Assembly (NCBI GenBank): GCA_020052095.1
Contig: JAGVPT010000096.1
Span: 8,571 to 72,570, forward strand
Direction: 5' to 3'
DNA length: 64,000 nt
Origin: Bacteroidota bacterium
GTDB lineage: Bacteria > Bacteroidota > Ignavibacteria > UBA10030 > UBA8401
In this document: piece after piece, positions 1-64,000 of the stretch
Layout of the letters: every line of letters begins with the position of its first letter
How positions within the stretch are numbered: position 1 is the stretch's first letter
Notes under the pieces: generated by a model
Told to the model about the DNA's origin: nothing
The model's database searches: none
What the model saw: only the letters and a program-made list of their open reading frames with translations
Translations under genes and position numbers: made by a program

Positions 1-421
<421 letters not shown>

Positions 422-851
422 TTACCGCTGCTGCTCATTCAGACGAGATCAGCTTGATCTTGTGTGGTTTCCGGCTTACTTTTGAAAGCAGCAGGTCGAA
501 AAAAACGCCGGGGAGGCAACTCCTCCACGTTATTCCTCTTTTAAAATGGACAATATCGTGTCCTCACCCATCAAGGGTGACTCCATTGTGCGAACGCGCC
601 CACGTTCGATCTGCACAATGAAGAATACGACTGAGGTTCGACCTGCTCTTTTTTTTTAGGACATTACCGCGTGTAGAGATTTTCCTGTCTTATTCCATAA
701 GCCCATGATCGGCTCGTAGATTCACGCCCGCTGTTCCAACCGATCAATACATTATAATATAATGTACAAGTCGATATTGTCAAGTGTTTATTAATATAAT
801 TTTTAGTATTGCCTTACTTACTAAGGTTCTCTAGTGTACCGGCAGTATAAT

Positions 852-880
852 AAAAAAGCCGCGTCGGAGTGCGACGCGGC
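852..880 (-). terminator. Rho-independent terminator downstream of nagA
   Basis: On the minus strand a 9-bp GC stem (gccgcgtcg / cgacgcggc, 5-nt loop) is followed by TTTTTT. It lies about 30 nt after the nagA stop. A second small hairpin, cctctgcaacagagg, sits just before it. Confidence 0.7.
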
Positions 881-910
881 TTGCAATTATTCCCTCTGCA
901 ACAGAGAGGA

Positions 911-2083
911 CTATTTCATAATTCTGTTTCGATCGTACTTTACGTTCCCTTCGTAGATGGTTAGTTGAACTTCAAAATTAATATCCAAGATGACAAAATC
1001 AGCGTCCTTGCCGACTGCGAGAATTCCTTTCCGACTTTCCAATCCAAGTACTTTCGCGCCATTCAACGATGCCATACGAACGGCATCGGTGAGAGGAACA
1101 CCCACCAATTCAACCATATTCTTCACCGCCCTTTCCATCGTGAGGGTGCTGCCGGCTAACGTCCCGTCTTCAAGAAAAGCTTTCTTGTCCTTTACTTTTA
1201 TTTTTTGATCCATAAAGGTGTAGTCGCCATCCGGCATTCCGCTCGCTCGAATAGCATCGGTAATCAGAACGATACCGCCATCTCCTTTGATATTATACAT
1301 TAGTCTCATCACGGCAGGATGAACGTGGATACCATCGGCAATCAACTCCAACTTCAGTTCGTTCCGTAGCAACCCCCCGACAATCACTCCCGGCTCCCGA
1401 TGGTGAAACGGTTGCATTGCATTAAACATGTGAGTGACATGAGCTGCGCCGTTATCGATCGCCGCTTCGATTTCATGAAAAAGTGCCATCGAATGACCCA
1501 CGGATAGAACAACTCTATCATTGGCCGCGGCGCGCATCACATCGTGGCAACCGGGAAGTTCCGGAGCAATCGTCATGAGCTTTATATATCCCTTGGATGC
1601 CGAGTACAATTGATTCCAACTGTCAACGTCGGGCTTCCACAAATACTCTTCCTTCATCGCCCCTTTCATTTCCGGATTAATGAAAGGACCTTCCATATGA
1701 ATCCCCTTCACGTTCGTGTATTTATGCGAATCGACATACTTAGCGATGCGCGCGACATCCTTTACCAACAGTTTCAACGGCTTGCTGTAGAGAGATGCGA
1801 GGAGTCCGGTTGTTCCGTGCTCGAAGAAAAATTCTGACACTGTTCCAATTGATTCCTCATTGTCATCCGCGAATCCCGCTCCCCCGCCGCCGTGGACCAA
1901 TACATCGATGAAACCCGGCGTCAATATCATCCCGTTCATGTCATAGCTTTTCATCGAAGACGGAATTTCTACATCTTCCACGCCGCCAAGCGCAGATATT
2001 TTTTTCCCCGTTACGATAACCGATCCGTTTTCGATGATCCTAAACGGGGTGACGATCTTCACATTGCGAACAGCGTAGGTCAT
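911..2083 (-). CDS. nagA: N-acetylglucosamine-6-phosphate deacetylase
   Basis: 390 aa. Amidohydrolase pattern: PGFIDVLVHGGGG, GIHMEGPFINPEMKGA, VGHS, THMFNAM, LITDAI. Confidence 0.9.
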   Translation of the reverse strand: MTYAVRNVKIVTPFRIIENGSVIVTGKKISALGGVEDVEIPSSMKSYDMNGMILTPGFIDVLVHGGGGAGFADDNEESIGTVSEFFFEHGTTGLLASLYSKPLKLLVKDVARIAKYVDSHKYTNVKGIHMEGPFINPEMKGAMKEEYLWKPDVDSWNQLYSASKGYIKLMTIAPELPGCHDVMRAAANDRVVLSVGHSMALFHEIEAAIDNGAAHVTHMFNAMQPFHHREPGVIVGGLLRNELKLELIADGIHVHPAVMRLMYNIKGDGGIVLITDAIRASGMPDGDYTFMDQKIKVKDKKAFLEDGTLAGSTLTMERAVKNMVELVGVPLTDAVRMASLNGAKVLGLESRKGILAVGKDADFVILDINFEVQLTIYEGNVKYDRNRIMK

Positions 2084-2094
2084 TGTTCCTCTTT

Positions 2095-2775
2095 TCAGTT
2101 TTGCGCCAGCGCGATGTTGGCCCGGAAGGCGTCCATCGCTTGCGAAATATCTTTCGCCCCAAAAATTGCGCTCCCGGCAACAAGAACCCTTACACCGGCC
2201 TTTACGAGATCCGCAACATTGCTCTCGTCGACTCCGCCATCGACCTCGATCAATGTTTTCAGATTCCGCGATGCGATCATCTCGTTCAGAGATCGTATTT
2301 TAGCAAGAGTTTCCGGAATGAATTTCTGCCCTCCGAAACCGGGGTTTACTGACATCAACAGCACCAAATCGACATGCGCCAGAATCCCTTCCAGCGCTGA
2401 AAGAGGAGTTTCGGGTTTCAGGCTCACTCCGGGTTTCATTCCCCTCTGCCGAATTGACGCTACGGTGCGATCCAATAGCGGACATGCTTCGACATGAACA
2501 GTGAGGTAGGTTGTTCCGGCTTTTTGAAAATCGTCGAGAAAAAAATCGGGATTTTCTATCATCAAATGCGTATCGAGAGGTAGTTGCGTCAGCCGGTGAA
2601 CGGTCTTTACGATGGCAGGCCCGAAGCTAATGTTCGGCACAAAATGACCGTCCATAATATCAAGATGGATCAGATCAGCTCCCGCCTTCTCAACGACGGA
2701 AATCTGAGCGCCCAGCTTCGCAAAGTCTGCCGCAAGGATTGAGGGCGCGAGCAATATCGGATTCCTTGTTGCCAT
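2095..2775 (-). CDS. rpe: Ribulose-phosphate 3-epimerase
   Basis: 226 aa. LAPSILAADFAKLG...HLDIMDGHFVPNISFGP...MSVNPGFGGQKF is a typical Rpe. Confidence 0.95.
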   Translation of the reverse strand: MATRNPILLAPSILAADFAKLGAQISVVEKAGADLIHLDIMDGHFVPNISFGPAIVKTVHRLTQLPLDTHLMIENPDFFLDDFQKAGTTYLTVHVEACPLLDRTVASIRQRGMKPGVSLKPETPLSALEGILAHVDLVLLMSVNPGFGGQKFIPETLAKIRSLNEMIASRNLKTLIEVDGGVDESNVADLVKAGVRVLVAGSAIFGAKDISQAMDAFRANIALAQN

Positions 2776-2780
2776 AGATC

Positions 2781-3545
2781 TCAGTGTTCTCTTCTCACTC
2801 CCTTATTTTCGGGAGCCTGCGCAATAAACAGGTCGATAGATTTGCCATAACCGACTACTTCATTCATTCGTGGCAATTGATCGATTACCGTGTTCGGAAG
2901 AAGGTCGGCGTTAATTTGATACGTAATACTGCCTACCTTGAATCCTTTTTGGGTTAGGATCTTCTGTGCTTCGGTCAATGTTTTCCCGACTACGCTCGGG
3001 ACTACGAGGCTGTCCATTGTTTGCCCGGCACTTTCAGTCACTCTGATGTACGAACCGCGCTTTACCTTTGCCCCCGCCGTTACATCCTGCGAAATTATGG
3101 TCCCTTCTGGAAATTCTTTTGAAATCTCGCGAAGAACGCTCCCGAGTTTCAACCCCGAGCGCTCCAAGGCAAATTTTGTGTCCCGAATGGACCGTCCTTT
3201 CAATTCCGGAACGATCGCGAGTTGCTCGCCGCCGCTGATCGTCAGATATACGCGCCGATTGGGCTTGACAATCTGTGACGGAATCGGATTCTGTGCCACG
3301 ACGTATCCTTCCGGATATTCTTTGTCCGGACGCACTTCTCCTCTTCGCGGTTCGAGTTTCAGCGAGTCCAAAACGTGAAACGCATCGACCTCAGACATGC
3401 CAATGACATCGGGTACGGAAAGAGTTCCCCCATGGTTGACATACCACGGCAAAAAGATTTTGTCGAGGATGATGACAAGTGCGAATAATGAGCCAATGGT
3501 CCACACTATGATTTTTGCTATTTTCGAACGATAGAAGTCCTGCAT
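2781..3545 (-). CDS. PASTA domain-containing membrane protein
   Basis: 254 aa. N-terminal TM helix followed by three PASTA-like repeats (VPDVIGMSEVDAFHVL, VPELKGRSIRDTKFALE, VPSVVGKTLTEAQKILT). Confidence 0.8.
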   Translation of the reverse strand: MQDFYRSKIAKIIVWTIGSLFALVIILDKIFLPWYVNHGGTLSVPDVIGMSEVDAFHVLDSLKLEPRRGEVRPDKEYPEGYVVAQNPIPSQIVKPNRRVYLTISGGEQLAIVPELKGRSIRDTKFALERSGLKLGSVLREISKEFPEGTIISQDVTAGAKVKRGSYIRVTESAGQTMDSLVVPSVVGKTLTEAQKILTQKGFKVGSITYQINADLLPNTVIDQLPRMNEVVGYGKSIDLFIAQAPENKGVRREH

Positions 3546-3606
3546 CTTCTTCTTTTACTCCAAGTATCAACTCACATTTTGTGAGACAAATCCGATCAGC
3601 GGTTCA

Positions 3607-4194
3607 TTAATGCCGCAAGAGGGATTCAATGTATTTTCCCACGATATCAAACTCAAGATTTACTTTAGACCCTGCACTATACTCGTGAAATATTGTATTC
3701 TCAAATGTGAACGGAATAATTGCTACTTCAAAGCGATCGGCAAAAAGACGTGCGACCGTCAAACTGACGCCGTCGACCGCAATCGATCCGACCGGAATTA
3801 AATATCTCCTGAAGCGCTGCGGAAAGCCTATCGTGTACATCCAGCTTGCCTTCAGATTGGTTCGTTTCAGTACTGTGCCTGCCGTATCGACATGTCCCTG
3901 CACAAGGTGCCCTCCCAAGCGCTGGTGCAAAGTTACGGCGCGCTCGAGGTTCACTTTACTGCCACTTCGAAGCCCCCCCAAACTCGTCTTGCGAAGGGTC
4001 TCTTTTACAGCATCGAGGGAAAACGAACCCCGCTTACGCGAGACGACCGTGAGGCATGTCCCGTTCACAGAAATGCTATTGTCGACACTTAAGCCCGTGA
4101 GAACTTGTTTTGCCTCGATCTCAATTCGCATTCCATCACCGCGAACTCGAATCGCCTTTACTTTTCCTATTTCTTCGATTATCCCGGTGAACAT
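3607..4194 (-). CDS. ribE: Riboflavin synthase (alpha chain)
   Basis: 195 aa. MFTGIIEEIGKV start and duplicated lumazine-binding halves (SVNGTCLTV / AVDGVSLTV). Confidence 0.9.
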   Translation of the reverse strand: MFTGIIEEIGKVKAIRVRGDGMRIEIEAKQVLTGLSVDNSISVNGTCLTVVSRKRGSFSLDAVKETLRKTSLGGLRSGSKVNLERAVTLHQRLGGHLVQGHVDTAGTVLKRTNLKASWMYTIGFPQRFRRYLIPVGSIAVDGVSLTVARLFADRFEVAIIPFTFENTIFHEYSAGSKVNLEFDIVGKYIESLLRH

Positions 4195-4196
4195 AA

Positions 4197-5087
4197 TTAT
4201 TGGATCTCGTGATCGTAAATTATCTTTGAAATGCGCGCAATCGCTTCAATGCCTTTCTTCGCATCTTTCAGATCCTTCGACAAAACAACAAGAACGTACT
4301 TTCTTCCATCCGGCAAATAGATGATACCCGAATCGTGTTGCACTCCCGAAATGCTTCCGGTCTTGTGCGCCACTTTCACTTTCTTCGGAAGCATACCGGG
4401 GATCATCTCATTGAATTTCTGATGAAGCAAAACATCGAGCATCTCGTCGCAGGCCTTTCGGCTCACGAGTTTTTTACGGGCAAGCTTTTCATAGACGATC
4501 GATAAATCCTTGGCCGTCGTGGTATTGTTCTTGCCGGCGTCAAATGCTTTGCTATCTTCAACGCCGCGAAGAATCTGAATATCCTTCAACCCCATCCCCC
4601 TCATTGTCCGTTGGACATTTCGCGCGGCGATTTTTTGCAAAAGAAGATTTGTCGCAAGATTGCTGCTTACCGTGATCATGGCATAGACGAGAGTACGAAT
4701 CGATTCCTTCTTGCCCAGGAGGGCGTATAGGCTGTCGTCACTGTCACTTGAAATATCCAATGAATAGGGGCTGCCGTCGATTAAGCTCGAAAAATTATTG
4801 ACAATTTGTATAGAGTCGTCGAGCGAAAATTTCTTCTGCCGAGCCTGATTGAACACTTCAATCATTACGGGCGTTTTCATCGTGCTCGCAGCATGGAAGC
4901 TTTCCGTCGCATTCCGGTAAATCGTCTTTCCGGTTTGCAGATCCTTGAACGCAATCCCGAACTTCCCGTCGGTCGCGGTCACGATAGAATCGATCTGAGT
5001 CTCCACTTCCTTCAGGTTTATACGAGCGGATTTTGGATACGAGGATGCAAGAACAACAGCGCACAAGAGAAGCGGGATGACCTTCAC
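4197..5087 (-). CDS. Serine hydrolase, class A beta-lactamase-like, secreted
   Basis: Motifs S-T-M-K, S-S-N and K-T-G occur in class-A order. The ORF extends to 5291 but that part overlaps ribD. A GTG at 5087 (VKVIPLLLCAVVLASS signal peptide, AGGGG RBS) lies 2 nt after the ribD stop. Confidence 0.7.
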   Translation of the reverse strand: MKVIPLLLCAVVLASSYPKSARINLKEVETQIDSIVTATDGKFGIAFKDLQTGKTIYRNATESFHAASTMKTPVMIEVFNQARQKKFSLDDSIQIVNNFSSLIDGSPYSLDISSDSDDSLYALLGKKESIRTLVYAMITVSSNLATNLLLQKIAARNVQRTMRGMGLKDIQILRGVEDSKAFDAGKNNTTTAKDLSIVYEKLARKKLVSRKACDEMLDVLLHQKFNEMIPGMLPKKVKVAHKTGSISGVQHDSGIIYLPDGRKYVLVVLSKDLKDAKKGIEAIARISKIIYDHEIQ

Positions 5088-5088
5088 A

Positions 5089-6201
5089 CTAATTCCCCTT
5101 TCGATAAGAAATGTATCCTTCCACGTAGTGATCGCCTCCGACGCGTCTACCAGTTTTCCGGACAATGCGGAAAGACTCTTTGACGTCATCAAATAGAGGG
5201 ATGCCATGGTTGAATTTCTTTGGTGATGTGAAGAGATATATTTTCTGTACTGCCCTTCTCTGCAAAAATTGGCGGTACATTTTCTGTCCACCCTCTACGA
5301 GAAGTGAAGCAATGCCTTTCTTGGCAAGCTCTTTGAGGATTCTTTCAACAGGGATAACTCCATTGTTCTTTCCATTCACGACTATCACTTGAACTCCCCT
5401 GTGTCTAAGCTCATTGATCCTCTTTGCGTCTGACTTTCCCGTAAGAACAATCGTCTTCCGTCGAAACTTATCATTGAAGAGGCGCGCTGTTAACGGAGTG
5501 CGAAGTCTCCCGTCGACGAGCACCCGAAGGGGATTCCGGCCTTTGATGTGACGGACAGTCAGTTGCGGATTGTCCGCGATGGCCGTACCTGCGCCCACAA
5601 GCACAGCATCGTATTCACCACGAAGGCGGTGAACAAGGGTGCGCGATTTTTTTGATGATATCCATCTTGACGATCCGTCTCGCCGTGCAATAAATCCGTC
5701 GTTTGTTTGTGCCGCCTTTATCGCTACAAAGGGCGTTCCCGCCGTTATGTACCGTGAGAACTTCTCGTTGAGACGCTCAGCTTCCGATCGGCATAATCCT
5801 GTAACCACAGACACGCCAGCCCGCCGGAGTGCTCGAAATCCTTTTCCTGCCACACGCGGATTAGGATCTTGAATCGCGGCGACTACTTTTCTGATCCCGT
5901 GCCGGATAATTGCATCCACACATGGGGGCGTTTTGCCGTGGTGGACGCAGGGTTCGAGGTTCACGTACATCGTTGCACCCTGAATACTCGAGTGCCGTCG
6001 GAGTGCATCGCCGATTGCATTTATCTCGGCATGCGGTCCACCATATTTTTCATGGAACCCTTTCCCAAGAACCTTGCCATTCAGAACAACAAGTGCGCCA
6101 ACGACCGGATTGGGACTGACGGCCCCGACTCCTTTTTTTGCGAGCGCAAAACACATGCGCATCCGTTCTTCATCTTCACCACGACTCATAAGGTACATCA
6201 T
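5089..6201 (-). CDS. ribD: Bifunctional riboflavin biosynthesis deaminase/reductase RibD
   Basis: 370 aa. CMP/dCMP deaminase zinc motif HAEINAI...PCVHHGKTPPC plus a C-terminal RibD reductase domain. The start may be an internal Met (M14/M16). Confidence 0.9.
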   Translation of the reverse strand: MMYLMSRGEDEERMRMCFALAKKGVGAVSPNPVVGALVVLNGKVLGKGFHEKYGGPHAEINAIGDALRRHSSIQGATMYVNLEPCVHHGKTPPCVDAIIRHGIRKVVAAIQDPNPRVAGKGFRALRRAGVSVVTGLCRSEAERLNEKFSRYITAGTPFVAIKAAQTNDGFIARRDGSSRWISSKKSRTLVHRLRGEYDAVLVGAGTAIADNPQLTVRHIKGRNPLRVLVDGRLRTPLTARLFNDKFRRKTIVLTGKSDAKRINELRHRGVQVIVVNGKNNGVIPVERILKELAKKGIASLLVEGGQKMYRQFLQRRAVQKIYLFTSPKKFNHGIPLFDDVKESFRIVRKTGRRVGGDHYVEGYISYRKGN

Positions 6202-6274
6202 TGTAAAACAAAATGGACATCACAGACAATTTCAGCAGCTGTCTATGATGTCTCCGTAACAATTTGGGCGCTCA

Positions 6275-7279
6275 TCACTTAAAGTAGATTTCTTTTCCTT
6301 TGGCAGCAGATTTGTAGATGGCGTCGACAATTCTCATCCGTTGTACGGCTTCGTCCGCAGTGGAGATAACGGGATGGAGGCCGCGGACGGCACCAATAAA
6401 ATGCTTCAACTCATTTTCATACGACCGCCGAAACAGATTTTGCGTGTCGTCGACTTTGCCCGGAGTAACATTAACGATACTTCCGTGCATTTCGCGGTGG
6501 ATCTTCAATGGATTCAGCTTCGCGCTTCCCTTCTCGCCGTAAATATTGCAGTAAAACAACTCATGCTCTATGTAGAAGCTCCAGCTCACTTCGATCGTAA
6601 TCGTAGCCCCGTTTTTCAAGAAAAGAAAAACCGCAGCGGAGTCTTCCACGCCGGGTGTTGTGTGCGAATAATTGGCGGCATTAACGCGCTGAACGTCGGG
6701 GTACCCCGTCATCCAGAGAGCGAGGTCGAGCATCACGATCCCGAGGTCGAGAAACACTCCGCCGCCGGATTTATCTTTATGACCCATCCACGTGCTCTGA
6801 TCGGTAAGTTTCTTGAGCCAGCCCCCTTTGACGTAAAATATTTTCCCAAGGTCGTTGTTTTCGATAAAACTCCGGAGAATCATCGTGTCTGGACGAAAAC
6901 GGTTGTTCATACCGACCATTACTTTCTTTTTCGATTTTTTTGCAGCATCGGCAATTGCAACAGCTTCAAGATATTTTCGGGCGATGGGTTTTTCAATGAA
7001 GATATCTTTTTTGGCTTCGAGACATGCCAGGGCTACTTCTTTGTGCGCGTTGGTCGTCGTGCAAATGTCGACAGCATCGATTTCTTCCGACAACAGCATC
7101 TCATGGACGTCTGTATAGTAACGCTTGACGCCGAATTTGTCGGCAAGAGCTTTCGCGCGCGATTTGTCCTTGTCGCATACGCAGGTAATCGCTGCGTCTG
7201 GCACTTTGGTGAGAATAGGAAGGTGAAAAACCTGTGCAATCCAGCCTAGTCCAACAATACCGATTTTTGCTTTTTCCAT
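6275..7279 (-). CDS. Gfo/Idh/MocA family oxidoreductase
   Basis: 334 aa. N-terminal Rossmann motif KIGIVGLGWIAQ and an EKP motif (FIEKPIA). Confidence 0.85.
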   Translation of the reverse strand: MEKAKIGIVGLGWIAQVFHLPILTKVPDAAITCVCDKDKSRAKALADKFGVKRYYTDVHEMLLSEEIDAVDICTTTNAHKEVALACLEAKKDIFIEKPIARKYLEAVAIADAAKKSKKKVMVGMNNRFRPDTMILRSFIENNDLGKIFYVKGGWLKKLTDQSTWMGHKDKSGGGVFLDLGIVMLDLALWMTGYPDVQRVNAANYSHTTPGVEDSAAVFLFLKNGATITIEVSWSFYIEHELFYCNIYGEKGSAKLNPLKIHREMHGSIVNVTPGKVDDTQNLFRRSYENELKHFIGAVRGLHPVISTADEAVQRMRIVDAIYKSAAKGKEIYFK

Positions 7280-7308
7280 TGTTGGTGAGAAGTTAATCGT
7301 AACGGTGT

Positions 7309-9267
7309 TTATTGTGCTATTCTTTCAACCGATCGTATGATCGGAGGATTCGCTTCGCAGAATTCCCGCACCACTTCTGCGATTCCTGCGGCGTCGAGCT
7401 TCACGATCTTGTGAAGTTCGGCCGGAGATCCGTGCTCGATGAACTCATCCGGCACGCCGTGAACGCGCACTTTGACGTCGCCATGTTTCAATTCGGTCAA
7501 CGTTTCAAGGATGGCCGCGCCGAATCCTCCGTGAATGCTATTTTCTTCGACTGTGACGATGCGGTCAAATCTCGTGAGTAGACTCTCGAGCAGATTCTTA
7601 TCAATCGGCTTCACGAAACGCATGTTGACAACTTCAGCAAGGATCCCCTCCTTCGCCAATATGTCCGCCGCCGCGAGGGAATTTAACACCATCGTTCCGA
7701 CACTCAGAATTGCGATATCATTTCCGGTCCGAAGAATTTCTCCCTTGCCGATCTCAATTTTGTCGAATCCCTTTTTCAATGGGACGCCGAACGCGGTGCC
7801 GCGAGGATATCGCAATGCAACAGGTCCGGCATGGTGTTCCACCGCTGTATAAAGCATGTCACGCAATTCACTTTCGTCCTTAGGAGCCATTACGACCATC
7901 CCCGGGATGCAACGCAGGTACGACAAATCGAATGTCCCGTGGTGTGTCGGCCCATCCGCACCCACAAGGCCGCCTCTGTCAAGAACAAAGACAACATGTA
8001 AATTCTGCAACGCGACGTCGTGGATTATTTGATCGTATGCCCGCTGCAAGAATGTCGAGTAGATTGCAGTTACGGGAATATAGCCTTCAGTGGCGAGACC
8101 GGCGGCAAACGTTACGGCATGCTGTTCCGCAATGCCCACATCAAAAAAGCGTTCGGGCATCGCTTTCTGCAATGCGGTAAGTCCTGTCCCGTCGGGCATT
8201 GCGGCAGTGATGCCGACGACCTTCTGATCTTGCTTGCATATTTCGACGAGGGCATCGCCGAAAATTGTCGTAAACGCCGGAGGCGCATTCGGATTCTTGG
8301 GGGAAATTCCCGTTACTTTGTCGAAAGGCGTTACGCCGTGTAGTCGAGTCGCTTCTCTTTCTGCCGGCGCATACCCCTTCCCTTTTTCAGTGATCGCATG
8401 AATGAGGATCGGCCCTTTGAGATCTTTCACGTGACGAAAGATTTCTACAAGTTTCACGACGTTATGTCCGTTGAACGGTCCAAAATAGCGAAAGCCCAGG
8501 GCCTCGAATAACATCCCCGGTGTAATAACCGCCTTCAATCCTTTTTCAACATTTTGCGCAACCGAACGCAGGCGGTCGCCAAATGAATCCAACTTTCCAG
8601 TCAAATTCCAGACATTCGCTTTGAACTTGTTGTAGCTGGGATGGGTCAGCACTTCGGCGAAATAGCTATGAAATGACCAAAGATTCGGCGCGACTGATGA
8701 GAGGGATACCATGCGGTTATCGTTCAAAACGACGATCATATCTTTCTTCAGGAGGCCCGCATTATTCATCGCCTCATACGCCATGCCTCCGGTCAGCGAT
8801 CCATCGCCTACAACCGCAACGACTTTGAATTTATCGTGGTTGAAGTCGCGTGCGGTCGCGATTCCAAGCGCAGCAGAAATCGCAGTGCTCGCGTGCCCGG
8901 CACCGAAGGTGTCAAATTCGCTTTCACTTCGTTTCAGAAATCCGCTAATGCCATTGAGCTGGCGAATGGTATGAAATCGGCTTTTGCGTCCGGTGAGTAT
9001 TTTGTGAGGATACGCCTGATGCCCGACATCCCATACCAGTTTGTCCTCAGGCGTATTAAAGACATAGTGAAGCGCAACCGCAAGTTCAATGGCGCCGAGA
9101 CCGGCACCGAGATGCCCTCCAGTTTTCGAAATCGAGTCAACGAGGAATTCGCGTATTTCTTTGGAGAGAGTGCGAAGATCCTTCACTTCTAATCTTCGTA
9201 AATCGTACGGAGTATCTATTTTGTGAAAAAAATTTGTGGACGCTTCAGGCATTACATTCTCCGTCAT
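7309..9267 (-). CDS. dxs: 1-deoxy-D-xylulose-5-phosphate synthase
   Basis: 652 aa. GGHLGAGLGAIELAVALHYVF, the TPP motif GDGSLTGGMAYEAMNNAG and transketolase-like C-terminal domains. Confidence 0.95.
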   Translation of the reverse strand: MTENVMPEASTNFFHKIDTPYDLRRLEVKDLRTLSKEIREFLVDSISKTGGHLGAGLGAIELAVALHYVFNTPEDKLVWDVGHQAYPHKILTGRKSRFHTIRQLNGISGFLKRSESEFDTFGAGHASTAISAALGIATARDFNHDKFKVVAVVGDGSLTGGMAYEAMNNAGLLKKDMIVVLNDNRMVSLSSVAPNLWSFHSYFAEVLTHPSYNKFKANVWNLTGKLDSFGDRLRSVAQNVEKGLKAVITPGMLFEALGFRYFGPFNGHNVVKLVEIFRHVKDLKGPILIHAITEKGKGYAPAEREATRLHGVTPFDKVTGISPKNPNAPPAFTTIFGDALVEICKQDQKVVGITAAMPDGTGLTALQKAMPERFFDVGIAEQHAVTFAAGLATEGYIPVTAIYSTFLQRAYDQIIHDVALQNLHVVFVLDRGGLVGADGPTHHGTFDLSYLRCIPGMVVMAPKDESELRDMLYTAVEHHAGPVALRYPRGTAFGVPLKKGFDKIEIGKGEILRTGNDIAILSVGTMVLNSLAAADILAKEGILAEVVNMRFVKPIDKNLLESLLTRFDRIVTVEENSIHGGFGAAILETLTELKHGDVKVRVHGVPDEFIEHGSPAELHKIVKLDAAGIAEVVREFCEANPPIIRSVERIAQ

Positions 9268-9509
9268 TCAAAATCCGCCAATTCAATTTTGCCGCTCAGG
9301 TCTTTGCTGAGCTTCTTGATCTTTAATTCTGCCTTCGAGAGGGTCTCCATGCATTCTTTGGACAGCTCAATTCCCTCTTCGTACAGTTCGATGGCATTTT
9401 CGAGCGGCACTTCGCCCTGCTCGAGCGAATCGACGATTTTCTCCAATCGTGCTAGAGACTGTTCAAATGTTCTTTTTGAGGTTTCTTTTTTTGAAGAGGC
9501 CATCTTCAC
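9264..9509 (-). CDS. xseB: Exodeoxyribonuclease VII small subunit
   Basis: 81 aa helical protein (FEQSLARLEKIVDSLEQGEVPLENAIELYEEG). It is adjacent to xseA and its stop overlaps the dxs start. Confidence 0.85.
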   Translation of the reverse strand: MKMASSKKETSKRTFEQSLARLEKIVDSLEQGEVPLENAIELYEEGIELSKECMETLSKAELKIKKLSKDLSGKIELADFE

Positions 9510-9510
9510 T

Positions 9511-10713
9511 CTAAGCTTTCTTCACCGATTCTACGAGTGATTCTGCTTCGCCATCCCGAAATATCACCGTGATATGCTCTTTCGCCGACAACTGAGCGAC
9601 CGACGGGACGATCTTCTGATTTCGATAGACGATGGTGTAGCCACGTTTAAGAGCCAGTTCCGGGTCAAGCGATTGAATGCGTTTTGTGAAAGACTGCGCA
9701 CGCTGGCGATCCATCGTTAGACGTTGGCCAACAATTTGGTGCAACCGGCGCTCCACTTCATCAACCCTTTGACTCCGCTGGCGAAACAAGTCTAACGGCT
9801 TGTTGAACGAGTAACTTCCCACCAAGCCTTGGACTTTTTCCTTGCTGGAACGAAGCATGTTGACGACAGAATTTTGAATAGTATAGGAAAAATGTCGTAG
9901 AATATCAATGACATCATTCCTGTCCCGTACGACCAATTCGGCCGCTGCCGACGGAGTAGGCGCTCGCAAATCTGCGACGAAATCACTTATACTGAAATCA
10001 ATCTCATGACCCACGGCACTCACGGTTGGAATTCTCGAAGAATAGATGGCGCGAGCAACAATTTCTTCGTTGAACGCCCAAAGATCCTCCAGCGAACCGC
10101 CGCCCCTCCCAACAATGATCACGTCGATATCAGAAAATGAATTAAGATCTTGAATCGCCTCCGCAATTTCTTCAGCGGCTCCAATTCCCTGAACTTTCAC
10201 TGGAGCCACAATGACCTCGAGTGCAGGAAATCTTCGCGCGAGAATATTCAACATGTCCTGGATCGCCGCTCCCGTCGGCGATGTGACGATTCCTATTTTT
10301 TGCGGATACTCCGGCAGCGGTTTTTTCTGGGCTTCATCGAACAAGCCTTCTGCGCTCAGTTTTTGCTTGAGACGATCAAACGCGAGCTGAAGCTCACCGA
10401 TTCCCACGGGTTGAATTTGAAGACAGTCAATTTGATAATTTCCACGCGGTTCGTAAACGGTGATATTACCCCGAACAATTACTTTCATCCCATCATTGGG
10501 GCGGAATAGGAGTTGAGCTACCCGACTCCGCCACATTACCGCGGACAACGATGCACCTGCGTCCTTCAATGTGAAATAAAGGTGGCCGGAAGAATGATTC
10601 TTGCAATTCGAAATTTCCCCTTGGACCCATACTTCGCTGAATCCCATCTCGAGAACGCCCTTGATGCGACGGGTAATCTCTGTTACCGACAATATGTTCT
10701 TTTCTTCAGCCAT
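9511..10713 (-). CDS. xseA: Exodeoxyribonuclease VII large subunit
   Basis: 400 aa. OB-fold N-terminus (VWVQGEISNCKNHSSGHLYFTLKD) and a catalytic core (IGIVTSPTGAAIQD, GRGGGSLEDLWAFNEE). Confidence 0.9.
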   Translation of the reverse strand: MAEEKNILSVTEITRRIKGVLEMGFSEVWVQGEISNCKNHSSGHLYFTLKDAGASLSAVMWRSRVAQLLFRPNDGMKVIVRGNITVYEPRGNYQIDCLQIQPVGIGELQLAFDRLKQKLSAEGLFDEAQKKPLPEYPQKIGIVTSPTGAAIQDMLNILARRFPALEVIVAPVKVQGIGAAEEIAEAIQDLNSFSDIDVIIVGRGGGSLEDLWAFNEEIVARAIYSSRIPTVSAVGHEIDFSISDFVADLRAPTPSAAAELVVRDRNDVIDILRHFSYTIQNSVVNMLRSSKEKVQGLVGSYSFNKPLDLFRQRSQRVDEVERRLHQIVGQRLTMDRQRAQSFTKRIQSLDPELALKRGYTIVYRNQKIVPSVAQLSAKEHITVIFRDGEAESLVESVKKA

Positions 10714-10770
10714 GGATTAATAATATACCGGAAATTGTCTTAATTTCAAAAATTGCAAAGCGCTCGCTAG

Positions 10771-10970
10771 TGTCTCACTTTCCTCAGGACAGAGAGAGCC
10801 ATCTTGGTAGACTCCATCTTCTCGTTGAGCAGCACCCCTGACGCTACGCGTCTTCCCCTCCTCATTGAGGAGGGGACGGCCCGACCTGTCCGCCGTCTCG
10901 ATGGGCGGAAGCGCCAGGGGTGGTGGCAAACAATCTCGATGGTGTCTCACTTTCTTTGGGACAGAGAGAA
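10771..10970. repeat. Structured intergenic repeat, copy 1 (conserved core 10817-10929)
   Basis: It shares tcttctcgttg..cacccct..cccctcctcattgaggagggg..cccgacctgtccgc..ggcggaag.gc.aggggtggtggcaa with 47705-47826 in the same orientation. It is flanked by two copies of gtgtctcactttc(c/t)t..ggacagagaga. Confidence 0.6.
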
Positions 10971-11149
10971 TGGAATTGGTGACCCATCGAATCCTAACGG
11001 ACAATGAGCTTATCTATCTTGCTCCGGCATAAGAGGAAGAAGAGAGACGGCATATCTGCTCAAAAAGAGACCCTACTCAACGCTCGGCGAAGAAAACTTT
11101 TGCTCTAGTGTACGCCTTTGCGTATATTGGCAAACCAAATGGAGAGAAC

Positions 11150-11869
11150 ATGAAAGTGGACGTATTGGCGTTCGGCGCCCATCCGGACGACGTGGAGATT
11201 ACCTGCGCCGGCACGGTTGCAAAACTGGCCCGGAACGGAAAAAGTGTCGGCATTATTGACTTGACACAGGGAGAACTTGGAACGCGCGGGACAAAATCAA
11301 TTCGCAAGAAAGAGGCAGAAGAAGCAGGGAAAATCCTCGGCATTGCGTTTCGTGAAAATCTGAAAATCCCCGACGGAAATATTGAAGTGAACAGGAGAAA
11401 TGTAACAAGAATTATTGAAACATTGCGCGCGTACCGACCGGAAGTAATCCTCTTTCCCCACTCGCTCGAACGTCATCCTGATCATGAACATGCCTTCCAA
11501 TTATGCAAAGAAGCGTGGTTCTATGCGGGTCTTGAAAAAATTTCGACAACGGTAAACGGCCGTAGACAAGAGCCGTTCCGGCCGAAGAAATATTTTCATT
11601 TCATGCAGAAGTATGAGTTTACGCCTTCTTTTATCGTCGACGTTTCGAATGTCTACGAGTTGAAAACAAAGTGTTTGCATGCCTACGAGTCACAATTTCA
11701 CAATCCAAGGAGCAAGGAGAGGGAAACCCTCCTTTCTTCGAAGCTTTTTCTCGAATACATCAGGGCGCGGGATTTGCACTACGGCGGTCTGATTAATGTC
11801 GAGTTTGGCGAACCGTTTTTTTCCATTGAACCAATTGGCGTAGACTCATTCTTTGGATTGAAGATGTGA
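11150..11869 (+). CDS. bshB1: PIG-L/LmbE family deacetylase, BshB1-like (bacillithiol biosynthesis)
   Basis: MKVDVLAFGAHPDDVEITCAGTVAKLARNGKSVGIIDLTQGELGTRGT plus HPDHEH. The ORF opens at 11108 but the family N-terminus starts at the 11150 Met. Confidence 0.8.
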   Translation: MKVDVLAFGAHPDDVEITCAGTVAKLARNGKSVGIIDLTQGELGTRGTKSIRKKEAEEAGKILGIAFRENLKIPDGNIEVNRRNVTRIIETLRAYRPEVILFPHSLERHPDHEHAFQLCKEAWFYAGLEKISTTVNGRRQEPFRPKKYFHFMQKYEFTPSFIVDVSNVYELKTKCLHAYESQFHNPRSKERETLLSSKLFLEYIRARDLHYGGLINVEFGEPFFSIEPIGVDSFFGLKM

Positions 11870-12828
11870 CGACCCCCGACCTCCAAGAGCCGAAATCTCT
11901 TTCGATCATGCCTCAGGATAGTGATACTACCGAAGCTTCCCCCACGTGTCCGCTATGCAAGAAGAATAAAAGCACTTCGTTTCCCATCTCTTACTTGCTT
12001 GATCAGAAAACATTTGATGCAAGGAAGTGTCTTTCGTGCAATTTTGTCTATCTTGCTCCCCGGCCGACCAGTCGCGAGATAGCACTCATGTATAGCGACG
12101 AATACTTTCTCCACGACGGCGCCGACTTTGGCGCACATTCTGCCCAGGACTACGAAACTGCTGCACGGCTTGGCTCGGTGAAATTTCCAGAGATCCTGGG
12201 ATGGATCAAGAAATATCAAACGGACGGTAAATTCTTTGAGATAGGCTGTGGCATGGGATATTTTCTGGATTATGCACGACAACATGGTTTCGAAGTCTCA
12301 GGGATTGAGTTTGCCGCGCTTGGCGCAAATGCATGCAAAGAGAAGTTCGGGCTAGAGGTTCTCCAATCATCATTTGAGAAGTACCCCGTTAAGGAGAACT
12401 TGTACACCGTAATTTTCATGGGAGACGTACTGGAGCACTTCAATGAACCGTTGGAAATGCTCCAGAAGGCTCACGCGATGCTAAAGTCGGGCGGAATTGT
12501 TGCGGCAGAAGTTCCATCGATGTTTAATAGCATCACGGGAAGACTAGCAGTGGCCGGGCTGAACATTCTTGGCAAAACAAAGAAAATGCCAATGCCTCCG
12601 TACCATGTAAACGAGTTTACTCCGCGCACACTAGCTTTGATGCTCAAAACCGCGGGCTTCGGCAGCGTCAGAATTGTGCAGAGAATAAAATCGCCGCAAC
12701 GCATAACACTCAGGGGAAATGTGTTTGAAAAGACAACGAAGAAGTTCCTTCAATACCCAAACTTTTACATTACACGATTGGCAGGAGTTCTCGGGGACAG
12801 ACTCCTTGCGATAGGAATCAGGACTTAG
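11866..12828 (+). CDS. Class I SAM-dependent methyltransferase with N-terminal Cys4 ribbon
   Basis: SAM motif I FEIGCGMGYFLDY preceded by CPLC...CLSC. The GTG start overlaps the bshB1 stop. An alternative ATG lies at 11908. Confidence 0.75.
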   Translation: MTTPDLQEPKSLSIMPQDSDTTEASPTCPLCKKNKSTSFPISYLLDQKTFDARKCLSCNFVYLAPRPTSREIALMYSDEYFLHDGADFGAHSAQDYETAARLGSVKFPEILGWIKKYQTDGKFFEIGCGMGYFLDYARQHGFEVSGIEFAALGANACKEKFGLEVLQSSFEKYPVKENLYTVIFMGDVLEHFNEPLEMLQKAHAMLKSGGIVAAEVPSMFNSITGRLAVAGLNILGKTKKMPMPPYHVNEFTPRTLALMLKTAGFGSVRIVQRIKSPQRITLRGNVFEKTTKKFLQYPNFYITRLAGVLGDRLLAIGIRT

Positions 12829-13200
12829 CGGATTCTGAAAAACTGTTACCTAAGTCATTGCGATACCAGCCTCAGTCGGCTGAAGGGATCCCGGATATTA
12901 ACTTGGTATTGAGACTGCTGCCTCGCTTTTCTATAAGCTCGTATGTCGCTTCACGCAGTGACATCTATCCGGAGTTTTTCAGATGCGCTTCAAATCATCT
13001 CTATTTGTGATTGTTCTTGATAAAGCCTTGTAAATACTGTAACTTCTTGAGCAGGGACAAAAAAAGGTGCATATTTTCCAATAAAAGCGAAGCAGGATTA
13101 CCGCAATTCCTGAGAGTGGGATAAAGAAAACCCGGTTTTGGATGGATAACGGGAATTTATTCAGCGGCACGATTGTTGAGTATTTAGTCAGAACGAATAA

Positions 13201-13656
13201 ATGAGACGCTTTCCCAAACATATCGTTGTAGTCGGCCGGTTACTCGTAGTGTTGTTTGTCTTGGCCAACTCAGGCTTCACAGCAGTCCTTCATCAATGCG
13301 CGATGGGCGGCGAACAGTCTGCCCAATCCAATCAAACCATCGAGTGCTGCAGCACTTCGAGCGAAAATAGCCGCAGCGCGTGCGAGGTTCCGCAAGCCAC
13401 ACCGTCATCGTCGATTGTCAATCAATTCACTTGTCACACAAATACAGTTGTTGGCGGACTGGCTGGTACGTCTGCCCTTCTCGAAAAGGAAAGCAAGACC
13501 CAACTCTCAAAGCTTGGTGAATGGTCAGGAAATCTTGCGCAAGAGATCGTTTTCAAACCGATCATTAACCACTCTTTTACCCTCGCTCACTTCGCTATAA
13601 ACACGTCTCCGCCCTCTGTGGAGAAGTGTGTCCTCAACTCCTCTTTTCTTATCTAA
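13201..13656 (+). CDS. Hypothetical Cys-rich membrane-anchored protein (paralog of 26608..26976)
   Basis: 151 aa. N-terminal TM, then HQCAM, ECCS and further Cys residues. It is the first gene of the RND operon and shares architecture and the C-A-M motif with the 26.6-kb ORF. Confidence 0.5.
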   Translation: MRRFPKHIVVVGRLLVVLFVLANSGFTAVLHQCAMGGEQSAQSNQTIECCSTSSENSRSACEVPQATPSSSIVNQFTCHTNTVVGGLAGTSALLEKESKTQLSKLGEWSGNLAQEIVFKPIINHSFTLAHFAINTSPPSVEKCVLNSSFLI

Positions 13657-13824
13657 ATAGCACCTTCCTCATATCGTAAGGCTCGAAGGGTGTATTCTGT
13701 CCGCCCCTTTTTGAGCTGAACGGTTCCTTGCTCTCTCTCTGCCTTAGTTCTTGATTGTGAAGCTTACAGAGACAACAATCGGATTTCCAATAGCTAATTA
13801 ATAATGAAGGAGTATCAGCAAATG

Positions 13825-15105
13825 CTGAAAGTCATCGCAATCCTGACCATTGCTTTCACACTAATCGGTCCGGCGCAACTTTTGTCCCAAGAATCGCAGC
13901 CGCTTAATCTTGATGAACTTGTTGCCGAGGCGCTTCAAAATAGCCCGCAGCTTCGATCTGCACGGAACCAGGCGGCAGCAGCAAGAACAAAAGTCGACCA
14001 AGTGACGTCGTGGGATGCACCGCAAATCGGATTTGAATTTTATCAAACTCCGATTCAGTCATTTCCCAATCCACTCAAGAATGGAATGGAGACCGACTAC
14101 TTCGTTCAGCAGATGATTCCTTTCCCCGGAAAGCTCTCAGCGATGGGAAAAGCCGCAGAAAATACTGCAGGCATGATAGATCAAGGATACAAAGCACTTG
14201 AGCGACGAATTATCCGTGATTTGAAATCTGCATACTACGAACTCTACCTCGTCCAACGCAAAATCCAAATCAACGCCGAAAATCAGGAATTGATGAGGAA
14301 ATTTGCGGAGATCGCGCGCAAGCAATACGAAGTCGGAATGGGCCAGCAGGCAGATATTTTGCGCGCACAGACCGAGCTGTCGACACTCATCAACGAGGGT
14401 GTTAATCTCCTGAAGGAAAAGAAAGTAGTGGAATCGATGATCAACACGACATTGAGTAGACAGGCAAATGCTCCTCTCGGGTCCGTGGCTGATGTCGAGA
14501 ATACAATCCCTCAATGGACATTCGAGCAACTTCGTCCGCTTGCTCTTGAGAATCGTCCTGAACTAAGGGGAATGACTTTCAATATCGATATGAACAAAGC
14601 TGAATTGTCCGGCTCAAAACGTGAATATTACCCGGATATAATGGCACGTGTTATGTACAAAAACATGGCTGACAGTAAAGACGATTTTTGGTCTGCCATG
14701 GTTGGAATCAATGTTCCACTGGCGTTTTGGTCGAGCGGAAGATACACATCGAAGGTCGAAGAAAATGAACTAAATGTGCGCAAGGCAGAAGATGACCTTG
14801 CGAGCATGAGCAATATGGTGTCATTTGAAGTTCAGGATGCTTTGGTGAAAGTGCAATCCAATTACAATTTGGTTCTTCTCTATAAAAACACCACCATCCC
14901 ACAGGCAGAACAAACATTGCAAGCGACACTGTCGGCATATCAAACGGGCAAAACAGAATTCTTAATGGTCATCGATGCTTATCGTATGCAACTCATGGCA
15001 AAATTGGATCATTACATGTCGGTGATGAGCTATATGGCAAGCCAGGCACAGTTGGAACAAGCCGTCGGGTTGGACATTGCACACATTTCGGAACGAGTTC
15101 AGTAA
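13825..15105 (+). CDS. TolC-family outer membrane efflux protein (CusC/CzcC-like)
   Basis: About 426 aa. Signal peptide followed by the two-repeat TolC helical pattern. An AAGGAG RBS lies 9 nt upstream of ATG 13825, and the ORF also has an ATG at 13804. Confidence 0.8.
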   Translation: MKVIAILTIAFTLIGPAQLLSQESQPLNLDELVAEALQNSPQLRSARNQAAAARTKVDQVTSWDAPQIGFEFYQTPIQSFPNPLKNGMETDYFVQQMIPFPGKLSAMGKAAENTAGMIDQGYKALERRIIRDLKSAYYELYLVQRKIQINAENQELMRKFAEIARKQYEVGMGQQADILRAQTELSTLINEGVNLLKEKKVVESMINTTLSRQANAPLGSVADVENTIPQWTFEQLRPLALENRPELRGMTFNIDMNKAELSGSKREYYPDIMARVMYKNMADSKDDFWSAMVGINVPLAFWSSGRYTSKVEENELNVRKAEDDLASMSNMVSFEVQDALVKVQSNYNLVLLYKNTTIPQAEQTLQATLSAYQTGKTEFLMVIDAYRMQLMAKLDHYMSVMSYMASQAQLEQAVGLDIAHISERVQ

Positions 15106-15130
15106 TTTTATCATCAAGGAGTACGTAATT

Positions 15131-16693
15131 ATGAAGAAAGTCATTATCACAGCAGTTGTCGGCATTCTCCTGGGTTTAGGCGTTGGTTGGTTTGTCTTTC
15201 ATCCCAGCGCTAAGAGCAACGCTTCTAAAGAGCGTAAGATTCTTTTTTATCGCGATCCTATGAATCCACAAATAACCTCCCCGACGCAGAAGAAATCCTC
15301 GGACGGAATGGACTTTGTACCTGTCTATGCGGAACAGTCCGGGGGGACCGGAGAGAAAAAGATCGCCTATTACAAAGATCCGATGCATCCATGGTTTACG
15401 TCAGACAAACCGGGGAAGGCTCCCGATTGCGGAATGGATCTCGTGCCTGCATACGAAGGCGAAAGCGATACGAAAGGGATCAAGATTGATCCGGTCACTG
15501 TCCAGAATATTGGCGTCAAGACTGAAGTCGCAGAAAACAGGAAGCTCACCAAGACTATCCGCGCAACTGGCAAGGTCGATTATGACGAGACGAAAGTCTA
15601 CTCCGTAACGACCAAGATTATGGGATATGTCGAGCGACTTTATGTTGATTATACCGGAAAGACTGTTCGCAAAGGTGAAGTCCTCATGGATCTGTACAGC
15701 CCTGAGCTGGTGACGACACAGCAGGAGTACCTTCAAGCGATTCGCTATCAAAAGGAATTAGAAAAGAGCAGCATTGAAGAGGCGCGCAAGGGCGCCGAAG
15801 AACTTGTGCAAAGTGCAAAGCGTCGACTTCTCTACTGGGATATTCCGGAGAGCGAGATCAAGGCGCTTGAAGAACGCGGAACGCCAAAGAAGACGATGAC
15901 AATTGTTTCTCCGGTTGATGGTGTTGTGATGGATAAGATGGTACTTAAGGGACAAAATGTTATGGCCGGAATGACGCTCTATAAAATAGTTGATCTTTCT
16001 ACCGTGTGGATTCTCGCAGATGTTTATCAATATGAACTCCCGTGGTTGAAAGTGGGACAGACGGCCGACATCGAGCTGTCATATCTTCCAGGCAAACAGT
16101 TTAGCGGTACGGTGAGCTACGTCTATCCATACCTCAACATGGAAACAAAGACTGTAAAAGTGCGAATTCAAGTGACCAACACACTTAACATAGAATTCAA
16201 ACCGGAAATGTACGCGACAGTTAAGCTTTCATCGCCGCTGGCTATAAATGCTGTGACAGTTTCAGACCAGGCGATCATTCGTACGGGTGCGAGAAATATT
16301 ATTGTGGTTGCACTCGGCGGCGGATACTTTGATCCACGAGACGTTACGGTAGGTGTAACCGCAGATGGATACACCCAAGTTCTTGATGGTATACAGGCGG
16401 GAGAGAGTATTGTCACCTCATCGCAATTCTTAATTGATTCCGAAAGCAATCTGAAAGCTGCAATCAATCAGATGAAGGGGCATGAGGGAATGGACATGTC
16501 CAAACCGATGGAAGAAAAGTCGGACTCCTCCGGCCAGCACAAGGGTCACGATATGAATGGAGCGCCCAAAAAGGATCAATCCAAGGCACATGAGGAGCAC
16601 GTGCCCAAAAAAGTGCATCAAAAGGAAAAACCATCCGAACAGGTGAATCATGACATGAGGGATATGCCTGGCATGGATCACGAGAACCATTAA
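15131..16693 (+). CDS. RND efflux periplasmic adaptor (CusB/CzcB-like) with degenerate N-terminal metal-binding repeats and His/Met-rich tail
   Basis: AAGGAG RBS before ATG 15131. Tandem YRDPMNP...DGMDFVP and YKDPMHP...DCGMDLVP motifs, an HlyD-like barrel-sandwich core, and a C-terminal tail rich in H, M, D and K. Confidence 0.85.
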   Translation: MKKVIITAVVGILLGLGVGWFVFHPSAKSNASKERKILFYRDPMNPQITSPTQKKSSDGMDFVPVYAEQSGGTGEKKIAYYKDPMHPWFTSDKPGKAPDCGMDLVPAYEGESDTKGIKIDPVTVQNIGVKTEVAENRKLTKTIRATGKVDYDETKVYSVTTKIMGYVERLYVDYTGKTVRKGEVLMDLYSPELVTTQQEYLQAIRYQKELEKSSIEEARKGAEELVQSAKRRLLYWDIPESEIKALEERGTPKKTMTIVSPVDGVVMDKMVLKGQNVMAGMTLYKIVDLSTVWILADVYQYELPWLKVGQTADIELSYLPGKQFSGTVSYVYPYLNMETKTVKVRIQVTNTLNIEFKPEMYATVKLSSPLAINAVTVSDQAIIRTGARNIIVVALGGGYFDPRDVTVGVTADGYTQVLDGIQAGESIVTSSQFLIDSESNLKAAINQMKGHEGMDMSKPMEEKSDSSGQHKGHDMNGAPKKDQSKAHEEHVPKKVHQKEKPSEQVNHDMRDMPGMDHENH

Positions 16694-16738
16694 CTCGGCA
16701 ATCCAAATAATTCTTGTAGATATATAACGGAGAATACA

Positions 16739-19700
16739 ATGCTAGAAAAAATCATTGAAGCATCTGTTCGCAACAAATTCATGGTCATCCTTGCCGTCTT
16801 ATTCCTCATCGGCTTGGGGATCTACTCGATGTTCAAGATCCCGATTGATGCAATACCAGATTTGAGTGACGTCCAAGTCATCATTTACACAACGTATGAA
16901 GGTCAATCACCGCGCATCGTTGAGGATCAGGTCACCTATCCGCTGACGACAGCGATGGTGGCCGTACCGGGTTCTAAAGTTGTGCGAGGGTATTCCTTCT
17001 TCGGATATTCACTTGTGTATGTGATATTTGAAGACGGAACCGACATTTACTGGGCACGAAGTCGCGTTCTCGAGTATTTGAATTACGCGCAGAAGCGACT
17101 GCCAAAAAACGTAATACCGACTTTAGGTCCTGATGCAACAGGAGTCGGCTGGGTCTTTGAATATACCCTTACATCAGATAAACGCTCGCTGCAAGAATTG
17201 CGTTCGTATCAAGACTGGTATTTGAAGTATGAGTTGACTGCCGTTGAGGGAGTTGCAGAAGTCGCGAGCATCGGAGGCTTCGTCAAGGAGTATCAAGTTA
17301 CGGTAGATCCTGCAAAACTTCTTGCATATAACATTCCGCTGAACATGGTGGAGATGGCGATTACGAATTCCAACAACGACGTGGGCGGCGAAGTCGTTGA
17401 GATGGGTGAAACGGAATTCATGGTGAGGGGCTTGGGCTATATCAAATCATTGGACGACATTAAAGACATTCCCGTTATGGTGGATAAGAAAAGCGGCACG
17501 CCCGTCTATATTCGGGACATTGCTGATGTGACGCTTGGTCCTCTCATGCGGCGAGGTCTTGTGGAGAGCAATGGAGAAGGTGAAGTTGTGGGTGGTATCA
17601 TCGTGATGCGGTATGGCCAGAACGCACTGGATGTGATTGATAATGTGAAGAAGAAACTGGACGTCTTAAAACAAGGATTACCTGAAGACGTGAAGATAAC
17701 GACCGCCTATGACCGCTCGTCGTTAATCGAACGCGCTATTGAAACGCTTAAGGAAAAACTCATTGAAGAAATCGTCATTGTTGCAATCGTTTGTATTCTC
17801 TTCCTGCTTCATGCCCGGAGTGCATTTGTCGCCATCTTCACGTTGCCAACGGCAATTCTCATGGCATTTATCGTGATGAGGTGGCAAGGCATCAATGCCA
17901 ACATCATGTCGCTCGGCGGGATTGCCATAGCAATCGGAGCTATGGTGGATGCCGCTATCATAATGATTGAAAATGCCCACAAGCATATAGAGCGAGAGAA
18001 TGAAAAGCCACCGGAACAGCGAAAGGACCACTGGCAGATAATTCTGGACGCTTCAAAAGAAGTGGGACCCGCTTTGTTCTATTCTCTTCTTGTCATCACA
18101 GTTTCATTTATTCCCGTTTTCACTTTGGAGGCTCAGGAAGGACGATTGTTCCGTCCGTTGGCATTTACCAAGACATATTCAATGGCGGCCGCAGCCATCC
18201 TATCAATCACGATTGTTCCGATCCTCATGGGATATTGGATCCGCGGGAAGATCCTACCGGAAGAACGCAACCCTATTAACCGATTCCTTATCCGAATTTA
18301 TACCCCCGTTGTTGAATTTGTTCTGAAGTTCAACAAGTGGATCATCGTTGCGGCTCTTCTTATCATGGGCGTAACATTCTACCCCTTCAGCAAGATTGGT
18401 TCGGAGTTTATGCCGCCGCTCTACGAGGGTGATCTACTGTATATGCCGACAACTCTTCCCGGCATGTCGATTACCAAAGCAAGAGAACTGCTGCAGCAGA
18501 CTGATAAAATCATCCGTCAATACCCCGAAGTGCATCATGTATTCGGAAAAATCGGGCGGGCAGAAACTGCCACAGACCCTGCAGGACTGGACATGGTGGA
18601 AACGACTATCATGCTTAAACCGGAAATCGAATGGCGACCGGGTATGACTGTCCAAAAACTGATTGATGAGATGGATCGTTCCATTCAATTCCCAGGCGTG
18701 ACTAACGCATGGACAATGCCGATTAAGACCCGTGTCGACATGTTGAGCACAGGAATTAAAACGCCTGTCGGAATCAAAATCTCGGGTCCCGATCTTGCGA
18801 TATTGGAAAAGATTGGAACGGAGGTCGAAGCGATAGTGCGGACCGTGCCTGGAACGCTCAGTGCCTTCGCCGAACGCGCCGTCGGCGGCAATTATTTGGA
18901 TTTCGACATCAATCGGAAGGAGGCTGCACGGTATGGTCTTACTGTCGGCGATGTGCAAAACGTAATTCAGACGGCTATGGGCGGAATGAGTATTACAAAC
19001 ACCGTCGAAGGTTTAGAGCGATACCCGGTGAACCTCCGGTACAGCCGTGAGTTGCGCGATAATATCGAGGCGCTTCAACGAGTGCTTGTCCCGACACCGA
19101 CCGGTGTGCAAATTCCTATTGGTCAACTGGCGACTATCGCGACGCGAAAAGGTCCCATGGTAATACGGAGCGAAGACACTCGTCCCAACGCATGGGTGTA
19201 TATCGATATTAAAGACATCGATGTCGGAACGTATGTTCAGAACGCGAAAAAGATTGTGGCAGAAAAAATAAAGCTTCCGGCCGGTTACAACATTATATGG
19301 AGCGGAGAGTACGAATATATGCAGCGGGCGCAACAGCGTTTGATGCTTGTAATTCCGCTGACCCTCTTCATCATTTTTGTGATCATCTATTTGAATACAC
19401 GATCCTTGACAAAAGTGGCAATCGTATTTCTGGCCGTTCCCTTCTCTCTCGTCGGCGCATTCTGGTTTCTCTACTTCCTAGGATACAACCTCAGTATTGC
19501 CGTATGGGTTGGCATCATCGCGCTGGCCGGATTGGATGCTGAGACCGGAGTGGTGATGCTTCTCTACCTTGATCAAGCCTATGACGAATGGAAACAGAAA
19601 GGACTCATGCGGGGCTTGAAAGATCTCAAAGAGGCAATTCACCATGGGGCCGTGAAGCGCGTTCGCCCGAAAATTATGACAGCGTCAGTAATCATCGCGG

Positions 19701-19891
19701 GGTTAATCCCAATCATGTGGAGTCACGGCACAGGTGCCGATGTGATGAAACGAATCGCTGCACCTATGGTGGGAGGTGTCGTAACGTCCGTGATGTTAGA
19801 ATTGGCTGTTTATCCGGTCATTTACTTCCTGTGGAAGAGTTGGAGCCTCAAAAAAGAAGCAAGGATTGAAGGCCGCTTATTGGAAAACTAA
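16739..19891 (+). CDS. CusA/CzcA-family heavy-metal efflux RND transporter
   Basis: 1050 aa with 12-TM RND architecture. N-terminus MLEKIIEASVRNKFMVIL..., with typical HME-RND length and operon position. Confidence 0.95.
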   Translation: MLEKIIEASVRNKFMVILAVLFLIGLGIYSMFKIPIDAIPDLSDVQVIIYTTYEGQSPRIVEDQVTYPLTTAMVAVPGSKVVRGYSFFGYSLVYVIFEDGTDIYWARSRVLEYLNYAQKRLPKNVIPTLGPDATGVGWVFEYTLTSDKRSLQELRSYQDWYLKYELTAVEGVAEVASIGGFVKEYQVTVDPAKLLAYNIPLNMVEMAITNSNNDVGGEVVEMGETEFMVRGLGYIKSLDDIKDIPVMVDKKSGTPVYIRDIADVTLGPLMRRGLVESNGEGEVVGGIIVMRYGQNALDVIDNVKKKLDVLKQGLPEDVKITTAYDRSSLIERAIETLKEKLIEEIVIVAIVCILFLLHARSAFVAIFTLPTAILMAFIVMRWQGINANIMSLGGIAIAIGAMVDAAIIMIENAHKHIERENEKPPEQRKDHWQIILDASKEVGPALFYSLLVITVSFIPVFTLEAQEGRLFRPLAFTKTYSMAAAAILSITIVPILMGYWIRGKILPEERNPINRFLIRIYTPVVEFVLKFNKWIIVAALLIMGVTFYPFSKIGSEFMPPLYEGDLLYMPTTLPGMSITKARELLQQTDKIIRQYPEVHHVFGKIGRAETATDPAGLDMVETTIMLKPEIEWRPGMTVQKLIDEMDRSIQFPGVTNAWTMPIKTRVDMLSTGIKTPVGIKISGPDLAILEKIGTEVEAIVRTVPGTLSAFAERAVGGNYLDFDINRKEAARYGLTVGDVQNVIQTAMGGMSITNTVEGLERYPVNLRYSRELRDNIEALQRVLVPTPTGVQIPIGQLATIATRKGPMVIRSEDTRPNAWVYIDIKDIDVGTYVQNAKKIVAEKIKLPAGYNIIWSGEYEYMQRAQQRLMLVIPLTLFIIFVIIYLNTRSLTKVAIVFLAVPFSLVGAFWFLYFLGYNLSIAVWVGIIALAGLDAETGVVMLLYLDQAYDEWKQKGLMRGLKDLKEAIHHGAVKRVRPKIMTASVIIAGLIPIMWSHGTGADVMKRIAAPMVGGVVTSVMLELAVYPVIYFLWKSWSLKKEARIEGRLLEN

Positions 19892-19911
19892 ATCAACGAA
19901 AGGTAAGAGAA

Positions 19912-20496
19912 ATGAAACACATCCGACGAATCGTTCTGTTGCTTTTGACCTTCTGCCTTGTTGCGGGGATTTCGGAGTTGTATGGGCACGGGAAGGAACA
20001 TCACGTCAGGACCGATTCTTTAGATTCAAAGACCGAAGACTCGGCAGACGTGAAAGGTCCGATGACCGTGAAGCATGATGAACCCCAGGAACCCTATCAG
20101 TTAGCCTACAAAGAAGCTCTGACCGAACATCTGCATAACAGGGTGATTCACCTGCCGATTGGATTCGCACTGGCCGCTTTCTTATTGTCGGTTTTAGCAT
20201 TCCGTTGGCAGGAATTGCAGCCCGCAGTACGCTGGCTGGTATTTGTTGCGGCCCTGACATCAATTCTTGCGTATATCACCGGGACTTCTCAAGCGCAATT
20301 CTTTGAAATAAGCGGCAAGAAATGGGTTGTGGAACTTCACCAAAGACTGGGGATCATTACTGCAACCGGATTATTTGTTTGGACATTATTTTTGTTTATT
20401 CAGCCGATGAAGAGATTTGCATTCTTCATTGGAGTACTGGTTGTTCTTCTTATACTCATCACAGGATTCTACGGCGGCATTCTAGCACATGAATAA
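19912..20496 (+). CDS. Membrane protein, DUF2231-like
   Basis: 194 aa. His-rich N-terminal region followed by HNRVIHLPIGFALAAFLL and 3-4 TM helices. Confidence 0.6.
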   Translation: MKHIRRIVLLLLTFCLVAGISELYGHGKEHHVRTDSLDSKTEDSADVKGPMTVKHDEPQEPYQLAYKEALTEHLHNRVIHLPIGFALAAFLLSVLAFRWQELQPAVRWLVFVAALTSILAYITGTSQAQFFEISGKKWVVELHQRLGIITATGLFVWTLFLFIQPMKRFAFFIGVLVVLLILITGFYGGILAHE

Positions 20497-20578
20497 ACCC
20501 TGGTTCACACAACAATATCGTTATGATAAATCAACTGAATCACTTTTACTGCATTTCACAAAAAGGAGACTTAACACT

Positions 20579-21235
20579 ATGAAGACTAAAAGTTTTGTTG
20601 CGGTCGTTCTTTTGACATTTCTATTCTCATTTGCCGTTGTTGCGCAACACGATCACGGTTCTCAGCAGAAGAAGAAGTCGGAATCGATGAACGACATGAT
20701 GGGAAAACCTACCTTTGAAAAAGCTATCGATGGCATTCAAATTAAGGTGTGGCTCATCACTCAAGAAGAACACAAGAAAATGATGGATCAAAGCATGTCT
20801 GCCAAGCATTCCGAGGGGCATGACATGGGAATGATGGGAGATGAAACAACTAAAGAGAGCAAGGATTCTTCGAGCCACGATCATATGATGCGTGGTGACA
20901 TGAAGAATATGGATCACAGCATGATGGGAAAAGGTATGAAGCATGACATGAAGGGGATGGACCACAAAAAAATGATGGAAACTATGATGTCAGGAACACA
21001 TCATGTGATGGTCACAATCACCGATGAGAAAAATAGCGAACCGGTCGATGAGAAAGAGATAACGATCCAAATTACTGCGCCGTCGACAAAATACAGTACG
21101 GTTAAGCTTACTCCTATAATGAATCATTTCGGCGCTGGTCTTGCATTTGACGAAAAGGGTATCTACAAAGTGGGCCTCGTGCTTGACATTGCGAAGGAAA
21201 CGAGGAATATCGCGTTTTCCTATGAAGTGAAATGA
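20579..21235 (+). CDS. Secreted Met/His-rich protein (putative Cu/Ag binding)
   Basis: AAGGAG RBS and a signal peptide. A long HDMGMMG..HDHMMRGDMKNMDHSMMGKGMKHDMKGMDHKKMMETMM insert sits inside a beta-rich (Ig-like) frame. Confidence 0.6.
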   Translation: MKTKSFVAVVLLTFLFSFAVVAQHDHGSQQKKKSESMNDMMGKPTFEKAIDGIQIKVWLITQEEHKKMMDQSMSAKHSEGHDMGMMGDETTKESKDSSSHDHMMRGDMKNMDHSMMGKGMKHDMKGMDHKKMMETMMSGTHHVMVTITDEKNSEPVDEKEITIQITAPSTKYSTVKLTPIMNHFGAGLAFDEKGIYKVGLVLDIAKETRNIAFSYEVK

Positions 21236-21321
21236 TCACGCGAAGTCAAACACCAAGAAATCAGAGTGACATTACTACGCGATCAAAAATTCTTATAGAG
21301 CGCTGAAGGGAGAATTGGAAC

Positions 21322-21510
21322 ATGGCAAAAGATCCTGTATGTGGAATGGACGTGGATGAACGAGAAGCGGCGGGAAAGAGTGAATACGATGGGAAGATGT
21401 ATTATTTCTGCTCGCCCGGCTGTAAGAAAATGTTCGACAAAAACCCCGAAAGTTTTCTCAAAAAAGGAAACGTCACAGGGGACATACCGAGAGATTTGCC
21501 AAACCACTGA
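21322..21510 (+). CDS. YHS/TRASH domain metal-binding protein
   Basis: 62 aa. MAKDPVCGMDVDE...YYFCSPGCKKMF matches the YHS Cys pattern. Confidence 0.85.
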   Translation: MAKDPVCGMDVDEREAAGKSEYDGKMYYFCSPGCKKMFDKNPESFLKKGNVTGDIPRDLPNH

Positions 21511-21592
21511 AGAACCCCATGTGCTACAATATGGCAAATTCATGTCGGCACGATACACCCTGTCGGATTGATGACTGCAGGAATGGTCAGAT

Positions 21593-22627
21593 ATGAAGAA
21601 GATCATCGCGTACGTGAACACTATGAGAGTACACTGGCTCGTCGAGGAGCTTGAGAAAATTGGAATCAATGAGATCATGGTCACAGAGTACTTCTCTCCG
21701 AAGTCGCAGATATCGCGCATGGAGCTTCTGGCGAGTGATGAACGGGTTGAGACGACGCGGGAAGTTATCCATCGAGTTGGCACCACGGGCTCGCTCGCTG
21801 ATCACCTCTTTTTCGTCGAGGATTACGACCCGAGCCTGCCGAGTCAACTCCCGCTCGGGAAAAGAACGAGCAAATTGGAAGAATTGCGCGTGAAGCAGCT
21901 TATCAATTTCATGCTTCCTCGCGTTCACAAAAGAATAACGTCCGCTTTCTTTGTTATAACAGTGAGTATCCTTTCCGTAGGAATTTTCATCGTTGTCAAA
22001 ACAGATGCGTTACGACGGATTGCAACGGAAACGGCCGAACATATTCAGATAATTTCAGAAGCGACAAAACAGGTAGAAAGCGCAACACTCGAAGAGATGT
22101 TGGCGGTCGAACGATTTCACCGCGGCGAAGCTGCGCCGGCTAACGAGGATTTTCGGAATGCGCGCATGAGGTTCACTAACGCCGTGAGAGCGTTGAGGGA
22201 AGCTACGGCTGCAAGAGTTGGTAGGCTTGACTCGCTGACCGATCTCGAACATCAATTCCATTTCATTGCCGGAGGAATGTTCGGAATTGTCGACAGCCTT
22301 TCGAGATATGGGAATAACAAGCATCCGAATAAAATTCACGACTTGTCACGATCACATAAACAGATGATGTCATCACTCGATAACGTGCGGCTTCAGCTTC
22401 TCACCTTCCTTGCCGCAATTGAATTAGACGCGAAGAATCAGAATCTCGAAAAGCAAAAAGAGTTCGACACGGTCATCAAGGGTGTTAGAGTCTTATTAGT
22501 ACTATTGGCTCTTGCTGCCGTAGGAATTACCATAATGGTCTGGTTTATCGTAGAACGCAAAGTTTCGCGTCCGATTGAAAAGCTGGTGGCAGAAGCCAAC
22601 GTAGTTGACACGGGAAAGGTGCGATGA
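21593..22627 (+). CDS. P-II-like (T-loop-less) domain fused to a two-TM periplasmic sensor and truncated HAMP
   Basis: Residues 1-85 align to the P-II gene in this window (MKKI.A.....L.E.L...G....VTE ... PK...ELL.SD........I.....TG...D..FFVED) but lack the T-loop. The rest is paralogous to the N-terminal sensor of the next kinase (AVERFHRGE/D, H.QMMSSLD). Confidence 0.7.
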   Translation: MKKIIAYVNTMRVHWLVEELEKIGINEIMVTEYFSPKSQISRMELLASDERVETTREVIHRVGTTGSLADHLFFVEDYDPSLPSQLPLGKRTSKLEELRVKQLINFMLPRVHKRITSAFFVITVSILSVGIFIVVKTDALRRIATETAEHIQIISEATKQVESATLEEMLAVERFHRGEAAPANEDFRNARMRFTNAVRALREATAARVGRLDSLTDLEHQFHFIAGGMFGIVDSLSRYGNNKHPNKIHDLSRSHKQMMSSLDNVRLQLLTFLAAIELDAKNQNLEKQKEFDTVIKGVRVLLVLLALAAVGITIMVWFIVERKVSRPIEKLVAEANVVDTGKVR

Positions 22628-22812
22628 AAACAATTGAATGGCTTTTCGCGTCAGTATTGGTCCCTTTCTCATTCGGAATGATAGCCCAATATTCACCTGG
22701 CAACGAAACGATGAGTGGTTCCGCCGTAATGAAATTCGATGTTGAAGCAAGAACTCTAATTAAGAGTGGCACTGATATTACTAAGATGATAGTGTATTCC
22801 GATCATGTTTAA
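22624..22812 (+). CDS. Hypothetical small protein (62 aa)
   Basis: ATGA overlap with the upstream stop and an 8-nt overlap with the downstream kinase start. No recognisable motif. Confidence 0.3.
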   Translation: MKTIEWLFASVLVPFSFGMIAQYSPGNETMSGSAVMKFDVEARTLIKSGTDITKMIVYSDHV

Positions 22813-24349
22813 CGGTATTGGCAAAAAAATTACCCTAGCATTTATTGTCGTAACGCTGAGCGTTCTAGGCGCAGGCCTTTTTGTATTCAACAGGATCGAA
22901 GAAGTTCACGATTCGAGTATGGCAACAAGTCAAAATGTTCAAGCTGTGGTGAGTGCGGCAGGAATTGTTCAGAATTCCATTTTTCATGAAATATGGGCAG
23001 TCGAGCGCTTCCATCGGGGAGATACCATTCCAGCACATCAGGAGTTTCAGGATGCACGGAAGGCGATGGATGAGGCCATTCAGGTTCTCCGAGTATCCAA
23101 TGTGTTAAACTCAATAACCTGCGATTCTCTCTCTGCCCTAAGGCATCGTTTCCAGGCTCTCGTGCTACAGATGTTCGAAACAAGTGATACTCTCAAGAGG
23201 TCTCGACAATCGGGAAATACCAAAATTACTGATGAACTCACGCGAATTCATCAAAGCATGATGACGTCGCTTGATCAGCTTCATCGTCAATTGGAAGAGA
23301 TTCTTCTCGTATTACAGCTGAGAACAAGCGCACTCTCTACCCACAGTCAGGAGGAAAATGCACATACCTTAAATGAAGTGAAGATTGCCTTAGTCATCCT
23401 TTTTGCACTCGCCGTCTTTGTAACAATTGTAGCGTGGTTTATGATTGAGCATTACGTAACCCGTCCTCTACAGCGATTAACTAAAGAAGTGAAATCAATA
23501 GGCTCAGGCGACTTCGGGAGACGGATTCATATTGGTGGAGATGATGAAATCAAACTTCTCGAAAGCAGTTTTAATTTGATGGTGGAGGATTTACAAAACA
23601 ACATCCAGAAACGCCGGGAAGACGAAATGGAGCTAATGCATGAGCATAAACTCGCCGCGATTGGCAGCCTCGCCCAAGGTATCGCTCATAATCTCAATAA
23701 TTCCTTGGGGATTATCCTTCTGAGTTGCGGTGCGTTGAGAAGAAATGATCCTTCGAGCGAAGAAATAGATTTCATTAGTAGAGCCGTCACGAAGATGAAG
23801 ACTATCATTGACTCGTTGTTGCATAAGAGCCGACAGGAACAGACGGAAGCAAAACAAGAGATCAGCCTTAATAATCTGATCACCGAAGAACTGCGCTTTC
23901 TTGAATTGGATCCCAAATTCAAAGAAATCGGCGAAAACGTTCAGTTCGGCGAGAGTCTACCAACAATTGTTGGCGTTTACTCTGACTTTAGTCAAAGCAT
24001 TACGAACTTCATACGGAATGCCATGGACGCGATGTATCATTCGCCGACGAAACGTCTAAGCATACAAACGCGTTTCGATGACCAGAATATTTATGTTGAC
24101 ATTGCTGATTCGGGCTGCGGCATTCCTGAAGAGAACATTCCGAAATTGTTTGACCCTTTTTTCACGACAAAACCAATCAAAGGAACCGAAATTGGGGGCG
24201 AGCCCACTGGTACGGGCCTTGGGCTTTCGAGTTGTTATCAACTTCTTCAACAGTATAATGCGACAATAACAGTAAAGAGCAAAGTCGGAGAAGGTTCAAT
24301 GTTCACAATTGCAGTTCCATACAATTCTCAAACAACTGAAAGAGGTTAG
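22805..24349 (+). CDS. Sensor histidine kinase (two-TM sensor, HAMP, HisKA, HATPase)
   Basis: 514 aa. HAMP (RPLQRLTKEVKSIGSGDF), H-box (LAAIGSLAQGIAHNLNNSL), and N/G boxes (IRNAMDAM, DSGCGIP, GTGLGLS). Confidence 0.9.
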   Translation: MFNGIGKKITLAFIVVTLSVLGAGLFVFNRIEEVHDSSMATSQNVQAVVSAAGIVQNSIFHEIWAVERFHRGDTIPAHQEFQDARKAMDEAIQVLRVSNVLNSITCDSLSALRHRFQALVLQMFETSDTLKRSRQSGNTKITDELTRIHQSMMTSLDQLHRQLEEILLVLQLRTSALSTHSQEENAHTLNEVKIALVILFALAVFVTIVAWFMIEHYVTRPLQRLTKEVKSIGSGDFGRRIHIGGDDEIKLLESSFNLMVEDLQNNIQKRREDEMELMHEHKLAAIGSLAQGIAHNLNNSLGIILLSCGALRRNDPSSEEIDFISRAVTKMKTIIDSLLHKSRQEQTEAKQEISLNNLITEELRFLELDPKFKEIGENVQFGESLPTIVGVYSDFSQSITNFIRNAMDAMYHSPTKRLSIQTRFDDQNIYVDIADSGCGIPEENIPKLFDPFFTTKPIKGTEIGGEPTGTGLGLSSCYQLLQQYNATITVKSKVGEGSMFTIAVPYNSQTTERG

Positions 24350-24352
24350 ACA

Positions 24353-24586
24353 ATGCATATATTTGCACTGCTGCGATCAAGTTTGCTGTTTTCATCTCGC
24401 ATTCCTCTGGCAATGCTTGGTTCGACCGTCCATTATCAATCTCATTCCGATATCCAACTCCAACGAGAAGGCAAGGTTAGCGACGCATTTGTGAATCGAG
24501 TCTTCAATCAGCATTTTGCAGCAGGGCAACTTTTCTCCGGCGAGCTTAAACCAAGCGACGTCGTCGAACGAACATGGTTCAGATAA
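24353..24586 (+). CDS. Hypothetical small ORF (77 aa), doubtful
   Basis: It fills the gap between the kinase stop and the next RBS. No motif, and a competing antisense ORF exists. Confidence 0.2.
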   Translation: MHIFALLRSSLLFSSRIPLAMLGSTVHYQSHSDIQLQREGKVSDAFVNRVFNQHFAAGQLFSGELKPSDVVERTWFR

Positions 24587-24596
24587 GGAGATTATT

Positions 24597-25223
24597 ATGA
24601 AAACGATTATTTGTGCCTTGGTCGCAGCTTTTCTCTCCCTTGCTTTTTTAGGGTGCGGCGCAAGTTTCACGACGAAAAAGACAGAACAACCCAGTCCACT
24701 TGCACTCATCAAATCGAATCAGCCGCTCGCCATCATGCCGTTTGAAACCGAAAGCGCACTTTCCAATCTTGGCGGCCAGGTTTCTGATGAGGTGATTGTT
24801 AACCTTCTTGAACATAATCCTCAAATGAAAATCATTCCCGCAACTGTGGTGCGCAACTACCTGCTCACGAGCAATCTGGGCGTGGGGGGAATCCCTGATA
24901 TGCACACAATCCACAACCTGAAAGAAGGGCTAAAGTGCAAATACTTGCTCACGGGAAACCTGTACACATCGATCGGGGAAGTCAAATACACCAGCACGTA
25001 TTCAAGCCGCATTGCGTCGGGGAGTGTAACGGTGAGGCTTGTTGATTGTGACTCGACGAATGTCATTTGGGCGAAACATGTTCAGGCGACCTTCTCGACG
25101 ACAACATACTACTACAGCGGCGGACAGCAGCAAACGACATACTACACAGACGGACAGTTAATGCAAGAACTTATTCGAAAATTAGGATACGAAATAGCAA
25201 GGTATTTCTTTGAACGTGAATAG
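24597..25223 (+). CDS. Lipoprotein, CsgG/LpoB/TolB-N-like pattern
   Basis: AAGGAG RBS and lipobox LAFLGC. The pattern PLAIMPFETES...LGGQVSDEVIVNLL...KYLLTGNLY is typical of small periplasmic scaffold lipoproteins. The family call is tentative. Confidence 0.55.
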   Translation: MKTIICALVAAFLSLAFLGCGASFTTKKTEQPSPLALIKSNQPLAIMPFETESALSNLGGQVSDEVIVNLLEHNPQMKIIPATVVRNYLLTSNLGVGGIPDMHTIHNLKEGLKCKYLLTGNLYTSIGEVKYTSTYSSRIASGSVTVRLVDCDSTNVIWAKHVQATFSTTTYYYSGGQQQTTYYTDGQLMQELIRKLGYEIARYFFERE

Positions 25224-25420
25224 AGTGTTTATTACGCTTTCTCTTATAGAATCAAAACAACAACTGTCGAATTTAAAAAATGATGAATCATTTTGGGGAC
25301 GGAATCTCGTGTGAAGAAAAGAAACATCTCCATTCACCATTGCAGTAATAGCCGGTAGCAAACACAATGAAATGTTATTTTCGTATAAAGCGAAATAAAA
25401 CCAATCAATGGAGGAAAATA

Positions 25421-26014
25421 ATGAAGTCAACAACCGTTGTAGTATTATTTATCACGTTCACCCTAGTAGTCGAGTTCGCGGGTTGTTCGAAGAATTCCTC
25501 ATCCCCCGTACAAACAGGTGATACATCTCCCCTCTTCACAACGCCGAGCGACGGCGCAAACAATGTCCAATTAAATGCTCAAATCGCGCTCTCTTTTTCA
25601 AAGTCTGTTGAGAAAAATGTTGTCGAAAGGAATTTTCATCTTATCAGCGAGCGAGATATAGCAGATTCACTCTGTCCCGTCTCGAAAACGATGGCGCACG
25701 GAAATATGACAATGACTATGATGGATTCAGGGAAGATGCATCACCTTGATCAAATCCATTCAACTCGCGGCAGATTCTCATGGAACAGCGACAGCACGAG
25801 ATGCACTTTCACCTCAGATTCACTGATGACACCACGGACGCAATACATGATTCACCTCGGACGTGATATGGTGGAAATGGTAGAGCGGCGGGTTGGCAGC
25901 ATGAAAATGATGAGTGGCCATGGCAGTGGGATGATGAGCGACGAAATGATGTTTCATTTCTCAACAATTGACACCACAAGCACTGGCGGCGGACATAATG
26001 GACATCACAAATGA
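25421..26014 (+). CDS. Lipoprotein with SbsA-type Ig-like domain and Met/His-rich segments
   Basis: GGAGG RBS and lipobox EFAGC. Also PSDGANNVQLNAQIALSFSKSV, MAHGNMTMTMMDSGKMHH, KMMSGHGSGMMSDEMM and a GGGHNGHH tail. Confidence 0.6.
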   Translation: MKSTTVVVLFITFTLVVEFAGCSKNSSSPVQTGDTSPLFTTPSDGANNVQLNAQIALSFSKSVEKNVVERNFHLISERDIADSLCPVSKTMAHGNMTMTMMDSGKMHHLDQIHSTRGRFSWNSDSTRCTFTSDSLMTPRTQYMIHLGRDMVEMVERRVGSMKMMSGHGSGMMSDEMMFHFSTIDTTSTGGGHNGHHK

Positions 26015-26038
26015 ATGAAAAAAAGAAGGAAAAGAACT

Positions 26039-26305
26039 ATGGCAAAAGACCCTGTTTGTGGAATGAATGTTGACGAGCAAAATGCTGCTGGAAAAACCGA
26101 ATACAGAGGGAACACTTATTACTTCTGTTCCCCCGGCTTCAAGAAATCTCTTGACAAAGAACCGGAAAAATATATCAGAGGCAGTGTTGAGAGCGAGCAG
26201 GAGAATATAAATGTGTTGTTTTTGCTTGAGCCCTTAATAGTCGAACACATGATGACAAAGCAAGATGACGCAATACAACCACTAAAGATATTAGACGCTC
26301 TTTAA
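26039..26305 (+). CDS. YHS-domain protein variant (last Cys replaced by Phe, extended C-terminus)
   Basis: MAKDPVCGMNVDE...YYFCSPGFKK. This is a paralog of 21322..21510. The ORF also has an upstream ATG at 26015. Confidence 0.6.
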   Translation: MAKDPVCGMNVDEQNAAGKTEYRGNTYYFCSPGFKKSLDKEPEKYIRGSVESEQENINVLFLLEPLIVEHMMTKQDDAIQPLKILDAL

Positions 26306-26607
26306 TAACTCTTGCAATATTTTCGGTAATTATCGCAGTCGTTCTATGCTACCCTTTCGCTCGGCGTGAATCTTCTTGTTCACAGTTCCGGTGAAGATAC
26401 GACTGTTGAACTGAATACACGGTACTTCGCCGCAAAGGCGGGCATTAAAACGGCATTGCAATTCGATCATCAAGCAAAAGTTGCTATCGGGCTTCTTTCA
26501 GCGATCAAAGAATATCAACGCTGGTTGAGATTGATGAAATAGTTTTGGGACTTCTATCAGGTAATGGTTGTTGAGTAATGCAGGTTGTATCCGATCATAA
26601 TACGATT

Positions 26608-26976
26608 ATGATAAAACAAGTTCTTAATATTATTTTGTGTGCAGTGTTGGTGTCCGCAACCATTCCATGGATGCAAGCCTGCGCAATGCAAGAAGAGATG
26701 GGAGAATCTCCGTCGTGTCAACACACGCCGGTGAAGGATGTTTCTTTTGTCGCAGCGCCCTGCTGTAACTGTGCTCTGTCAACCACACAAACATCTGATA
26801 GCGGTGTTACAGTTGAACAGAAGGCAAATCTTTTATTGCCGGTGCATTTGATTGCCGGATTGCATGCACAAGCCGCACCGGTTTTCCGCCCATCAATTTC
26901 TCATTTCATTTTTGATAGATCACTACACAGTAGTAGTCCTCCAATTTTTATTCTTAGCGCTGCGCTTCTGATCTAA
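26608..26976 (+). CDS. Hypothetical Cys-rich membrane-anchored protein (paralog of 13201..13656)
   Basis: TM, then QACAM, SCQH and PCCNC. The ORF opens at 26578. The shared upstream motif (g/a)ttgttgagta sits 17 nt before the 13201 start codon and 32 nt before the 26608 start codon, and in this copy it ends directly at the 26578 ATG. Confidence 0.5.
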   Translation: MIKQVLNIILCAVLVSATIPWMQACAMQEEMGESPSCQHTPVKDVSFVAAPCCNCALSTTQTSDSGVTVEQKANLLLPVHLIAGLHAQAAPVFRPSISHFIFDRSLHSSSPPIFILSAALLI

Positions 26977-27341
26977 ACCTCCGGTAGTCTTTCCGAAAAA
27001 TTACTGTTCGATGATTGTTCCATAGAAACAATGAAGTTTTGTTTCTATCAACTGATTCATCGAGACATATAATATCAGTACACAAATTCTATTTTAAAAA
27101 ACTAAACGATAACTCCGTATGTTTTAAGCACAGAGGTGAATCGCTAAAATAGAAATGAAGTTCTATTCGACAAATGCCCTGCAAATGGTATGGACAGAGA
27201 AAAGACTTAGGCATCCATCAGGATACAGTTTATCGGCATATCCTCCACCAACACCAGAAATATTTTATCCATTTCAGCTTGCCAATGCCTGAATGGATTA
27301 ACTAACTTTGCGTTGACACAACATAAATAAATGGAACCATC

Positions 27342-29660
27342 ATGAAAAAGCATCTTAATCTTTTTGCATTGCTTGTGTTGCTTATCTGTGGAAACACAGT
27401 AGCGACGGCGCAACCGCTTCTTAAAGACGATTTCACCGATTCTATTGGAACGGTGCTAACTGCTGCAGGATGGAGCCTGAGCGGAACAAGTGTAATAAAT
27501 CCCATAACAATCGTCGCGGGAACCGGAATAACTTTTTCAGGATACTCAGCATCGGGAATCGGTAACGCTGTTGCGATGAAGAACACCGGACAAGATGTCT
27601 ATAAATCATTCACAACGGTCAACTCCGGCAGCGTGTATCTTTCATTTTTAATGAATGTCTCTGCAGCTCTCACCGGCGACTATTTCATCGCAGTATCTCC
27701 GCCATCGGTACAGTTCAATTACTATGCGCGTCTTCATCTCAAGAGTACAACAGGCGGGTATCTGGTCGGAATTAGCAAGTCTAACGAAGTAACGGGTGGT
27801 TCACAATACGGAACAACAACCTTCAGCCTGAACACAACATACCTTGTTGTTATGAAATATACATTTGTTCCGGCGGCTACCGCGGCAGACACTCTCAATG
27901 ATCCTATCAGTGTGTATGTTCTCCCGAGTGGAGCCAGCCTTATCGCTGAACCCGCAACTCCCGAACTCAATGCCTACGTAAATGCAACCAAAGGTGATGC
28001 TATCGATCTCGGATATGTTACACTCCGTCAGGGAAGTGCTACCGCTGCCCCAACAATGACCATCGACGGCATACGTGTTGACACAACGTGGGCAGGTGTC
28101 ATTGGAAAATCTCAGGCAGTTGCAACTTTTTCCCCCACAAGTCTTGATTTCAAAAAAGTGATTGTTGGAACAAGTGTAAAAGACAGCATCAGCATTTTGA
28201 ATAATGGCGGCGACACATTAAAAATAACTTCTGTCACTTCAAACTATTCGGTTTTTGTTGTAACGCCAAGCGCTGCAACTATTTTGCCTTTAGCAACACA
28301 GAAATTCTACGTTACATTCACGCCAACCGGCGCTGTTGCAAGTTCGGCAAAAATTTCGTTCGCCAGTAATGCCGCAACTTCTCCGGATAGTGTGATGGTT
28401 ACAGGCAGTGGTACACCGGCAGGCTTTAAAGAACCAATCTTTACTGTAACGCCGTCGTCTCTCGACTTTAAGGGCGTGCTGAAGAACCAATCGAAAACAG
28501 ACAGCGTTACCGTGAAAAATACCGGAACCGATTCACTCTTTATTACGGCAATTGCTTCAACGAACGGAGTATTCACTGTTACGCCTACAACAGCACGGCT
28601 CGATACAATGGCAACAGCGAAATTCTTCATCATGTTTACACCAACAACGGGAGGATTGGCAGCAGGATTGATAGTGTTCACCGATAACACTGCCGAGGGT
28701 ACCGATACCGTAAAAGTAAGCGGAAGCGGTCTTGCGCTTGGATCGATCAAATCAGCGCGTCTTGCTGCAAATGGTACTGAAGTTCTTTTTGAAGGAATGG
28801 TGACACGCGCAAAAGGTGCGTTCACATATATGCAGGATACTTCTGCAGGTATTGTTGTTCGGCAAACGAGCGGTGCATGGTTCGATTCTGTTACCACCGG
28901 TGGATTGAAAGGAGGAGACAAGGTACGCGTGTATGGAAAGACTTCAGAGTATAATTCTTTGAAACAAATTAATACTGTTGATCTCTATAGCTTTGAAAGA
29001 ATCTCGCGAAGCAATTCTTTGCCGAATGCACAACTTGTAAATTTAAAAGAACTTGTAACCAACGGCGAAAATTACGAAGCTGAATTTGTCAAAGTAATTT
29101 CCGTATCAATTACAGGAAGCGGAACGTTTACCGCAGCAACAACCTATGCGATCACAGACCCTAGCGATGCATCAAACGCAGTTGCATTACGAATTCCGAA
29201 TGCAGCCGACAGCGATGTTGATGGGATGCCGTTCATTACTGTGGCAACATTTACCGGCGTCGTTGGACAGTTCAGCTCTTCCGATCCTGTTGCCGGATAT
29301 CAGTTAATGGCGGTTGATTTAACCGATCTTAAAGATAACACACTGAGTGTTCAAGAATTAGCTTCAGGAATACCGGCAGCGTATACGTTGTATAATAACT
29401 ATCCGAATCCGTTCAACCCGTCAACAACAATCAAGTTCGGTGTACCGGAAGCAAGCAATGTTACACTGAAGATTTATGATATTGTTGGACGAGAGGTAGC
29501 AACGCTCGTGAATGATCAGGTTGCGGCGGGATATCATGACGTTTCATGGGATGCAAGCGCCATGGCGAGCGGTGTGTATCTCTACCGCATCACTGCAACA
29601 TCAGTCAGAGGTCAGAAACAATCTTTTACTCAGGGAAGGAAATTGGTGCTGATGAAATAA
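27342..29660 (+). CDS. Secreted T9SS C-terminal-target protein with two choice-of-anchor-D/HYDIN-like repeats and an OB-fold-like region
   Basis: 772 aa with a signal peptide. Two about 95-aa repeats (SLDFK.V....K.DS..(I/V).N.G.D.L.IT.....), a GSIKSARLAANGTEVLFEGMV region, and the C-terminal NYPNPFNPSTTIKF...GVYLYRI sorting domain. Confidence 0.85.
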   Translation: MKKHLNLFALLVLLICGNTVATAQPLLKDDFTDSIGTVLTAAGWSLSGTSVINPITIVAGTGITFSGYSASGIGNAVAMKNTGQDVYKSFTTVNSGSVYLSFLMNVSAALTGDYFIAVSPPSVQFNYYARLHLKSTTGGYLVGISKSNEVTGGSQYGTTTFSLNTTYLVVMKYTFVPAATAADTLNDPISVYVLPSGASLIAEPATPELNAYVNATKGDAIDLGYVTLRQGSATAAPTMTIDGIRVDTTWAGVIGKSQAVATFSPTSLDFKKVIVGTSVKDSISILNNGGDTLKITSVTSNYSVFVVTPSAATILPLATQKFYVTFTPTGAVASSAKISFASNAATSPDSVMVTGSGTPAGFKEPIFTVTPSSLDFKGVLKNQSKTDSVTVKNTGTDSLFITAIASTNGVFTVTPTTARLDTMATAKFFIMFTPTTGGLAAGLIVFTDNTAEGTDTVKVSGSGLALGSIKSARLAANGTEVLFEGMVTRAKGAFTYMQDTSAGIVVRQTSGAWFDSVTTGGLKGGDKVRVYGKTSEYNSLKQINTVDLYSFERISRSNSLPNAQLVNLKELVTNGENYEAEFVKVISVSITGSGTFTAATTYAITDPSDASNAVALRIPNAADSDVDGMPFITVATFTGVVGQFSSSDPVAGYQLMAVDLTDLKDNTLSVQELASGIPAAYTLYNNYPNPFNPSTTIKFGVPEASNVTLKIYDIVGREVATLVNDQVAAGYHDVSWDASAMASGVYLYRITATSVRGQKQSFTQGRKLVLMK

Positions 29661-29684
29661 GCAATGCTCTCGCACGTTCGTGTT

Positions 29685-29779
29685 CTCGCAATCGCGGTCG
29701 CAAGAAATCTTTTGACAAAGAACCGGAAAAATATATCAGTGGCAGTGTCGAGAACGACCAGGAGAAAAAGAGTTACTGA
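29685..29779 (+). pseudogene. 3' remnant of a YHS-domain gene
   Basis: About 70 bp (29700-29771) is nearly identical to 26141-26212. It translates to CS..KKSFDKEPEKYISGSVENDQE, lacks the N-terminal CGM half, and begins right after the T9SS gene stop. Confidence 0.4.
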
Positions 29780-29853
29780 TTATGGAAAGCGGCGTCTCGG
29801 TGAGAGGCGCCAGCTTTTCACATCTAACTGCAATGCAGATGAGGAGATATTAT

Positions 29854-31257
29854 ATGAAAACTATTAGATTCATTTTCAGTTTTTGTTTCATGCTTATCGT
29901 TTCGATAGGCGTTTCCCAAGCTCAACAACTTGAAATTCATTTCATCAATGTTGGCTGGGGTGGCTCAATGTTCATCAAAGGACCGAATGGAACGACGTTG
30001 TTAATTGAAGCGGGTAATACCGGCAAGGGAACGGCGAAGGTCGTTCCGTATTTGAAGTCCGTCGGCATCCAGCCTGCCGATGGATTTGATTACGCAATTG
30101 CCGGGCATCAACACTCCGATCATCTCGGCGGACTGGCTGAAGTTATCAATGCCGGTTATAATGTTCGCGTGAAGAACTATTACAACGGCTCTGCATACAC
30201 AACTACCCCCGTTACAGAATGGAACAACGCCGCAGCCAAGACAACGGCAGGCGCTCCCGTAATTCTGCCGGTCGGAACGACCATTAACCTCGGTGACTCT
30301 GCAACAATCACCTGCGTTGCGAGAGATGGTAATATCATCGGCGGCGGAACGGTTTCCGTTTCAGACGAAAACGACCGCTCAATCGCGCTCTTGATTCAAT
30401 ACAAAGGGTTTGATTTCCTGTGGGGAAGCGATCTCGGAGGCGGCAGCATAGATCAATCGTGTACAGGCCGCTCAACATCTCAAGTAGATGTGGAAACTTC
30501 CGTGATTACTGCGATCTCTCCCAGCGGCGCGTCACCGTTGATTCCCGCAGGCGGAATTGATGTGCTGTTTGTGAATCATCACGGCAGCGAAAGCAGCACA
30601 AACAAAAATTGGATGAACTTGTCTGCACCGGCAGTCGCCGTGATTAGCACGGGCGATGGACAATCAAGCAATTGGTATTTGCCGCGTAAAGATGTTGTTG
30701 AAAATGTTCTGCTTGCCCAAGCGACTTCCTGTATAACGGTTCCAGCGGCGCTGGTACTCCAAACGGAAGAAGGAGCGCCTGCCGGTGCGCTGACAAGCAC
30801 GGCGGGATTTAGCGTCGGCGATATCAAGATCAGCGCCAACGGAAAGGGTTATTATGTTGTGTCAGCCGACGACGCCGTTACGCAAGGACCGAACGAAGTT
30901 AGTGCCGCAGGATTGCCGCTCACCTTTACAACAGACGACCATCTACCTGGACATACTCCTACAGCCGTTCTTGATGAATCCAAGTTACAACCCGAAGGTT
31001 TTGAGTTAGGACAGAATTTTCCCAATCCATTCAATCCGTCAACGACAATCTCGTTTGTACTTCCATTGTCAGGATACGTGAGTTTGCATATCTTCAACAC
31101 GCTTGGTGTGAGAGTCGCGACTCTTCTGGATCAACATATTGAAGCAGGTCGGTATAGTGTCAAGTGGGATGCTGGTAAATTTGCAAGCGGCGTCTATTAT
31201 TATCGTTTGCAGGCTGGATCGACCGGTAAACAGAGAAAACTTGTCTTACTTCGGTAG
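29854..31257 (+). CDS. Secreted MBL-fold (ComEC/Rec2-type) hydrolase with T9SS C-terminal domain
   Basis: GAGGAG RBS and a signal peptide. LEIHFINVGWGGSMFI, the HxHxDH motif GHQHSDHLGG, and C-terminal FPNPFNPSTTISF...GVYYYRL. Confidence 0.85.
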   Translation: MKTIRFIFSFCFMLIVSIGVSQAQQLEIHFINVGWGGSMFIKGPNGTTLLIEAGNTGKGTAKVVPYLKSVGIQPADGFDYAIAGHQHSDHLGGLAEVINAGYNVRVKNYYNGSAYTTTPVTEWNNAAAKTTAGAPVILPVGTTINLGDSATITCVARDGNIIGGGTVSVSDENDRSIALLIQYKGFDFLWGSDLGGGSIDQSCTGRSTSQVDVETSVITAISPSGASPLIPAGGIDVLFVNHHGSESSTNKNWMNLSAPAVAVISTGDGQSSNWYLPRKDVVENVLLAQATSCITVPAALVLQTEEGAPAGALTSTAGFSVGDIKISANGKGYYVVSADDAVTQGPNEVSAAGLPLTFTTDDHLPGHTPTAVLDESKLQPEGFELGQNFPNPFNPSTTISFVLPLSGYVSLHIFNTLGVRVATLLDQHIEAGRYSVKWDAGKFASGVYYYRLQAGSTGKQRKLVLLR

Positions 31258-31280
31258 GAGAATTTCCCGAATTGACACGC
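31129..31280 (+). repeat. 152-bp near-identical duplication, copy 1 (gene 3' end plus 23 bp of 3' flank)
   Basis: gatcaacatattgaagcaggtcggtatagtgtcaagtggga...cttcggtaggagaatttcccga.ttgacacgc matches 32677-32828 with about 7 mismatches. Upstream parts of the same domains are much more diverged. Confidence 0.8.
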
Positions 31281-31602
31281 ATAGGGATATTCACATTACA
31301 ATGATTTGGTATTTTTCCATTTGGAGAAATTTTCCATCACAGCGAACCAGTCTATGGCTGAAATAATGAAAACATGGTATTCATGTAAGATTACTGAAGT
31401 TACGCAAAAACTCAAAAACAGTCATGCTGAGCAAGGCGCAGAGGCTATATTTCTGTCATCCTTCGACGCATCCTGCAGAAAAACGCAGGATGACTATGGC
31501 ATTTGCGCCGCGTCGAAGCATATTTAAGCGGAAAAAACCGCCTGCGGAACATCAGTAAGATCAGTAATATCAAACGAGCAAAAGGCAAGTTGAAAGGAAT
31601 AT

Positions 31603-32805
31603 ATGAAAACGATTCAAATACTTATTGCATTTTGTCTGCTCTCCGAAATTGTTCAATCGCAGACACCAACATACAGAGCACTTTTTGACAATACAAAGAA
31701 CGAGACGGCGGGTAATGCAGACTGGATTATCGATACCGACCAACCTGTACCCTCCCCCCCACAATCGGGCATTATCTCCACGACTCCGGAAAATTATTGG
31801 CTTGGCGGCATTTCGGCCTGGGGTGTGGGTTTGGTGAAGCTCGGTTTCACCGTGCATACTTTGACGAAGACATATGGAATTACATTTGGAAATAGCAACA
31901 ATCCGTATGATCTCTCGAACTACAATCTCTTTGTGGTATGCGAACCTCAAAACCCATTCACTCCATCCGAGAAAGAAGCTGTCAAATCGTTTGTTCGTAA
32001 CGGCGGCGGGCTTTTTATGATTGCTGACCACGATGTTTCGGATCGTGATGGAGATGGATGGGATTCTCCTAAGGTCTGGAATGCATTTGGTACTGACACT
32101 CTGTTTGGGATGCATTTCCAATCCTCAAGCGAATCGAATAACAACATTTCACAGAAATCGAGTAACGTAAGCATTCTGAATGATAGCATAATGGTAGCTC
32201 GGACTGGAACGATTACCAAATTAAGCTTCTATAACGGAACAACGATGAGACTTTTTCCGCACGTGAATTCAACTGTAATTGGCCACGTGTGGATGAATGG
32301 AGCTGCACAGAGTACTTCTCAGGCTATGACCGCAACAGCCCAATATGGAAAAGGCAGAGTCGCAGCGGTGGGCGATAGTTCTCCTGCTGATGATAGTACA
32401 GGTCAATCGGGAAATAAATTATATAATGGCTGGGGCGAAGCGGGCGTATCAAATAATATTTTGCTTCTCAATATCAGTCTTTGGTTGGCTGGTGGAAATT
32501 CCACGACGGACGTGAGAGGGTTGAATACGACTGTGCGTCCCGACGATTTTGAATTGATCCAAAACTATCCAAATCCGTTTAATCCTTCGACGACGATTCC
32601 GTTTACGCTCTCATCGCCAGGACACGTGCGCTTGCTGATTTTCAACACACTTGGAGAGAGAGTAGCGACTCTTTTCGATCAACATATTGAAGCAGGTCGG
32701 TATAGTGTCAAGTGGGACGCTGGTAAATTTGCAAGCGGCGCTTATTATTATCGTTTGCAGTCTGGATCGACCGTTAAACAGAGAAAACTTGTTTTACTTC
32801 GGTAG
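31603..32805 (+). CDS. Secreted T9SS C-terminal-target protein, unknown N-terminal domain
   Basis: 400 aa with a signal peptide. FDNTKNETAGNADWIIDTD, NLFVVCEPQNPFTPSEKEAVKSFVRNGGGLFMIADH, and C-terminal NYPNPFNPSTTIPF. Confidence 0.8.
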   Translation: MKTIQILIAFCLLSEIVQSQTPTYRALFDNTKNETAGNADWIIDTDQPVPSPPQSGIISTTPENYWLGGISAWGVGLVKLGFTVHTLTKTYGITFGNSNNPYDLSNYNLFVVCEPQNPFTPSEKEAVKSFVRNGGGLFMIADHDVSDRDGDGWDSPKVWNAFGTDTLFGMHFQSSSESNNNISQKSSNVSILNDSIMVARTGTITKLSFYNGTTMRLFPHVNSTVIGHVWMNGAAQSTSQAMTATAQYGKGRVAAVGDSSPADDSTGQSGNKLYNGWGEAGVSNNILLLNISLWLAGGNSTTDVRGLNTTVRPDDFELIQNYPNPFNPSTTIPFTLSSPGHVRLLIFNTLGERVATLFDQHIEAGRYSVKWDAGKFASGAYYYRLQSGSTVKQRKLVLLR

Positions 32806-32828
32806 GAGAATTTCCCGAGTTGACACGC
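32677..32828 (+). repeat. 152-bp near-identical duplication, copy 2
   Basis: See 31129..31280. Confidence 0.8.
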
Positions 32829-32878
32829 GTTAATACATACACATTAATTCATTTACATTAAACTGAAAGGAACAATAT

Positions 32879-33628
32879 ATGTCAGTCAAAACATTTGCGA
32901 TAGTAACGATAGCCTCTCTAAGTTTTGTCTTCTCTTCCTGCATGCATGCTTTGATGGTAGGAGGAATGGGCGGTCACGGTTCTCAAGCTGAAGGTCACTC
33001 TGCGACAGAAGCAACATTGGAAAAAGAAGTGACAGTCGGAGAGTTAAAAGGCACGGCTATTTTTCCAGCCATCGAGATTGGAAAAGAGGCCGTATTTACA
33101 CTGAAGCTTTCGAACAGCAAGACCGGAGAGCCGATTCGCCGGGCGAAGGTGTACTCACATACGGAATTCGCACATTCACCCGACACTCATCAAGGGATGA
33201 ACCACATGGCAATGATGGAGGAAATGCATGACATGCACGGAGCAAAAGATACGTCCATGTCCATGCAAGGTAAAATGGATCATTCGACAATGGAAGACAC
33301 TTCGCGCGCGATGAAGAAAGAAGAAAAACAAGGCATTGAATTCCAACAAGAAGTAGAGGAATCGCCAACGCCCGGAACGTACTCGTTTTCATTGAAGCCT
33401 CATCAATCAGGCATTCATACAATTACATTTCACGTAACAGAAGTTGATGGGCAATTGCTTTCTCCCCCATTGCTCATTGAAGCAAAGAGAAGTGTCGCAA
33501 AAGAGGGTGAGCAACATACTGGCGGAATGATGGGGATGGGAAGTTCAACCACGTCCGTTCTTATCGGCGCAGCAGTCATGGGGACGATGATGGTAACAAT
33601 GTGGTTGCTGAGAGGAAGTATTTTTTAG
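32879..33628 (+). CDS. Met/His-rich periplasmic protein with C-terminal TM anchor
   Basis: Lipobox-like VFSSC and an Ig-like frame (VFTLKLSNSKTGEP, IHTITFHVTEVDG). It is interrupted by HQGMNHMAMMEEMHDMHGAKDTSMSMQGKMDHSTMED and ends in a Met-rich TM. Confidence 0.6.
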   Translation: MSVKTFAIVTIASLSFVFSSCMHALMVGGMGGHGSQAEGHSATEATLEKEVTVGELKGTAIFPAIEIGKEAVFTLKLSNSKTGEPIRRAKVYSHTEFAHSPDTHQGMNHMAMMEEMHDMHGAKDTSMSMQGKMDHSTMEDTSRAMKKEEKQGIEFQQEVEESPTPGTYSFSLKPHQSGIHTITFHVTEVDGQLLSPPLLIEAKRSVAKEGEQHTGGMMGMGSSTTSVLIGAAVMGTMMVTMWLLRGSIF

Positions 33629-33712
33629 CCGTGACAATCAAGTTTATGTCTTGGGGAATTATCCTTTCAACGATAGGCGTTTTGAGAAACCAGATTTATA
33701 GGAGATCCTATT

Positions 33713-34078
33713 ATGATAAAACAGTTTGCTTTGGTTTCAACAACTCTTCTCCTTTTTGTTGCGGGGTGTGCATCAACAACGTACACAATTCGAACTAACG
33801 AGGATTCCCCAAATGATATATTCCTGGTCTTTTCCAAACGCGCAAACGCAGAACCAGGAAACAAGTTTGTTGTCTACCGTACGCGAACAATGTCGGCTCC
33901 AAACACCAATTCAGGTGGACATCAACATGGTGGTGGACACGGTGGCGGATCTCATACGATGCGAGAAGAAATTGGAAAAGTGGAAATCATCGAAGTGCTC
34001 GGTGAGACCTACGCCAGAGTGAAAGTTCTTTCAGGAACCATAGAAAATGGTGCTCACGCACAAAAACTGGATGAGTAG
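33713..34078 (+). CDS. Small lipoprotein with His/Gly-rich loop
   Basis: Lipobox LFVAGC and GGHQHGGGHGGGSH. Confidence 0.55.
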   Translation: MIKQFALVSTTLLLFVAGCASTTYTIRTNEDSPNDIFLVFSKRANAEPGNKFVVYRTRTMSAPNTNSGGHQHGGGHGGGSHTMREEIGKVEIIEVLGETYARVKVLSGTIENGAHAQKLDE

Positions 34079-34119
34079 TCCTGACAAGAATATTGATTAC
34101 GCTAGTGAAAGGATAAGGT

Positions 34120-35073
34120 ATGAATTGCAGAACATGTGGTGTGCCAAATAATGATGATGCAAAGTTTTGCAGAGCCTGCGGTGCAGAACTTCAACAGCAA
34201 CTGGGCGGACATCATGGGAAAAGATGTCCGTCCTGCGACTTTGAAAATCCTAAGGATGCACGATTCTGTGCACGCTGCGGCGCAGGGGTACAACAGCATC
34301 ATCCTTCATCTCAACACTCTGGCAAGCCGACACAGAGAAAAAGGAAAGAAAGCGACGACGATACTAAACTTGTCCGGTGGCCACGAATTGTCGGGGTTGT
34401 GATTATTGCCGGCGCTCTTCTTTTCATCGGCACGATGTATATGTTCCCTCCACAGGAGAATAGAAAAGCGCCAGTCATTACAGAGGCAAGAAGCTCTGAC
34501 CCGGTGATGGAAATACAAGTCACAGCAATCGCCTCAAAGTTCATATGTTCCTGCGGTACATGTGGCGAGCTTCCGTTGGAAACTTGTGGATGTACTACGG
34601 CCGTGCAAGAACGTCAATTTATTCGAACTTCTTTGCAGTCAGGACAAAGCCCGGATCAAATTGTGCTTGCAGTTAATAAGGCCTTCGGCTGGATGAAGCC
34701 GCAATTTGCTGCAAATTACGATTCCACTACGCGTAGGAATGGTCAATCGTCATCGACTCCGTCAGCAAGAGTGACGGGATCGACAACACTAAAACCTCAG
34801 TCGGAAAACGAAGTCGGATTTCTGAAGTTTCCACAATCGCAATCCGGGGCAGCAAAGATGGCGACCACCTCCGATCGGGGCGAAATCTTTTTTCACTTCA
34901 AATGTCCGTGCGGTCAATGCGGTATTGATGAGTTGAAAGATTGCGGTTGTGCCCATCCCCGCGGAGCCAAGGAAGTAAAAGCGTTTGTGGATGCAAAAAT
35001 CACTGAAGGGAAATACACAGTGGCCCAAGTGATAAATGATGTCGAATTGAAATATGGCGGTAGAAAATTCTGA
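34120..35073 (+). CDS. Double zinc-ribbon - TM - two periplasmic CxCGxCG...CGC repeat protein
   Basis: N-terminus CRTCG..FCRACG and CPSCD..FCARCG, one TM (IVGVVIIAGALLFIGTMYMF), then two about 60-aa repeats (FICSCGTCGELPLETCGC... and FKCPCGQCGIDELKDCGC...). Confidence 0.7.
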   Translation: MNCRTCGVPNNDDAKFCRACGAELQQQLGGHHGKRCPSCDFENPKDARFCARCGAGVQQHHPSSQHSGKPTQRKRKESDDDTKLVRWPRIVGVVIIAGALLFIGTMYMFPPQENRKAPVITEARSSDPVMEIQVTAIASKFICSCGTCGELPLETCGCTTAVQERQFIRTSLQSGQSPDQIVLAVNKAFGWMKPQFAANYDSTTRRNGQSSSTPSARVTGSTTLKPQSENEVGFLKFPQSQSGAAKMATTSDRGEIFFHFKCPCGQCGIDELKDCGCAHPRGAKEVKAFVDAKITEGKYTVAQVINDVELKYGGRKF

Positions 35074-35133
35074 TTTATTTGAAAAACCATAAATGACGGT
35101 TACGCAGAACGAACCAACAAGAAAGGATCGAAT

Positions 35134-35622
35134 ATGAAAGACCTTAAGGTATTTCTGGTTGCAATGATCCTCCTAACGGCGGCCGACAATGTGCAGGCCC
35201 AGCATCACCACGGTGATCAATGGTCCTCGTCAAGGAAAATTCCGGCGATTGCTGCGGCCTTATCGCTGCAACCGCTTCCACTGGACTTAGGTAACTTCTA
35301 CGCCGGCAATTGGGAACGAGGCACCATTTACACGACGGCTGAAGTTGTGCTGTTTATCCCGGCTGTAGTGTTGATTTCACAGAATTCCAACTGGGGACAT
35401 CATCGCTACGATTCATACTATTACCCTGATGCAAACCGGAGAACGTGGACGGACGCTGAACGCACTAGGTTTTATTATCTTGCAGGCGGCTATTTTCTGG
35501 TGAAGTTGATCAGTGCGCTTGACGCCGGCTACTCAGTGGAACGGCAGAACGCCCAAGTTTCCGTTGGGTATGACAAACGAAGCCAATCGCTTGGTTTCTC
35601 CTTGGCTATTCCGATTCCCTGA
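35134..35622 (+). CDS. Hypothetical membrane protein with N-terminal QHHHG
   Basis: 162 aa. Signal peptide ending AQ-HHHGD plus hydrophobic segments. No family recognised. Confidence 0.5.
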   Translation: MKDLKVFLVAMILLTAADNVQAQHHHGDQWSSSRKIPAIAAALSLQPLPLDLGNFYAGNWERGTIYTTAEVVLFIPAVVLISQNSNWGHHRYDSYYYPDANRRTWTDAERTRFYYLAGGYFLVKLISALDAGYSVERQNAQVSVGYDKRSQSLGFSLAIPIP

Positions 35623-35739
35623 GCGATGCTGGTTCAGAAAATGGTCAGAAAATTTGTGGGGTAATATTGCATGCGGAACATTGCAGTTGAGGCCAGGCGC
35701 GTGCCGACGTAGAAGACACATAATTCGTTCGTCACAAGA

Positions 35740-38058
35740 TTGCTGCACACTCCTACGCAGTTACTCAGGCGATTGAAAAAGGTGAAAGATTCTATCGTGG
35801 ACAGAAATCTTAAGGAGAATTTTCCACAGCCCGTTAAGTTGTTTTGGGAATCCAACTCCCAAGGGGATCACTTCGTGACCTTTGGACTGGTTCTGGTGCT
35901 TCTGATTGGGTTTACTCCTACCCTACAAGCACAGCAGAAAACGGGAATCCTCGAAGGTGCGGTATTCGACAAGAACACGAAACAGACCATCGAGTTGGTG
36001 AATGTGTTGATCGAAGGAACTGCCATGGGAACTGCCACCGATTCAGAAGGTCGTTACAACATTCAAAACATCTCTATTGGTTTCTATACAGTTCGCATAT
36101 CGATCATCGGATATAAGGAACGAAGGCTTTCAAATGTTCAAATCAAGTCCGGGAAGAACGTGCTCAATGCCGTTCTGGAAGAAATCTCGATTCAAGCAGA
36201 TGAAGTTGTTGTGATGCCAAAGCCTGAACGATACGATGCAAGCGGCATCTCGGCCCGTCTCGGGAAGGATATGGTCGCTTCAGCTACCGGCTCCGCACAG
36301 GATATCTTCTGGGTTATTCAAACGCTGCCTGGTATTGCTTCCGACGGCGATAATTCAAAACTCTACGTGCGCGGCGGAAGTCCGGACGAAAATCTTGTTC
36401 TTTTCGATGGCGCGACGATTGGAAATCCCTTTCACTTCGATATGATGGGAGGCGGATTTTATAGCATTTTCAATTCGCGATTAGTCGATAAGGTTGAATT
36501 CTACGCAGGCGGCTTCCCTGCTCGGTATGGCGACAAACTCTCATCAGTTTTGGATATCGAAAATCGCACAGCGGATTTTGAGAAGACCAAAGGTGAATTG
36601 TCGCTCAGCATGTCTGATGTAAGTGGAGTGCTTGAAGCTCCTCTGACCTTCGCGAACGGATCTGCGCTTCTTTCTGCTCGCAGAAGTTATTTCGATGCCT
36701 TCCTCAAGTATACGGATCTTGCAGGACAATATGATGTGCTTCCTTATTTCTTCGACATCAACTCGAAGCTCGATTTCAACCTCTCCCAGCAGCACAAACT
36801 TACACTCTCCGGCTTGTTTTCTCGGGAACGTATGTACGCCTACTTCGACGAAAATCCACATTACACAGGAGACTTTTCCTTTGAAAGCAGAAATGGCGTG
36901 GCGACCGCCCGACTTCGCTCCGTGTTGACCGATTTGTTCCTGTCAGATCTTATCCTCTCGTGGAGCAGTGTGAAGAGATCTTCTGTTCAGCCAGGCGGAG
37001 GTTTTGAAGAATTAACTGATCAGGTGCTAAGCGTGAAACAGGATTTCGCGACGATCCTCCCCAGTCACGAACTTCACGTAGGCGCCTGGTTTGTTTTGGA
37101 GAGACAGAATGTTCAGATCAATCTTCCCATGGAAAGTGCAATCAACTTTGACGAGCTCAAGCTTCGCGGAGACGGCAACTCGTTCAAGCCCTCTTTGTAT
37201 GTCGACGATAAATGGACCATCAGCTCGACTCTGATAGCAACTTTGGGTTTGCGGTACGATTATGTTGCGAGAAGTAAGGAGGGTGCCCTTTCACCGCGCA
37301 TCAATATTGCATACGCGTGGAACGATCACATGAGTTTGTCGGCAGATTACGGTTGGTACTATCAGTCGCCGAAAGCCTATGAGCTTGTCATTAACAACAA
37401 CTTGCGATCGAGGAAAGCTGAGAGCTACGGCATTGGAATGAAACATCAGATTGGAGATGAGATCGTTGTCAGCATCGAGGCATATAATAAAAACCTTTCC
37501 CAGCTTATCACAATTGATTCGCTTTGGAATCTTTCGAACGACGGATATGGGTACTCGCGAGGAGCCGAATTCTATATTCAGCTTAAATTGCCATCAGGGT
37601 TCTCCGGATGGCTTTCATATACATATTCGGCTTCAAAACGCAAAGAAGGAACCAATCCGGATCTTCATTATTTCGATTTTGATCGCCCTCATATGATCAG
37701 CCTGGTTGCCAATTATCGCTTTGGAGAGTACTGGCAGGCAGGCGCTCGCTTTCGGTACGGAAGTGGGAAGCCATATACCCCCGTTGCGTCGGCATTCTAT
37801 AATCCTGCCGCAGGACATTGGTTCCCAATTCCGGGAGAACATAACTCAGGCCGCTTCCCAGACTACAGCCGGCTCGATATTCGCGTGACGCGGCACTTTC
37901 AATTTGAAACGTTCGACCTAGATGTTTATCTCGAACTCCTGAATTTATATAACCGAAAGAATCCAATTCATTTTATGTGGGATGAAACTTATTCGAGCAA
38001 AGACCCCGTCACGGTTTTTCCATTCCTTCCAGTGTTGGGAGTGAGCGCACGATTTTGA
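35740..38058 (+). CDS. TonB-dependent outer-membrane receptor with CarboxypepD_reg-like N-domain
   Basis: GILEGAVFDKNTKQ...GRYNIQNISIGFYTV, a plug (LPGIASDG..LYVRGGSPDENLVLFDG) and a beta-barrel ending in ...GVSARF. The true start is probably an internal TTG/GTG (35839 or 35875) just before the signal peptide. Confidence 0.85.
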   Translation: MLHTPTQLLRRLKKVKDSIVDRNLKENFPQPVKLFWESNSQGDHFVTFGLVLVLLIGFTPTLQAQQKTGILEGAVFDKNTKQTIELVNVLIEGTAMGTATDSEGRYNIQNISIGFYTVRISIIGYKERRLSNVQIKSGKNVLNAVLEEISIQADEVVVMPKPERYDASGISARLGKDMVASATGSAQDIFWVIQTLPGIASDGDNSKLYVRGGSPDENLVLFDGATIGNPFHFDMMGGGFYSIFNSRLVDKVEFYAGGFPARYGDKLSSVLDIENRTADFEKTKGELSLSMSDVSGVLEAPLTFANGSALLSARRSYFDAFLKYTDLAGQYDVLPYFFDINSKLDFNLSQQHKLTLSGLFSRERMYAYFDENPHYTGDFSFESRNGVATARLRSVLTDLFLSDLILSWSSVKRSSVQPGGGFEELTDQVLSVKQDFATILPSHELHVGAWFVLERQNVQINLPMESAINFDELKLRGDGNSFKPSLYVDDKWTISSTLIATLGLRYDYVARSKEGALSPRINIAYAWNDHMSLSADYGWYYQSPKAYELVINNNLRSRKAESYGIGMKHQIGDEIVVSIEAYNKNLSQLITIDSLWNLSNDGYGYSRGAEFYIQLKLPSGFSGWLSYTYSASKRKEGTNPDLHYFDFDRPHMISLVANYRFGEYWQAGARFRYGSGKPYTPVASAFYNPAAGHWFPIPGEHNSGRFPDYSRLDIRVTRHFQFETFDLDVYLELLNLYNRKNPIHFMWDETYSSKDPVTVFPFLPVLGVSARF

Positions 38059-38099
38059 ATAAAATGTTACAATGAAAAACACTTTAAGGAGATATTACT

Positions 38100-38771
38100 A
38101 TGGCAAACTATTGTTCACACTGTGGAAAGCCCATGGTGCAAAATGCGAACTATTGCACACATTGCGGGACAACAATCAAGGGAGCGGAACTGAAACAGCG
38201 GCTTCAACACAAACGAGAAAAAGTGGTAGGAACCGTGGGTCCGCAAAAGAAGAATTGGATTCGAACGGGGATTATTCTGGGCGTGCTCAGCTTGTTTGGC
38301 GTTTGGATTTATGCAAACTTGCCCAAAAGGGGCAACCCGATAATCGCATCTCAGCCCGTTGTCGCTGTTGCCGCTACTTACTCGCAAGCACCACAGCAAA
38401 TGGTTGATATTTCTGCAAGAACGGAAAACGGAAAGATCGTTATCTCGTTGGAGGTTGTGCAACAACGAAAATTCGTCGCATTCTCTTCCAATAATCCACA
38501 AAACACAGTGCCATTGCTTGCGTATGTCTCCGGTGAGGGAAAAATTATTACGGCAGTCAGCATGTGTGAGCCCTGCAACTCGCAACGTTTTCATATCCAA
38601 GAGGATAAGCTCGTTTGTAATGCGTGCGGCTCGACATGGGAATTGAATGACTTAGAAGCTGTCAGCGGCAGCTGCGCAAAATTTCCTCCTGATGCTGTTC
38701 CGAACGTCACTGTGAACAACGAAATCCAGATTGATGAAAATATCGTTGCACGCTGGCGACGGAGAATTTAA
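38100..38771 (+). CDS. Zinc-ribbon - TM - DUF2318-like periplasmic Cys-motif protein (paralog 1)
   Basis: N-terminus CSHCG...YCTHCG, one TM, and a C-terminal domain AVSMCEPCNSQRFHIQEDKLVCNACGSTWELNDLEAVSGSCAKFPPD. Confidence 0.7.
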   Translation: MANYCSHCGKPMVQNANYCTHCGTTIKGAELKQRLQHKREKVVGTVGPQKKNWIRTGIILGVLSLFGVWIYANLPKRGNPIIASQPVVAVAATYSQAPQQMVDISARTENGKIVISLEVVQQRKFVAFSSNNPQNTVPLLAYVSGEGKIITAVSMCEPCNSQRFHIQEDKLVCNACGSTWELNDLEAVSGSCAKFPPDAVPNVTVNNEIQIDENIVARWRRRI

Positions 38772-38831
38772 CGGGTTGCAGAAATCGCAAATCTTAAATT
38801 GAAAATCGCAAATCGTCAATCGACAATCTCT

Positions 38832-39992
38832 ATGAAGCTCTACAATATTTCGCTTAATAATCTTTACCGCCGGAGAATGAAGGTTGTATTTCTTGTTCTC
38901 GGACTTGTGATCGGCGTAAGCACTGTTGTAACGCTCATGACAGTGTCTGATGCCATGAATGCGGATATCGCGAAAAAGCTGGATGAATTTGGCGCGAACA
39001 TCCTTATCGTCCCCAAGTCAGACGATCTTTCCTTGAGTTACGGTGGGATGTCCATTTCCGGCGTATCCTTTGATGTACGCCAGTTGCGGGAAGAGGATGT
39101 GCAGAAGATCAAATCAATCAAGAATCGCAACAACATCAGTATCGTTGCACCAAAATTGTTGAACGTGACAAAGATACAGCGGCGCGATGTTTTTGTTGTA
39201 GGTGTGGATTTCAAGCAAGAATTCCGGATGAAAAAGTGGTGGTCAATTGCAGGGAAAAAACCTCAGCATGGCGATGAGGCTCTCCTCGGCGCTGAAGCAA
39301 AAGACAAACTTGGCATTGGCGTGAATCAAACCTTCGAGGTTGAGGGAAAGAAGTTCACTGTTGCGGGAATTCTTGCGCCGACAGGTTCACAAGATGACGG
39401 CATCGTATTTATTGATATGAAAGAGGCCCAACGAATTTTCGGAAAGCCAGACCGCTTGAGCATGATTGAAGTTGCTGCTCTTTGCTACGACTGCCCGATT
39501 GAAGAAATTGTCCGCCAGATATCCGAACAACTCCCCGGCGCGAAGGTTACGGCGATTCGTCAAGCTATAGAATCGAAAATGGAAGCGATGCACAGGTTTC
39601 AACATTTTTCAGTTGGAATTTCTTTAGTCGTGCTATTTATTGGAGCATTAATTGTTTTCACAACAATGACTGCCGCTGTGAACGAACGAACACGAGAGAT
39701 CGGAATTTTTCGATCTATCGGATTTCGGCAGACGCATATTATGATGATCATTCTTACTGAAGCGCTCCTCACAAGTTTCTTAGCAGGGCTCGTCGGATAT
39801 TTTCTCGGATTCTCTGTCTCACGGTTTGTTGCTCCCCTCGTTATTATGAATGGCGGACCTGAAATGCCATTCAATCATCAATTGTTAATCTTCTCGATTG
39901 CGCTTGCGGTGTTACTTGGCATGGCATCCAGCATCTACCCTGCCTACAAAGCATCGAGACTTGACCCAATTGTTGCATTGAAATCGTTGTAG
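38832..39992 (+). CDS. MacB/FtsX-type ABC transporter permease
   Basis: TM1, a large periplasmic domain, then three C-terminal TMs with the FtsX pattern (REIGIFRSIGFRQTHIMMIIL; ends AYKASRLDPIVALKSL). Confidence 0.85.
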   Translation: MKLYNISLNNLYRRRMKVVFLVLGLVIGVSTVVTLMTVSDAMNADIAKKLDEFGANILIVPKSDDLSLSYGGMSISGVSFDVRQLREEDVQKIKSIKNRNNISIVAPKLLNVTKIQRRDVFVVGVDFKQEFRMKKWWSIAGKKPQHGDEALLGAEAKDKLGIGVNQTFEVEGKKFTVAGILAPTGSQDDGIVFIDMKEAQRIFGKPDRLSMIEVAALCYDCPIEEIVRQISEQLPGAKVTAIRQAIESKMEAMHRFQHFSVGISLVVLFIGALIVFTTMTAAVNERTREIGIFRSIGFRQTHIMMIILTEALLTSFLAGLVGYFLGFSVSRFVAPLVIMNGGPEMPFNHQLLIFSIALAVLLGMASSIYPAYKASRLDPIVALKSL

Positions 39993-40016
39993 GAGTTGAA
40001 CGAAGCGAGAAAGCGT

Positions 40017-40721
40017 ATGAGCAATCATCAGAATGAAATCAAGAACACAGCAATGAGTTTCTTGGAAGTACAAAACGTATCAAAGATTTATCAGGCAGGT
40101 CGCGAACATGTCAGCGCGGTGAATGGAATAACATCGCAAGTAATGCAAGGTGAGTTCATCTCTGTTACGGGTCCTTCCGGCTCAGGCAAAAGCACGCTTT
40201 TATCAATTCTCGGCGGATTGAATCATCCCACTGAAGGAAAACTTCTTGTCGATGGAATAGACGTGTATGAACTCTCAGTCGAACAGCGCGCAGACTTTCG
40301 ACGAGAATACTTGGGTTTTGTTTTCCAATCGTTTCAGTTAATTCCTTATCTGACTGTGGCTGAAAACGTGTTGCTTCCCCTTACAGTGAGTTCTCACTCG
40401 AACAGCGAACAAAAGGAAATGGCTCTTAGCATTTTGGAAAAGGTCGGACTTACGCATAAAACGCGTCGCCTTCCTGACGAACTCAGCGGAGGTGAACAAC
40501 AGCGCGTCGCCATTGCCCGTGCATTGATTAATCAACCGCCTATTATTCTCGCCGATGAGCCAACCGGCAATCTCGATTCGGCAACAAGCGAAGAGATCAT
40601 GAAACTCTTTCAGGCTCTGAACAGCGAAGGAATTACGATGATTATGGTAACTCATAATCCAGACAACATTCGGTACGCCCGGCGCTGCATCTCTTTGCGC
40701 GACGGAAAGCTCGTAAACTAA
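40017..40721 (+). CDS. ABC transporter ATP-binding protein (MacB/LolD-type)
   Basis: Walker A GPSGSGKST, Q-loop, signature LSGGEQQRVAIARAL and Walker B IILADEPTGNLD. The start is uncertain (TTG 39996, ATG 40017 or ATG 40053). Confidence 0.9.
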   Translation: MSNHQNEIKNTAMSFLEVQNVSKIYQAGREHVSAVNGITSQVMQGEFISVTGPSGSGKSTLLSILGGLNHPTEGKLLVDGIDVYELSVEQRADFRREYLGFVFQSFQLIPYLTVAENVLLPLTVSSHSNSEQKEMALSILEKVGLTHKTRRLPDELSGGEQQRVAIARALINQPPIILADEPTGNLDSATSEEIMKLFQALNSEGITMIMVTHNPDNIRYARRCISLRDGKLVN

Positions 40722-40756
40722 ATCCCTCAACTGCATATTTCTAGAAGAATTCACCT

Positions 40757-41743
40757 GTGCGATACATTTACCGCCGTGATAATCCTTTCGAAGGTTTACT
40801 CAAGACAGCGATATATTTTCTTTTCTGCTTCATACTTTCACAACGTTGTTTCGCCTTTCAATATGAGTTTATCAGTGCCAAGAAGCCGAAATCGGACGCC
40901 TTCTTTTCATCACGTAAGTTTCAAACTAGTTTTGGAGATACTGTCGTGGTCCAAACCGAATCCCGCGGTTCGCTTCTCTGGAGCAACATGTTTGTGAATA
41001 TTCCTCGGGACTGGGTTCGCTGGTCACAAATCTCGTTTCGACACGATAAGATTGGTATGTGGGTGGCTGTTACAAGCTCAACGGCATTGCTGATCGCGAC
41101 AGATGCAAAAACCTACGAGCCTTCAAAGAAATTCTATGACAGCGATCCGGCAAGGGCATTCTATAATAGACTCTTCGCCGAACTATGAGACGGTAGGACT
41201 CAATTTAGTCTGGCGGCTGCGTTCGCACTTTATGGATGGGTCGCGGACGACGCAAAAGCCGTCAAAGTTGCAACTCAAATAGTCGAAACTGTCCTTGCGT
41301 CAGGAACCGTTATTCAAGTCTTGAAGCATTCGACGGGTAGAGAAAGCCCCTTTGTGAGGGGCTCGCCGACAGGAACGTGGAAATTCTTCGCGAGTCCCAT
41401 CGAATACCACGGAAGGATTCCTGCGTACGATGCCTGTCCTTCAGGTCATGTGGCTACGTCGCTCGCAACAGTCATTGTCCTTGCAGAGAACTATCCGGAC
41501 GTGAAATGGATACGGCCTCTCGGCCACACGCTCGTGGCAGGTGTTGCAGTCGGAATGGCCAACAATGGCATTCACTGGTACAGCGATTATCCGATTTCCA
41601 TCGCGCTCGGATATTATTCTGGAATGATTGCTGCCCATCCGGATGGATTTGCTCTTGGCGATGATGACCAGACTGTGCAGATGAGTTTAGTCCCCATTGT
41701 TCGACCAGAAGGAGCAGGTCTTTCATTGATGATGACCTTCTGA
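40757..41743 (+). pseudogene. PAP2-family phosphatase interrupted by a single in-frame TGA (41186-41188)
   Basis: ORFs 40757..41188 and 41321..41743 are in the same frame, and the 132 nt between them has no other stop. Read-through gives a contiguous membrane protein carrying KHSTGRESP, PSGH and HWYSD PAP2 motifs. Confidence 0.7.
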
Positions 41744-41959
41744 GTTATTATTGAGAAGTGTGATTTGCAAATGAACTAACAACGAATCAAGAAAAAGGTT
41801 CGAGGTAACGCTCGCACGGATGCTTTAATGCTCGCCATACTGGCCCCGCGATTTTTCTTTGCCACTGTAAGATTCTTCTTGCATTACGCCGTTATGTTTT
41901 ATATTTTCTACAAGTTATCATCAATTAACAAACGTTCGATTTACTTCAAAAGGAGCCTT

Positions 41960-42214
41960 ATGAGAAAATTCATCGCGCTGTCTGTCTTCATTTTTCTAGT
42001 AAGTAGTGTCGCAATACCTCAAGCGGCCACAAGCACGGGGGAGAAAAAAGAAACAAAATCGGCAACTCACAAGCATCACGACAAGAAAGACGGATGCTGC
42101 TGTATGAAGAATATGAGCGAGGAAAAAAAGGGGGATGGCTGCACGATGGATTCAAAAAAGGAGTCTGAGAAAGAACCAAAAGAGGAATCAAAAAAGGAAA
42201 CCGAAAAGAAATAA
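41960..42214 (+). CDS. Small secreted Lys/Glu-rich protein with CCCM motif
   Basis: AAGGAG RBS and a signal peptide. THKHHDKKDGCCCMKNM...GDGCTMD, with a strong terminator right after the gene. Confidence 0.5.
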   Translation: MRKFIALSVFIFLVSSVAIPQAATSTGEKKETKSATHKHHDKKDGCCCMKNMSEEKKGDGCTMDSKKESEKEPKEESKKETEKK

Positions 42215-42230
42215 CGCGTCGGTTGTTCGA

Positions 42231-42268
42231 AATAAACCTGTGATGCTTTCCATTGTCACAGGTTTATT
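42231..42268 (+). terminator. Rho-independent terminator
   Basis: Perfect 13-bp stem aataaacctgtga / tcacaggtttatt with a 12-nt loop, followed by a T-rich tract. Confidence 0.6.
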
Positions 42269-42310
42269 CATTTTATACTCGATCACTTCCACAACCCACA
42301 GGCGGTCGGA

Positions 42311-42967
42311 ATGAGATGCTCAAATTGCGGCAATGAGCTGAGGAAGGATGTTCTGTTTTGTCCACACTGCGGCACGAAGATTTTTGATAAAAGTGCTCTC
42401 CCTTCATCATCGCGTGTGCCGGGGAAGAAAAGCATGGGCACACGAGCAAAGATCGTATATTCAGCCATCGCCGCTGCCTTGCTGATCGGTATGGGGGTTG
42501 TCTTCGTGCGGAGTCTTCCGGGCGGCGACCATCCCGTTATTCAGAACCAACCGACAATTCCGCAAGCAGAAAATTATGACGGCGTGAAATTGACGATGAC
42601 GCCAATTCCATCAAAAGTGGAAAACGGTTTCATTATTATTTCCCTTTCACAAGTCATCGAAAAGAAAATGGTCTCGTTCACGTATGATGGCAAGACAACT
42701 AAAGTTGACCTGATGGCGTACATCAATCCGCAAGGCAAGCTCGTGACCTCAATTGCAATGTGCGAGCCGTGTAATTCAAAAAGCTTCCACAGTGAATCGC
42801 AAGATCTGGTGTGCGACAATTGCGGCACACGCTGGAATTTCACGACTCTCGAGGGAATTAGCGGATCGTGCCAAAAATATCCGCCAGATCCGGTTCCGAG
42901 CGAGATTGCGGGAGAAGAAGTGCGTATCAGCAAGAAGCTCGTCGAAGGATGGAAATTGAGAATATGA
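42311..42967 (+). CDS. Zinc-ribbon - TM - DUF2318-like periplasmic Cys-motif protein (paralog 2)
   Basis: N-terminus CSNCG...FCPHCG, one TM, and SIAMCEPCNSKSFHSESQDLVCDNCGTRWNFTTLEGISGSCQKYPPD. The C-terminal ...GWKLRI parallels ...ARWRRRI in paralog 1. Confidence 0.7.
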   Translation: MRCSNCGNELRKDVLFCPHCGTKIFDKSALPSSSRVPGKKSMGTRAKIVYSAIAAALLIGMGVVFVRSLPGGDHPVIQNQPTIPQAENYDGVKLTMTPIPSKVENGFIIISLSQVIEKKMVSFTYDGKTTKVDLMAYINPQGKLVTSIAMCEPCNSKSFHSESQDLVCDNCGTRWNFTTLEGISGSCQKYPPDPVPSEIAGEEVRISKKLVEGWKLRI

Positions 42968-43320
42968 GGAAAACGTTCCTTTTTATTTGCGCCGCGTTCA
43001 TTCTTTCGTTGCCCGGCTGCAGGAGATCGACGACCGGGAATACAGCGTCAACAACAAGCACCGCAGCCATTGCTGCAATCAACCTGCCAACACTGAAATG
43101 CAATACCTGTGTCGCAACGGTAAAGAGAACTGTTGCGTCGATGGATGGAGTTGAAAGCGCGGAAGTAGATTTGAAGGCAAAAAACGTAACAGTGCACTAT
43201 TTGGCGGCAAAACTGGATATAGGAAGGATCGAAACCGGAATAAGCAGCGCAGGATACGACGCAAACGACGTAAGGCGGGATTCAACCGCGTACAGGAACT
43301 TGCCGGAGTGCTGCAAGTAA
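42964..43320 (+). CDS. HMA (heavy-metal-associated) domain lipoprotein
   Basis: ATGA overlap with the upstream stop and lipobox LSLPGC. HMA fold with LKCNTCVATVKRTVASMDGVESAEVDL and a C-terminal PECCK. Confidence 0.75.
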   Translation: MRKTFLFICAAFILSLPGCRRSTTGNTASTTSTAAIAAINLPTLKCNTCVATVKRTVASMDGVESAEVDLKAKNVTVHYLAAKLDIGRIETGISSAGYDANDVRRDSTAYRNLPECCK

Positions 43321-43332
43321 GAGCCTCTACGG

Positions 43333-45645
43333 CTACGCCTCCTTCGTCCTGGCTTCAATGCCCCTTCGCACAATCGTAATCAGGAATCCCCCCACTAAAA
43401 TCATTGTCCCCATCCACACCAGGTTAATAAATGGTTTCACGCTAGCTTCGACGATGAGGGTCTCGTTTTTTTTCAGTTGGCCTTCGGCCAGCGGTGCACT
43501 GGCCCCGAGAGTGATCGAAGACTTGCCTCTGTCGCCCCGTCCCATGTTCATCCCCTTTATCGTGAACGCAATCTGTGTGTTCGGCAGCGATGCAGGAATA
43601 TAGCTGACTTTGCCTTTTGCATTGTGCATTTCCGGTGCGAGGCTCACCGTTTTGCCTCCGCGTGTCACCTCAAGAGTCGCGGTGACAATATTTCCTTTTT
43701 CCGGGGAGGTGGAAAAACTATAGCCAAGGTACTTTATCGTCATATCCTGGAACTTCTGTACCTCGTCCTTTTCGACGGTCAACTCTTGTTCGTTCTTCGC
43801 ATCCGGAGTTTCGAGGGAGAGAGGTGAAACGTAAAAATCTTTCGTCATCAGGTTGATGATATCGGGATTCCGCATCAGCCCTTCATTGTCCTTGTTGTAA
43901 AACATCACGGGCGCTACGACAAATCTCTGGTCCCCCCTCTCGACTTCCACGTCGAATGCAAATCGTCCGCGCTCGATCGGATGGTATCCGACATATCGCA
44001 TTTTATATCCCATAGCCTCGACTTGTTTTCCCTGCTCCAGCGATACCGTCTCCTTATCGTCGTACTTTGCCGATGCGACAAAACCTAGGAACATGAGCGA
44101 GAGGCCGATATGCGCAATTGCTCCGCCTGCCATTTTTGGATTGCCTTTGAATATTCTATAACCGACCATGGAGTTTGTGAAAAGCGCAAACGAAGAGGCG
44201 AAAATAAAAGCCAGCATCGTGGCATGATGCGCTCCGAAAAGATAGCTCGCGATCGTAAAGAACAGCGCTAAGAGGAGTGGGACTCGAAGACTCCTGAGAA
44301 GCGTGTCGGAGTCGGAATTTTTCCACCACAAAAGCTGTCCGACGCCGGCGAGAAGCGCGATGAATATTCCGAGCGGGAGAGTCGTTGTCACGTAGTATGA
44401 CATATCAACTGCAGATACTTTTCCCTTGAGGATGCCCGTAATGATCGGTGAAGACGTCCCAATGACGATGAACAGCGCCGAAAACACGATCGCTGACGCG
44501 CCAAGGAACAGCGCAAATTCACGAGACATCAAACTATGCTCAACCGGTACCTTTGGCATCTCCTTCATTCGCGCAAAAAAGAGACCGAACCCGATTCCTG
44601 CAAAAAGAAAGAGGCCTGCCAGTAACAGCCAGTACACCCACATGCCCGGCTCTACGAATGAATGAACGGAGGTGTCGCCGAGCACCCCGCTGCGCGTGAG
44701 AAATGTAGAATACAACACCATCACGAAGCAGAAGATGCTCAGGACAAAGTTTGTTTTGATGAAACTTCCACTGCGCCGTTGGGAAAGCATCGTATGAATC
44801 GAGGCAACGCAGACGAGCCACGGTACGAGCGAAGAATTTTCAACGGGATCCCATCCCCAATACCCACCCCATCCGAGCGTCTCATACGCCCAAAATCCCC
44901 CCATGATTATCCCCGTTCCAAGGATCATTGCGCCAAAAACCGTCCACGGAGTTGACACACGAATCCAACTGACGTAGTCGCGCTTCAAAAGACCGGCAAC
45001 GGCATACGCAAATGGCACAGACATCGACGTGAATCCTATAAACAATACTTGCGGATGAATCACCATCCAATAATTCTGGAGAAGTGGATTCAATCCTTTT
45101 CCTTCATTCGGATATTGCGCCCAAATTCCTTTTGCCCGGTCGAGCCACACAAAATTTGTGAGAGTCAGAGGTACGGGACCTGTGTGAACAAGGTCTGCTG
45201 GAAACAAATCCCAAATGTAGGCGAACGGAGTTTTTACAGCCAGCATGAGGAGAAGAAAGGAGAAAATCAGCGAGTAGATCGCCATCAACTCCGATTCGTA
45301 CCCCTTCTTTGCGGAATACGCCATCAGTGCAACGCCGACAATGCTGGTGTAGAATGCCCATAGCGCGAAGCTTCCCTCCTGACCGGCGTAAAAAGTCGAA
45401 AACAGCAGCGGGTCCGGCAAATCGGTGGAACTGTAATTCCAGACATACGAATACTGAAATTGATGCGTCATGATTAAGTAGATGAGAAGAGCAGCCGCGC
45501 ACATCATTCCAACGACGGCGGTGTGGTAGGCATACCGCGCGAAGAGCAAGAGGCGTGGCGAGTACTTTCTGTGATTCAGGTAATAGGCAAACGACGAGGT
45601 GAGTGCGGCGGCAAACGCAACTCGTATGATAATGCTTCCGATCAT
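43333..45645 (-). CDS. ccmF: Cytochrome c-type biogenesis heme lyase CcmF (long form)
   Basis: 770 aa polytopic protein with the WWD motif WGGYWGWDPVENSSLVPWL and a C-terminal periplasmic extension plus a final TM. Confidence 0.9.
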   Translation of the reverse strand: MIGSIIIRVAFAAALTSSFAYYLNHRKYSPRLLLFARYAYHTAVVGMMCAAALLIYLIMTHQFQYSYVWNYSSTDLPDPLLFSTFYAGQEGSFALWAFYTSIVGVALMAYSAKKGYESELMAIYSLIFSFLLLMLAVKTPFAYIWDLFPADLVHTGPVPLTLTNFVWLDRAKGIWAQYPNEGKGLNPLLQNYWMVIHPQVLFIGFTSMSVPFAYAVAGLLKRDYVSWIRVSTPWTVFGAMILGTGIIMGGFWAYETLGWGGYWGWDPVENSSLVPWLVCVASIHTMLSQRRSGSFIKTNFVLSIFCFVMVLYSTFLTRSGVLGDTSVHSFVEPGMWVYWLLLAGLFLFAGIGFGLFFARMKEMPKVPVEHSLMSREFALFLGASAIVFSALFIVIGTSSPIITGILKGKVSAVDMSYYVTTTLPLGIFIALLAGVGQLLWWKNSDSDTLLRSLRVPLLLALFFTIASYLFGAHHATMLAFIFASSFALFTNSMVGYRIFKGNPKMAGGAIAHIGLSLMFLGFVASAKYDDKETVSLEQGKQVEAMGYKMRYVGYHPIERGRFAFDVEVERGDQRFVVAPVMFYNKDNEGLMRNPDIINLMTKDFYVSPLSLETPDAKNEQELTVEKDEVQKFQDMTIKYLGYSFSTSPEKGNIVTATLEVTRGGKTVSLAPEMHNAKGKVSYIPASLPNTQIAFTIKGMNMGRGDRGKSSITLGASAPLAEGQLKKNETLIVEASVKPFINLVWMGTMILVGGFLITIVRRGIEARTKEA

Positions 45646-45673
45646 TCTCTCCCGGCTTTCTCTGCGAAGCGTC

Positions 45674-46063
45674 TTACAGCGTTTTCTTCATTGCTGTTGC
45701 GTCGCCTTCATATTTTGAAGGACATTTCGTTAGAAGCTCATTGGCGTGAAAATATCCGTCCTTGTATCTTCCTTTCGCAACGACACTTGTGGCAAGCTCA
45801 AAATTATTCGGCTTGGCTCCATCAAGCACAACCTTCACTTCGCGTTTGTTGTCATCGACCATATAAAAAATGAATTGTCCTGCCTTGGCGTCGAATTGGG
45901 TTTCCTTTTCCTTCACCCACGCCCCCTTCACTTGGACCTTCTTGCTTGTCTTTTCTGCTTTGGCGAAGTCGGTGTATTCCACATTGCTGTCCATAAAGGA
46001 GACAGCACCAAAAACGAAAAACGCGACAATAACCACGACCGCAACGATAATTTTTACCTTCAT
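45674..46063 (-). CDS. ccmE: Heme chaperone CcmE, CxxxY variant
   Basis: 129 aa. N-terminal TM and an OB-fold. The C-terminal LLTKCPSKYEG aligns with the canonical VLAKHDENYTP (His to Cys114, Tyr118 kept). Confidence 0.85.
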   Translation of the reverse strand: MKVKIIVAVVVIVAFFVFGAVSFMDSNVEYTDFAKAEKTSKKVQVKGAWVKEKETQFDAKAGQFIFYMVDDNKREVKVVLDGAKPNNFELATSVVAKGRYKDGYFHANELLTKCPSKYEGDATAMKKTL

Positions 46064-46076
46064 ACCATCGTTCTCC

Positions 46077-46208
46077 TTATTTCTTCAGGTTTTCTTCAAG
46101 CTTGGCAATTCTCCGGTCTAGTCTAAACAGGTACGCAATAAATCCAAACCAAATGATAAGGACGATGCTTAGTACTATATATAGTTGATGTTGTGCAAAA
46201 AATTCCAC
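46077..46208 (-). CDS. ccmD: CcmD-family small membrane protein (not in ORF track, 43 aa)
   Basis: Hand translation: (GTG)EFFAQHQLYIVLSIVLIIWFGFIAYLFRLDRRIAKLEENLKK*. An AGGAG RBS lies 8 nt upstream and overlaps the ccmC stop. Its own stop overlaps the ccmE RBS. Confidence 0.55.
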   Translation of the reverse strand: MEFFAQHQLYIVLSIVLIIWFGFIAYLFRLDRRIAKLEENLKK

Positions 46209-46219
46209 GGTGATGACTC

Positions 46220-46930
46220 CTACAATTGTTGAGACTTAATTTCAAGACGTGCTGACCGAACCTTCAAACTGAACATCCAAAAGTACAGAAGAGTGAATCC
46301 AATGAGCGAAGCAAAAAACACCACCCGCATATTCGCAGGCATATGCAACTGTGCGACCGGCATTGAACCACCTTCGTCTCCTTGTGCTCCTGGATGCAGG
46401 CCCGTCATGATGCGCGGCATAACAAAAATAAAGAACGGAGCTGTCACGCCGGCAATGATCGAATAAACAGCTGAGAGTGTTGCTCGCTTCTCCTCCACGT
46501 CAAGAGCGGAACGAAGCGCAAAGTACGCTCCATAGATCAACAAGAGAACGAAGATCGAAGTTTCACGCGGGTCCCAGTTCCAGAATGATCCCCAATTGAA
46601 CTTGGCCCATATTGAGCCCGTGATCGTTGCCAGGACGCAAAACATTGTCCCTAAACCGGCAGCCGAAACCGATCGAAGATCGTAATCCATGTTCTTGGTT
46701 TTGAGGTACAACATGCCATAGATCATCGAGGCAAAGAATGCCACTAGGGTTGTCCACGCCATCGGAACATGGAAGAAAATGATTCGCGCCTTTTCTTCCA
46801 ACGCAGGAATCACCGGTAATTCAAACCATTGCTGAGGTGAAACAACCATCGGCATTGCAAAGCCGGCGATGATGATCAGCGTGAGCCAGAGAGCCACAAT
46901 CGCTTTGCCGATCAGATATTTACTCATCAT
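46220..46930 (-). CDS. ccmC: Heme exporter protein CcmC
   Basis: 236 aa with 6 TMs and the WWD motif WGSFWNWDPRETS. Confidence 0.9.
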   Translation of the reverse strand: MMSKYLIGKAIVALWLTLIIIAGFAMPMVVSPQQWFELPVIPALEEKARIIFFHVPMAWTTLVAFFASMIYGMLYLKTKNMDYDLRSVSAAGLGTMFCVLATITGSIWAKFNWGSFWNWDPRETSIFVLLLIYGAYFALRSALDVEEKRATLSAVYSIIAGVTAPFFIFVMPRIMTGLHPGAQGDEGGSMPVAQLHMPANMRVVFFASLIGFTLLYFWMFSLKVRSARLEIKSQQL

Positions 46931-46933
46931 TGT

Positions 46934-47608
46934 TCAGTCCTTCCAGACATACTCGAATAAGACGATTGACGCTGTTGTGATGACCACCGTGTATGAAATC
47001 AAAATCTGAAATTCTCCCAACGCTTCAGCGAAGAATGCGCCCTCTGCTGCGAGCCGCGTGGCGTTCATGACAGTCATCAGGAGCGGCAGCATAATAGGAA
47101 ACGAAAGCACCGGATACAACGTTCCCTTTGTGTTTGCTTTCGCAATGATAGCCGCGATAATCGTCGAGGCACTGGCGATCGCCGCACTCCCAAGAACGAT
47201 CGTTGTCCAGAAAATTGCCGGCGACTGAATGACAAAATTGTTGATCAACAGCAGATACAACAACGAAATGACAACATTTAACGACAGCGTCAAGAAAAAA
47301 TTGAATGTCAGTTTGCCGACGTACACCGGCGTCGGTCGAGTAAGCAGTTGAAGCGTCGCAACCGTCCCCCGCTCCTCTTCACTGACAAACGTCCGAGACA
47401 ATCCAGACATGCTCGAGAAGAATATCACGACCCATAAGATGCCCGATAAAACGTCGCTGCTGACCGCCTCGCTCCCGATCGAGAATAGAATAATGGACAG
47501 CGCGGTCACGACAAACATGAAAAGGGCGTTCAACGCATACCGCGTTCGAAGCTCCGAACGGGAGTCTTTTAAAAAAATGTAGTATGCCGGAATAAAAAGG
47601 GATTTCAA
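46934..47608 (-). CDS. ccmB: Heme exporter permease CcmB
   Basis: 224 aa with 6 TMs, containing GILWVVIFFSSMSGLSRTFVSEEERGTVATLQLL, typical of CcmB. Confidence 0.85.
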   Translation of the reverse strand: MKSLFIPAYYIFLKDSRSELRTRYALNALFMFVVTALSIILFSIGSEAVSSDVLSGILWVVIFFSSMSGLSRTFVSEEERGTVATLQLLTRPTPVYVGKLTFNFFLTLSLNVVISLLYLLLINNFVIQSPAIFWTTIVLGSAAIASASTIIAAIIAKANTKGTLYPVLSFPIMLPLLMTVMNATRLAAEGAFFAEALGEFQILISYTVVITTASIVLFEYVWKD

Positions 47609-47660
47609 GGCATCCTCAAGATACGATTTTGTGGGGCAACATTCAAGGTTTTGGGTCGTC

Positions 47661-47900
47661 TCTCACTTTCCTTGAGACAGAAAGTGCTTCATAGGTGAAC
47701 TTCGTCTTCTCGTTGCACACCACCCCTTAATCCCCTCCTCATTGAGGAGGGGAAAGCCCGACCTGTCCGCTCAACGAGTCGAGTCTTCGACCGTTCTTTT
47801 GGCGGAAGGGCTAGGGGTGGTGGCAAGAATCTCAAGAGTACCGATTCCGAAAAGCTCTTCTCGCTTTCCGGAAACAAGAAGGCGAAATCCCTTACAGGTG
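47661..47900. repeat. Structured intergenic repeat, copy 2 (core 47705-47826), inside the ccmA-ccmB gap
   Basis: See copy 1. It has the same order and orientation of conserved blocks. The third hairpin carries a 30-nt insertion that itself folds (gtcga gtct tcgac). Confidence 0.6.
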
Positions 47901-47982
47901 GAATTCTGAGCCACAGGCTCATCAGCCTTCGGTTGAGCTTCTTTCTATGGCATCAGTGAGAGAAGAGGGCCGCTGATTCTGC

Positions 47983-48648
47983 TCAAGGTAAGACACCGCC
48001 AGATTTTAAGGCCACAGCCTTCACTTTGTTGAGATCGATGTTGTGCTCGGCGAACTTAAGGTCTTTTGCATCATTTGTCGCGATGATAAGAATCCCGACT
48101 CCAGTCTGGGTACGCATCAGCTTGCGCACAGTGGCGGCACCTTCTTCGTCGAGATTCGCCGTCGGCTCATCGAGGATGAGGATTTCGGGACGATGGAGCA
48201 TCGCGGCTGCGTACTTCAGTCGTTGTTTCATGCCCGAGGAATAGGTGCGCACTTCATCGTTGCGGCGCTCGTTAATGCCGAATTGCCGCAGCAAGCGTTC
48301 CGGTTCCCCGTCAGCTGCCGATCCGAGGTTTCTGATATGAGCGAAGACCAAGAGGTTTTCAATTCCCGAGAATTCATCGTACATGGTAATGTAGGGAGAG
48401 ACGAGCCCAATGTGCCGATGGATATCCTCAGCCGGAATTTCTTTCTCATTCATACAGAGACTGATCTTGCCCTTCGTCGGCGTAAGCAGCCCACACAAAA
48501 TTTTCGCCAGCGTCGATTTTCCAGAACCATTCCGTCCGGTGACAGCTAGAGACTCCCCACGCGAGAGCGAAAAAGAAATGTCTTCGAAAATAACCCTGCG
48601 GTTGAACTCTTTTGAAACCGATTCGATGGAAAACGTACTCTCTTTCAT
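47983..48648 (-). CDS. ccmA: Heme export ABC ATPase CcmA
   Basis: 221 aa. Walker A GRNGSGKSTL, signature YSSGMKQRL, Walker B ILILDEP. The assignment rests on position upstream of ccmB. Confidence 0.8.
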   Translation of the reverse strand: MKESTFSIESVSKEFNRRVIFEDISFSLSRGESLAVTGRNGSGKSTLAKILCGLLTPTKGKISLCMNEKEIPAEDIHRHIGLVSPYITMYDEFSGIENLLVFAHIRNLGSAADGEPERLLRQFGINERRNDEVRTYSSGMKQRLKYAAAMLHRPEILILDEPTANLDEEGAATVRKLMRTQTGVGILIIATNDAKDLKFAEHNIDLNKVKAVALKSGGVLP

Positions 48649-50270
48649 TGCACAACCGCTATCTTTCCTCTTACGTCAATCCCGTCGGCTTTAATGACGT
48701 AAAAATAGACCCCGGTGGACACGAATCCGCCTTTGCTGGTTTCCCCATTCCACTCGTAACATTGTTTTCCGAAGATCAAGACGGCAGATAGATTTACTTC
48801 GGCTACCAATTCCATGCTTGACGAAAAAACGTACAACATCGTGTTAGCGCGTGTACCGGCTGGTATGGGAAAAAGAAGGGACGATCTCTTTGGGTTGAAC
48901 GGATTCGGAAATGGCGCAGTCTCCGAGGAAGAGAAAAATCCGGCCGCATGGAGCGGAACGATACTCCAATTACGCGCGTCATCGACGGCAAACCTATAGG
49001 ACATCCCGTTGGGGAGAGCGGACCAGCTCGGGGCCACCACCGGGGATACATCGAGCGTGTAGGCAAACACCTCGTGCGCCGCGGCAAGAGCATCCTTCGA
49101 ATCGACATTTGTAACAATGTAGTAGACGCTGTCGGAATTACGAATAGCGCGAAGGTATTGTATCGTATAGCTCTTCGCCGTTCGTTGGAACGTATAAGCA
49201 TTCGCGGTAACGTTTCGTGATTCCGAAATATTCAACGGAGGAAACAGAGTACCGTCTTTGTAGTAATGAGCGGTATCTGCGCGCGTCCCGGTGTAAAAAT
49301 TCCACAGTGCGAAAGTTGCGAAGGCCTGCTGCAATGAAGTATTCCGCAATAGTAGTGCCTTGTCCAAAGCGGCAAACGGTTTTTGTGACGCAATTTGTTC
49401 CCAAATGCTTTTCATGATTTCAATCCCGTATTGTTGCACAAGATACACTCCCCATATCGCTCTCCCGTACGACAGATTTTTGTTGCTGTCATATAACGGA
49501 AGCAACTCCATCATATTGAAATAGGTGTAGATGTCTTTCACATAGTCTTTAACTGATGGAAACACCACCGGCTCCATCGCTTCAGCAGTCATTTCATAGA
49601 AGTACAATTCGTTATCGTCCCACAAGCCGTAGCCGCCCAATTGAATGGCATGAAAAAACTCGTGAGCCGCCGTAACGTGAACAGCAGGTATGCCCTGGGT
49701 CCTGAATCCAATGCCGAAATCATTGTCGATGACGATGTAGCTTGTCCAACGCGGATTCGGCTTCGCAGGAACGTCAGGTATTTCCGTTTCGGGCTGCGTA
49801 TAGCCGAAATTATTCGCGCCCAGATCTTGAATATACACATCGTATTCATTCCCCCCCCCGGCATTGCTGTCGGCCGGCGGTGGTGCAAAATTGAATACGC
49901 TGATCTCCGCCATGCAGACCGAATCGAATATCATCGCGACGTTGTCCACGTACAGCGCATGGGAAAGCGGGATTCTGTTGCCCGCTCCATCGAGCATTGC
50001 GGGAAGATTCAGGCTTGCGCTGCTGGTATCATAATGAATCCTGAATTTGCCACTTGGACTCAGGATACTCAGTTCATTAAGTGGACGTCCCGCCAATACG
50101 CGTTGTTGTAATCCCGCGTTTTCGAGAGGTCGAATTCTCGCACTGATCACGAACGGTGTCAAGCATTTTCCCGTCGTTGCTTCGCCTTCCCCGAAGAGTG
50201 ACGACGCCGTCATAAGGGTCCCCCCAAGAAGACGAATGACCACTTTTCCGCATTCGATTTGGATTTTCAA
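48645..50270 (-). CDS. Secreted HExxH metalloprotease-like protein with T9SS/FlgD-Ig-like C-terminal domain
   Basis: AAHEFFHAIQLGGYG, and C-terminal PFPNPFNPKRSSLLF...GVYFYVI. The TTG start overlaps the upstream stop, and its own stop overlaps the ccmA ATG (ATGA). Confidence 0.75.
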   Translation of the reverse strand: MKIQIECGKVVIRLLGGTLMTASSLFGEGEATTGKCLTPFVISARIRPLENAGLQQRVLAGRPLNELSILSPSGKFRIHYDTSSASLNLPAMLDGAGNRIPLSHALYVDNVAMIFDSVCMAEISVFNFAPPPADSNAGGGNEYDVYIQDLGANNFGYTQPETEIPDVPAKPNPRWTSYIVIDNDFGIGFRTQGIPAVHVTAAHEFFHAIQLGGYGLWDDNELYFYEMTAEAMEPVVFPSVKDYVKDIYTYFNMMELLPLYDSNKNLSYGRAIWGVYLVQQYGIEIMKSIWEQIASQKPFAALDKALLLRNTSLQQAFATFALWNFYTGTRADTAHYYKDGTLFPPLNISESRNVTANAYTFQRTAKSYTIQYLRAIRNSDSVYYIVTNVDSKDALAAAHEVFAYTLDVSPVVAPSWSALPNGMSYRFAVDDARNWSIVPLHAAGFFSSSETAPFPNPFNPKRSSLLFPIPAGTRANTMLYVFSSSMELVAEVNLSAVLIFGKQCYEWNGETSKGGFVSTGVYFYVIKADGIDVRGKIAVVQ

Positions 50271-52525
50271 TGTTTTTTACTTCTGTTCACGAAATATATT
50301 GTGACGACATTGAGCTTCGGGTTCGAATAAACGATGTCCAATTTCCCGTCGCCGTTAAAATCTCCGAACTTAAATGTGGCATCCCTCGGGAGATCGAGAA
50401 GCGTAGTTCCGGGAAAGAATTTACCGTTTCCTCTCCCCTTGAAAAAATGGAGTTCGGAGTTCAGGTCAGCCATCGCCGCAATGTCGTTGATGCCATCACC
50501 GTCAAAATCGACAACTTGAATATGTTCCGGCTGAGATACGACGACGTTTTCCACAACAGTTGAAAACTCCCCGAAGCGCGCAGCCCCATTTCCCAGCGCG
50601 ATTCGAATCGCGTTCATCGGAGTAGTATAGAGAATGCAGTCGGGAATATTATCTCCGTTGACGTCGTCAAACATCATGTAGCATTTTTTCATCAGGGAGT
50701 CTGGGAAGATGTACGACAGCGTTTTACCGCGATACTGGCCAGCGGAGTCGCTGAATGTAATTCCCAAATTGTAACTCGATGAATCCGTGTCAAAATAAAT
50801 GTAAGCCAGATCGGGTCTGCCATCGCCATTGAAATCGTTCACCGATCCCGCAAGAATTGAAGAGGGAATAATCGGTTTAAAATTGCGCTCGACAAATTTT
50901 GTCCCCGCAACTTGGCGGAAATACGAAAGCGATCGCTGTTTCGCCGTCGAGTAGACATAAAACTCAATCACTTTGGTTTGAAGCGCGGCATCGGGAAGAA
51001 ATACTCGTGGGTTCTCCGCAGTGGAAATCGCGTACGTGAACGCCGCCGAGATTTTCACGCCGGCCGCAGACTGCTCTTGAGGCACGGAAAGCACCGAGAC
51101 CTTTCCAATGGATTCGTGTGCAAGAAGAAACGTGAGCAATGAATCGTTCTTAGAATATAAGCGAATCGCCGTGGGCGCCTCAACGGTTGGAAATCCGGTT
51201 TGGCCTCCGACGTGGTAGGAGCGTGAATTATAGAGCATGGAGAGCGTTGACGAACCGTTATTCGCGACCGCAATATCGTCGAATCCATCTCCATTGAAAT
51301 CCGAAATGACAATTCCTCTCGGCTTCCTCCCCACAGCAAAAGAGACTTCCCCGCCCCGTGACGATTCCTCCGACGACGCAAAGATCTTCTTCCTTGCATT
51401 CCAGTACGCCACCAACATCTTCTCCGGCTTATCGACGACAAGAAGGTCCGTCCATCCGTCGTTATCGAAATCAGCGGCAAGCGTGTTGCCGGGGTTGGCG
51501 GGACATCCGAACACGATCTCGTCCATAAACGTCCCGTCTCCCTGATTTACAAATACACCGAATGTACCCTCCCTTCCATTCACTGAGATCAGATCATTAA
51601 ACGTTCTCGAAGACAATGATGCACGCAGTAACTCGCTTGGCTGATGATTACACTCGACACTCTGATACTGAAAATAGCTTGCCATACCGTCGCCGGCGAA
51701 AAATCGGATGGTTTTCGATTCCGAGGAAGCGACCGCGTAATCCATAATCCGATCTTTGTTGAAATCCCCAAACACCACGGCCACCGTATCCTGTCCAAAC
51801 GATAATATGTTTTGTTCGGAAAATTGCAGATCCCCCATCCCAAAAAAGAACACCATCTCATTTGTAAGCCAATTATGAATGATGAGGTCCGGATAGTCGT
51901 CGTCGTTGAGCTTGACCACTGACGCGTCCACGACGGGAATTTCTGGAAGGATGAGCGATTTCTCTTTAAACGTGCCGTCTTTCTTTCCGAGCAATACTGA
52001 AATTCCGGATGAGAGCTTCCCAAAACACAACATGTCGGAAGTTGTGTCATTGTCGATGTCTGCGATGAGGACTTTTTCGGGATAGAAATTAACCGTGTAG
52101 TGCGATGGTGTAAAAACGGTGTCGATTGCGGTACTCAACCATACTTCAACCTGACTCGCCTCTCGATGAACGATAACAATATCGTCCTTTCCATCGTTGT
52201 TCAGATCTTTCGTTTCGAGATAGGTAACGTCTGTCGCAACGCCGATGGTTTTACGTTCAGAAAAGGTACCATCTCCATTGTTGATCAAAACAACGATTGA
52301 TTGGGTTTCCTGTTCGTAACACAACACATCCGGAAATGCGTCGGCATTAAAATGCATGAGAGTTACGAGAGCTGGGGTTGCGGTGAGCTCAACCCTCGTC
52401 TCCATACCGAGTGTGCCGGCGTATTTCTGTTGGGCGACAGCTGCAATGCAGAAGCCGCTGGTGAGAATGAGAATTTCTGCGAGAGTTCTACGAATAGAAT
52501 ACATCGGAGAGAGAAGTACCTTCAT
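50267..52525 (-). CDS. FG-GAP/VCBS repeat protein, secreted
   Basis: Many repeats of D.(N/D)(G/N)DG..D(I/L) (DFNGDGKLDIV, DFDGDGINDIA, DFDNDGWTDLLV...). The start is set at the Met before the signal peptide to avoid overlap with the thioesterase gene. The ORF itself opens at 52696. Confidence 0.8.
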   Translation of the reverse strand: MKVLLSPMYSIRRTLAEILILTSGFCIAAVAQQKYAGTLGMETRVELTATPALVTLMHFNADAFPDVLCYEQETQSIVVLINNGDGTFSERKTIGVATDVTYLETKDLNNDGKDDIVIVHREASQVEVWLSTAIDTVFTPSHYTVNFYPEKVLIADIDNDTTSDMLCFGKLSSGISVLLGKKDGTFKEKSLILPEIPVVDASVVKLNDDDYPDLIIHNWLTNEMVFFFGMGDLQFSEQNILSFGQDTVAVVFGDFNKDRIMDYAVASSESKTIRFFAGDGMASYFQYQSVECNHQPSELLRASLSSRTFNDLISVNGREGTFGVFVNQGDGTFMDEIVFGCPANPGNTLAADFDNDGWTDLLVVDKPEKMLVAYWNARKKIFASSEESSRGGEVSFAVGRKPRGIVISDFNGDGFDDIAVANNGSSTLSMLYNSRSYHVGGQTGFPTVEAPTAIRLYSKNDSLLTFLLAHESIGKVSVLSVPQEQSAAGVKISAAFTYAISTAENPRVFLPDAALQTKVIEFYVYSTAKQRSLSYFRQVAGTKFVERNFKPIIPSSILAGSVNDFNGDGRPDLAYIYFDTDSSSYNLGITFSDSAGQYRGKTLSYIFPDSLMKKCYMMFDDVNGDNIPDCILYTTPMNAIRIALGNGAARFGEFSTVVENVVVSQPEHIQVVDFDGDGINDIAAMADLNSELHFFKGRGNGKFFPGTTLLDLPRDATFKFGDFNGDGKLDIVYSNPKLNVVTIYFVNRSKKH

Positions 52526-52553
52526 GACGCCGTCTGAGGTGCGCACCGGAAAT

Positions 52554-53039
52554 TCAGTTAGTAGTATTCCTGGAACGCCGCCGAAGCCGATCTTCGCGAC
52601 GTCGGAGGGCGTCGTCATAACGCCGTTGTTCATCTTTATTTTCTGGCTCCAATCGAGGCGATTCGACGGGCGTTCCGCTCTCATCGATTGAAACAAACGT
52701 GAGATAGGCGCTGTTCGCGTGCTGCACTTTTCCGGTCAACAGATTTTCCGAAAGCACTCGGACGCCGACTTCCATCGAAGTACGAAAAACGCGATTGACG
52801 GAGGCCAACAAGATGACCACCTCGCCCTGCTTGATTGGGTGGATGAAATTCAATTCGTCGACGGAGGCCGTCACGCATACGCGTTTTGAATGGCGCGATG
52901 AGGCGATCGCGGCGGCAAGGTCGATCCAATGCATGAGTTGTCCGCCGAGGAGATTCCCAAGCTGGTTGGTGTCGTTCGGCAGCACCAACTGCGTCATTCC
53001 CACCTGGGAGCGCTTTACGGGGATCGATTTTTTTTTCAT
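52554..53039 (-). CDS. Acyl-CoA thioesterase (hotdog fold)
   Basis: 161 aa. LPNDTNQLGNLLGGQLMHWIDLAAAIAS...VTASVDELNFIHPIKQGE. Confidence 0.85.
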   Translation of the reverse strand: MKKKSIPVKRSQVGMTQLVLPNDTNQLGNLLGGQLMHWIDLAAAIASSRHSKRVCVTASVDELNFIHPIKQGEVVILLASVNRVFRTSMEVGVRVLSENLLTGKVQHANSAYLTFVSIDESGTPVESPRLEPENKDEQRRYDDALRRREDRLRRRSRNTTN

Positions 53040-53875
53040 TGGGCATTTTTGGTTGAGAGTCCTGGGGATACCTTTGGCGCAACTTTCGCGTTGGCGACAT
53101 CTTCCTCCACTTCCGATTTCAATGATTCGATCTCATTTTTCAGATCACTCGCCGGATATTTTTGGAGAAAAAGATGTATCGCGTCCAGTGCGCCGGCGTA
53201 ATCGCGCCGTTCATGCATCGCGCGAGCTTTTCCAAGCAACGCATCGTCCGCAAATTCCGAATCGTGAAACCGCTCCATTACATTGTCGAAGTATGCGATG
53301 GCGGCTTTGTAGTATTCAAGCCGGTAGTACAGTCTACCGTTCTCGAGTTCTTTTTTTGCCAATTTGTTGATTAACTCCGCGATCTTTGTCGCTGCATCTT
53401 TCGCCAGCGTATCGGCCGGCGAATACTCGATATACGTTTGAAAGTCGTCGATCGCTTCGCGTGTATATTTTTGGTCAAGGTCCGGCTTCGGGGAGAGGTT
53501 GTAACCCGACATTGCTTTCATATACCGCGCCTTCGGTACTACTGGGCTTGATGGCATTGTCCGAACGAGCAGGTCATATTCCGCTCCCGCGAGAATGTAT
53601 TCGCCGCGAAGATAACGGCATTCCGCGATATTGAACTGCGCATCGTCTGCAACCGCGCTTCCCGGAAACTGAACGGTCACGATCTTAAAATCTTCTATTG
53701 CGTCGAGATAATCCCCTTCTTTGAATTTATTCATCGCCAGGGCGAAGCGTTCTTCGACGGACAGCGACTCTACTTCCTTGCTGGAACTGCAACAGATGAA
53801 AACGAGGGCACTTGCGATGCAGAGGAGGGTTACTGAAAGTTGTTTCTTCAATTGAGATAACCTTTTGTTGTCCAT
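53036..53875 (-). CDS. bamD: Outer membrane protein assembly factor BamD
   Basis: Lipobox VFICCSS and TPR-like repeats (FKEGDYLDAIEDF, FNIAECRYLRGEYILA, YYKAAIAYFDNV). The ORF opens at 53980 but that part overlaps capA. Confidence 0.8.
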   Translation of the reverse strand: MDNKRLSQLKKQLSVTLLCIASALVFICCSSSKEVESLSVEERFALAMNKFKEGDYLDAIEDFKIVTVQFPGSAVADDAQFNIAECRYLRGEYILAGAEYDLLVRTMPSSPVVPKARYMKAMSGYNLSPKPDLDQKYTREAIDDFQTYIEYSPADTLAKDAATKIAELINKLAKKELENGRLYYRLEYYKAAIAYFDNVMERFHDSEFADDALLGKARAMHERRDYAGALDAIHLFLQKYPASDLKNEIESLKSEVEEDVANAKVAPKVSPGLSTKNAQ

Positions 53876-54918
53876 GTGATTGGAATATTCGATAACGATT
53901 GTACTCGGTGTTGCAATTGCCATGCGATCGTCGAATCCGACAGCAAGGATGGCTGATAGCCGGCACGCAGTGGGATACATTCTACTGAGGCAACCGTTGT
54001 TGTGGTGTCGTTCTTTTCAAATCTGAGTTCGGCGCACACACTAACCTGGGTCCAGAAAAGTTGCGGCTGATAAAAAACAAAATTGCCGAGCGAATGAAAA
54101 ATATAACATCCATTTATCGCCTGGATTCCATATGGCACATGAGGATGATGTCCCAAAAAGACTTTCGTTCCTTGACGGACGCATTCTTCAGCAAATTTTT
54201 TGACCCTCGACGTGGGTTCATCGCCGTATTCTTCGCCGCCGTGGAAGCTCATCACCACGACATCAACTAAAAATGCAGCTTCGCGAAGCGCTGGAAAAAG
54301 CTTTCCCGTGTCGACCACCGCAACAAAATCATGCCACCCGCTTTTGAAATTCATCAAATCGGTCACGGCAAATATCGCAAAGCGAATTCCTCCCCGCTCA
54401 AAGATGAGGGGTTGGTAAAGATTTTCCACCGAGCGTGCCGTTCCAACATGTGCAATACCTTCATCATCCAAATGGTCGAGGGTCTCGAGGAGCGCATCTT
54501 TGCCGTAATCGAATGCGTGGTTATTTGCCGTCGATACATGGGTGAATCCAAAACTCGCAAGAGCTTTCGCTCCGTTTGGCGGCCCGGTGAAAATCATATT
54601 GTGGCGGGGATCTTGCGTTTCATCGCCCTGGTCGGAAAGCTGGCTTTCCAGATTGCCAAATACAATATCGACGGAGTTTGCCTTCAGGAAAATCTTCTGA
54701 AAAGGATAATCAATTTCGTTATTCAATATTTTTTGTCCTACCGCCCTCCCCAAGTTCACATCGCCGAACACCAACATCGTGGCGGCATGCCGCCACTGGC
54801 GCCGATCATTCCTCCCCCCGGAATCCATTCCGCTCTTGCTCGCGTTCGTTCCCCTGGTCAGCATAAACGAGAGAATGAAACAAGCAAAGACTCCAACAAA
54901 CGAGAGGAACTTTCTCAA
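53848..54918 (-). CDS. CapA/PGA_cap family metallophosphatase-like protein
   Basis: 356 aa. VFGDVNLGR, FGNLESQLS, STANNHAFDYG, SFHGGEEY, GHHPHV. Confidence 0.8.
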   Translation of the reverse strand: MRKFLSFVGVFACFILSFMLTRGTNASKSGMDSGGRNDRRQWRHAATMLVFGDVNLGRAVGQKILNNEIDYPFQKIFLKANSVDIVFGNLESQLSDQGDETQDPRHNMIFTGPPNGAKALASFGFTHVSTANNHAFDYGKDALLETLDHLDDEGIAHVGTARSVENLYQPLIFERGGIRFAIFAVTDLMNFKSGWHDFVAVVDTGKLFPALREAAFLVDVVVMSFHGGEEYGDEPTSRVKKFAEECVRQGTKVFLGHHPHVPYGIQAINGCYIFHSLGNFVFYQPQLFWTQVSVCAELRFEKNDTTTTVASVECIPLRAGYQPSLLSDSTIAWQLQHRVQSLSNIPITWTTKGYLN

Positions 54919-54942
54919 CAGGCCTTTTCTCCTAATTTCCCG

Positions 54943-55569
54943 TCAACTTCGAATGGTAAAGAACAAGTAAACCGCCACTCCGGCCGCGCCCACAATGATG
55001 AACGGCTCAATGAATTTCTCCATCGCAGAACGCTGCGGCATCACTCCTTTTGCGATTCGTTCGCTCGAGACTTGAAGATCCGGGATGTCTTCAACGTACA
55101 CGGTGTCGACGAATGAAGCGCCTTTCGACTTTGCCCAGAGAATTTTTCCATCCTCAAAACGCATCGCCGTCATTCGCAAACCGACGTCAATACGCCGTTC
55201 ACTCCTGCGAGCGGAGAGGAACCCGTCCGAAAAAGACTGCCCGTAGACAACAGAAACTCCACCGACAGATACAGAAATCTCAATGCCCGAGGCAGTCCTC
55301 CGTGTGAAGAGGGATGGAAACCTCTGCCGAAAGGATTCAGTGAGGGTTTGTGCGAAGAATCGATTGATTTCACCATCTTCAATCATCAATACGATCGTCG
55401 AGGTATCCGGTATCCGGGCCTCGGAGATCGAACTCGCGACTGCTTCCTGGCACACTTGACGGAGGATGTCGGCATTCGACTTCTTCTCAGCAGCACAGAA
55501 CTGCCCCGCCGCTCCCGAAAGGAGAACCGTAAACAACACTATTGTCACGAACCGCAATGGTGAATTCAA
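54943..55569 (-). CDS. Hypothetical protein with N-terminal signal and C-terminal TM
   Basis: 208 aa. The TTG start overlaps the gdh stop. No motif recognised. Confidence 0.45.
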   Translation of the reverse strand: MNSPLRFVTIVLFTVLLSGAAGQFCAAEKKSNADILRQVCQEAVASSISEARIPDTSTIVLMIEDGEINRFFAQTLTESFRQRFPSLFTRRTASGIEISVSVGGVSVVYGQSFSDGFLSARRSERRIDVGLRMTAMRFEDGKILWAKSKGASFVDTVYVEDIPDLQVSSERIAKGVMPQRSAMEKFIEPFIIVGAAGVAVYLFFTIRS

Positions 55570-56858
55570 GCGTAAATTCCGCGAACCTTTAAAGTTTTGG
55601 CAACCTTGTCAATCGCCATTATGTACGCCCCGATCCGCAAAGATACTTTGTACAACTCTGCCGTCTCGTAGACGGAATTGAACGCTGCTGTCATCATTCG
55701 CTCAAGCCGACGATTGACACGGTCGAGGGACCAGAAATACCCAACTCGGTCCTGCACCCATTCAAAATACGAGACGGTAACTCCCCCCGCATTCGCGAGA
55801 ATATCGGGAATGACAATGATGCCCTTCTCCTTCAGGATCGGATCTGCCTTAGCGGTTGTGGGGCCGTTTGCACCCTCGGCGATAATCTTCGCTTTGATTT
55901 TCGGTGCATTACGCGCAGTGATCTGATCTTCCTTTGCAGCCGGCACTAATACGTCGCACTCAAGCTCCAACAATTCCGATTGCGTAATTTTCTCTGCGCC
56001 CGTAAACCCGCTCAATACTTTATGTGTTTTGACCCATTCGATCGCTTTCTCGACGTCGATTCCCTTCTTGCTGAAATATCCGCCGGTCACATCACCCAAG
56101 CCGACCACTTTGCATCCCTGCTGCTGAAGCAATTGCGCCGTCACTGAACCGACATTTCCAAACCCTTGCACAACAATGACAGTTTCTTTCGGTTTCAATT
56201 TAATTTTTTCCATCGCTCCGAGAGTGACCATCATGACCCCGCGTCCCGTGGCCTCGCGCCGGCCAAGTGAGCCGCCGATAATGAGTGGTTTGCCGGTGAC
56301 CACGCCCGTGGCCGTACGCTTCATGTGCATGCTGTACGTGTCCATGATCCATGCCATTACTTGTTCGTTCGTTCCCATATCGGGTGCGGGAATATCCTTG
56401 TCCTCGCCGAATATGTCGAGCATGTTTGCCGTGTATCGACGCGTAACTTTTTCTAATTCTACCGGAGTGAGTTTCGCCGGGTCGCATCGCACGCCGCCTT
56501 TCGCTCCGCCGAAAGGAATATTTACAACCGCGCACTTCCAGGTCATCCAGGCGGCAAGCGCCTTCACTTCGTTAATATTTACGTCAGGCGCAAATCGAAG
56601 GCCTCCCTTCGACGGTCCGAGGATATCGTTATGGATAACCCGGTATCCTTCGAAGACCTCGATTTCTCCGTTATCCATTTGGATGGGAATGGAGACAATT
56701 ATTTGCTTCACCGGAGTCTTCAGGTATTCATACACACCCTTTTCCAATCCGAGCATCTCAGCGGCGACGTCGAACCGTTCCATCATTGACTCAAAGGGAT
56801 TCTCTTTGTCTGTTATCGGCGCAGGTTCTTTGTAGTTGAGAAGTTCGTTTGGCTCCAT
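55566..56858 (-). CDS. gdhA: Glutamate dehydrogenase (Glu/Leu/Phe/Val dehydrogenase family)
   Basis: 430 aa. KGGLRFAPDVNINEVKALAAWMTWKCAVVNIPFGGAKGGV and the NAD(P) motif VVQGFGNVG. Confidence 0.95.
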   Translation of the reverse strand: MEPNELLNYKEPAPITDKENPFESMMERFDVAAEMLGLEKGVYEYLKTPVKQIIVSIPIQMDNGEIEVFEGYRVIHNDILGPSKGGLRFAPDVNINEVKALAAWMTWKCAVVNIPFGGAKGGVRCDPAKLTPVELEKVTRRYTANMLDIFGEDKDIPAPDMGTNEQVMAWIMDTYSMHMKRTATGVVTGKPLIIGGSLGRREATGRGVMMVTLGAMEKIKLKPKETVIVVQGFGNVGSVTAQLLQQQGCKVVGLGDVTGGYFSKKGIDVEKAIEWVKTHKVLSGFTGAEKITQSELLELECDVLVPAAKEDQITARNAPKIKAKIIAEGANGPTTAKADPILKEKGIIVIPDILANAGGVTVSYFEWVQDRVGYFWSLDRVNRRLERMMTAAFNSVYETAELYKVSLRIGAYIMAIDKVAKTLKVRGIYA

Positions 56859-56885
56859 ACAGTCTCCTTCGGTCAGTCCTTAGCT

Positions 56886-57743
56886 TCAGTGAATAGCGAT
56901 TTCTTCAAGGCGTGCGACACGTTCCTCAATAGGCGGATGCGTTGAGAATAATTTCATAATTCCGCCCCTTCGGAGCGGATTAACGATGAACAATTGAGCT
57001 GTTGCAGGGCCGGCATTTTGCATCGGGACAATTTCAGCGCCCCGTTCCAGCTTCTTCAACGCGCTTGATAAGCTGAGGGGCTTCCCGCTGATCGCGGCGC
57101 CTCCGGCATCGGCAGCGAATTCGCGGGAACGCGAGATCGCCAACTGCATTAACACTGCAGCGATCGGTGCAAGAATAAGGAGGGCCAATTCGGAAAATCC
57201 ATTACCCGAATCCCTGTCATCGCGCCGACCCCCGGAAAACATCATGGCCCATCCTGCCATGCGGGCAATGAAAGTGATCGTCCCCACCATTGTCGCCACA
57301 ATCGTCCCGGTAAGGATGTCCCGATGTTTGACGTGCGCTAGTTCGTGAGAGAGGACCCCCTCAAGCTCATCATCGGTTAACGCTCTCAAAATCCCCGACG
57401 TAACAGCGATTGCAGCATGGTCGGGATTTCGTCCCGTCGCGAATGCGTTTGGAGTTTCATTCTGCATAATGTACACTCGCGGCGGCGGAAGTTGGGCCTG
57501 CGTCGCCAGCCTGCGCACCATTTGAACCAGGCGCGGCTCTTCTGCCTCGGTCACTTCCTTTGCACGGTACATCATCAGTACCATCTTATCGGAGAACCAA
57601 TACATTCCGAAATTCATGGCAAGTGAAAAGAGAAATGCCATCACCAAGCCCTGCTCTCCGCCGAACGCTTGGCCGATGAGCAAGAGCAACAACATCATCA
57701 GCGTCATCAAGAAAACAGTTTTCATCATATTCATAACTTTCAA
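56886..57743 (-). CDS. htpX: Zinc metalloprotease HtpX
   Basis: 285 aa with 4 TMs, HELAHVKHRD and EFAAD. Confidence 0.9.
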   Translation of the reverse strand: MKVMNMMKTVFLMTLMMLLLLLIGQAFGGEQGLVMAFLFSLAMNFGMYWFSDKMVLMMYRAKEVTEAEEPRLVQMVRRLATQAQLPPPRVYIMQNETPNAFATGRNPDHAAIAVTSGILRALTDDELEGVLSHELAHVKHRDILTGTIVATMVGTITFIARMAGWAMMFSGGRRDDRDSGNGFSELALLILAPIAAVLMQLAISRSREFAADAGGAAISGKPLSLSSALKKLERGAEIVPMQNAGPATAQLFIVNPLRRGGIMKLFSTHPPIEERVARLEEIAIH

Positions 57744-57839
57744 CTCCTGGAAGAATTTGAATCAGTCTGAGCACAGATGGTTACGTATTCTCAGCCACCA
57801 AGGGGCAAAAATGTCGTTTAACAATTCCCGTAACTACTC

Positions 57840-58011
57840 AGCCACCAAGACACCAAGGCACAAAAAATTCATAGAAGAACCTCTTGATCCCCTTCTTTGA
57901 TAAGGGAGACATCAAATTTGAATGGTTTATGTCTCTCTTTCATACTTTGTGCCTTCGAGCCTTTGTGGCTATTCATATCTCCGAATCGACTGAGTAGTTA
58001 CTAATTCCCTT
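57840..58011. mobile_element. MITE-like inverted-repeat element (172 bp)
   Basis: Perfect 12-bp terminal inverted repeats gtaactactcag / ctgagtagttac. Imperfect sub-terminal arms (gccaccaagacaccaaggcacaaa vs tttgtgccttcgagcctttgtggc). The direct repeat aattccc sits at 57833-57839 and 58013-58019. Confidence 0.5.
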
Positions 58012-58122
58012 AATGCTGCACGTTTCCGGATAGAATCCATCATCCATCTTCGCGCCTTTGCGGCAACGTCGTTAGCGAAACGTGAGTCTGTAAGATAAAT
58101 GTAGGGAAAATTGGCGGGATTT

Positions 58123-58992
58123 TCAACCGACGTTCCGGCTTCGTCGTCTCCGGTCGCGGACACCTCGCAGCAGATCAATTGTCAATTCCAGGGAGTCGTC
58201 AACAAAATGCCTCGAAAGCCGTCTGGCACGGCGAATGGCCTCGTCATCCAGAGTGGCAAAAATGAGGTCTTCATCGAACAATTTCGCCGTCGCAAGTATT
58301 TCTCCGGATGGGCCTACCACCTCCGAACCACCCCAGAAGTTCACTCCATCCTCAATTCCGACTCTATTCGAGAAGACAACGTAGGAACTCAGCAAACGGG
58401 CGTATGTTTTATGATGCTCACTGTTGAGCACCGCGGATGGGAGCTGCTCGGCCGAACCCGTGATTCGTGTAGGACTTGCGGCAAGTGTGATGATGACGTT
58501 AGCTCCATCGCTCGTGAGAATATACGGAAGAGAAATATGCCACAGGTCCTCGCAAATAAGAATGCCAAGCTTGCCGTGCTTTGAGTTGAATGTGCGCGCC
58601 TCTTTTCCCTGGTTAAAGTAGCGCATTTCTTCAAACATCCCGTACGTCGGCGGATAGATCTTCCGATGACCGGAACAGACATTGCCATCTTCAAACACGA
58701 ATGCCGAATTGTAGAGTCCGAAATTCTCCGCTTCCTCCACACCGCCGGCAATAATCGTTATCGCCTTGCTCAACTTCGCCAGTTCTTTGAGTGCACCAGG
58801 ATTTTGGACGTTGATCGCAACGTCCCAATTCAAATCGCGCACCGAATATCCCGTGAGGCTCAATTCGGGAAACACCACAACATCTGCGTTCTTCGCGATC
58901 GCCTTCTTCACAAAGGAAACGTGGTGATCGATATTCTTCTTAAGGTTGCCGACGGCAGCGTCGATCTGCGCTACGGCTATTTTCATTTTCAT
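58123..58992 (-). CDS. Carbon-nitrogen hydrolase family protein (nitrilase/amidase superfamily)
   Basis: 289 aa. IAVAQID, VVFPELSLTGY and GILICEDLWH give the catalytic E-K-C pattern. Confidence 0.85.
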   Translation of the reverse strand: MKMKIAVAQIDAAVGNLKKNIDHHVSFVKKAIAKNADVVVFPELSLTGYSVRDLNWDVAINVQNPGALKELAKLSKAITIIAGGVEEAENFGLYNSAFVFEDGNVCSGHRKIYPPTYGMFEEMRYFNQGKEARTFNSKHGKLGILICEDLWHISLPYILTSDGANVIITLAASPTRITGSAEQLPSAVLNSEHHKTYARLLSSYVVFSNRVGIEDGVNFWGGSEVVGPSGEILATAKLFDEDLIFATLDDEAIRRARRLSRHFVDDSLELTIDLLRGVRDRRRRSRNVG

Positions 58993-59004
58993 GCGTGCGG
59001 TCGA

Positions 59005-59463
59005 TTAGCTAATTGATACGTCGTTTGTCAATTCGTTCGTGTCGTTCGCGTGCCGAGGGAACTCGCGGCTCAGCGTACTCCCGATTTCCTGTACGATCAT
59101 ACAGATGCCGTGACAAAAATTCTTTTCCTTGAAGTGTGAAGTCAATGATGCAGCAAGGTCAATCCAGTACTTGTCGCTTACCTTCTTGTTAATGCCTTCA
59201 TCGGCGACAATCTGGAACGCACGTTCGCTGAGTGAGAGAAACAACAGGACGCCGCTCTTCCCTTTCGTTTTGTCCATCCCGAGTTCGTAAAAATTCTTCA
59301 ATGCATACTTGTGCAGCGTCAGCGATCGTTCCTTCCACGCACGCCGCTTCCGAATGCTCACCCGGATTTCGCCGGAGGTCGTGCGTTCCGCCTCCGCAAT
59401 GGTGTCCGCGATTTTCTTGAGTTCCTGTTTTGTCAACAGCGATGCGTCGGGAAAAAAGCCCAT
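59005..59463 (-). CDS. TPM-domain protein
   Basis: 152 aa. IAEAERTTSGEIRV, GVLLFLSLSERAFQIVADEGI. Confidence 0.8.
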   Translation of the reverse strand: MGFFPDASLLTKQELKKIADTIAEAERTTSGEIRVSIRKRRAWKERSLTLHKYALKNFYELGMDKTKGKSGVLLFLSLSERAFQIVADEGINKKVSDKYWIDLAASLTSHFKEKNFCHGICMIVQEIGSTLSREFPRHANDTNELTNDVSIS

Positions 59464-59474
59464 ACATTCCTCGA

Positions 59475-60149
59475 TTAGCCGGATATATCAATCATCCGGA
59501 TGTTTTTGATGTACTGTACAGTCTTATCTTCTTTTAACGATTTCAGTTTGCTGAGCTTGAGCTGCATGCGTTCGACATTTTCGTTAATGATGCGGAGATA
59601 CATTTTCATGTCGGCTGCGACCTGGCTCCGCATCAATTCATCGACGTTTCTCTTCATCGCATCCAGGGGCGTCACGAGTTCTTGACTGATGCCGAGAACA
59701 AGCTCCTGAATGGCTTCGATGCGCTTGCTGCTGATCTCAAGGGAGGAAAGTTGTTGCCGTAGACGCACGCGATCCAGCACGCTGACAATCGTCCTGGGGA
59801 GAACGGGAGTCGAGATCTCATCTTTGACGAGAAAATCTTCGACGCCGAGTTTCATCGTCTCGACGGCAAGGTCAAAGTCTCGATTCACAGTGATGAACAC
59901 AACCGGGGTCGTGATTCCCTTTTCGATGAGTGATCGTGTTACCTCGACACCGTTCATGCCGGGAAGATTGTAGTCCATGAGGATGATATGAAAGTCCGAA
60001 TTCGTCTCAAGCTCCACCAGTCCCTCTTCCCCACTCTTCTTCCACACCATCTGAAACACATACTCCGGATGCTGGGACAAATACAAGTCGACCAGTTTGC
60101 CGAAATCGTCGTTATCCTCGATCATCAAAATCCTGATGGTATCTTTCAT
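59475..60149 (-). CDS. Response regulator: receiver plus degenerate HisKA-like (His to Gln) helical domain
   Basis: The receiver has an acidic pocket (IEDNDD) and D59 (IILMDYNLPGMNG). C-terminal residues 140-205 match the HisKA pattern, but the H-box reads GISQELVTPL. Confidence 0.85.
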   Translation of the reverse strand: MKDTIRILMIEDNDDFGKLVDLYLSQHPEYVFQMVWKKSGEEGLVELETNSDFHIILMDYNLPGMNGVEVTRSLIEKGITTPVVFITVNRDFDLAVETMKLGVEDFLVKDEISTPVLPRTIVSVLDRVRLRQQLSSLEISSKRIEAIQELVLGISQELVTPLDAMKRNVDELMRSQVAADMKMYLRIINENVERMQLKLSKLKSLKEDKTVQYIKNIRMIDISG

Positions 60150-60164
60150 TCCGTGCGGCTCCGT

Positions 60165-60593
60165 TTACCGCGGCAAAAGAGCAATTGTCGCCCAGTATTC
60201 GATAATGCGATGTGCCGTAGTCTCAAAATCGTCAAAAATGACTGCCTTGTTCAAAAACGTATTTGCACCGTGGCGGTACGCCTCATGCACATCCTCGGGG
60301 CGGTTTGAGCTGCTCAACATGAGTACGGGAATATGCCGCAGGTGAGATTCTCGCCGTATGAATTTCAACAATTCCATTCCACTCACTTTCGGCAGATTCA
60401 GGTCCATCAAAATGATATCCGGTAGCGGGGAGGCCGATCGGGTTCCGAGCGATTTCATCACGGCCTCTGCGTCTTCGGCGTGCGATACATCAATGCCGCT
60501 GTGCACTTTCCCAATTATCCAACGAAGAATATTGACGTGATCTTTATTGTCTTCGACTAACAAAACCGATAAAGGCTTATAGATTGAATCCAT
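60165..60593 (-). CDS. Single-domain response regulator
   Basis: 142 aa. LLVEDNKDH, IILMDLNLPKVSG, MLSSS and a conserved K region. Confidence 0.85.
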   Translation of the reverse strand: MDSIYKPLSVLLVEDNKDHVNILRWIIGKVHSGIDVSHAEDAEAVMKSLGTRSASPLPDIILMDLNLPKVSGMELLKFIRRESHLRHIPVLMLSSSNRPEDVHEAYRHGANTFLNKAVIFDDFETTAHRIIEYWATIALLPR

Positions 60594-60623
60594 TCATGCC
60601 GTTCAATTTAATGTATCACGCGC

Positions 60624-63197
60624 TCATTTAGGAAGGGAGAAATAGAACGTCGTCCCTTTTCCGGTATCCGATTCCAACCAAATTTGACCTTGGTATAACT
60701 CAATAATTTTCTTCACGATCGCCAATCCGGCACCGCTGCCTTCGTATTCCGGATTCAGGCATTGAAAGATAATAAATATCTTGTCAAAAAACCGTTTCTC
60801 GATGCCGATCCCATTGTCTTGAATGGAGCAGAGAATCCGTCTCTCGCTTTCTTCCATTAAGATATTGATGAACGGATGTTCACTCTGGTTGAATTTTATT
60901 GCATTCGATATGAGATTACGGAACACCAATTTTATTTGCGTTGGATTGCAATAATAGGATGGATACTGCCCCGGAGTCGTTATTGAGATGTGCTTCTCCT
61001 GCAACGAAAATCTCAAATCGTCCAGAACCTCGTTCAAGACATCATTCAACGAAACAGTTTCCATTAACTCCGAGAGACGGGAGACGCGCGATAGCGTGAG
61101 AAGGTCGTCGATAAGGTCTTTCATTCTCGCGCACGATTGAATGATAGAATGAATGTACTCCGAGGCAGCGCTGTTCTTCTCCTGAATATGTTCCTTGAGG
61201 AGGATGCGGCTGTACCCTTCGACAGTGATAAGCGGCTCCTTTAAGTCGTGCGATACCACGTACGTGAAATCGTCCAATTCTTTATTTCGGTTTTGAAGCT
61301 GGAGCGATTTTGAAATAGTCTCCTCGTACAATTTTGCTTTCTCTAACGCAATGGCTGCAAGGTTTCCAAAACTCTCAAGCAAATGCACATGGGTCTCGCT
61401 GTATACATTCGCGGTATAGCTTTGAATCGACAGCACGCCAATGATCTTGTCTTTTGAGAACATCGGAATGTACAACAATGACATCGACCGCCGTTCCTTA
61501 TCGCCGAAGGGATGTTCCAGACCGGCATGTTCACCTTCCTTTCGGAATTCAAGAAGAGACTTTCGTGCCGCAATCACTTTGGAAATGCCGGTTCCCGGCT
61601 TCAAAGACGCCGCAACGGATTCCGACGGAATTCTCGCGCGGACGTTGTTCACCAGATCGTAACAGATGATGTTTCGCACGGAGCCTGTTGCTTCATCATA
61701 CAGATCGATGTAGAAAGAATCGAAGGGAAGAACTTGAACGAGATGCCGGTGGACTGCTTCGGAAATTTCATTGATCCTCAGAAGAGATGTTAAGGTGCGG
61801 CTCAATTCGTACAGAACACGTAGCTGGTCGAACTGCAGACGATTCTGTTCTTCGAGCCCCTTTCTACTCGTAATGTCCCGCGCCATATTCATCATCGCGA
61901 CAGGCCGACCGAGAGCGTTGTAGAGTAGCGTGGTGTTCATGCTGACGGAAGTGACTTTCCCTTCCGTGTGCTTCCAATGAATATCGAAATCACGCAGGCT
62001 TTTCTTCTCACGGAGCTCCTTTATCCACAAGACATACCGCGACATTTCTTCATCCAGCAGCCATGCGTACGGGAACTCTTTTCCAAGGGCGTCCACTTTT
62101 TTGATGCCCGTGAGCCTTTCGAACTCGCTATTCACCTGGAGCACCTTGCCCTCAAGATTCGTAACGACGAGAGCGTCTCCGACCGTCAGTATGCCGTCAA
62201 TGACGTTGCGAAACATCTGTTCCGAATGCTGCAACTCCTTTTCGATTGCTTTGCGGAGTGTAACATCCCGAAGGACAGCAACGACCGCCGGCTGACCACC
62301 GTGGTGGATCACGTTAACCACCACCTCGACGTCAAAGACAGTCCCGTTTTTTCTAATCCCCTTATACTCATACCGGCTGGGCACCTGCTTCCCGCTAAAA
62401 CGATTTCTGCTTCTCTCCAGCACACGATCACGGTCTTCGGGTGCAACAATGGCTTTGATATTCTTGCCGATGAGCTCTTCAACGCTCGTATAGCCGAATA
62501 GTTTTCTGAGGCCATCGTTGATATAGAGTATCTTCAAATCGCGGACGACCGCAACTCCGTCCGTCATATTGTCAAACAATAATTGGAGCGCTGGCCCATT
62601 GTCCATCCCTCCTGTGCGTTTCTTCACCACTTCAAGAAGAAGGGCGAATTGATGCGCAGCTTTTTCGCAAAATAGCGCAAGGTATTCCTTGTCATCAGGA
62701 ATCGGTGCGCCGATGTATTCCACAACACCGACCACTTCCTTGTGGACAATCACAGGAATGTGTATAATCATCGAATCGACAAGGCGAGATTTTCCGATTG
62801 TTGTAGCAGGAAGTCCGGCCTTCTCGCGGGGTGTGCAGATGTGAACTCTTTTGCTCCGCACCGCCGAACGCACATGGGAAGCGGCGAGACTCGCCTTCAC
62901 CGCAAAGATTCTTAATTTATCGGGATATGACACGTCGCCGAGCAGGGAGACCGTTTTGTTCTCCACCCGATAGATTGCACCCGCCGGCGCATCGATGAAC
63001 CTGGAAGTCCGCGAAAGAAAGGTATGGAGAGTGTGCAGGAGGGGTTTTTCAGAATGAAAATCTTCGAGGGCAGCACCGGTCAACCTTTCAAAAAAAGCGT
63101 GCACTCTTTTCAGCCGAGAAATGTCACCCCTCGATGCTGTGTTCTGAACGGCCGATGGTGATTTCTTCGTATGTTTGGAAGACCGCGATGATGGCAT
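60624..63197 (-). CDS. Multi-domain sensor histidine kinase (GAF-PAS-PAS-GAF-HisKA-HATPase)
   Basis: 857 aa. PAS-like blocks (LFDNMTDGVAVV, FRNVIDGILTV), H-box FTYVVSHDLKEPL and an ATPase domain (ISNAIKF, DNGIGI, GSGAGLAIVKKI). Confidence 0.9.
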   Translation of the reverse strand: MPSSRSSKHTKKSPSAVQNTASRGDISRLKRVHAFFERLTGAALEDFHSEKPLLHTLHTFLSRTSRFIDAPAGAIYRVENKTVSLLGDVSYPDKLRIFAVKASLAASHVRSAVRSKRVHICTPREKAGLPATTIGKSRLVDSMIIHIPVIVHKEVVGVVEYIGAPIPDDKEYLALFCEKAAHQFALLLEVVKKRTGGMDNGPALQLLFDNMTDGVAVVRDLKILYINDGLRKLFGYTSVEELIGKNIKAIVAPEDRDRVLERSRNRFSGKQVPSRYEYKGIRKNGTVFDVEVVVNVIHHGGQPAVVAVLRDVTLRKAIEKELQHSEQMFRNVIDGILTVGDALVVTNLEGKVLQVNSEFERLTGIKKVDALGKEFPYAWLLDEEMSRYVLWIKELREKKSLRDFDIHWKHTEGKVTSVSMNTTLLYNALGRPVAMMNMARDITSRKGLEEQNRLQFDQLRVLYELSRTLTSLLRINEISEAVHRHLVQVLPFDSFYIDLYDEATGSVRNIICYDLVNNVRARIPSESVAASLKPGTGISKVIAARKSLLEFRKEGEHAGLEHPFGDKERRSMSLLYIPMFSKDKIIGVLSIQSYTANVYSETHVHLLESFGNLAAIALEKAKLYEETISKSLQLQNRNKELDDFTYVVSHDLKEPLITVEGYSRILLKEHIQEKNSAASEYIHSIIQSCARMKDLIDDLLTLSRVSRLSELMETVSLNDVLNEVLDDLRFSLQEKHISITTPGQYPSYYCNPTQIKLVFRNLISNAIKFNQSEHPFINILMEESERRILCSIQDNGIGIEKRFFDKIFIIFQCLNPEYEGSGAGLAIVKKIIELYQGQIWLESDTGKGTTFYFSLPK

Positions 63198-63211
63198 ACC
63201 GAGAATTTGAA

Positions 63212-64000
63212 CTAGATTCGTCGCCCCACTATAGTAGATATCTCTTTCAGTCTGTTCATTAGCCGGTGAAAAGTTTCTGGCTTCAAAGATTGAAAACCAT
63301 CCGACATCGCTTTCTCCGGATGCGAATGTACTTCGATCATCAGGCCGTCAGCTCCCGCGACAATTGCGGCGAGCGCCAGCGGCGATACCAGATCCCATGC
63401 TCCGGTCCCGTGGCTTGGATCGACGATAATGGGAAGATGAGACAATTTCTTTATCACTGGCACAGCGTTTAGGTCGAGAGTATTGCGCGTGTACGTCTCG
63501 AATGTCCGTATGCCTCGCTCACACAAAATCACCTTATAGTTGCCTTTCGAGAGAATATACTCCGCGGCCATCAAGAGCTCTTCAATCGTCGCGGAGAGTC
63601 CCCGTTTCAAGACAACCGGCTTGTCCAGTTCGCCGACGCGTTCAAGCAACGAGAAGTTGTACATGTTGCGCGCACCGATCTGGAGGACGTCGGAATGTTC
63701 GGCCACAAGCGAAAGAGTCTCAGTGTCTTTCACTTCGGTCACAACTTTCAGGCCGGTTGTTTCCGCCGCCTCTTTGAGATACTCCAGTCCCTCCAGCTTC
63801 AATCCTTGAAACGCATACGGAGAAGTCCTCGGCTTGAAAGCTCCCCCGCGAAGAAATCGTGCGCCCGCTTCCTTGACGATCTGGGCAATCTCCAGGATCT
63901 GCGCGCGACTTTCTACCGAACAAGGACCTGCGATAACATTGAGTTCTTCCCCACCGAAACTTGCGCCGCCAACGTCGATAATTGTTGATTCAGGCTTAAA
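63212..64000 (-). CDS. aroF: 3-deoxy-7-phosphoheptulonate (DAHP) synthase, type I-beta (5' end beyond window)
   Basis: The frame stays open to the window edge. IAGPCSVES...[17 protein letters not shown]...QIGARNM...LKRG...[18 protein letters not shown]......[10 protein letters not shown]. Confidence 0.85.

What the first reader, a model, noticed from the sequence alone, without database searches (positions are those of the whole stretch)
21593..24349. T-loop-less P-II-like domain fused to a membrane sensor that duplicates the sensor of the adjacent orphan histidine kinase
ORF 21593 begins with about 85 aa that align block-for-block with the genuine P-II encoded at 1-325. The matches are MKKI.A, L.E.L...G, VTE, PK...ELL.SD and TG...D..FFVED. 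The roughly 20-residue T-loop is absent.

This domain is followed by TM, an about 190-aa helical periplasmic domain, a second TM, and only the first about 20 residues of a HAMP. The TM-sensor-TM part is clearly paralogous to the N-terminus of the next kinase, 22805. Shared blocks include K(R/K)IT.AF.V.T.S.L, AVERFHRG(E/D)..PA..(D/E)F..AR, H..MM(S/T)SLD and RP(I/L)..L. The kinase itself continues into a full HAMP-HisKA-ATPase.

A 62-aa ORF is translationally coupled between the two genes. I saw no receiver-domain gene anywhere in the island.

Small P-II-like proteins are known neighbours of heavy-metal RND pumps. A P-II-like cytoplasmic head on a kinase-less copy of a sensor suggests a co-sensor that heterodimerises with the kinase, or that couples a cytoplasmic ligand to periplasmic metal sensing. 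I do not recognise this architecture.
Basis: partly seen in the sequence, partly recalled or inferred. Interest (0 to 1): 0.7.

Follow-up and report, generated by a model that had tools for sequence, protein, structure and literature searches.

The report
Membrane sensor with P-II-like head
A conserved 344-residue protein of Ignavibacteria joins a P-II signalling domain that has lost its T-loop to a periplasmic four-helix sensor with no kinase, inside a copper/silver efflux island; I found no description of this architecture, and the neighbouring kinase is an optional later insertion, not its obligate partner.

Summary
ORF 21593-22627 encodes a real, conserved protein. Residues 1-80 are a genuine P-II-superfamily domain with the T-loop cleanly deleted (hhalign 99.0%, E 3.7e-18; the 50 best Foldseek PDB hits listed are all P-II/GlnK/PstA). 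It continues as linker, TM1, a periplasmic four-helix bundle, TM2 and only helix AS1 of a HAMP. Every homologue stops at that same point, so it is not a pseudogene.

The TM-sensor-TM part is paralogous to the N-terminus of kinase 22805-24349 (32% over 235 aa, E 9e-42).

The family is almost confined to Ignavibacteria: 41 loci in 185,579 species genomes, and 50 hits among 1.84 billion representative proteins. It always lies in a CusCBA-type island, in most loci just after a YHS gene. About 11 of 18 such loci have no kinase.

In this window the kinase gene was inserted into a conserved roughly 129-aa lipoprotein gene. The "coupled 62-aa ORF" is that gene's decayed 5' remnant.

Best reading (inferred): a kinase-less transmembrane Cu/Ag signalling adaptor. 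It would use a His2Met2 periplasmic site and a P-II-like cytoplasmic module whose ATP loop (GDGK) has become ADH (CDHC in stand-alone paralogues). I rate it a new variant of a known kind, of moderate to high interest.

The parts
21593..22627 (+). Gene for the 344-aa fused protein: P-II-like head, TM1, periplasmic four-helix bundle, TM2, HAMP helix AS1.
   Evidence: ORF list. 49 homologues, nearly all of 344 aa. All end at the same position.
21593..21832 (+). Residues 1-80: T-loop-less P-II-superfamily domain (b-a-b-b-a-b). Invariant residues: K2, A6, Y7, R12, H14, W15, E18, E32, P36, S38, R42, G63, G66. The P-II B-loop GDGK is replaced by A69-D70-H71-L72.
   Evidence: AF2; Foldseek; hmmsearch of PDB sequences; hhalign 99.0%, E 3.7e-18 with an 18-residue gap at the T-loop; PF00543 only 15.5 bits.
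21833..21871 (+). Residues 81-93: conserved linker (consensus DPxLPSQIPLGKR, residues 79-91). It aligns with the C-terminal IRTGE segment of P-II. Confidence in the model is low.
   Evidence: Alignment A1; hhalign register; pLDDT below 50 for residues 83-97.
21872..21934 (+). Residues 94-114: cytoplasmic juxtamembrane helix with invariant L95-E96-E97, continuous with TM1. The kinase paralogue lacks it.
21935..21997 (+). Residues 115-135: TM1 (ITSAFFVITVSILSVGIFIVV), preceded by the basic stretch RVHKR. F119 is invariant.
   Evidence: Read directly from the sequence; alignment A4.
21998..22489 (+). Residues 136-299: periplasmic four-helix bundle. H176, H255 and M259 are invariant, and M229 and D213 nearly so, in both the fused family and the kinase family.
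   Evidence: AF2 of the sensor alone, pLDDT 84, four helices. Foldseek: four-helix sensor domains 3va9 (TM 0.78), 4k0d (0.71), PcaY, NarQ. Invariant columns.
22490..22552 (+). Residues 300-320: TM2 (VLLVLLALAAVGITIMVWFIV). W317 is nearly invariant.
   Evidence: Sequence; alignment A4.
22553..22624 (+). Residues 321-344: HAMP helix AS1 only (ERKVSRPIEKLVAEANVVDTGKVR; P327 invariant). The protein stops at the AS1/connector boundary in all homologues.
   Evidence: Alignment with the full HAMP of the kinases; Pfam HAMP in the kinase.
22624..22812 (+). The 62-aa ORF: decayed 5' remnant of the conserved roughly 129-aa lipoprotein gene. The lipobox Cys is lost (AQYS instead of GCST).
   Evidence: BLASTP against L001 and L007 proteins; alignment.
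22805..24349 (+). Histidine kinase gene (514 aa: TM, four-helix bundle, TM, HAMP, HisKA, HATPase_c), inserted into the lipoprotein gene. It is an accessory member of the island.
   Evidence: Pfam; only 9 full-length orthologues; contexts.
22805..23509 (+). Kinase residues 1-235: the sensor module paralogous to residues 107-341 of the fused protein. H70, M123, H149 and M153 correspond to H176, M229, H255 and M259.
   Evidence: BLASTP E 9e-42; alignment A4; tree.
24473..24583 (+). 3' remnant of the split lipoprotein gene (equivalent to residues about 93-129), inside ORF 24353-24586.
   Evidence: tblastn at 54-57% identity, E about 1e-10; alignment.
21322..21510 (+). YHS-domain gene (62 aa, no signal peptide) immediately upstream. 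It is a frequent neighbour of T-loop-less P-II-like genes.
   Evidence: Pfam YHS 67 bits. A YHS gene lies within 400 nt upstream in 10 of 17 fused loci, and within 400 nt on either side in 19 of 34 stand-alone loci.
13804..19891 (+). CusC-CusB-CusA-type RND efflux operon that heads the island.
   Evidence: Pfam OEP, HlyD_D23/HMBD, ACR_tran; TIGR00914; 1275 bits to E. coli CusA against 564 to ZneA.
20489..21235 (+). Gene for a His/Met-rich protein, conserved in the island.
   Evidence: Sequence; homologues in L003, L005, L008 and L009.
24597..25223 (+). Conserved roughly 208-aa lipoprotein gene. In other genomes it follows the 129-aa lipoprotein gene.
   Evidence: 69-75% identity to the L005, L007, L008 and L009 proteins.
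1..325 (-). Canonical P-II (GlnB/GlnK-type) gene, cut by the window edge.
   Evidence: Six-frame translation; PF00543 110.6 bits.

Best explanation
The 344-aa protein is a kinase-less transmembrane signalling adaptor of an Ignavibacteria-specific copper/silver (CusCBA-type) island.

Shown:
- It is a conserved, full-length family with topology N-in, C-in.
- The cytoplasmic head is a true P-II-superfamily domain with the T-loop deleted and the ATP-binding B-loop GDGK changed to ADH(L).
- The periplasmic part is a four-helix-bundle sensor of the kind found in histidine kinases and chemoreceptors.
- The protein stops after HAMP helix AS1.
- It works without a dedicated kinase in most genomes.

Inferred:
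- The bundle binds periplasmic Cu(I)/Ag(I) through H176, M229, H255 and M259. By helix lengths these sit at the same membrane-distal level.
- The conformational change passes through TM2/AS1 to the N-terminal juxtamembrane helix (invariant LEE). That helix may pack with AS1 as a HAMP-like bundle.
- This changes the state of the P-II-like head.
- The head acts as P-II proteins do, by protein-protein contact rather than by catalysis. Its cleft probably holds a metal rather than a nucleotide.
- Likely partners are the small YESHS-type cytoplasmic protein encoded upstream (the YHS-domain protein), the stand-alone CDHC paralogue, or a transporter of the island.

The adjacent kinase is a paralogue that reads the same periplasmic signal by phosphotransfer. 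It is optional.
For: - P-II homology and loss of the T-loop.
- Conservation of length and stop in 27 aligned homologues down to 36% identity; the head is the most conserved part.
- Narrow distribution: 50 hits among 1.84e9 representatives; 41 loci among 185,579 species genomes, almost all Ignavibacteria.
- Constant setting in a CusCBA island with YHS, His/Met-rich and lipoprotein genes. The pump is CusA-type.
- No kinase in about 11 of 18 loci, and no receiver domain in any.
- H176, H255 and M259 are invariant in both the fused and the kinase sensors.
- Four-helix-bundle fold.
- B-loop register: A69-D70-H71-L72 against G87-D88-G89-K90. Stand-alone paralogues have CDHC at that place.
- Literature: YHS is a probable copper sensor (PMC4626032). 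CutA1, a P-II-like protein, binds Cu(II) at the site equivalent to the ATP site of P-II (PMC7726332, citing Arnesano 2003). P-II proteins regulate transporters by direct binding (bioRxiv 10.1101/2023.08.10.552651).
Against: - No binding, oligomer state or expression was tested.
- The metal site is inferred from conservation and helix arithmetic, not from coordinates.
- P-II domains are trimers while four-helix-bundle/HAMP receptors are dimers, so the assembly is unresolved.
- Foldseek E-values for the sensor are weak (0.02-0.1).
- The YHS neighbour is present in only 10 of 17 fused loci within 400 nt, and the stand-alone paralogue in about 7 of 17.
- The direction of signalling (out-to-in or in-to-out) is unknown.
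- The fused head keeps only D70-H71 of the CDHC cluster.
Confidence: 0.45

Rival explanations
1. One reading: the protein is a co-sensor that forms heterodimers with the paralogous kinase. It would either modulate the kinase or poison it, because a heterodimer would lack one AS2 helix.
For: - The sensors are paralogous, with the same invariant His/Met residues and similar TM2/AS1.
- The kinase co-occurs in the same island in 7 loci: the window, L010, L011, L013, L014, L012 and L015.
- The kinase has no receiver partner nearby.
Against: - About 11 of 18 loci with the fused gene have no such kinase.
- The two genes are adjacent only in this window, through an insertion that destroyed a lipoprotein gene.
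- The sensors share only 27-33% identity and form separate old clades.
- In L012, where the kinase is directly upstream, the fused gene carries an in-frame stop.
Confidence: 0.12
2. A membrane-tethered metal-handling protein rather than a sensor. The P-II-like head takes Cu(I) from the YHS protein or buffers it. The helical periplasmic part would be a scaffold that docks to CusB/CusA or to the lipoproteins.
For: - YHS adjacency.
- A D-H pair in the fused head, and C-D-H-C in stand-alone paralogues, at the former ATP loop.
- Many small periplasmic and lipoprotein genes are conserved in the island.
Against: - The body is a typical receptor module (TM, four-helix bundle, TM, HAMP AS1). It is also used by a real kinase.
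- The periplasmic invariant residues cluster at one level, as a ligand site would.
Confidence: 0.2
3. An energy or metabolite sensor. The head still binds an adenine nucleotide or another metabolite, as P-II, SbtB or PstA do, and adjusts efflux to the state of the cell.
For: - True P-II homology.
- T83/G84/D88 equivalents are retained (T65, G66, D70), and R42 takes the place of K58.
- A canonical 114-aa PF00543 P-II is encoded next to the pump in several islands.
Against: - G87, G89 and K90 of the phosphate-binding loop are replaced, and the base of the T-loop (G37-R38-Q39) is deleted.
- PF00543 scores 15.5 bits against a cut-off of 25.
Confidence: 0.1
4. A non-functional remnant: a kinase that lost its catalytic half, or a frameshifted duplicate.
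For: The protein ends inside a HAMP domain. One homologue (L012) has an internal stop.
Against: - Length and stop position are identical in dozens of lineages down to 36% identity, with 30 invariant columns.
- The N-terminal head is the best-conserved part.
Confidence: 0.02

Closest known systems
Canonical P-II proteins (GlnB/GlnK, PF00543)
   Same: Homologous b-a-b-b-a-b core (hhalign 99%). Shared MKKI start, the VTE strand and the T-G...D part of the B-loop. These are signalling proteins that act by binding partners, often transporters.
   Different: - The T-loop is deleted (18 residues) and GDGK has become ADHL.
- The score is below the Pfam and NCBIfam cut-offs.
- The domain is fused to a membrane receptor instead of being a free roughly 112-aa trimer.
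PII-NG: small P-II proteins encoded next to czc/cus RND operons (Sant'Anna 2009, as cited in PMC7726332)
   Same: Same genomic theme, a P-II relative in a heavy-metal RND island. The 114-aa P-II proteins of sister islands are the closest T-loop-bearing relatives (E about 1e-5; margin).
   Different: PII-NG proteins are free, keep a T-loop-length insert and GDG, and pass PF00543 (55.6 bits). This window's island has none.
CutA1
   Same: A T-loop-less P-II-like fold linked to copper. Copper is reported to bind at the site equivalent to the ATP site of P-II.
   Different: There is no sequence or best-fold match here: the 50 best Foldseek hits listed are P-II/PstA, not CutA. [quoted passage not shown]
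CusS-type and other sensor histidine kinases of the TM-sensor-TM-HAMP class
   Same: The same receptor chassis, and the same island type that CusS/CusR control in proteobacteria. A true kinase paralogue uses the same sensor.
   Different: - No AS2, HisKA or ATPase, and no response regulator nearby.
- The sensor is an all-helical four-helix bundle. From memory, the CusS periplasmic domain is a mixed alpha/beta fold.
Four-helix-bundle ligand-binding domains (NarX/NarQ, Tar/PcaY, HK9 3va9, Adeh_2942 4k0d)
   Same: Best structural matches of residues 136-299, TM 0.7-0.78 normalised to the target.
   Different: No detectable sequence relationship. The conserved His/Met set is specific to this family.

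Membership tests
P-II (PF00543, GlnB/GlnK) | Ferredoxin-like b-a-b-b-a-b core homologous to P-II | tested here: met
   AF2; the 50 best Foldseek hits listed are all P-II/PstA; hhalign 99.0%, E 3.7e-18.
P-II (PF00543, GlnB/GlnK) | T-loop of about 18-20 residues between strands 2 and 3 | tested here: not met
   A single 18-residue gap at that place in the hhalign alignment. The short conserved loop YFSPxSxIS takes its place.
P-II (PF00543, GlnB/GlnK) | Score above the curated family cut-off | tested here: not met
   PF00543: no hit for the whole protein and 15.5 bits against 25 for the head alone. NCBIfam: 21.9 bits against 202.
P-II (PF00543, GlnB/GlnK) | B-loop T-G-x-x-G-D-G-K that binds ATP phosphates | tested here: not met
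   The register gives T65-G66-S-L-A69-D70-H71-L72. G87, G89 and K90 are replaced.
P-II (PF00543, GlnB/GlnK) | Homotrimer with ligand clefts between subunits | not testable with these tools
   No multimer prediction or coordinates were available.
PII-NG (P-II next to HME-RND operons) | A small free P-II protein encoded beside a czc/cus pump | tested here: not met
   The genomic setting is met, but the domain is fused to a 260-aa membrane body. True 114-aa PII-NG-like genes exist separately in L001, L007, L009, L015, L016 and L022.
CutA1 (PF03091) | Sequence or best-fold match to CutA | tested here: not met
   No Pfam hit. No CutA among the 50 best Foldseek hits listed.
Sensor histidine kinase | HisKA phospho-acceptor and HATPase_c domains | tested here: not met
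   The protein ends after HAMP AS1. The neighbour 22805-24349 meets the feature.
HAMP domain (PF00672) | AS1, connector and AS2 forming a four-helix bundle in a dimer | tested here: not met
   Only AS1, with the conserved Pro327, is present. There is no Pfam HAMP hit. The alignment to kinase HAMPs stops at the connector.
Four-helix-bundle periplasmic sensor domains | Four antiparallel helices between two TM segments | tested here: met
   AF2 helices 107-176, 180-204, 206-239 and 245-342. Foldseek 3va9, 4k0d, PcaY and NarQ at probability up to 1.00 but E 0.02-0.1.

The most novel reading that the evidence does not exclude
A P-II-superfamily domain serves as the cytoplasmic module of a transmembrane receptor, a third kind of receptor output beside kinases/cyclases and chemoreceptor tips. 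Periplasmic Cu/Ag occupancy would switch a membrane-tethered, metal-binding, T-loop-less P-II head. The head would then gate a transporter or capture a YHS metallochaperone. The clash between dimer and trimer symmetry could be solved by trimers of dimers, or by 2:1 heterotrimers with the stand-alone CDHC paralogue.
Probability: 0.3. Interest if true: 0.75.

Novelty: new variant of a known kind. Interest (0 to 1): 0.58.

Why it matters
P-II proteins are among the most widespread signalling proteins. They are known as small free trimers that read cytoplasmic metabolites through their T-loops.

Here a bona fide P-II homologue has lost the T-loop and the ATP loop. It has gained His (and Cys in paralogues) at the former ATP site, and it is hard-wired to a periplasmic receptor. 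If it signals, it extends P-II biology in two ways: to sensing across the membrane, and to metal homeostasis.

It would also give a handle on the long-unexplained link between P-II relatives and heavy-metal RND pumps.

It further shows how one sensor module can be shared between a kinase and a non-enzymatic adaptor within one island.

Ignavibacterium and Melioribacter have cultured representatives (from memory), so the idea can be tested.

Tried and rejected
- Pfam and NCBIfam scans of the whole 344-aa protein gave nothing usable.
- A profile of the sensor against PDB sequences found no relative.
- Consensus promoter and terminator scans of 13-27.5 kb were at or below the shuffled expectation, so they do not define an operon structure.
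- Exact look-ups of the window's own proteins P0050 and P0001 found no contig, so I could not name the source assembly.
I did not repeat it, because the full-length model already gave P-II hits.
- The third word-indexed homologue search, with the sensor profile, returned only fused proteins and no new architecture.
- Pseudogene or frameshifted duplicate: rejected because length and stop are conserved.
- Recent tandem duplication of the sensor: rejected, because the kinase sensor is equally distant from all fused proteins.
- The 62-aa ORF as a functional coupled gene: rejected, because the lipobox Cys and conserved motifs are lost and the rest of the gene lies beyond the kinase.
Full report
**What is there**

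The region holds three co-directional ORFs: 21593-22627 (344 aa), 22624-22812 (62 aa) and 22805-24349 (514 aa). Pfam finds HAMP, HisKA and HATPase_c in the 514-aa protein and nothing in the other two.

Residues 107-341 of the 344-aa protein align without a gap to residues 1-235 of the kinase. Identity is 32% and E is 9e-42. The reported paralogy is therefore real.

The comparator, the "genuine P-II at 1-325", lies on the minus strand and is cut by the window edge. It scores 110.6 bits on PF00543.

**The head is a true P-II relative without a T-loop**

Pairwise BLAST to the window's own P-II is weak (E 7e-4). Family-level evidence is strong:
- A profile of 24 homologous heads finds only P-II proteins among PDB sequences: 29 of 29 hits, best E 1.1e-3.
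- Profile-profile comparison with a small P-II/PII-NG alignment gives probability 99.0% and E 3.7e-18. It has one 18-residue gap, exactly where the T-loop lies.
- The AlphaFold2 model built on 27 homologues (mean pLDDT 77) shows b-a-b-b-a-b in residues 2-77.
- The 50 best Foldseek matches in the PDB that were listed are all P-II, GlnK, GlnZ or PstA chains, with TM about 0.7 relative to the target.

In the hhalign register the ATP-phosphate loop T83-G84-x-x-G87-D88-G89-K90 corresponds to T65-G66-S-L-A69-D70-H71-L72. The fold and the T-G...D frame are kept, but the glycines and the lysine are gone.

PF00543 scores only 15.5 bits against a cut-off of 25. The domain belongs to the P-II superfamily but is not a member of the curated family.

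**The body is a receptor module that stops inside the HAMP domain**

From the sequence:
- TM1 is residues 115-135, preceded by the basic stretch RVHKR.
- TM2 is residues 300-320, followed by ERK.
- This gives an N-in, C-in topology with residues 136-299 in the periplasm.

A model of residues 104-344, built with both paralogue families (pLDDT 84), has four long helices. Its best structural matches with good overlap are periplasmic four-helix-bundle sensor domains:
- HK9 3va9, TM 0.78.
- Adeh_2942 4k0d, TM 0.71.
- PcaY and NarQ.

The E-values are weak, 0.02-0.1, and no sequence relative exists in the PDB.

Aligned with the kinases, the fused proteins all end at the boundary between HAMP helix AS1 and the connector. 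P327 is the HAMP proline.

**It is a conserved family, not a remnant**

The first homologue search found 49 proteins, nearly all exactly 344 aa long, at 36-82% identity. In the alignment they share start, stop and 30 invariant columns, and the head is the most conserved part.

A filter-free HMMER search with the head profile against 1.84 billion representative proteins found only 50 hits at E up to 1e-3:
- about ten fused clusters (331-352 aa);
- about 25 stand-alone proteins or fragments (roughly 40-125 aa);
- one methyltransferase fusion (P0183);
- at the margin, T-loop-bearing PII-NG-like proteins.

Among one genome for each of 185,579 species, 41 loci were found. Almost all come from Ignavibacteria: Ignavibacterium, Melioribacter and MAGs labelled Bacteroidota. 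About 13 of them are full-length fused genes.

JGI's pipeline labels some members "nitrogen regulatory protein PII". I found no paper describing the architecture.

**Genomic setting**

The window's island runs from about 13.2 to 43 kb on the plus strand. In order, it holds:
- OEP, CusB-like adaptor (HMBD) and CusA-type pump;
- DUF2231;
- a His/Met-rich protein;
- YHS;
- the fused gene;
- the 62-aa ORF and the kinase;
- a 208-aa lipoprotein and a Big_5 protein;
- a second YHS;
- three T9SS-cargo genes;
- p249, DZR/CcmH, a TonB-dependent receptor, FtrD-like, and FtsX/ABC.

The pump scores 1275 bits against E. coli CusA and 564 against the CzcA-like ZneA. The island is therefore of the Cu(I)/Ag(I) type.

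The same order recurs around every homologue examined. A YHS gene lies within 400 nt upstream of 10 of 17 fused genes. For stand-alone genes it lies within 400 nt on either side in 19 of 34.

**The kinase is optional and was inserted here**

About 11 of 18 distinct loci with the fused gene have no paralogous kinase within 8-10 kb. Seven do: the window, L010, L011, L013, L014, L012 and L015. In most of these the kinase sits between a YHS gene and p249, several genes downstream of the fused gene.

In other genomes the fused gene is followed by a roughly 129-aa lipoprotein gene, sometimes with a small P-II-like gene in between, and then the 208-aa lipoprotein gene.
- The window's 62-aa ORF matches the first 50 or so residues of that 129-aa protein.
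- The last 37 residues are encoded at 24473-24583, just after the kinase stop.
- In the alignment the remnant has lost the lipobox cysteine (AQYS for GCST) and other conserved residues.

The kinase gene therefore interrupted this gene, and the 62-aa ORF is a decaying fragment.

The kinase has only eight full-length orthologues in 5.8 billion clusters. Further hits cover only the catalytic core.

Its sensor is 27-33% identical to all fused proteins, and no closer to its neighbour. In a neighbour-joining tree the kinase sensors form their own clade (88% bootstrap) beside two fused clades (97% and 87%). This is an old paralogue, not a recent tandem copy.

No receiver domain lies in the island of the window. 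None was found in any fused-gene locus, either by tblastn with four receiver queries or in the stored Pfam annotations. The one receiver gene in the window, 59475-60149 (-), lies next to a PAS/GAF kinase 35 kb away.

**Clues to function**

Across fused proteins and kinases together, the only invariant residues are F119 (TM1), H176, F222, H255, M259 and P327. D213, M229 and W317 are nearly invariant.

I counted residues along the predicted helices from the membrane. H176 sits about 41 residues up helix 1. M229 sits about 39 up helix 3. H255 sits about 45 and M259 about 41 up helix 4. This is my inference; I had no coordinates.

A His2Met2 cluster at one membrane-distal level fits periplasmic Cu(I)/Ag(I) sites as known from CusF, CopC and CusS (from memory).

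In the head, the former phosphate loop carries D70-H71. In one class of stand-alone paralogues the same four positions read C-D-H-C. These paralogues are encoded right after the fused gene in L001, L005, L007, L008 and L015.

Relevant literature:
- CutA1, another T-loop-less P-II-like protein, is reported to bind Cu(II) at the site equivalent to the P-II ATP site (PMC7726332, citing Arnesano 2003; see also PMC12685090).
- YHS domains are probable copper sensors (PMC4626032).

**Most likely mechanism**

I commit to a kinase-less transmembrane adaptor, with confidence about 0.45 for the functional part.
- The periplasmic bundle reads Cu/Ag.
- The signal crosses through TM2/AS1.
- It reaches the P-II-like head through the N-terminal juxtamembrane helix. 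That helix's LEE motif is invariant, and the helix is absent from the kinase.
- The head acts by contact with a partner: the YHS protein, the stand-alone paralogue or a transporter. This is how P-II proteins act on AmtB, SbtA or NrtBCD (bioRxiv 10.1101/2023.08.10.552651; 8wm7).

Architecture, conservation, distribution, synteny and the insertion are shown. Ligand, direction and partner are inferred. How a normally trimeric head and a normally dimeric receptor assemble is open.

**Rivals**

- Co-sensor of the kinase (0.12). It may apply in the seven kinase-bearing lineages, but it cannot be the family's function.
- Tethered metal-handling protein (0.2).
- Nucleotide or metabolite sensor (0.1), weakened by the loss of G87, G89, K90 and the base of the T-loop.
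- Remnant (0.02), contradicted by conservation.

**Verdict**

The thing is a new domain architecture built from known parts and confined to one bacterial class. No Pfam or NCBIfam model covers it, and I found no description of it in the papers searched.

Interest is 0.58. A P-II specialist would be surprised, and the link between P-II relatives and metal pumps becomes testable. No function has been shown, and the clade is narrow.

Noticed in passing
L001:11097-11405, L005:11104-11364, L007:9098-9406, L008:4368-4631, L015:9101-9337: Stand-alone T-loop-less P-II-like genes (86-124 aa) lie directly after the fused gene. They carry C-D-H-C at the four positions where P-II has the ATP-binding G-D-G-K. 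The window has no such gene.
   Followed up: partly
L034-L043, L046, L048, L049, L052 (positions about 8001): In Melioribacter and other Ignavibacteria the T-loop-less P-II-like domain occurs alone (75-98 aa). It often has Cys in the motif GTCG...DH, and a YHS gene lies 17-68 nt upstream. This is a recurrent YHS/P-II-like gene pair.
   Followed up: partly
window 22624-22812 and 24473-24583: A conserved roughly 129-aa lipoprotein gene is split by the kinase gene. About 40 central codons are missing and both remnants are decaying.
   Followed up: yes
window 27342-32805: Three genes with Por_Secre_tail (T9SS sorting) domains lie between the second YHS gene and the p249 gene: an Ig-like repeat protein, a metallo-beta-lactamase-fold protein, and a DUF4350/ABC_transp_aux-like protein. 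In the other loci those two genes are close neighbours.
   Followed up: no
L012:10718-11752: In the one genome where the kinase lies directly upstream of the fused gene, the fused gene has an in-frame stop just after TM1. This is either a nonsense mutation or a sequencing error.
   Followed up: partly
L011:8519-8760, L013:9109-9350, L014:7531-7772: The stand-alone CxxC-type P-II-like gene is frameshifted and lacks a start codon. The sequence is identical in the three assemblies, all of which carry the kinase.
   Followed up: partly
P0183 (322 aa; not in the window): A SAM-dependent methyltransferase carries a C-terminal T-loop-less P-II-like domain (residues 223-301). This is a second fusion partner for the domain.
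   Followed up: no
window 21593-21625: The NCBI gene call starts 10 codons downstream (P0001, 334 aa). The conserved MKKI(T/I)AYVNT start in all homologues and the JGI call (P0214, 344 aa) support the ATG at 21593.
   Followed up: yes
window 20489-21235: A protein with dense His/Met runs (for example HDMGMMGDE and MDHSMMGKGMKHDMKGMDHKKMMETMM) is conserved in the island. It is a likely periplasmic Cu(I)/Ag(I) binder.
   Followed up: no
window 59475-63197 (-): A separate two-component pair, a receiver protein (224 aa) and a PAS/PAS/GAF histidine kinase (857 aa), lies 35 kb from the orphan kinase. Nothing links it to the island.
   Followed up: no
window 38100-38771 and 42311-42967: Two paralogous genes for zinc-ribbon plus FtrD-like membrane proteins lie at the distal end of the island. 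The other loci show one.
   Followed up: no

Follow-up and report, generated by a model that had tools for sequence, protein, structure and literature searches.

Within a 64-kb window (the whole stretch of DNA analysed, 64,000 nucleotides), four genes form a conserved unit encoding a CcmH-like protein (34120-35073), a DUF2318 protein (38100-38771), an FtsX-family permease (from 38832) and an ABC ATPase (from 40017). A TonB-dependent receptor (TBDR) and a 162-aa protein are optional inserts in this module. The probable role of the module is to handle periplasmic thiols that carry copper or are redox-active. Our preferred reading, to which we give a probability of roughly one in three, is an ATP-driven periplasmic device that manages Cu(I)-thiolates and the redox state of thiols, and would thereby protect cytochrome c maturation.

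The sequence-only reading of this DNA had described four consecutive genes for a TBDR, a DUF2318-like protein, a permease and its ATPase. An ORF check and Pfam searches confirmed all four, which lie on the + strand at 35740-40721 with short gaps between them. The TBDR gene (35740-38058, +; CarbopepD_reg_2, Plug and TonB barrel domains, Pfam E 8.5e-27) probably starts at GTG 35875 or TTG 35838. Behind the DUF2318 gene (+ strand) come the genes for the MacB-type permease of the FtsX family (38799-39992, +; likely start ATG 38832) and the LolD/MacB/FtsE-type ATPase (39996-40721, +; likely start ATG 40017). Profile matches support both predictions (FtsX 81 bits, MacB_PCD 76 bits; ABC_tran 123 bits). 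The permease has four TM segments (29-47, 270-288, 314-332 and 362-380) and a periplasmic domain of ~220 aa, and its nearest solved structures by sequence are 5xu1_M, MacB, YtrF and LolC. In the ATPase, Walker A, the signature motif, Walker B and the H-loop are all intact; its best NCBIfam matches are LolD, FtsE and MacB NBDs, every one below the equivalog cut-off. Tight same-strand spacing and conserved gene order suggest putative co-transcription of the module genes, and promoter and terminator scans gave signal at chance level.

The DUF2318 assignment was upheld by a profile search, with PF10080 (FtrD-like/DUF2318) matching residues 120-221 at 72.8 bits (cut-off 26.3; E 2.7e-20). The bitopic zinc-ribbon architecture proposed earlier also held. 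Zn_Ribbon_1 (Pfam, residues 4-24) precedes a single TM segment (56-74), and because six K/R residues lie before this segment and two behind it, the N terminus is placed inside and the ribbon in the cytoplasm (topology from sequence). The gene has an AAGGAG Shine-Dalgarno sequence 8 nt 5' of its ATG. The ectodomain contains the motif C156-x2-C159-x13-C173-x2-C176-x15-C192, an exact match to the CxxC-x13-CxxC-x14/15-C motif of Campylobacter Cj1660/FetA (PMC6083913), and the homolog alignment shows residues C156, E157, P158, C159, H165, C173, C176, W180 and C192 to be invariant. Using an AF2 model of the protein (pLDDT 87), Foldseek retrieved Rieske ferredoxins (2i7f, TM 0.74, rmsd 2.9; also 7buh and 1fqt); the ectodomain models as a Rieske fold, with predicted ligands that are all Cys.

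This predicted resemblance to Rieske [2Fe-2S] ferredoxins, together with four Cys in two knuckles of Rieske-like spacing, would suit an Fe-S cluster in DUF2318. On this reading, which follows a proposal made for FetA of the FetMP system, the domain would shuttle electrons between the membrane on one side and periplasmic thiol oxidoreductases or metal ions on the other. Pfam and NCBI use the names 'FtrD-like / Fe-S-containing protein', Liu et al. noted Cys spacing like that of Fe-S motifs, and the Fet literature proposes a redox relay via FetA, FetBCD and FetEF (PMC10783030). We nevertheless consider such a relay unlikely. The DUF2318 domain lacks His ligands, and hhalign against a genuine Rieske protein showed no similarity in sequence (probability 0.1). 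The twin-arginine (Tat) motif is absent from the DUF2318 protein, which has a conserved KRxKVLG ~17 residues before its TM segment; the genuine Rieske ISP found in L021, one of the sampled loci, has SRRSFL. The missing Tat motif and the position of the domain in FetA, as one loop of a polytopic protein, make export of a pre-assembled cluster unlikely. The Sec-type topology speaks instead for a site, whether metal or disulfide, that is put together in the periplasm. Furthermore, a periplasmic Fe-S assembly system is not known, experimental evidence for a cluster in any DUF2318 member was not found in the literature, and a MacB-type ABC transporter has no obvious role in electron transfer.

Gene order was compared across 80 related genome loci, with eligible loci as denominators. 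An FtsX gene lies 3' of the DUF2318 gene in 60/60 loci, an ABC ATPase gene is present in 55/55, and a CcmH-like gene lies 5' of the DUF2318 gene in 60/61. The core synteny holds in six or more different arrangements, among Ignavibacteriota, Calditrichota, Kryptonia and other MAGs. Among distant lineages, L081 has a bare DUF2318-FtsX-ABC trio, and L082 and L085 have a variant with a single-domain CcmH-like protein. A tblastn search against plasmids found no close relative. The neighbourhood expected by the sequence-only reading was conserved for DUF2318-FtsX-ABC but not for the TBDR. The TBDR gene adjoins the DUF2318 gene in only six of the 53 orthologous loci that were eligible, and in nine when all 80 loci are counted. 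The 162-aa exported or membrane protein (35134-35622, +) has an HHHGD stretch behind its signal peptide and no Pfam or NCBIfam match; L037, L050, L063, L065 and L067 encode its homologs between the DUF2318 gene and the FtsX gene, and in other loci they lie elsewhere.

The distribution of the TBDR bears on the earlier proposal that TBDR, DUF2318 protein and MacB-type ABC transporter together relay a thiophilic metal across the envelope, from uptake to export. In the window the TBDR gene does sit inside the operon, 41 nt from the DUF2318 gene, and the nine loci with an ortholog at the same position (44-77% identity) belong to diverged lineages. However, the TBDR is missing from about 85-90% of orthologous loci, and the mature protein contains no Cys and therefore no OprC-type copper site. 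Its matches to solved TBDR structures are only weak. In addition, TBDRs import, and their coupling to MacB-type machines is not known; no MacA-type adaptor (MFP) or TolC gene adjoins the MacB-type permease. As the TBDR is merely accessory, the relay would rest on an accessory gene. The TBDR thus loses its place as core of the set, and we regard the relay as very unlikely.

The more constant partner is the CcmH-like protein (34120-35073, +), the gene for which was not included in the sequence-only reading. It has a cytoplasmic double zinc ribbon (DZR, 42 bits), a TM segment (90-108) and two periplasmic CcmH-fold domains. Although the Pfam CcmH score of 22.7 bits falls slightly below the cut-off of 25, PF03918 is found in most of 146 homolog clusters of the protein, for which the JGI name is CcmH/NrfF. 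The fold was confirmed by Foldseek, where the top two structures for the AF2 model were the CcmH structure 2hl7 (TM 0.70, rmsd 2.6) and 2kw0 (TM 0.67). Each domain contains C-x-C-G-x-C-x7-C-x-C once (C143/145/148/156/158 and C262/264/267/275/277), and none of the ten Cys varies among 25 sequences.

Close by lies a System I cytochrome c maturation operon of ccmA, ccmB, ccmC, ccmE and ccmF (43333-48648, -; Pfam CcmF_C/Cytochrom_C_asm, CcmE, CcmB and ABC_tran), likewise outside the earlier reading. This operon lacks ccmG and ccmH, and 34120-35073 is the only CcmH-like gene in the 64 kb. Elsewhere, Calditrichota loci encode CcmF immediately 5' of the CcmH-like gene, 14 loci have a TPR (CcmI/NrfG-like) gene between the ABC gene and a CcmF, and Melioribacter-like genomes have a TPR gene and CcmF 3' of the ABC gene. 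These ccm linkages come in independent arrangements and, with the CcmH fold, support the thiol device that we favour. Together they would also fit a cytochrome c maturation accessory, in which the 34120 product is the organism's real CcmH and DUF2318-FtsX/ABC a lineage-specific part of the heme-lyase (CcmF/H) or thioreduction branch. There it might replace CcmG/DsbD or handle heme like the MacB-like HrtBA, and the copper genes would be mere neighbours. We find the accessory explanation doubtful, as no ccm genes occur near the trio in L081, L082 and L085. Moreover, the CcmH-like domains are duplicated, zinc-ribbon-anchored and equipped with three extra invariant Cys each compared with canonical CcmH, and Fet-type homologs serve iron uptake in organisms with ordinary Ccm or Ccs systems.

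The Cu/Ag-type island setting recognised earlier is real. The window encodes a CusC-CusB-CusA type RND copper/silver efflux system (13804-19891, +; OEP, HlyD_D23 with an HMBD domain in CusB, ACR_tran 783 bits), as well as DUF2231, several Met/His-rich exported proteins and an HMA protein. A CusA gene lies at most 10 kb 5' of the module in 35/40 loci, and HMBD proteins, Met-rich proteins, CopA and DUF2231 are recurrent neighbours. In L085 the module is near a YHS-HMA P-type ATPase, and in L083 near OEP/CzcB/ACR_tran. No copper genes adjoin the bare trio of L081 or the L082 clade, so copper may be a lineage-specific use of a more general machine. The Cus linkage could also be partly inherited synteny, much of it coming from related FCB-group genomes.

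The island contains a second zinc-ribbon/TM/DUF2318 protein (42311-42967, +; PF10080 81.9 bits), 37% identical to the first and not covered by the earlier reading. Its gene adjoins ccmFECBA in the window, and its orthologs have CusCBA on one side and an HMA gene on the other, and face ccmF (L048, L066, L069-L079). An ATGA start/stop overlap (42964-42967) points to translational coupling with the next gene (42964-43320, +; HMA 51.9 bits), which encodes a periplasmic lipoprotein with an LPGC lipobox and a CopZ-like HMA domain (C-N-T-C). An HMA gene comes after the paralog-2 ortholog in 9/12 loci. Upstream of paralog 2, 41828-42214 (+) encodes a small exported protein that is rich in His and Lys and has a CCC motif; its homologs are likewise encoded upstream of paralog 2 in L074 and L076.

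A HAMP histidine kinase gene (22805-24349) also lies in the island, and is found in L019 and L073. Along with the N-terminal cytoplasmic zinc ribbon common to three island proteins, it brings to mind a sensing device, in which ABC/FtsX and its bitopic partners report periplasmic metal or thiol stress to the kinase (Bce-like flux sensing) or through the ribbons. This seems highly improbable to us given that the kinase is ~10 kb off and absent from most loci, that no response regulator or sigma factor is adjacent, and that the ribbon is present in only ~22/150 DUF2318 family representatives.

In the ATP-driven thiol device that we favour, a thiolate metal site would form on a Rieske-fold scaffold from the two knuckles, which are rubredoxin-like (C-E-P-C and C-N-x-C-G), and from C192, H165 and E157. 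The site would bind a thiophilic ion in the periplasm, most likely Cu(I), a specificity that we infer from context only. The 34120 product, zinc-ribbon-anchored and equipped with extra Cys, may act as a CcmH-like thiol oxidoreductase, and its domains, with CxxC inside a five-Cys cluster, could contact the DUF2318 site and swap metal and/or disulfides with it. Mechanotransmission is established for MacB, LolCDE and FtsEX. In the same way, the MacB-type ABC transporter would move no substrate over the inner membrane, and cytoplasmic ATP hydrolysis would drive a periplasmic conformational change in contact with these partners. This change may force loading or release, for example a Cu(I) hand-off presumably directed toward HMA, Met-rich carriers and CusCBA. 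As a result, periplasmic CxxC thiols, notably those of cytochrome c maturation, would be kept copper-free and in the right redox state.

Compared with Rieske proteins, the DUF2318 protein shares the predicted ectodomain fold and, like the bc1 ISP, a periplasmic head held by an N-terminal TM anchor, but has CxxC/CxxC in place of CxH/CxxH, a fifth invariant Cys and no Tat motif. The CcmH-like protein resembles CcmH/NrfF in its three-helix fold (2hl7, 2kw0), its CxxC in the equivalent loop and the frequent position of its gene beside CcmF and TPR genes. It differs in having two tandem domains of five invariant Cys each, an N-terminal double zinc ribbon and a gene that always accompanies DUF2318-FtsX-ABC. 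The motor matches type VII systems (MacB/LolCDE/FtsEX) in the 4-TM FtsX fold, whose TM1 and TM2 flank a large periplasmic domain, in the LolD/FtsE/MacB-like ATPase and in the partnership with membrane-anchored periplasmic proteins. Unlike those systems, the module itself encodes neither a MacA-type adaptor nor TolC, its partners are Cys-rich and zinc-ribbon-anchored, and all its NCBIfam matches fall far below equivalog cut-offs. Salmonella ScsABCD is an earlier example of thiol oxidoreductases that bind Cu(I) and connect copper with redox stress in the periplasm. Its periplasmic or membrane-anchored CxxC proteins bind Cu(I) and protect thiols under copper stress (PMC10907172). Scs has thioredoxin folds and no ABC motor, and the likeness drawn here is one of concept.

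The parallel with the Campylobacter P19/Ftr1-linked genes, drawn by the sequence-only reading, stands, as does its remark that the role of the domain is still unresolved in the literature (PMC10783030, PMC6083913). FetA-FetBCD-FetEF of C. jejuni (cj1660-1665), downstream of FetMP (Ftr1/P19), is the equivalent of Salmonella/E. coli FlsDABCT and Yersinia Flp. FetA is a DUF2318 domain fused to a YHS domain, and FetE and FetF resemble DsbE/CcmG-type oxidoreductases (PMC10783030). The homologous genes in Campylobacter, Salmonella and Yersinia have iron phenotypes, not copper (PMC10783030, PMC7285068), which speaks against the copper reading. Both systems have a predicted periplasmic DUF2318 domain with the identical Cys motif, FtsX-family permease and ABC ATPase genes directly after the DUF2318 gene, a Ccm-type periplasmic thiol oxidoreductase partner and a link to copper chemistry, on the Fet side through the YHS domain and the Cu-dependent P19. 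In contrast to the 8-TM FetA, the window protein is bitopic with a zinc ribbon; there is one FtsX gene rather than two, the partner is CcmH-like rather than of thioredoxin fold, and the context is CusCBA/HMA/ccm rather than a Fur-regulated iron-uptake operon. As Ftr1/P19 (FetM/FetP) occurs neither in the 64-kb window nor among the recurrent neighbours of the 80 loci, the module is a FetMP-independent, copper-island variant of the Campylobacter FetA-FetBCD-FetEF sub-module.

The four-gene set proposed in the sequence-only reading (a TonB-dependent receptor, a DUF2318-like protein, a permease and its ATPase) was recovered by ORF and Pfam analysis as four successive plus-strand ORFs at 35740-40721, with intergenic gaps of 41-120 nt. 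The TonB-dependent receptor (TBDR; 35740-38058, + strand) matches the Pfam families CarbopepD_reg_2, Plug and the TonB_dep_Rec barrel (E 8.5e-27). The copper site of OprC is Cys-Met-His-Met. A site of this OprC/NosA type was rejected for the TBDR, as the mature protein lacks Cys and there is no Cys among the residues invariant in 10 orthologs.

The 223-aa DUF2318 protein (38100-38771, + strand; AAGGAG 8 nt upstream of the ATG) consists of an N-terminal Zn_Ribbon_1 domain and a C-terminal PF10080 domain ('FtrD-like', formerly DUF2318), and the suspected likeness to DUF2318 is confirmed by a PF10080 score of 72.8 bits against a Pfam gathering threshold of 26.3. Hydropathy analysis gave one TM segment at residues 56-74 and there was no YHS match, so that, as had been read from the sequence, the domain is tethered by a single TM to a zinc ribbon and is not polytopic. 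Since six K/R residues precede the TM and two follow it, the ribbon is placed in the cytoplasm and the Cys domain in the periplasm. An anti-sigma (ZAS) reading of the ribbon was rejected because the HxxxCxxC motif is absent, no gene for a sigma factor was seen in the window, and the ribbon is missing from most family members.

The permease (38799-39992, + strand) matches FtsX (PF02687, 81 bits) and MacB_PCD (PF12704, 76 bits) and has the four hydrophobic segments of the classical 4-TM FtsX/MacB pattern. The ATPase (39996-40721, + strand; ABC_tran, 123 bits) retains intact catalytic motifs in translation (GPSGSGKST, LSGGEQQR, ILADEPT and VTHN), and together these features uphold the assignment to a MacB-type transporter. 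Neither the DUF2318 protein, nor the CcmH-like protein described below, nor the accessory proteins have a specific model in NCBIfam. A sigma-70 promoter and terminator scan performed at chance level, the sigma-70 scan being unsuited to FCB-group promoters, and Rfam and tRNA scans of the window gave no match. Downstream of the ABC gene, 40757-41743 contains two short ORFs (143 and 140 aa), and of a PAP2 phosphatase domain the second has just the C-terminal part. The segment resembles a PAP2 gene that has been split or has decayed, and it is absent from that position in other loci.

The cysteines of the DUF2318 ectodomain, C156-x2-C159-x13-C173-x2-C176-x15-C192, are invariant in 21 sequences, and their spacing is exactly that of the Campylobacter Cj1660/FetA motif, CxxC-x13-CxxC-x14/15-C (Liu et al. 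2018, PMC6083913). To judge from their sequence, C-E-P-C-N and C-N-x-C-G resemble the metal knuckles of rubredoxins or zinc ribbons. A PDB sequence search with the family profile gave no real match, only a weak one to the PhnA zinc ribbon (E 0.047). The AlphaFold2 model has a pLDDT of 87 (>90 throughout the ectodomain), and its best Foldseek matches in the PDB are Rieske-type [2Fe-2S] ferredoxins (2i7f_A, TM 0.74, rmsd 2.9 Å over 105 columns), followed by 7buh, 4nb8_E and 1fqt and then by Rieske domains of dioxygenases and bc1 complexes. The predicted structure therewith points to a Rieske fold for the ectodomain. The link lies at fold level only, as hhalign found no similarity between the DUF2318 profile and a genuine Rieske ISP from the related locus L021 (probability 0.1).

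Where Rieske proteins carry CxH/CxxH ligands, DUF2318 has CxxC/CxxC at the same positions, together with a fifth invariant Cys and invariant H165 and E157. The L021 ISP has a Tat motif, SRRSFL, just before its TM, whereas DUF2318 proteins have no RR motif, only a conserved KRxKVLG ~17 residues upstream. These differences bear on a possible role for DUF2318 in Fe-S electron transfer, which would fit the fold and the database names. The all-Cys ligands weaken this explanation, the missing Tat motif counts against an Fe-S cluster, and our literature search found no experimental report of such a cluster in PF10080 proteins; we therefore consider the role unlikely.

A further plus-strand gene at 34120-35073, which like the second DUF2318 gene and the ccm operon described below did not figure in the sequence-only reading, encodes a protein with a double zinc ribbon, a single TM and, in the periplasm, two repeats that each comprise C-x-C-G-x-C-x7-C-x-C and then a CcmH-like helical pattern. 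All ten of its cysteines are invariant in 25 homologs, as are C145-G-T-C148 and C264-G-Q-C267. The protein scores 22.7 bits against PF03918 (cut-off 25), and most of its orthologs carry a precomputed match to this family. Its model (pLDDT 72 overall, ~85-90 in both periplasmic domains) has CcmH of P. aeruginosa (2hl7, TM 0.70) and of E. coli (2kw0, TM 0.67) as its top two PDB matches, suggesting that the periplasmic domains have the CcmH three-helix fold with CxxC. There is no Trx-family gene in the module, and this predicted CcmH-fold protein takes the place of a thiol oxidoreductase partner.

The DUF2318 protein has >117 close homolog clusters, nearly all combining the zinc ribbon with PF10080. 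MAGs of Ignavibacteria, Calditrichota and Bacteroidota are their source, and NCBI labels them 'DUF2318 domain-containing' or 'Fe-S-containing protein'. With the domain profile we retrieved 1220 clusters at 90% identity and at least 563 representatives at 50% identity (E ≤ 0.001); the best 150 of the 563 are mostly 190-230 aa with a single TM, the zinc ribbon being present in only ~22 of the 150.

We fetched 80 genome loci, mapped the window proteins onto them and counted the neighbours of 38100-gene orthologs in eligible loci. FtsX lies downstream in 60/60 loci and the ABC ATPase in 55/55, confirming a conserved neighbourhood in other genomes. The CcmH-like zinc-ribbon gene is upstream in 60 of 61 loci, and CusA lies ≤10 kb upstream in 35 of 40. 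A TBDR adjoins the orthologs in only 6 of 53 eligible loci (9 loci in all), so the expected co-occurrence of the receptor with the module did not hold. The TBDR-coupled uptake-to-export relay envisaged in the sequence-only reading fails on this conservation, and we regard it as very improbable. The universal core is DUF2318, FtsX and ABC, joined almost universally in zinc-ribbon clades by the CcmH-like protein as a fourth member; the TBDR is accessory.

Around this core the arrangement differs between genomes, which favours function over inherited order. In Calditrichota the CcmH-like gene is immediately preceded by CcmF, and in 14 loci, of Melioribacter-like genomes, the ABC gene is followed by a TPR (CcmI/NrfG-like) gene and CcmF. 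The ccm ties of the CcmH-like gene consist in this genomic association with CcmF and TPR genes. In other loci the 162-aa accessory protein (35134-35622 in the window) or an LpoB-like lipoprotein is encoded between the DUF2318 and FtsX genes. The clade of the more distant loci L082 and L085 has the order multi-zinc-ribbon protein, zinc-ribbon SurA_N protein, ZnR-DUF2318, FtsX, ABC, the first of these having a single CxCGxCG…CxC CcmH-like domain. The third zinc-ribbon-anchored protein of this clade, encoded between the CcmH-like and DUF2318 genes (L085 6979-7911, L082 9207-9974), combines a chaperone-like SurA_N domain in the periplasm with the motif SCCTSGCGGG at its C-terminus. L085 is near a YHS-HMA P-type ATPase and the distant locus L083 near an RND system, while L081 holds a bare DUF2318-FtsX-ABC trio without copper or ccm genes.

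In the window, ~13.2 kb to 43.3 kb forms a copper/silver-type island flanked by housekeeping genes. The Cu/Ag-type setting noted earlier is borne out by CusCBA, HMBD, an HMA lipoprotein and Met/His-rich exported proteins: Pfam identified CusC, CusB (with the HMBD motif) and CusA at 13804-19891, and the island also contains DUF2231 and a HAMP histidine kinase. Exported proteins with dense Met/His (MxxM, HxxM, HGGGH) or CCC tracts and no family are encoded at 20489-21235, 25367-26014, 32879-33628, 33713-34078 and 41828-42214, the last being a small CCC-motif protein. Many Ignavibacteriota loci conserve such genes in the stretch from CusA to the module, and their products probably carry or buffer Cu(I) in the periplasm.

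Other recurrent genes share these islands. A P-II-like domain of ~90-110 aa recurs in them, standing alone after CusA or the ABC gene in many loci (PF00543 at 4766-5107 of the distant locus L084); the copy in the window (21593-22627) lies upstream of the HAMP kinase and forms part of a fusion with a long, membrane-associated coiled region. An LpoB/CsgG-like lipoprotein (24516-25223 in the window; also L025 6188-6772, L042, L061 and L080 among the related loci) is a conserved island member, found between the DUF2318 and FtsX genes in some genomes and directly upstream of CcmF in Calditrichota. Three T9SS-tail (Por_Secre_tail) proteins lie mid-island at 27342-32805, with Ig-like/ASH repeats, a metallo-beta-lactamase fold and a DUF4350-like domain; relatives of the first occur in several other loci, and the tails place the organism in the FCB group.

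A second zinc-ribbon/TM/DUF2318 gene (42311-42967, + strand; PF10080 81.9 bits, 37% identical to the 38100 protein) is translationally coupled to a periplasmic CopZ-like lipoprotein, its stop overlapping (ATGA, 42964-42967) the start of the lipoprotein HMA gene. About a dozen genomes conserve the pair (42311-43320 in the window) with CusCBA on one side and ccmF on the other; orthologs of this paralog lie between CusCBA and the HMA gene in 9/12 cases and face ccmF-E-C-B-A in 8/9. Between the CCC-motif gene and the paralog is a hairpin (42231-42268) with a 15-bp stem (AATAAACCTGTGATG...), the region's only strong stem-loop, which could be a terminator or regulatory element.

The facing operon in the window encodes ccmA, ccmB, ccmC, ccmE and ccmF (43333-48648, - strand) with no ccmG or ccmH. 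As 34120-35073 is the sole CcmH-like gene in the window, it may also serve as the housekeeping CcmH. The module might then act purely in cytochrome c maturation, a reading in keeping with the linkage to CcmH, CcmF and TPR genes and with the lack of another ccmH in the window. It leaves unexplained both the trio in ccm-free contexts and the Fet systems (FetA-FetBCD-FetEF of Campylobacter and its equivalents in Salmonella/E. coli and Yersinia, encoded downstream of FetMP, or Ftr1/P19), and to us it appears improbable, as does the Fe-S role.

The reading we prefer, at a probability of about 0.35, is an ATP-driven periplasmic device that handles thiolate-metal and thiol redox chemistry. It is favoured by the mechanotransmission of the MacB family, the Cys-rich partners, the Fet parallel and the copper and Ccm context. 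MacB, LolCDE and FtsEX pass ATP-driven motion to periplasmic domains; they do not move substrate through the inner membrane. Two membrane-anchored, Cys-rich periplasmic domains are the motor's constant genetic partners: one with a predicted thiol oxidoreductase fold and extra Cys, the other a four-plus-one-Cys metal knuckle on a predicted Rieske scaffold. Neighbours in related loci include CusCBA, HMBD, HMA, CopA and Met-rich genes, and the Ccm heme-lyase in three arrangements. In such a device DUF2318 would capture Cu(I), metal or disulfides would be exchanged between it and the CcmH-like domains, and the FtsX/ABC motor would force loading or release towards an efflux route; CxxC thiols, for example those of cytochrome c maturation, would thereby be protected. 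Domain identities, topology, predicted folds and synteny are established by the analysis; we infer the identity of the metal, the protein-protein contacts and the direction of transfer. Conceptually, the Scs system is a precedent, its thiol oxidoreductases being able to bind Cu(I) (PMC10907172). A sensing role for the module is hardly to be expected.

A bolder and decidedly doubtful extension is that DUF2318, FtsX/ABC and a Ccm-type oxidoreductase form a general ATP-powered periplasmic 'metal-thiolate editing' machine, in which a MacB-type motor would mechanically open the Rieske-fold all-Cys site and so load Cu(I) or another soft metal onto CxxC proteins or strip it from them. Such a machine would keep copper away from the thiols of CcmH and apocytochrome c in these FCB-group bacteria and service the P19 copper site in Campylobacter, Yersinia and Salmonella; if true, this would explain why FetABCD is needed for FetMP iron uptake.

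The DUF2318-FtsX-ABC cassette of the Fet systems also exists free-standing, the domain family having at least 563 representatives. The DUF2318 ectodomain combines a predicted Rieske fold with ligands that are all Cys, a Ccm-type thiol oxidoreductase constantly accompanies the cassette, and in one large lineage it occupies copper-efflux and cytochrome-c-maturation loci, not iron-uptake loci. Together these observations narrow the hypotheses to thiol or thiolate-metal chemistry by mechanotransmission. The simpler bitopic proteins and cultured hosts such as Melioribacter, Stygiobacter and Rosettibacter are open to experiment, and the simpler architecture, defined partner, fold assignment and copper/cytochrome-c context make the long-open FetABCD-like function directly testable. 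If the copper/cytochrome-c link is true, the module would represent a new class of periplasmic copper defence.

Among solved structures, those nearest to the permease are the S. pneumoniae MacB-like protein 5xu1, then MacB, YtrF and LolC. MacB-type tripartite pumps have their own MFP and TolC-like duct, whereas the window module has neither: no HlyD/MFP or OEP gene adjoins it, the only ones being those of CusCBA, ~18 kb upstream. Several pathogens need a DUF2318-FtsX-ABC set for iron uptake through P19/Ftr1 (PMC10783030); in Campylobacter it is accompanied by FetE/FetF, which resemble DsbE/CcmG-type oxidoreductases, and FetA is a DUF2318 domain fused to a YHS domain (PMC10783030). DUF2318 genes were reported to map 'almost always' to FetMP-type clusters (Liu et al., PMC6083913), which does not hold given the large bitopic DUF2318 family. 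Neither FTR1 nor P19 is among the recurrent neighbours in the 80 loci or in the Pfam-annotated L081-L085, and Pfam scans covering most of the larger ORFs of the window gave no match to either family. A tblastn search of PLSDB plasmids with the DUF2318 protein also gave no match.

Compared through published descriptions, motif and gene order, the Fet/Fls/Flp cluster and the window share the DUF2318 domain with its motif and the order DUF2318→FtsX→ABC. Fet-type clusters adjoin FetM/FetP, and neither was found among the scanned ORFs of the window; their DUF2318 protein is an 8-TM protein with YHS, whereas that of the window has a single TM and a Zn ribbon; they have two permeases where the window has one; and their partners FetE/FetF are of thioredoxin fold, whereas the window partner is of predicted CcmH fold. 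Lacking FetM/FetP adjacency, the polytopic YHS architecture, two permeases and thioredoxin partners, the module falls outside the Fet system. Its proteins are already databased as uncharacterised DUF2318 or zinc-ribbon proteins. Rather than a new kind of system, the module is a variant of the Fet-cluster core that is independent of FetMP, and its nearest known relatives are FetABCD(EF), FlsDABCT and Flp.

Follow-up and report, generated by a model that had tools for sequence, protein, structure and literature searches.

What a DUF2318 protein does directly upstream of a lipoprotein with an HMA fold is the question raised by positions 41954–43320 of the 64,000-nt window analysed here, a stretch of contig JAGVPT010000096.1 (assembly GCA_020052095.1) from an Ignavibacteria genome. 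DUF2318 is required for FetMP iron uptake of Campylobacter and its relatives, and in Campylobacter it belongs to the iron-uptake cluster (PMC10783030). The initial annotation of the locus had argued that the domain handles a soft metal rather than iron. Our preferred answer, to which we give about even chances, is that the genes form a three-gene periplasmic thiolate cassette that handles Cu(I)/Ag(I) in connection with copper/silver export.

The three genes and their products

The features of the locus, with the upstream paralog, are as follows.

38100–38771, + strand: DUF_A, paralog with the same architecture as DUF_B, 223 aa (PF10080 2.7e-20, 72.8 bits)
41954–42214, + strand: small secreted Lys/Glu-rich protein with a CCCM motif, third member of the proposed cassette
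42231–42268, + strand: terminator-like hairpin between the small-protein gene and DUF_B, 15-bp stem and T-rich tail (consensus scan, pattern match only)
42311–42967, + strand: DUF_B, bitopic membrane protein, 218-aa ORF
42314–42382, + strand: cytoplasmic C4 zinc ribbon of DUF_B, aa 2–24 (Pfam Zn_ribbon_3 7.5e-11, Zn_Ribbon_1 9.6e-10)
42440–42514, + strand: TM helix of DUF_B, aa 44–68 (helix in the AlphaFold2 model)
42659–42955, + strand: periplasmic PF10080 FtrD-like/DUF2318 domain of DUF_B, aa 117–215 (Pfam 3.9e-23)
42761–42871, + strand: five-cysteine motif C151-x2-C154-x13-C168-x2-C171-x15-C187 of DUF_B, then the proline loop QKYPPDP
42964–42967, + strand: ATGA stop/start overlap of DUF_B and HMA-CC (read directly in the sequence)
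42964–43320, + strand: HMA-CC, putative lipoprotein, 118 aa, HMA domain aa 40–99
43018–43020, + strand: lipobox Cys19 of HMA-CC, signal peptide ending LSLPGC
43099–43110, + strand: metal site C46-N-T-C49 of HMA-CC
43309–43317, + strand: C-terminal C116-C117-K of HMA-CC, the product ending ...PECCK

DUF_B scored 81.9 bits against the PF10080 gathering cut-off of 26.3, placing it within the family, and Pfam and the model together gave one predicted helix, an N-terminal zinc ribbon and no YHS match. The claim that it repeats the architecture and cysteine spacing of the 38100 protein was confirmed: the two proteins aligned end to end with 36% identity (E = 4e-55), both N-termini matched Zn-ribbon families in addition to the shared PF10080 domain, the quoted motif was found in the sequence (MCEPCNSKSFHSESQDLVCDNCGTRW...SGSCQKYPPD, that is CxxC-x13-CxxC-x15-C), and the two chains end in GWKLRI and RWRRRI. 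Paralogy and domain matches are far beyond chance. Among 83 DUF2318 homologs C154, C168, C171 and C187 were invariant and C151 was kept in at least 90%, being replaced by Ser in the HMA-less L009–L011 sublineage; these cysteines are kept although identity drops to ~40%.

All four zinc-ribbon cysteines were more than 90% conserved in the homolog alignment, and the order of ribbon, one helix and periplasmic ligand-binding domain resembles that of bitopic signalling proteins. DUF_B could on these grounds be a transmembrane sensor, its periplasmic Cys site reading metal or redox state and signalling via the cytoplasmic zinc ribbon. We regard this as very improbable, because the ribbon comprises only ~23 residues that match generic membrane-protein zinc-ribbon families and no sigma factor or regulator was found as a conserved neighbour.

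The AlphaFold2 model of DUF_B had a mean pLDDT of 86.5 (>90 from residue 91 onward), and Foldseek returned Rieske ferredoxins as its top PDB matches. A PF00355 Rieske match was absent from DUF_B in Pfam, the ligand positions being all Cys instead of CxH...CxxH, and two Rieske proteins encoded in this genome matched the DUF2318 alignment in hhalign with a probability below 2%. Searching PDB sequences with DUF_B yielded marginal zinc-ribbon matches only (best PhnA, E = 0.057). Judged from the predicted model, DUF2318 is related to Rieske proteins at the fold level only, and such a fold would suit electron transfer as well as metal relay. A Tat-exported Fe-S protein was rejected as a general reading, since a twin arginine preceded the helix in only 3 of 23 aligned sequences.

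The downstream product, as had been annotated, is a putative lipoprotein with an HMA domain that carries CNTC and, at its C-terminus, CC. It matched PF00403 (E = 6e-14) with 52.6 bits against a cut-off of 24.8, its best NCBIfam matches were CopZ and MerP, and the AlphaFold2 model reached pLDDT >95 over residues 34–118, tail included. Foldseek superposed this model, a beta-alpha-beta-beta-alpha-beta fold with CxxC in the first loop, on MerP (1osd) and CopZ (6ff2) with TM 0.91–0.94 and rmsd 0.8 Å, and the profile matches stop at about residue 101–110, before the CC tail. Cys19, C46, C49, C116 and C117 were invariant in 48 homologs down to ~30% identity; the lipobox LSLPGC holds this invariant Cys19 but an atypical Pro at -2. 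The family, recognisable by its tail signature AYxxLxxCCK, comprised at least 503 confirmed stretches in a metagenome scan, and no description of it was found in the literature searched.

The TGA stop of DUF_B (42965–42967) overlaps the HMA-CC ATG (42964–42966), just as the initial annotation had read it. Translational coupling, which it proposed from this overlap, holds for the window and few relatives: the same 4-nt overlap recurred in L005 and L008, and the genes are separated by +12 to +85 nt in other loci. An alternative in-frame ATG at 42949 (MEIENM...) overlaps DUF_B by 19 nt and is the start used by public gene callers, giving a 123-aa product; the mature lipoprotein would be the same from either start codon. 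A sigma-70 promoter scan found none, a result uninformative for this phylum, and an Rfam scan of 33–48 kb found no RNA family.

Recurrence of the pair and its genomic neighbourhood

Of 32 clade-B loci from genomes (related species-level loci), 25 had the HMA gene after the 42311-type gene. The pair was also present in 2 genomes from another family and in 14 of the 80 metagenome loci that were gathered from the HMA side. Directly upstream of DUF_B, small secreted CC proteins, homologous or analogous, were found in 34 of the 42 loci with both DUF_B and HMA, and such a protein was absent from 19 of 22 DUF2318 loci lacking HMA. In L093 and L095 the complete trio has housekeeping genes as neighbours and is remote from both cus and ccm. 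HMA is absent beside DUF2318 in clade C and L009–L011, and a different CC-bearing lipoprotein accompanies DUF2318 in L012 and L018. Thus the "natural partner pair" of the initial annotation is recurrent but not obligate, each protein being dispensable for the other: HMA-CC occurs mostly without DUF2318, and sister-clade DUF2318 genes lack HMA. A mirror-tree test on 31 loci gave r = 0.70 between DUF and HMA, against 0.90 (DUF) and 0.83 (HMA) with CcmF; the partial r given CcmF was -0.20, a value reached or exceeded in 1943 of 2000 permutations. There is no co-variation signal between the two distance matrices beyond vertical descent.

DUF_A belongs to a separate orthogroup, accompanied by a CcmH-like protein and a MacB-type ABC transporter, and the tree separated clades A and B with support 99/92. 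FtsX/ABC genes were downstream in 47 of 49 clade-A rows, and in Calditrichota a ccmF-like gene immediately precedes the clade-A paralogs. In a genome of the same order, DUF2318 and an FTR1 iron permease form a single fusion protein, with Fur, an FMN_bind protein and ApbE encoded next to it. DUF2318 is usually found with a cysteine-rich partner, be it the fused YHS of FetA (PMC10783030), the CcmH-like protein of clade A, HMA-CC in clade B or the other CC lipoprotein of L012/L018. The best 120 matches of a wider protein search with a diverse DUF2318 alignment were all close Ignavibacteria-type proteins, so this search reached no other phyla; a tblastn search of 72,556 plasmids with the 42311 protein gave no match.

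Three further features of the window bear on the setting of the genes.

11108–11869, + strand: bshB1, bacillithiol biosynthesis deacetylase (TIGR04001 289.8 bits, cut-off 182.5)
13804–19891, + strand: CusC-CusB-CusA-type heavy-metal RND efflux operon (TIGR00914 CusA/CzcA 1221 bits, CusB NF007303 4.9e-60, OEP)
43333–45645, - strand: ccmF, first gene of a convergent ccmFEDCBA operon, 12 nt from the HMA stop (PF16327, PF01578)

Synteny placed a CusCBA-type operon immediately upstream of the cassette in most related genomes. In 18 of the 25 loci the cassette lies behind either a CusCBA-type pump or an ATPase of the CopA type, with CusA upstream in 16 of these 25; P-type ATPases bearing YHS/HMA were found at L049 and L027, and a P-type ATPase fragment at L023 was called by eye from its GDGINDAPAL motif. 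The TM4 motif of the window CusA reads AIGAMVDAAIIMIEN, and all neighbouring RND pumps carry the AIG...VD..I...EN motif, the DFG type occurring in none of them. We take the AIG type to mark the Cu/Ag (monovalent-cation) pump class, after the classification of Nies (2003). The HMA-CC family extends far beyond the pairing with DUF2318, often lying within cus operons: about 26 of the 80 metagenome loci have its gene between cusB and cusA or directly after cusA without any DUF2318, the former arrangement being seen in L135, L148, L167 and L181. By gene placement, in or next to a cusCBA operon with a monovalent-type pump, HMA-CC thus looks like a CusCBA accessory.

FTR1 (PF03239) and P19 (PF10634) had no match in this 98.8%-complete genome, indicating that the locus is not a FetMP-type iron system. 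PF10080 membership and an identical cysteine motif would suit an iron-uptake accessory like that of FetMP-FetABCDEF; such a role is scarcely credible here, given the missing permease and P19, the lack of thioredoxin genes in the cassette and the copper genes around it. For this locus, the soft-metal claim therefore gains from the copper pumps and the missing iron genes. As a general statement on DUF2318 it fails, since the FTR1 fusion beside Fur and the Campylobacter iron cluster (PMC10783030) show that the domain as such is not one for "soft metal rather than iron".

In every one of the 24 genome loci with contig left beyond the cassette, the convergent ccmF came next, and in sister lineages bshB1 immediately preceded DUF2318. 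In six genomes of the same family (L087–L090, L092, L097), bshB1 and then DUF2318 face the convergent ccmFEDCBA operon with neither HMA nor Cus present, and several metagenome loci have CusA and then HMA-CC facing ccmF without DUF2318. As the two genes are each separately found beside ccmF, part of their adjacency could be shared location. At its strongest this would mean that DUF2318 goes with bshB1 and ccm and HMA-CC with the Cus pump, both modules sitting in the gap between convergent bshB1 and ccm operons, and that DUF2318 serves to keep periplasmic thiols in balance or to mature cytochrome c in a CcmH-less variant of System I. A canonical CcmH was indeed not found in this genome, and the Calditrichota arrangement and the mirror-tree result point the same way. 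We nevertheless consider location alone improbable: the trio stands apart from ccm and cus in L093 and L095, the stop/start overlaps of the window, L005 and L008 join DUF_B to HMA-CC, the small CC protein is tied to both genes, and the convergent orientation allows no co-transcription with ccm. Moreover, CcmF was present in 52 of 52 high-quality relatives and PF10080 was missing from 12 of them. Cytochrome c maturation can therefore do without DUF2318, and an obligatory Ccm role was rejected.

A proposed thiolate relay

Within the preferred copper/silver cassette, HMA-CC would most likely serve the CusCBA-type pump as its Cu(I)/Ag(I) chaperone in the periplasm, as a functional analogue of CusF, and the two dithiol sites of HMA-CC (CxxC and the CC tail) would pass the metal via ligand exchange. 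DUF_B would be an optional membrane-tethered thiolate metal centre with a predicted Rieske-type fold in which the cluster-loop ligands are all Cys. At the membrane surface it may buffer or relay Cu(I), trading the ion with the lipoprotein and with the small secreted CC-rich protein. We infer the identity of the metal, the direct contact between DUF_B and the lipoprotein and the direction of transfer, as well as the content of the DUF2318 site, be it a metal ion, disulfides or an Fe-S cluster. Two further points count against the cassette. Cys-based Cu(I) sites in the oxidising periplasm need a reductant, and none was recognised; and the DUF2318 family is elsewhere tied to iron or redox functions, through the FTR1 fusion with FMN_bind/ApbE and the Fet system.

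Another reading makes DUF2318 a redox partner that does not itself carry the metal. It would be a module for electron transfer or thiol-disulfide exchange, for instance with an iron centre of rubredoxin or Rieske type or with redox-active CxxC pairs, and would keep the cysteines of HMA-CC and the small CC protein reduced or alter the oxidation state of bound copper. The Rieske-type fold from Foldseek, the same-order FTR1 fusion with its Fur, FMN_bind and ApbE neighbours and the recurrence of bshB1, a gene of low-molecular-weight thiol synthesis, are in line with it, as is the NCBI record name for these DUF2318 proteins, "Fe-S-containing protein". The C. jejuni DUF2318 protein, moreover, works with thioredoxin-like FetE/FetF, and a redox role was proposed by the authors of that study (PMC10783030). 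However, the single-helix DUF_B offers no evident electron path through the membrane, and the lack of a conserved twin-arginine motif in the DUF2318 alignment makes a cytoplasmically assembled cluster unlikely. Most HMA-CC lipoproteins also work without DUF2318, which is therefore no general maintenance factor for them. A redox partner is thus possible, if somewhat unlikely.

A broader idea, which we hold tentatively and think rather unlikely, is that DUF2318 is a general periplasmic all-Cys Rieske-fold centre passing thiophilic metals, or the accompanying electrons, to membrane transporters (iron at FTR1, copper at Cus/CopA), with the trio as a purely thiolate-based Cu(I) relay. If true, it would explain the role of FetA in the Fet systems of Campylobacter, Salmonella and Yersinia.

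Comparison with known systems

The closest known relative in domain and motif is C. jejuni FetA (CJJ81176_1651/Cj1660; FlsD in the FetMP-Fls clusters of Salmonella and E. coli), which has DUF2318 and CxxC-x13-CxxC-x14/15-C in common with DUF_B (PMC6083913). FetA has eight membrane helices and a fused YHS as second Cys-based metal-binding module, whereas DUF_B has a zinc ribbon and one helix, the second module in the window being the separate HMA lipoprotein. FetA is required when iron is limiting, and it is encoded beside FetM (FTR1 family), FetP/P19, two thioredoxins and a MacB-type ABC transporter (PMC10783030, PMC6083913, PMC7285068). FTR1 and P19 co-occur in the FetMP-FetABCDEF and FetMP-Fls systems; the window genome has neither, and copper/silver export genes take their place as neighbours. 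Eight-helix FetA is hard to handle, whereas DUF_B, with one helix, a soluble domain of ~150 residues and a defined candidate partner of ~100 residues, makes metal content, redox behaviour and transfer directly testable.

Rieske-type [2Fe-2S] ferredoxins (PDB 2i7f, 2qpz) are alike in fold to DUF2318 (Foldseek E = 1e-4, target-normalised TM 0.68–0.73), and both present two ligand loops followed by a proline loop. In place of CxH...CxxH, DUF2318 has CxxC...CxxC and a fifth Cys, and it has no conserved Tat signal.

MerP and CopZ share the fold of HMA-CC with CxxC in the same loop, and MerP is likewise periplasmic. HMA-CC differs from them as a putative lipoprotein with an extra ordered AYxxLxxCCK tail, whose invariant vicinal Cys pair is absent from solved HMA structures. 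Its logic resembles that of MerA, which combines an N-terminal HMA domain with a C-terminal CC pair.

The HMA-CC family appears to be a widespread, previously undescribed Cys-based periplasmic companion of Cus-type copper/silver pumps. If true, copper handling in the periplasm would gain a route through thiolates, and copper/silver resistance islands in environmental genomes would become easier to annotate. E. coli CusF occupies the same gene position, in or after cusCBA-type operons, and its pump-feeding role is presumed to be the same; the two are not homologous, Pfam finding only HMA in the HMA-CC lipoprotein. CusF binds Cu(I) via Met/His/Trp, and HMA-CC offers four cysteine thiolates. A thiolate Cu(I) relay would accordingly differ in chemistry from the Met/His/Trp sites of CusF, CopC and PcoE, the known copper chaperones of the periplasm.

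The gene pair in the window

As the initial annotation had proposed, the gene at 42311 encodes a second ribbon-TM-DUF2318 paralog with the architecture of the product of 38100: both proteins match N-terminal zinc-ribbon families and C-terminal PF10080 (named FtrD-like, earlier DUF2318), and they are 36% identical over an alignment spanning their whole length (E = 4e-55).

38100-38771 (+), DUF_A, 223 residues, N-terminal zinc-ribbon families and C-terminal PF10080 (E 2.7e-20)
41954-42214, small CC protein, followed by a terminator-like hairpin
42311-42967 (+), DUF_B, 218 residues, N-terminal zinc-ribbon families and C-terminal PF10080 (E 3.9e-23)
42964-43320 (+), HMA-CC lipoprotein, 118 residues, signal peptide ending LSLPGC, site C46-N-T-C49, C-terminus ...PECCK

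The cysteines of DUF_B are spaced C151-x2-C154-x13-C168-x2-C171-x15-C187, the same DUF2318 motif as published for C. jejuni FetA (PMC6083913). The claimed overlap with a lipoprotein carrying an HMA fold, a CNTC site and a C-terminal CC was confirmed in the ORF list and the sequence, the TGA stop of DUF_B (42965-42967) overlapping the ATG at 42964. The HMA domain matches PF00403 (E 6e-14), with CopZ and MerP as the nearest NCBIfam models. The resulting gap of -4 nt is shared by loci L005 and L008 and ranges elsewhere from +12 to +85 nt. Public gene callers choose another ATG at 42949, arising from the conserved WKxRI codons, which makes the gap -19 nt and leaves the mature protein unchanged.

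Recurrence of the pair and the DUF2318 tree

A scan with one genome per species confirmed 95 relatives; the window proteins were mapped onto the best 80 of these 95 loci, and a tree of the periplasmic domains separated two orthogroups (split support 99/92). Clade A (38100 type) comprises 49 rows from Ignavibacteriota, Calditrichota and Kryptoniota, 47 of which have a CcmH-like double-ribbon protein upstream and FtsX/ABC genes after. Clade B (42311 type) comprises 32 loci and the window, all Ignavibacteria-like MAGs under varied NCBI labels. The pair, whose recurrence the initial annotation had left to be checked, was indeed found elsewhere, the HMA lipoprotein lying downstream in 25 of the 32 clade-B loci. 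Among the remaining seven, L002 and L007 are apparent recent losses; in L009-L011 the first cysteine is Ser and the 42311-type gene follows bshB1; and in L012 and L018 another cysteine-rich lipoprotein with a CC pair comes next (L012:2469-2981 and L018:3045-3398, motif KY(A/S)CC.K..CDFCALHEASC.CY, no Pfam match). In the long-read MAG locus L001 the HMA gene (6832-7204) is interrupted by a frameshift between signal peptide and HMA domain, and L007 carries a duplicated DUF2318 C-terminal fragment where HMA would be; both may be assembly errors or decay.

PF10080 is present in 45 of 61 relatives, as a single copy in most same-genus genomes. The window's genome has only two copies, and a search of it found no FTR1, P19 or canonical CcmH. 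Six same-family genomes of other genera (L087-L090, L092, L097) have the order bshB1, DUF2318, convergent ccmFEDCBA, without HMA or Cus, and their DUF2318 proteins form a separate clade C (support 100/99). Here the short ribbon-TM-DUF2318 gene starts 13-16 nt past bshB1, and its stop abuts or overlaps that of ccmF. Since CcmF occurs in 52/52 high-quality relatives and 12 of these lack PF10080, an obligatory role of DUF2318 in cytochrome c maturation is unlikely.

Most genomes of the window's order have two CcmF paralogs, the second copy in the window's genome lying at C154:2065-2799. In Calditrichota-type loci (L026, L029, L033, L046, L057, L073) the clade-A module (CcmH-like, DUF2318, FtsX, ABC) comes immediately after a ccmF-like gene in the same orientation, with neither ccmE nor ccmC near it, and in Melioribacteraceae the ccmF-like gene is instead placed after the clade-A ABC gene; this adjacency suggests that the CcmH-like protein could serve a CcmF as its missing CcmH partner. 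In the window's order, genome G056 encodes a 442-aa FTR1 iron permease fused to a C-terminal PF10080/DUF2318 domain (L084:6963-8291), with Fur, an FMN_bind-domain protein, ApbE and a TonB-dependent receptor as neighbours. The arrangement resembles a flavin-linked FTR1 iron system that has DUF2318 as a component of its permease.

Association with Cus-type pumps

In 16 of the 25 HMA-linked loci the gene pair is preceded, on its own strand, by homologs of CusC, CusB and CusA. The window pump scores 1221 bits against TIGR00914, and its adaptor matches CusB. Every neighbouring pump has the TM4 motif AIG...VD..I...EN, which we take to mark the monovalent Cu/Ag class in the Nies classification, and none is of the DFG type. 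P-type ATPases with YHS/HMBD/HMA heads occur at L049 and L027, and L023 begins with a fragment that we read, from its motif GDGINDAPAL, as a putative P-type ATPase.

11866-12828, 320-aa SAM-methyltransferase-like gene overlapping the end of bshB1 (11108-11869, +); only weak generic methyltransferase matches; might encode an N-methyl-bacillithiol synthase
13804-19891 (+), CusC-CusB-CusA-type RND efflux operon
15077-16693, CusB-like adaptor in which the motif Y(R/K)DPM(N/H)P occurs twice at the N-terminus and the long C-terminal tail is rich in His/Met/Asp (the related L135 adaptor matches the Pfam HMBD family)
19892-42310, P-II-like sensor, kinase, T9SS cargo genes, CcmH-like gene, TonB receptor, clade-A DUF2318/ABC module, PAP2 gene
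43333-45645 (-), ccmF

In L101, from the window's genus, CusA ends ~1 kb before the cassette (small CC protein, DUF_B and lipoprotein), whereas in the window ~22 kb containing the clade-A module is intercalated. Downstream, ccmFEDCBA is convergent in 24/24 loci with a continuing contig, the lipoprotein and ccmF stops in the window being 12 nt apart. In 34 of 42 pair-bearing loci the gene just before the 42311-type one encodes the small secreted protein, which is Lys-rich, has a CC(C)M-type motif and is missing from 19 of 22 DUF2318 loci without HMA. In two genomes of another family (L093 and L095), the whole trio sits amid housekeeping genes, away from any cus or ccm genes.

A metagenome scan for HMA-CC confirmed at least 503 stretches, and the tail AY(E/D)(K/N)LxxCCK is present in every one of the best 80. 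A 42311-type gene lies upstream in only 14 of these 80, and ~26 are located within or next to cus operons and have no DUF2318; among the latter are Pfam-checked CusC-CusB-HMA-HMA-CusA arrangements (L135, L148, L167, L181) and CusA-HMA facing ccmF. The four contigs just named, together with L174 and L179, have one or two HMA genes with an AYxxLxxCCK tail between cusB and cusA. The lipoprotein is thus associated first of all with Cus-type pumps, to which its family seems to be an accessory of wide distribution, and DUF_B is an add-on of some lineages.

Predicted folds, interpretation and known systems

The lipoprotein model is very confident at residues 34-118, predicted tail included, and on superposition with MerP and CopZ deviates by 0.8 A; the lipobox Cys, CxxC, GYDA, R105, L113 and the CC pair are invariant in 48 homologs down to ~30% identity. 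Most likely it would act as a periplasmic Cu(I)/Ag(I) chaperone of Cus-type pumps with two dithiol sites. DUF_B would be a membrane-tethered thiolate centre swapping Cu(I) with the lipoprotein and the small CC protein, the reading we favour and give an even chance.

The AlphaFold2 model of DUF_B (83 homologs, mean pLDDT 86.5) has a helix at 44-68 and, from residue 91 on, a beta-rich domain modelled with confidence, and its top Foldseek matches in the PDB are Rieske-type ferredoxins and Rieske domains (2i7f, E = 1.3e-4; 2qpz, target-normalised TM 0.73). Rieske ligand loops are CxH and CxxH; CEPC and CDNC would match them by position and spacing, with QKYPPDP as the proline loop. Sequence profiles gave no relation of the DUF2318 domain to the Rieske proteins of the window's own genome. 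Because no twin-arginine motif before the helix is conserved among the homologs, a cytoplasmically assembled cluster is unlikely, and it is probably in the periplasm that the site gains a metal ion or that its disulfides form. A redox function instead of Cu(I) exchange, to which the Rieske-like fold and the iron, flavin and thioredoxin contexts of the family point, is in our judgement rather unlikely.

Whether the two proteins are neighbours by location only also had to be weighed: DUF2318 and HMA-CC modules are each found alone beside ccmF, the space separating convergent operons tolerates insertions, and no co-evolution signal beyond vertical descent was found. We nevertheless argue that DUF_B works with the lipoprotein, since the gene junction is tight or overlapping, the small CC protein tracks the co-presence of both genes, the trio also occurs outside the cus/ccm locus, and, as a wider pattern, DUF2318 domains are accompanied by another metal module based on cysteines: YHS for FetA, a CcmH-like protein for clade A, and for clade B either HMA-CC or a different CC lipoprotein. 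Mere proximity seems quite improbable. The observation of the initial annotation stands, whereas its interpretation that the domain handles a soft metal is only partly supported.

None of the papers searched describes either the HMA-CC family or ribbon-TM-DUF2318 proteins; the lipoprotein is a genuine HMA protein whose conserved CC tail is undescribed. The pair is valuable chiefly because it makes DUF2318 accessible to experiment, and it also directs attention to a widespread cysteine-based Cus-pump companion. Among proteins already described, the nearest is FetA/FlsD, from the FetMP-Fet(Fls) iron-uptake clusters (PMC10783030, PMC6083913, PMC7285068), which shares the DUF2318 domain and cysteine motif with DUF_B but differs in architecture, partners and the presence of FetM/P19, so the cassette was ruled out as a member of that system. 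The lipoprotein takes the functional place of CusF, yet is unrelated to it, and the cusB-cusA position of HMA-CC genes in the metagenome contigs is close to the cusF site in E. coli cusCFBA.
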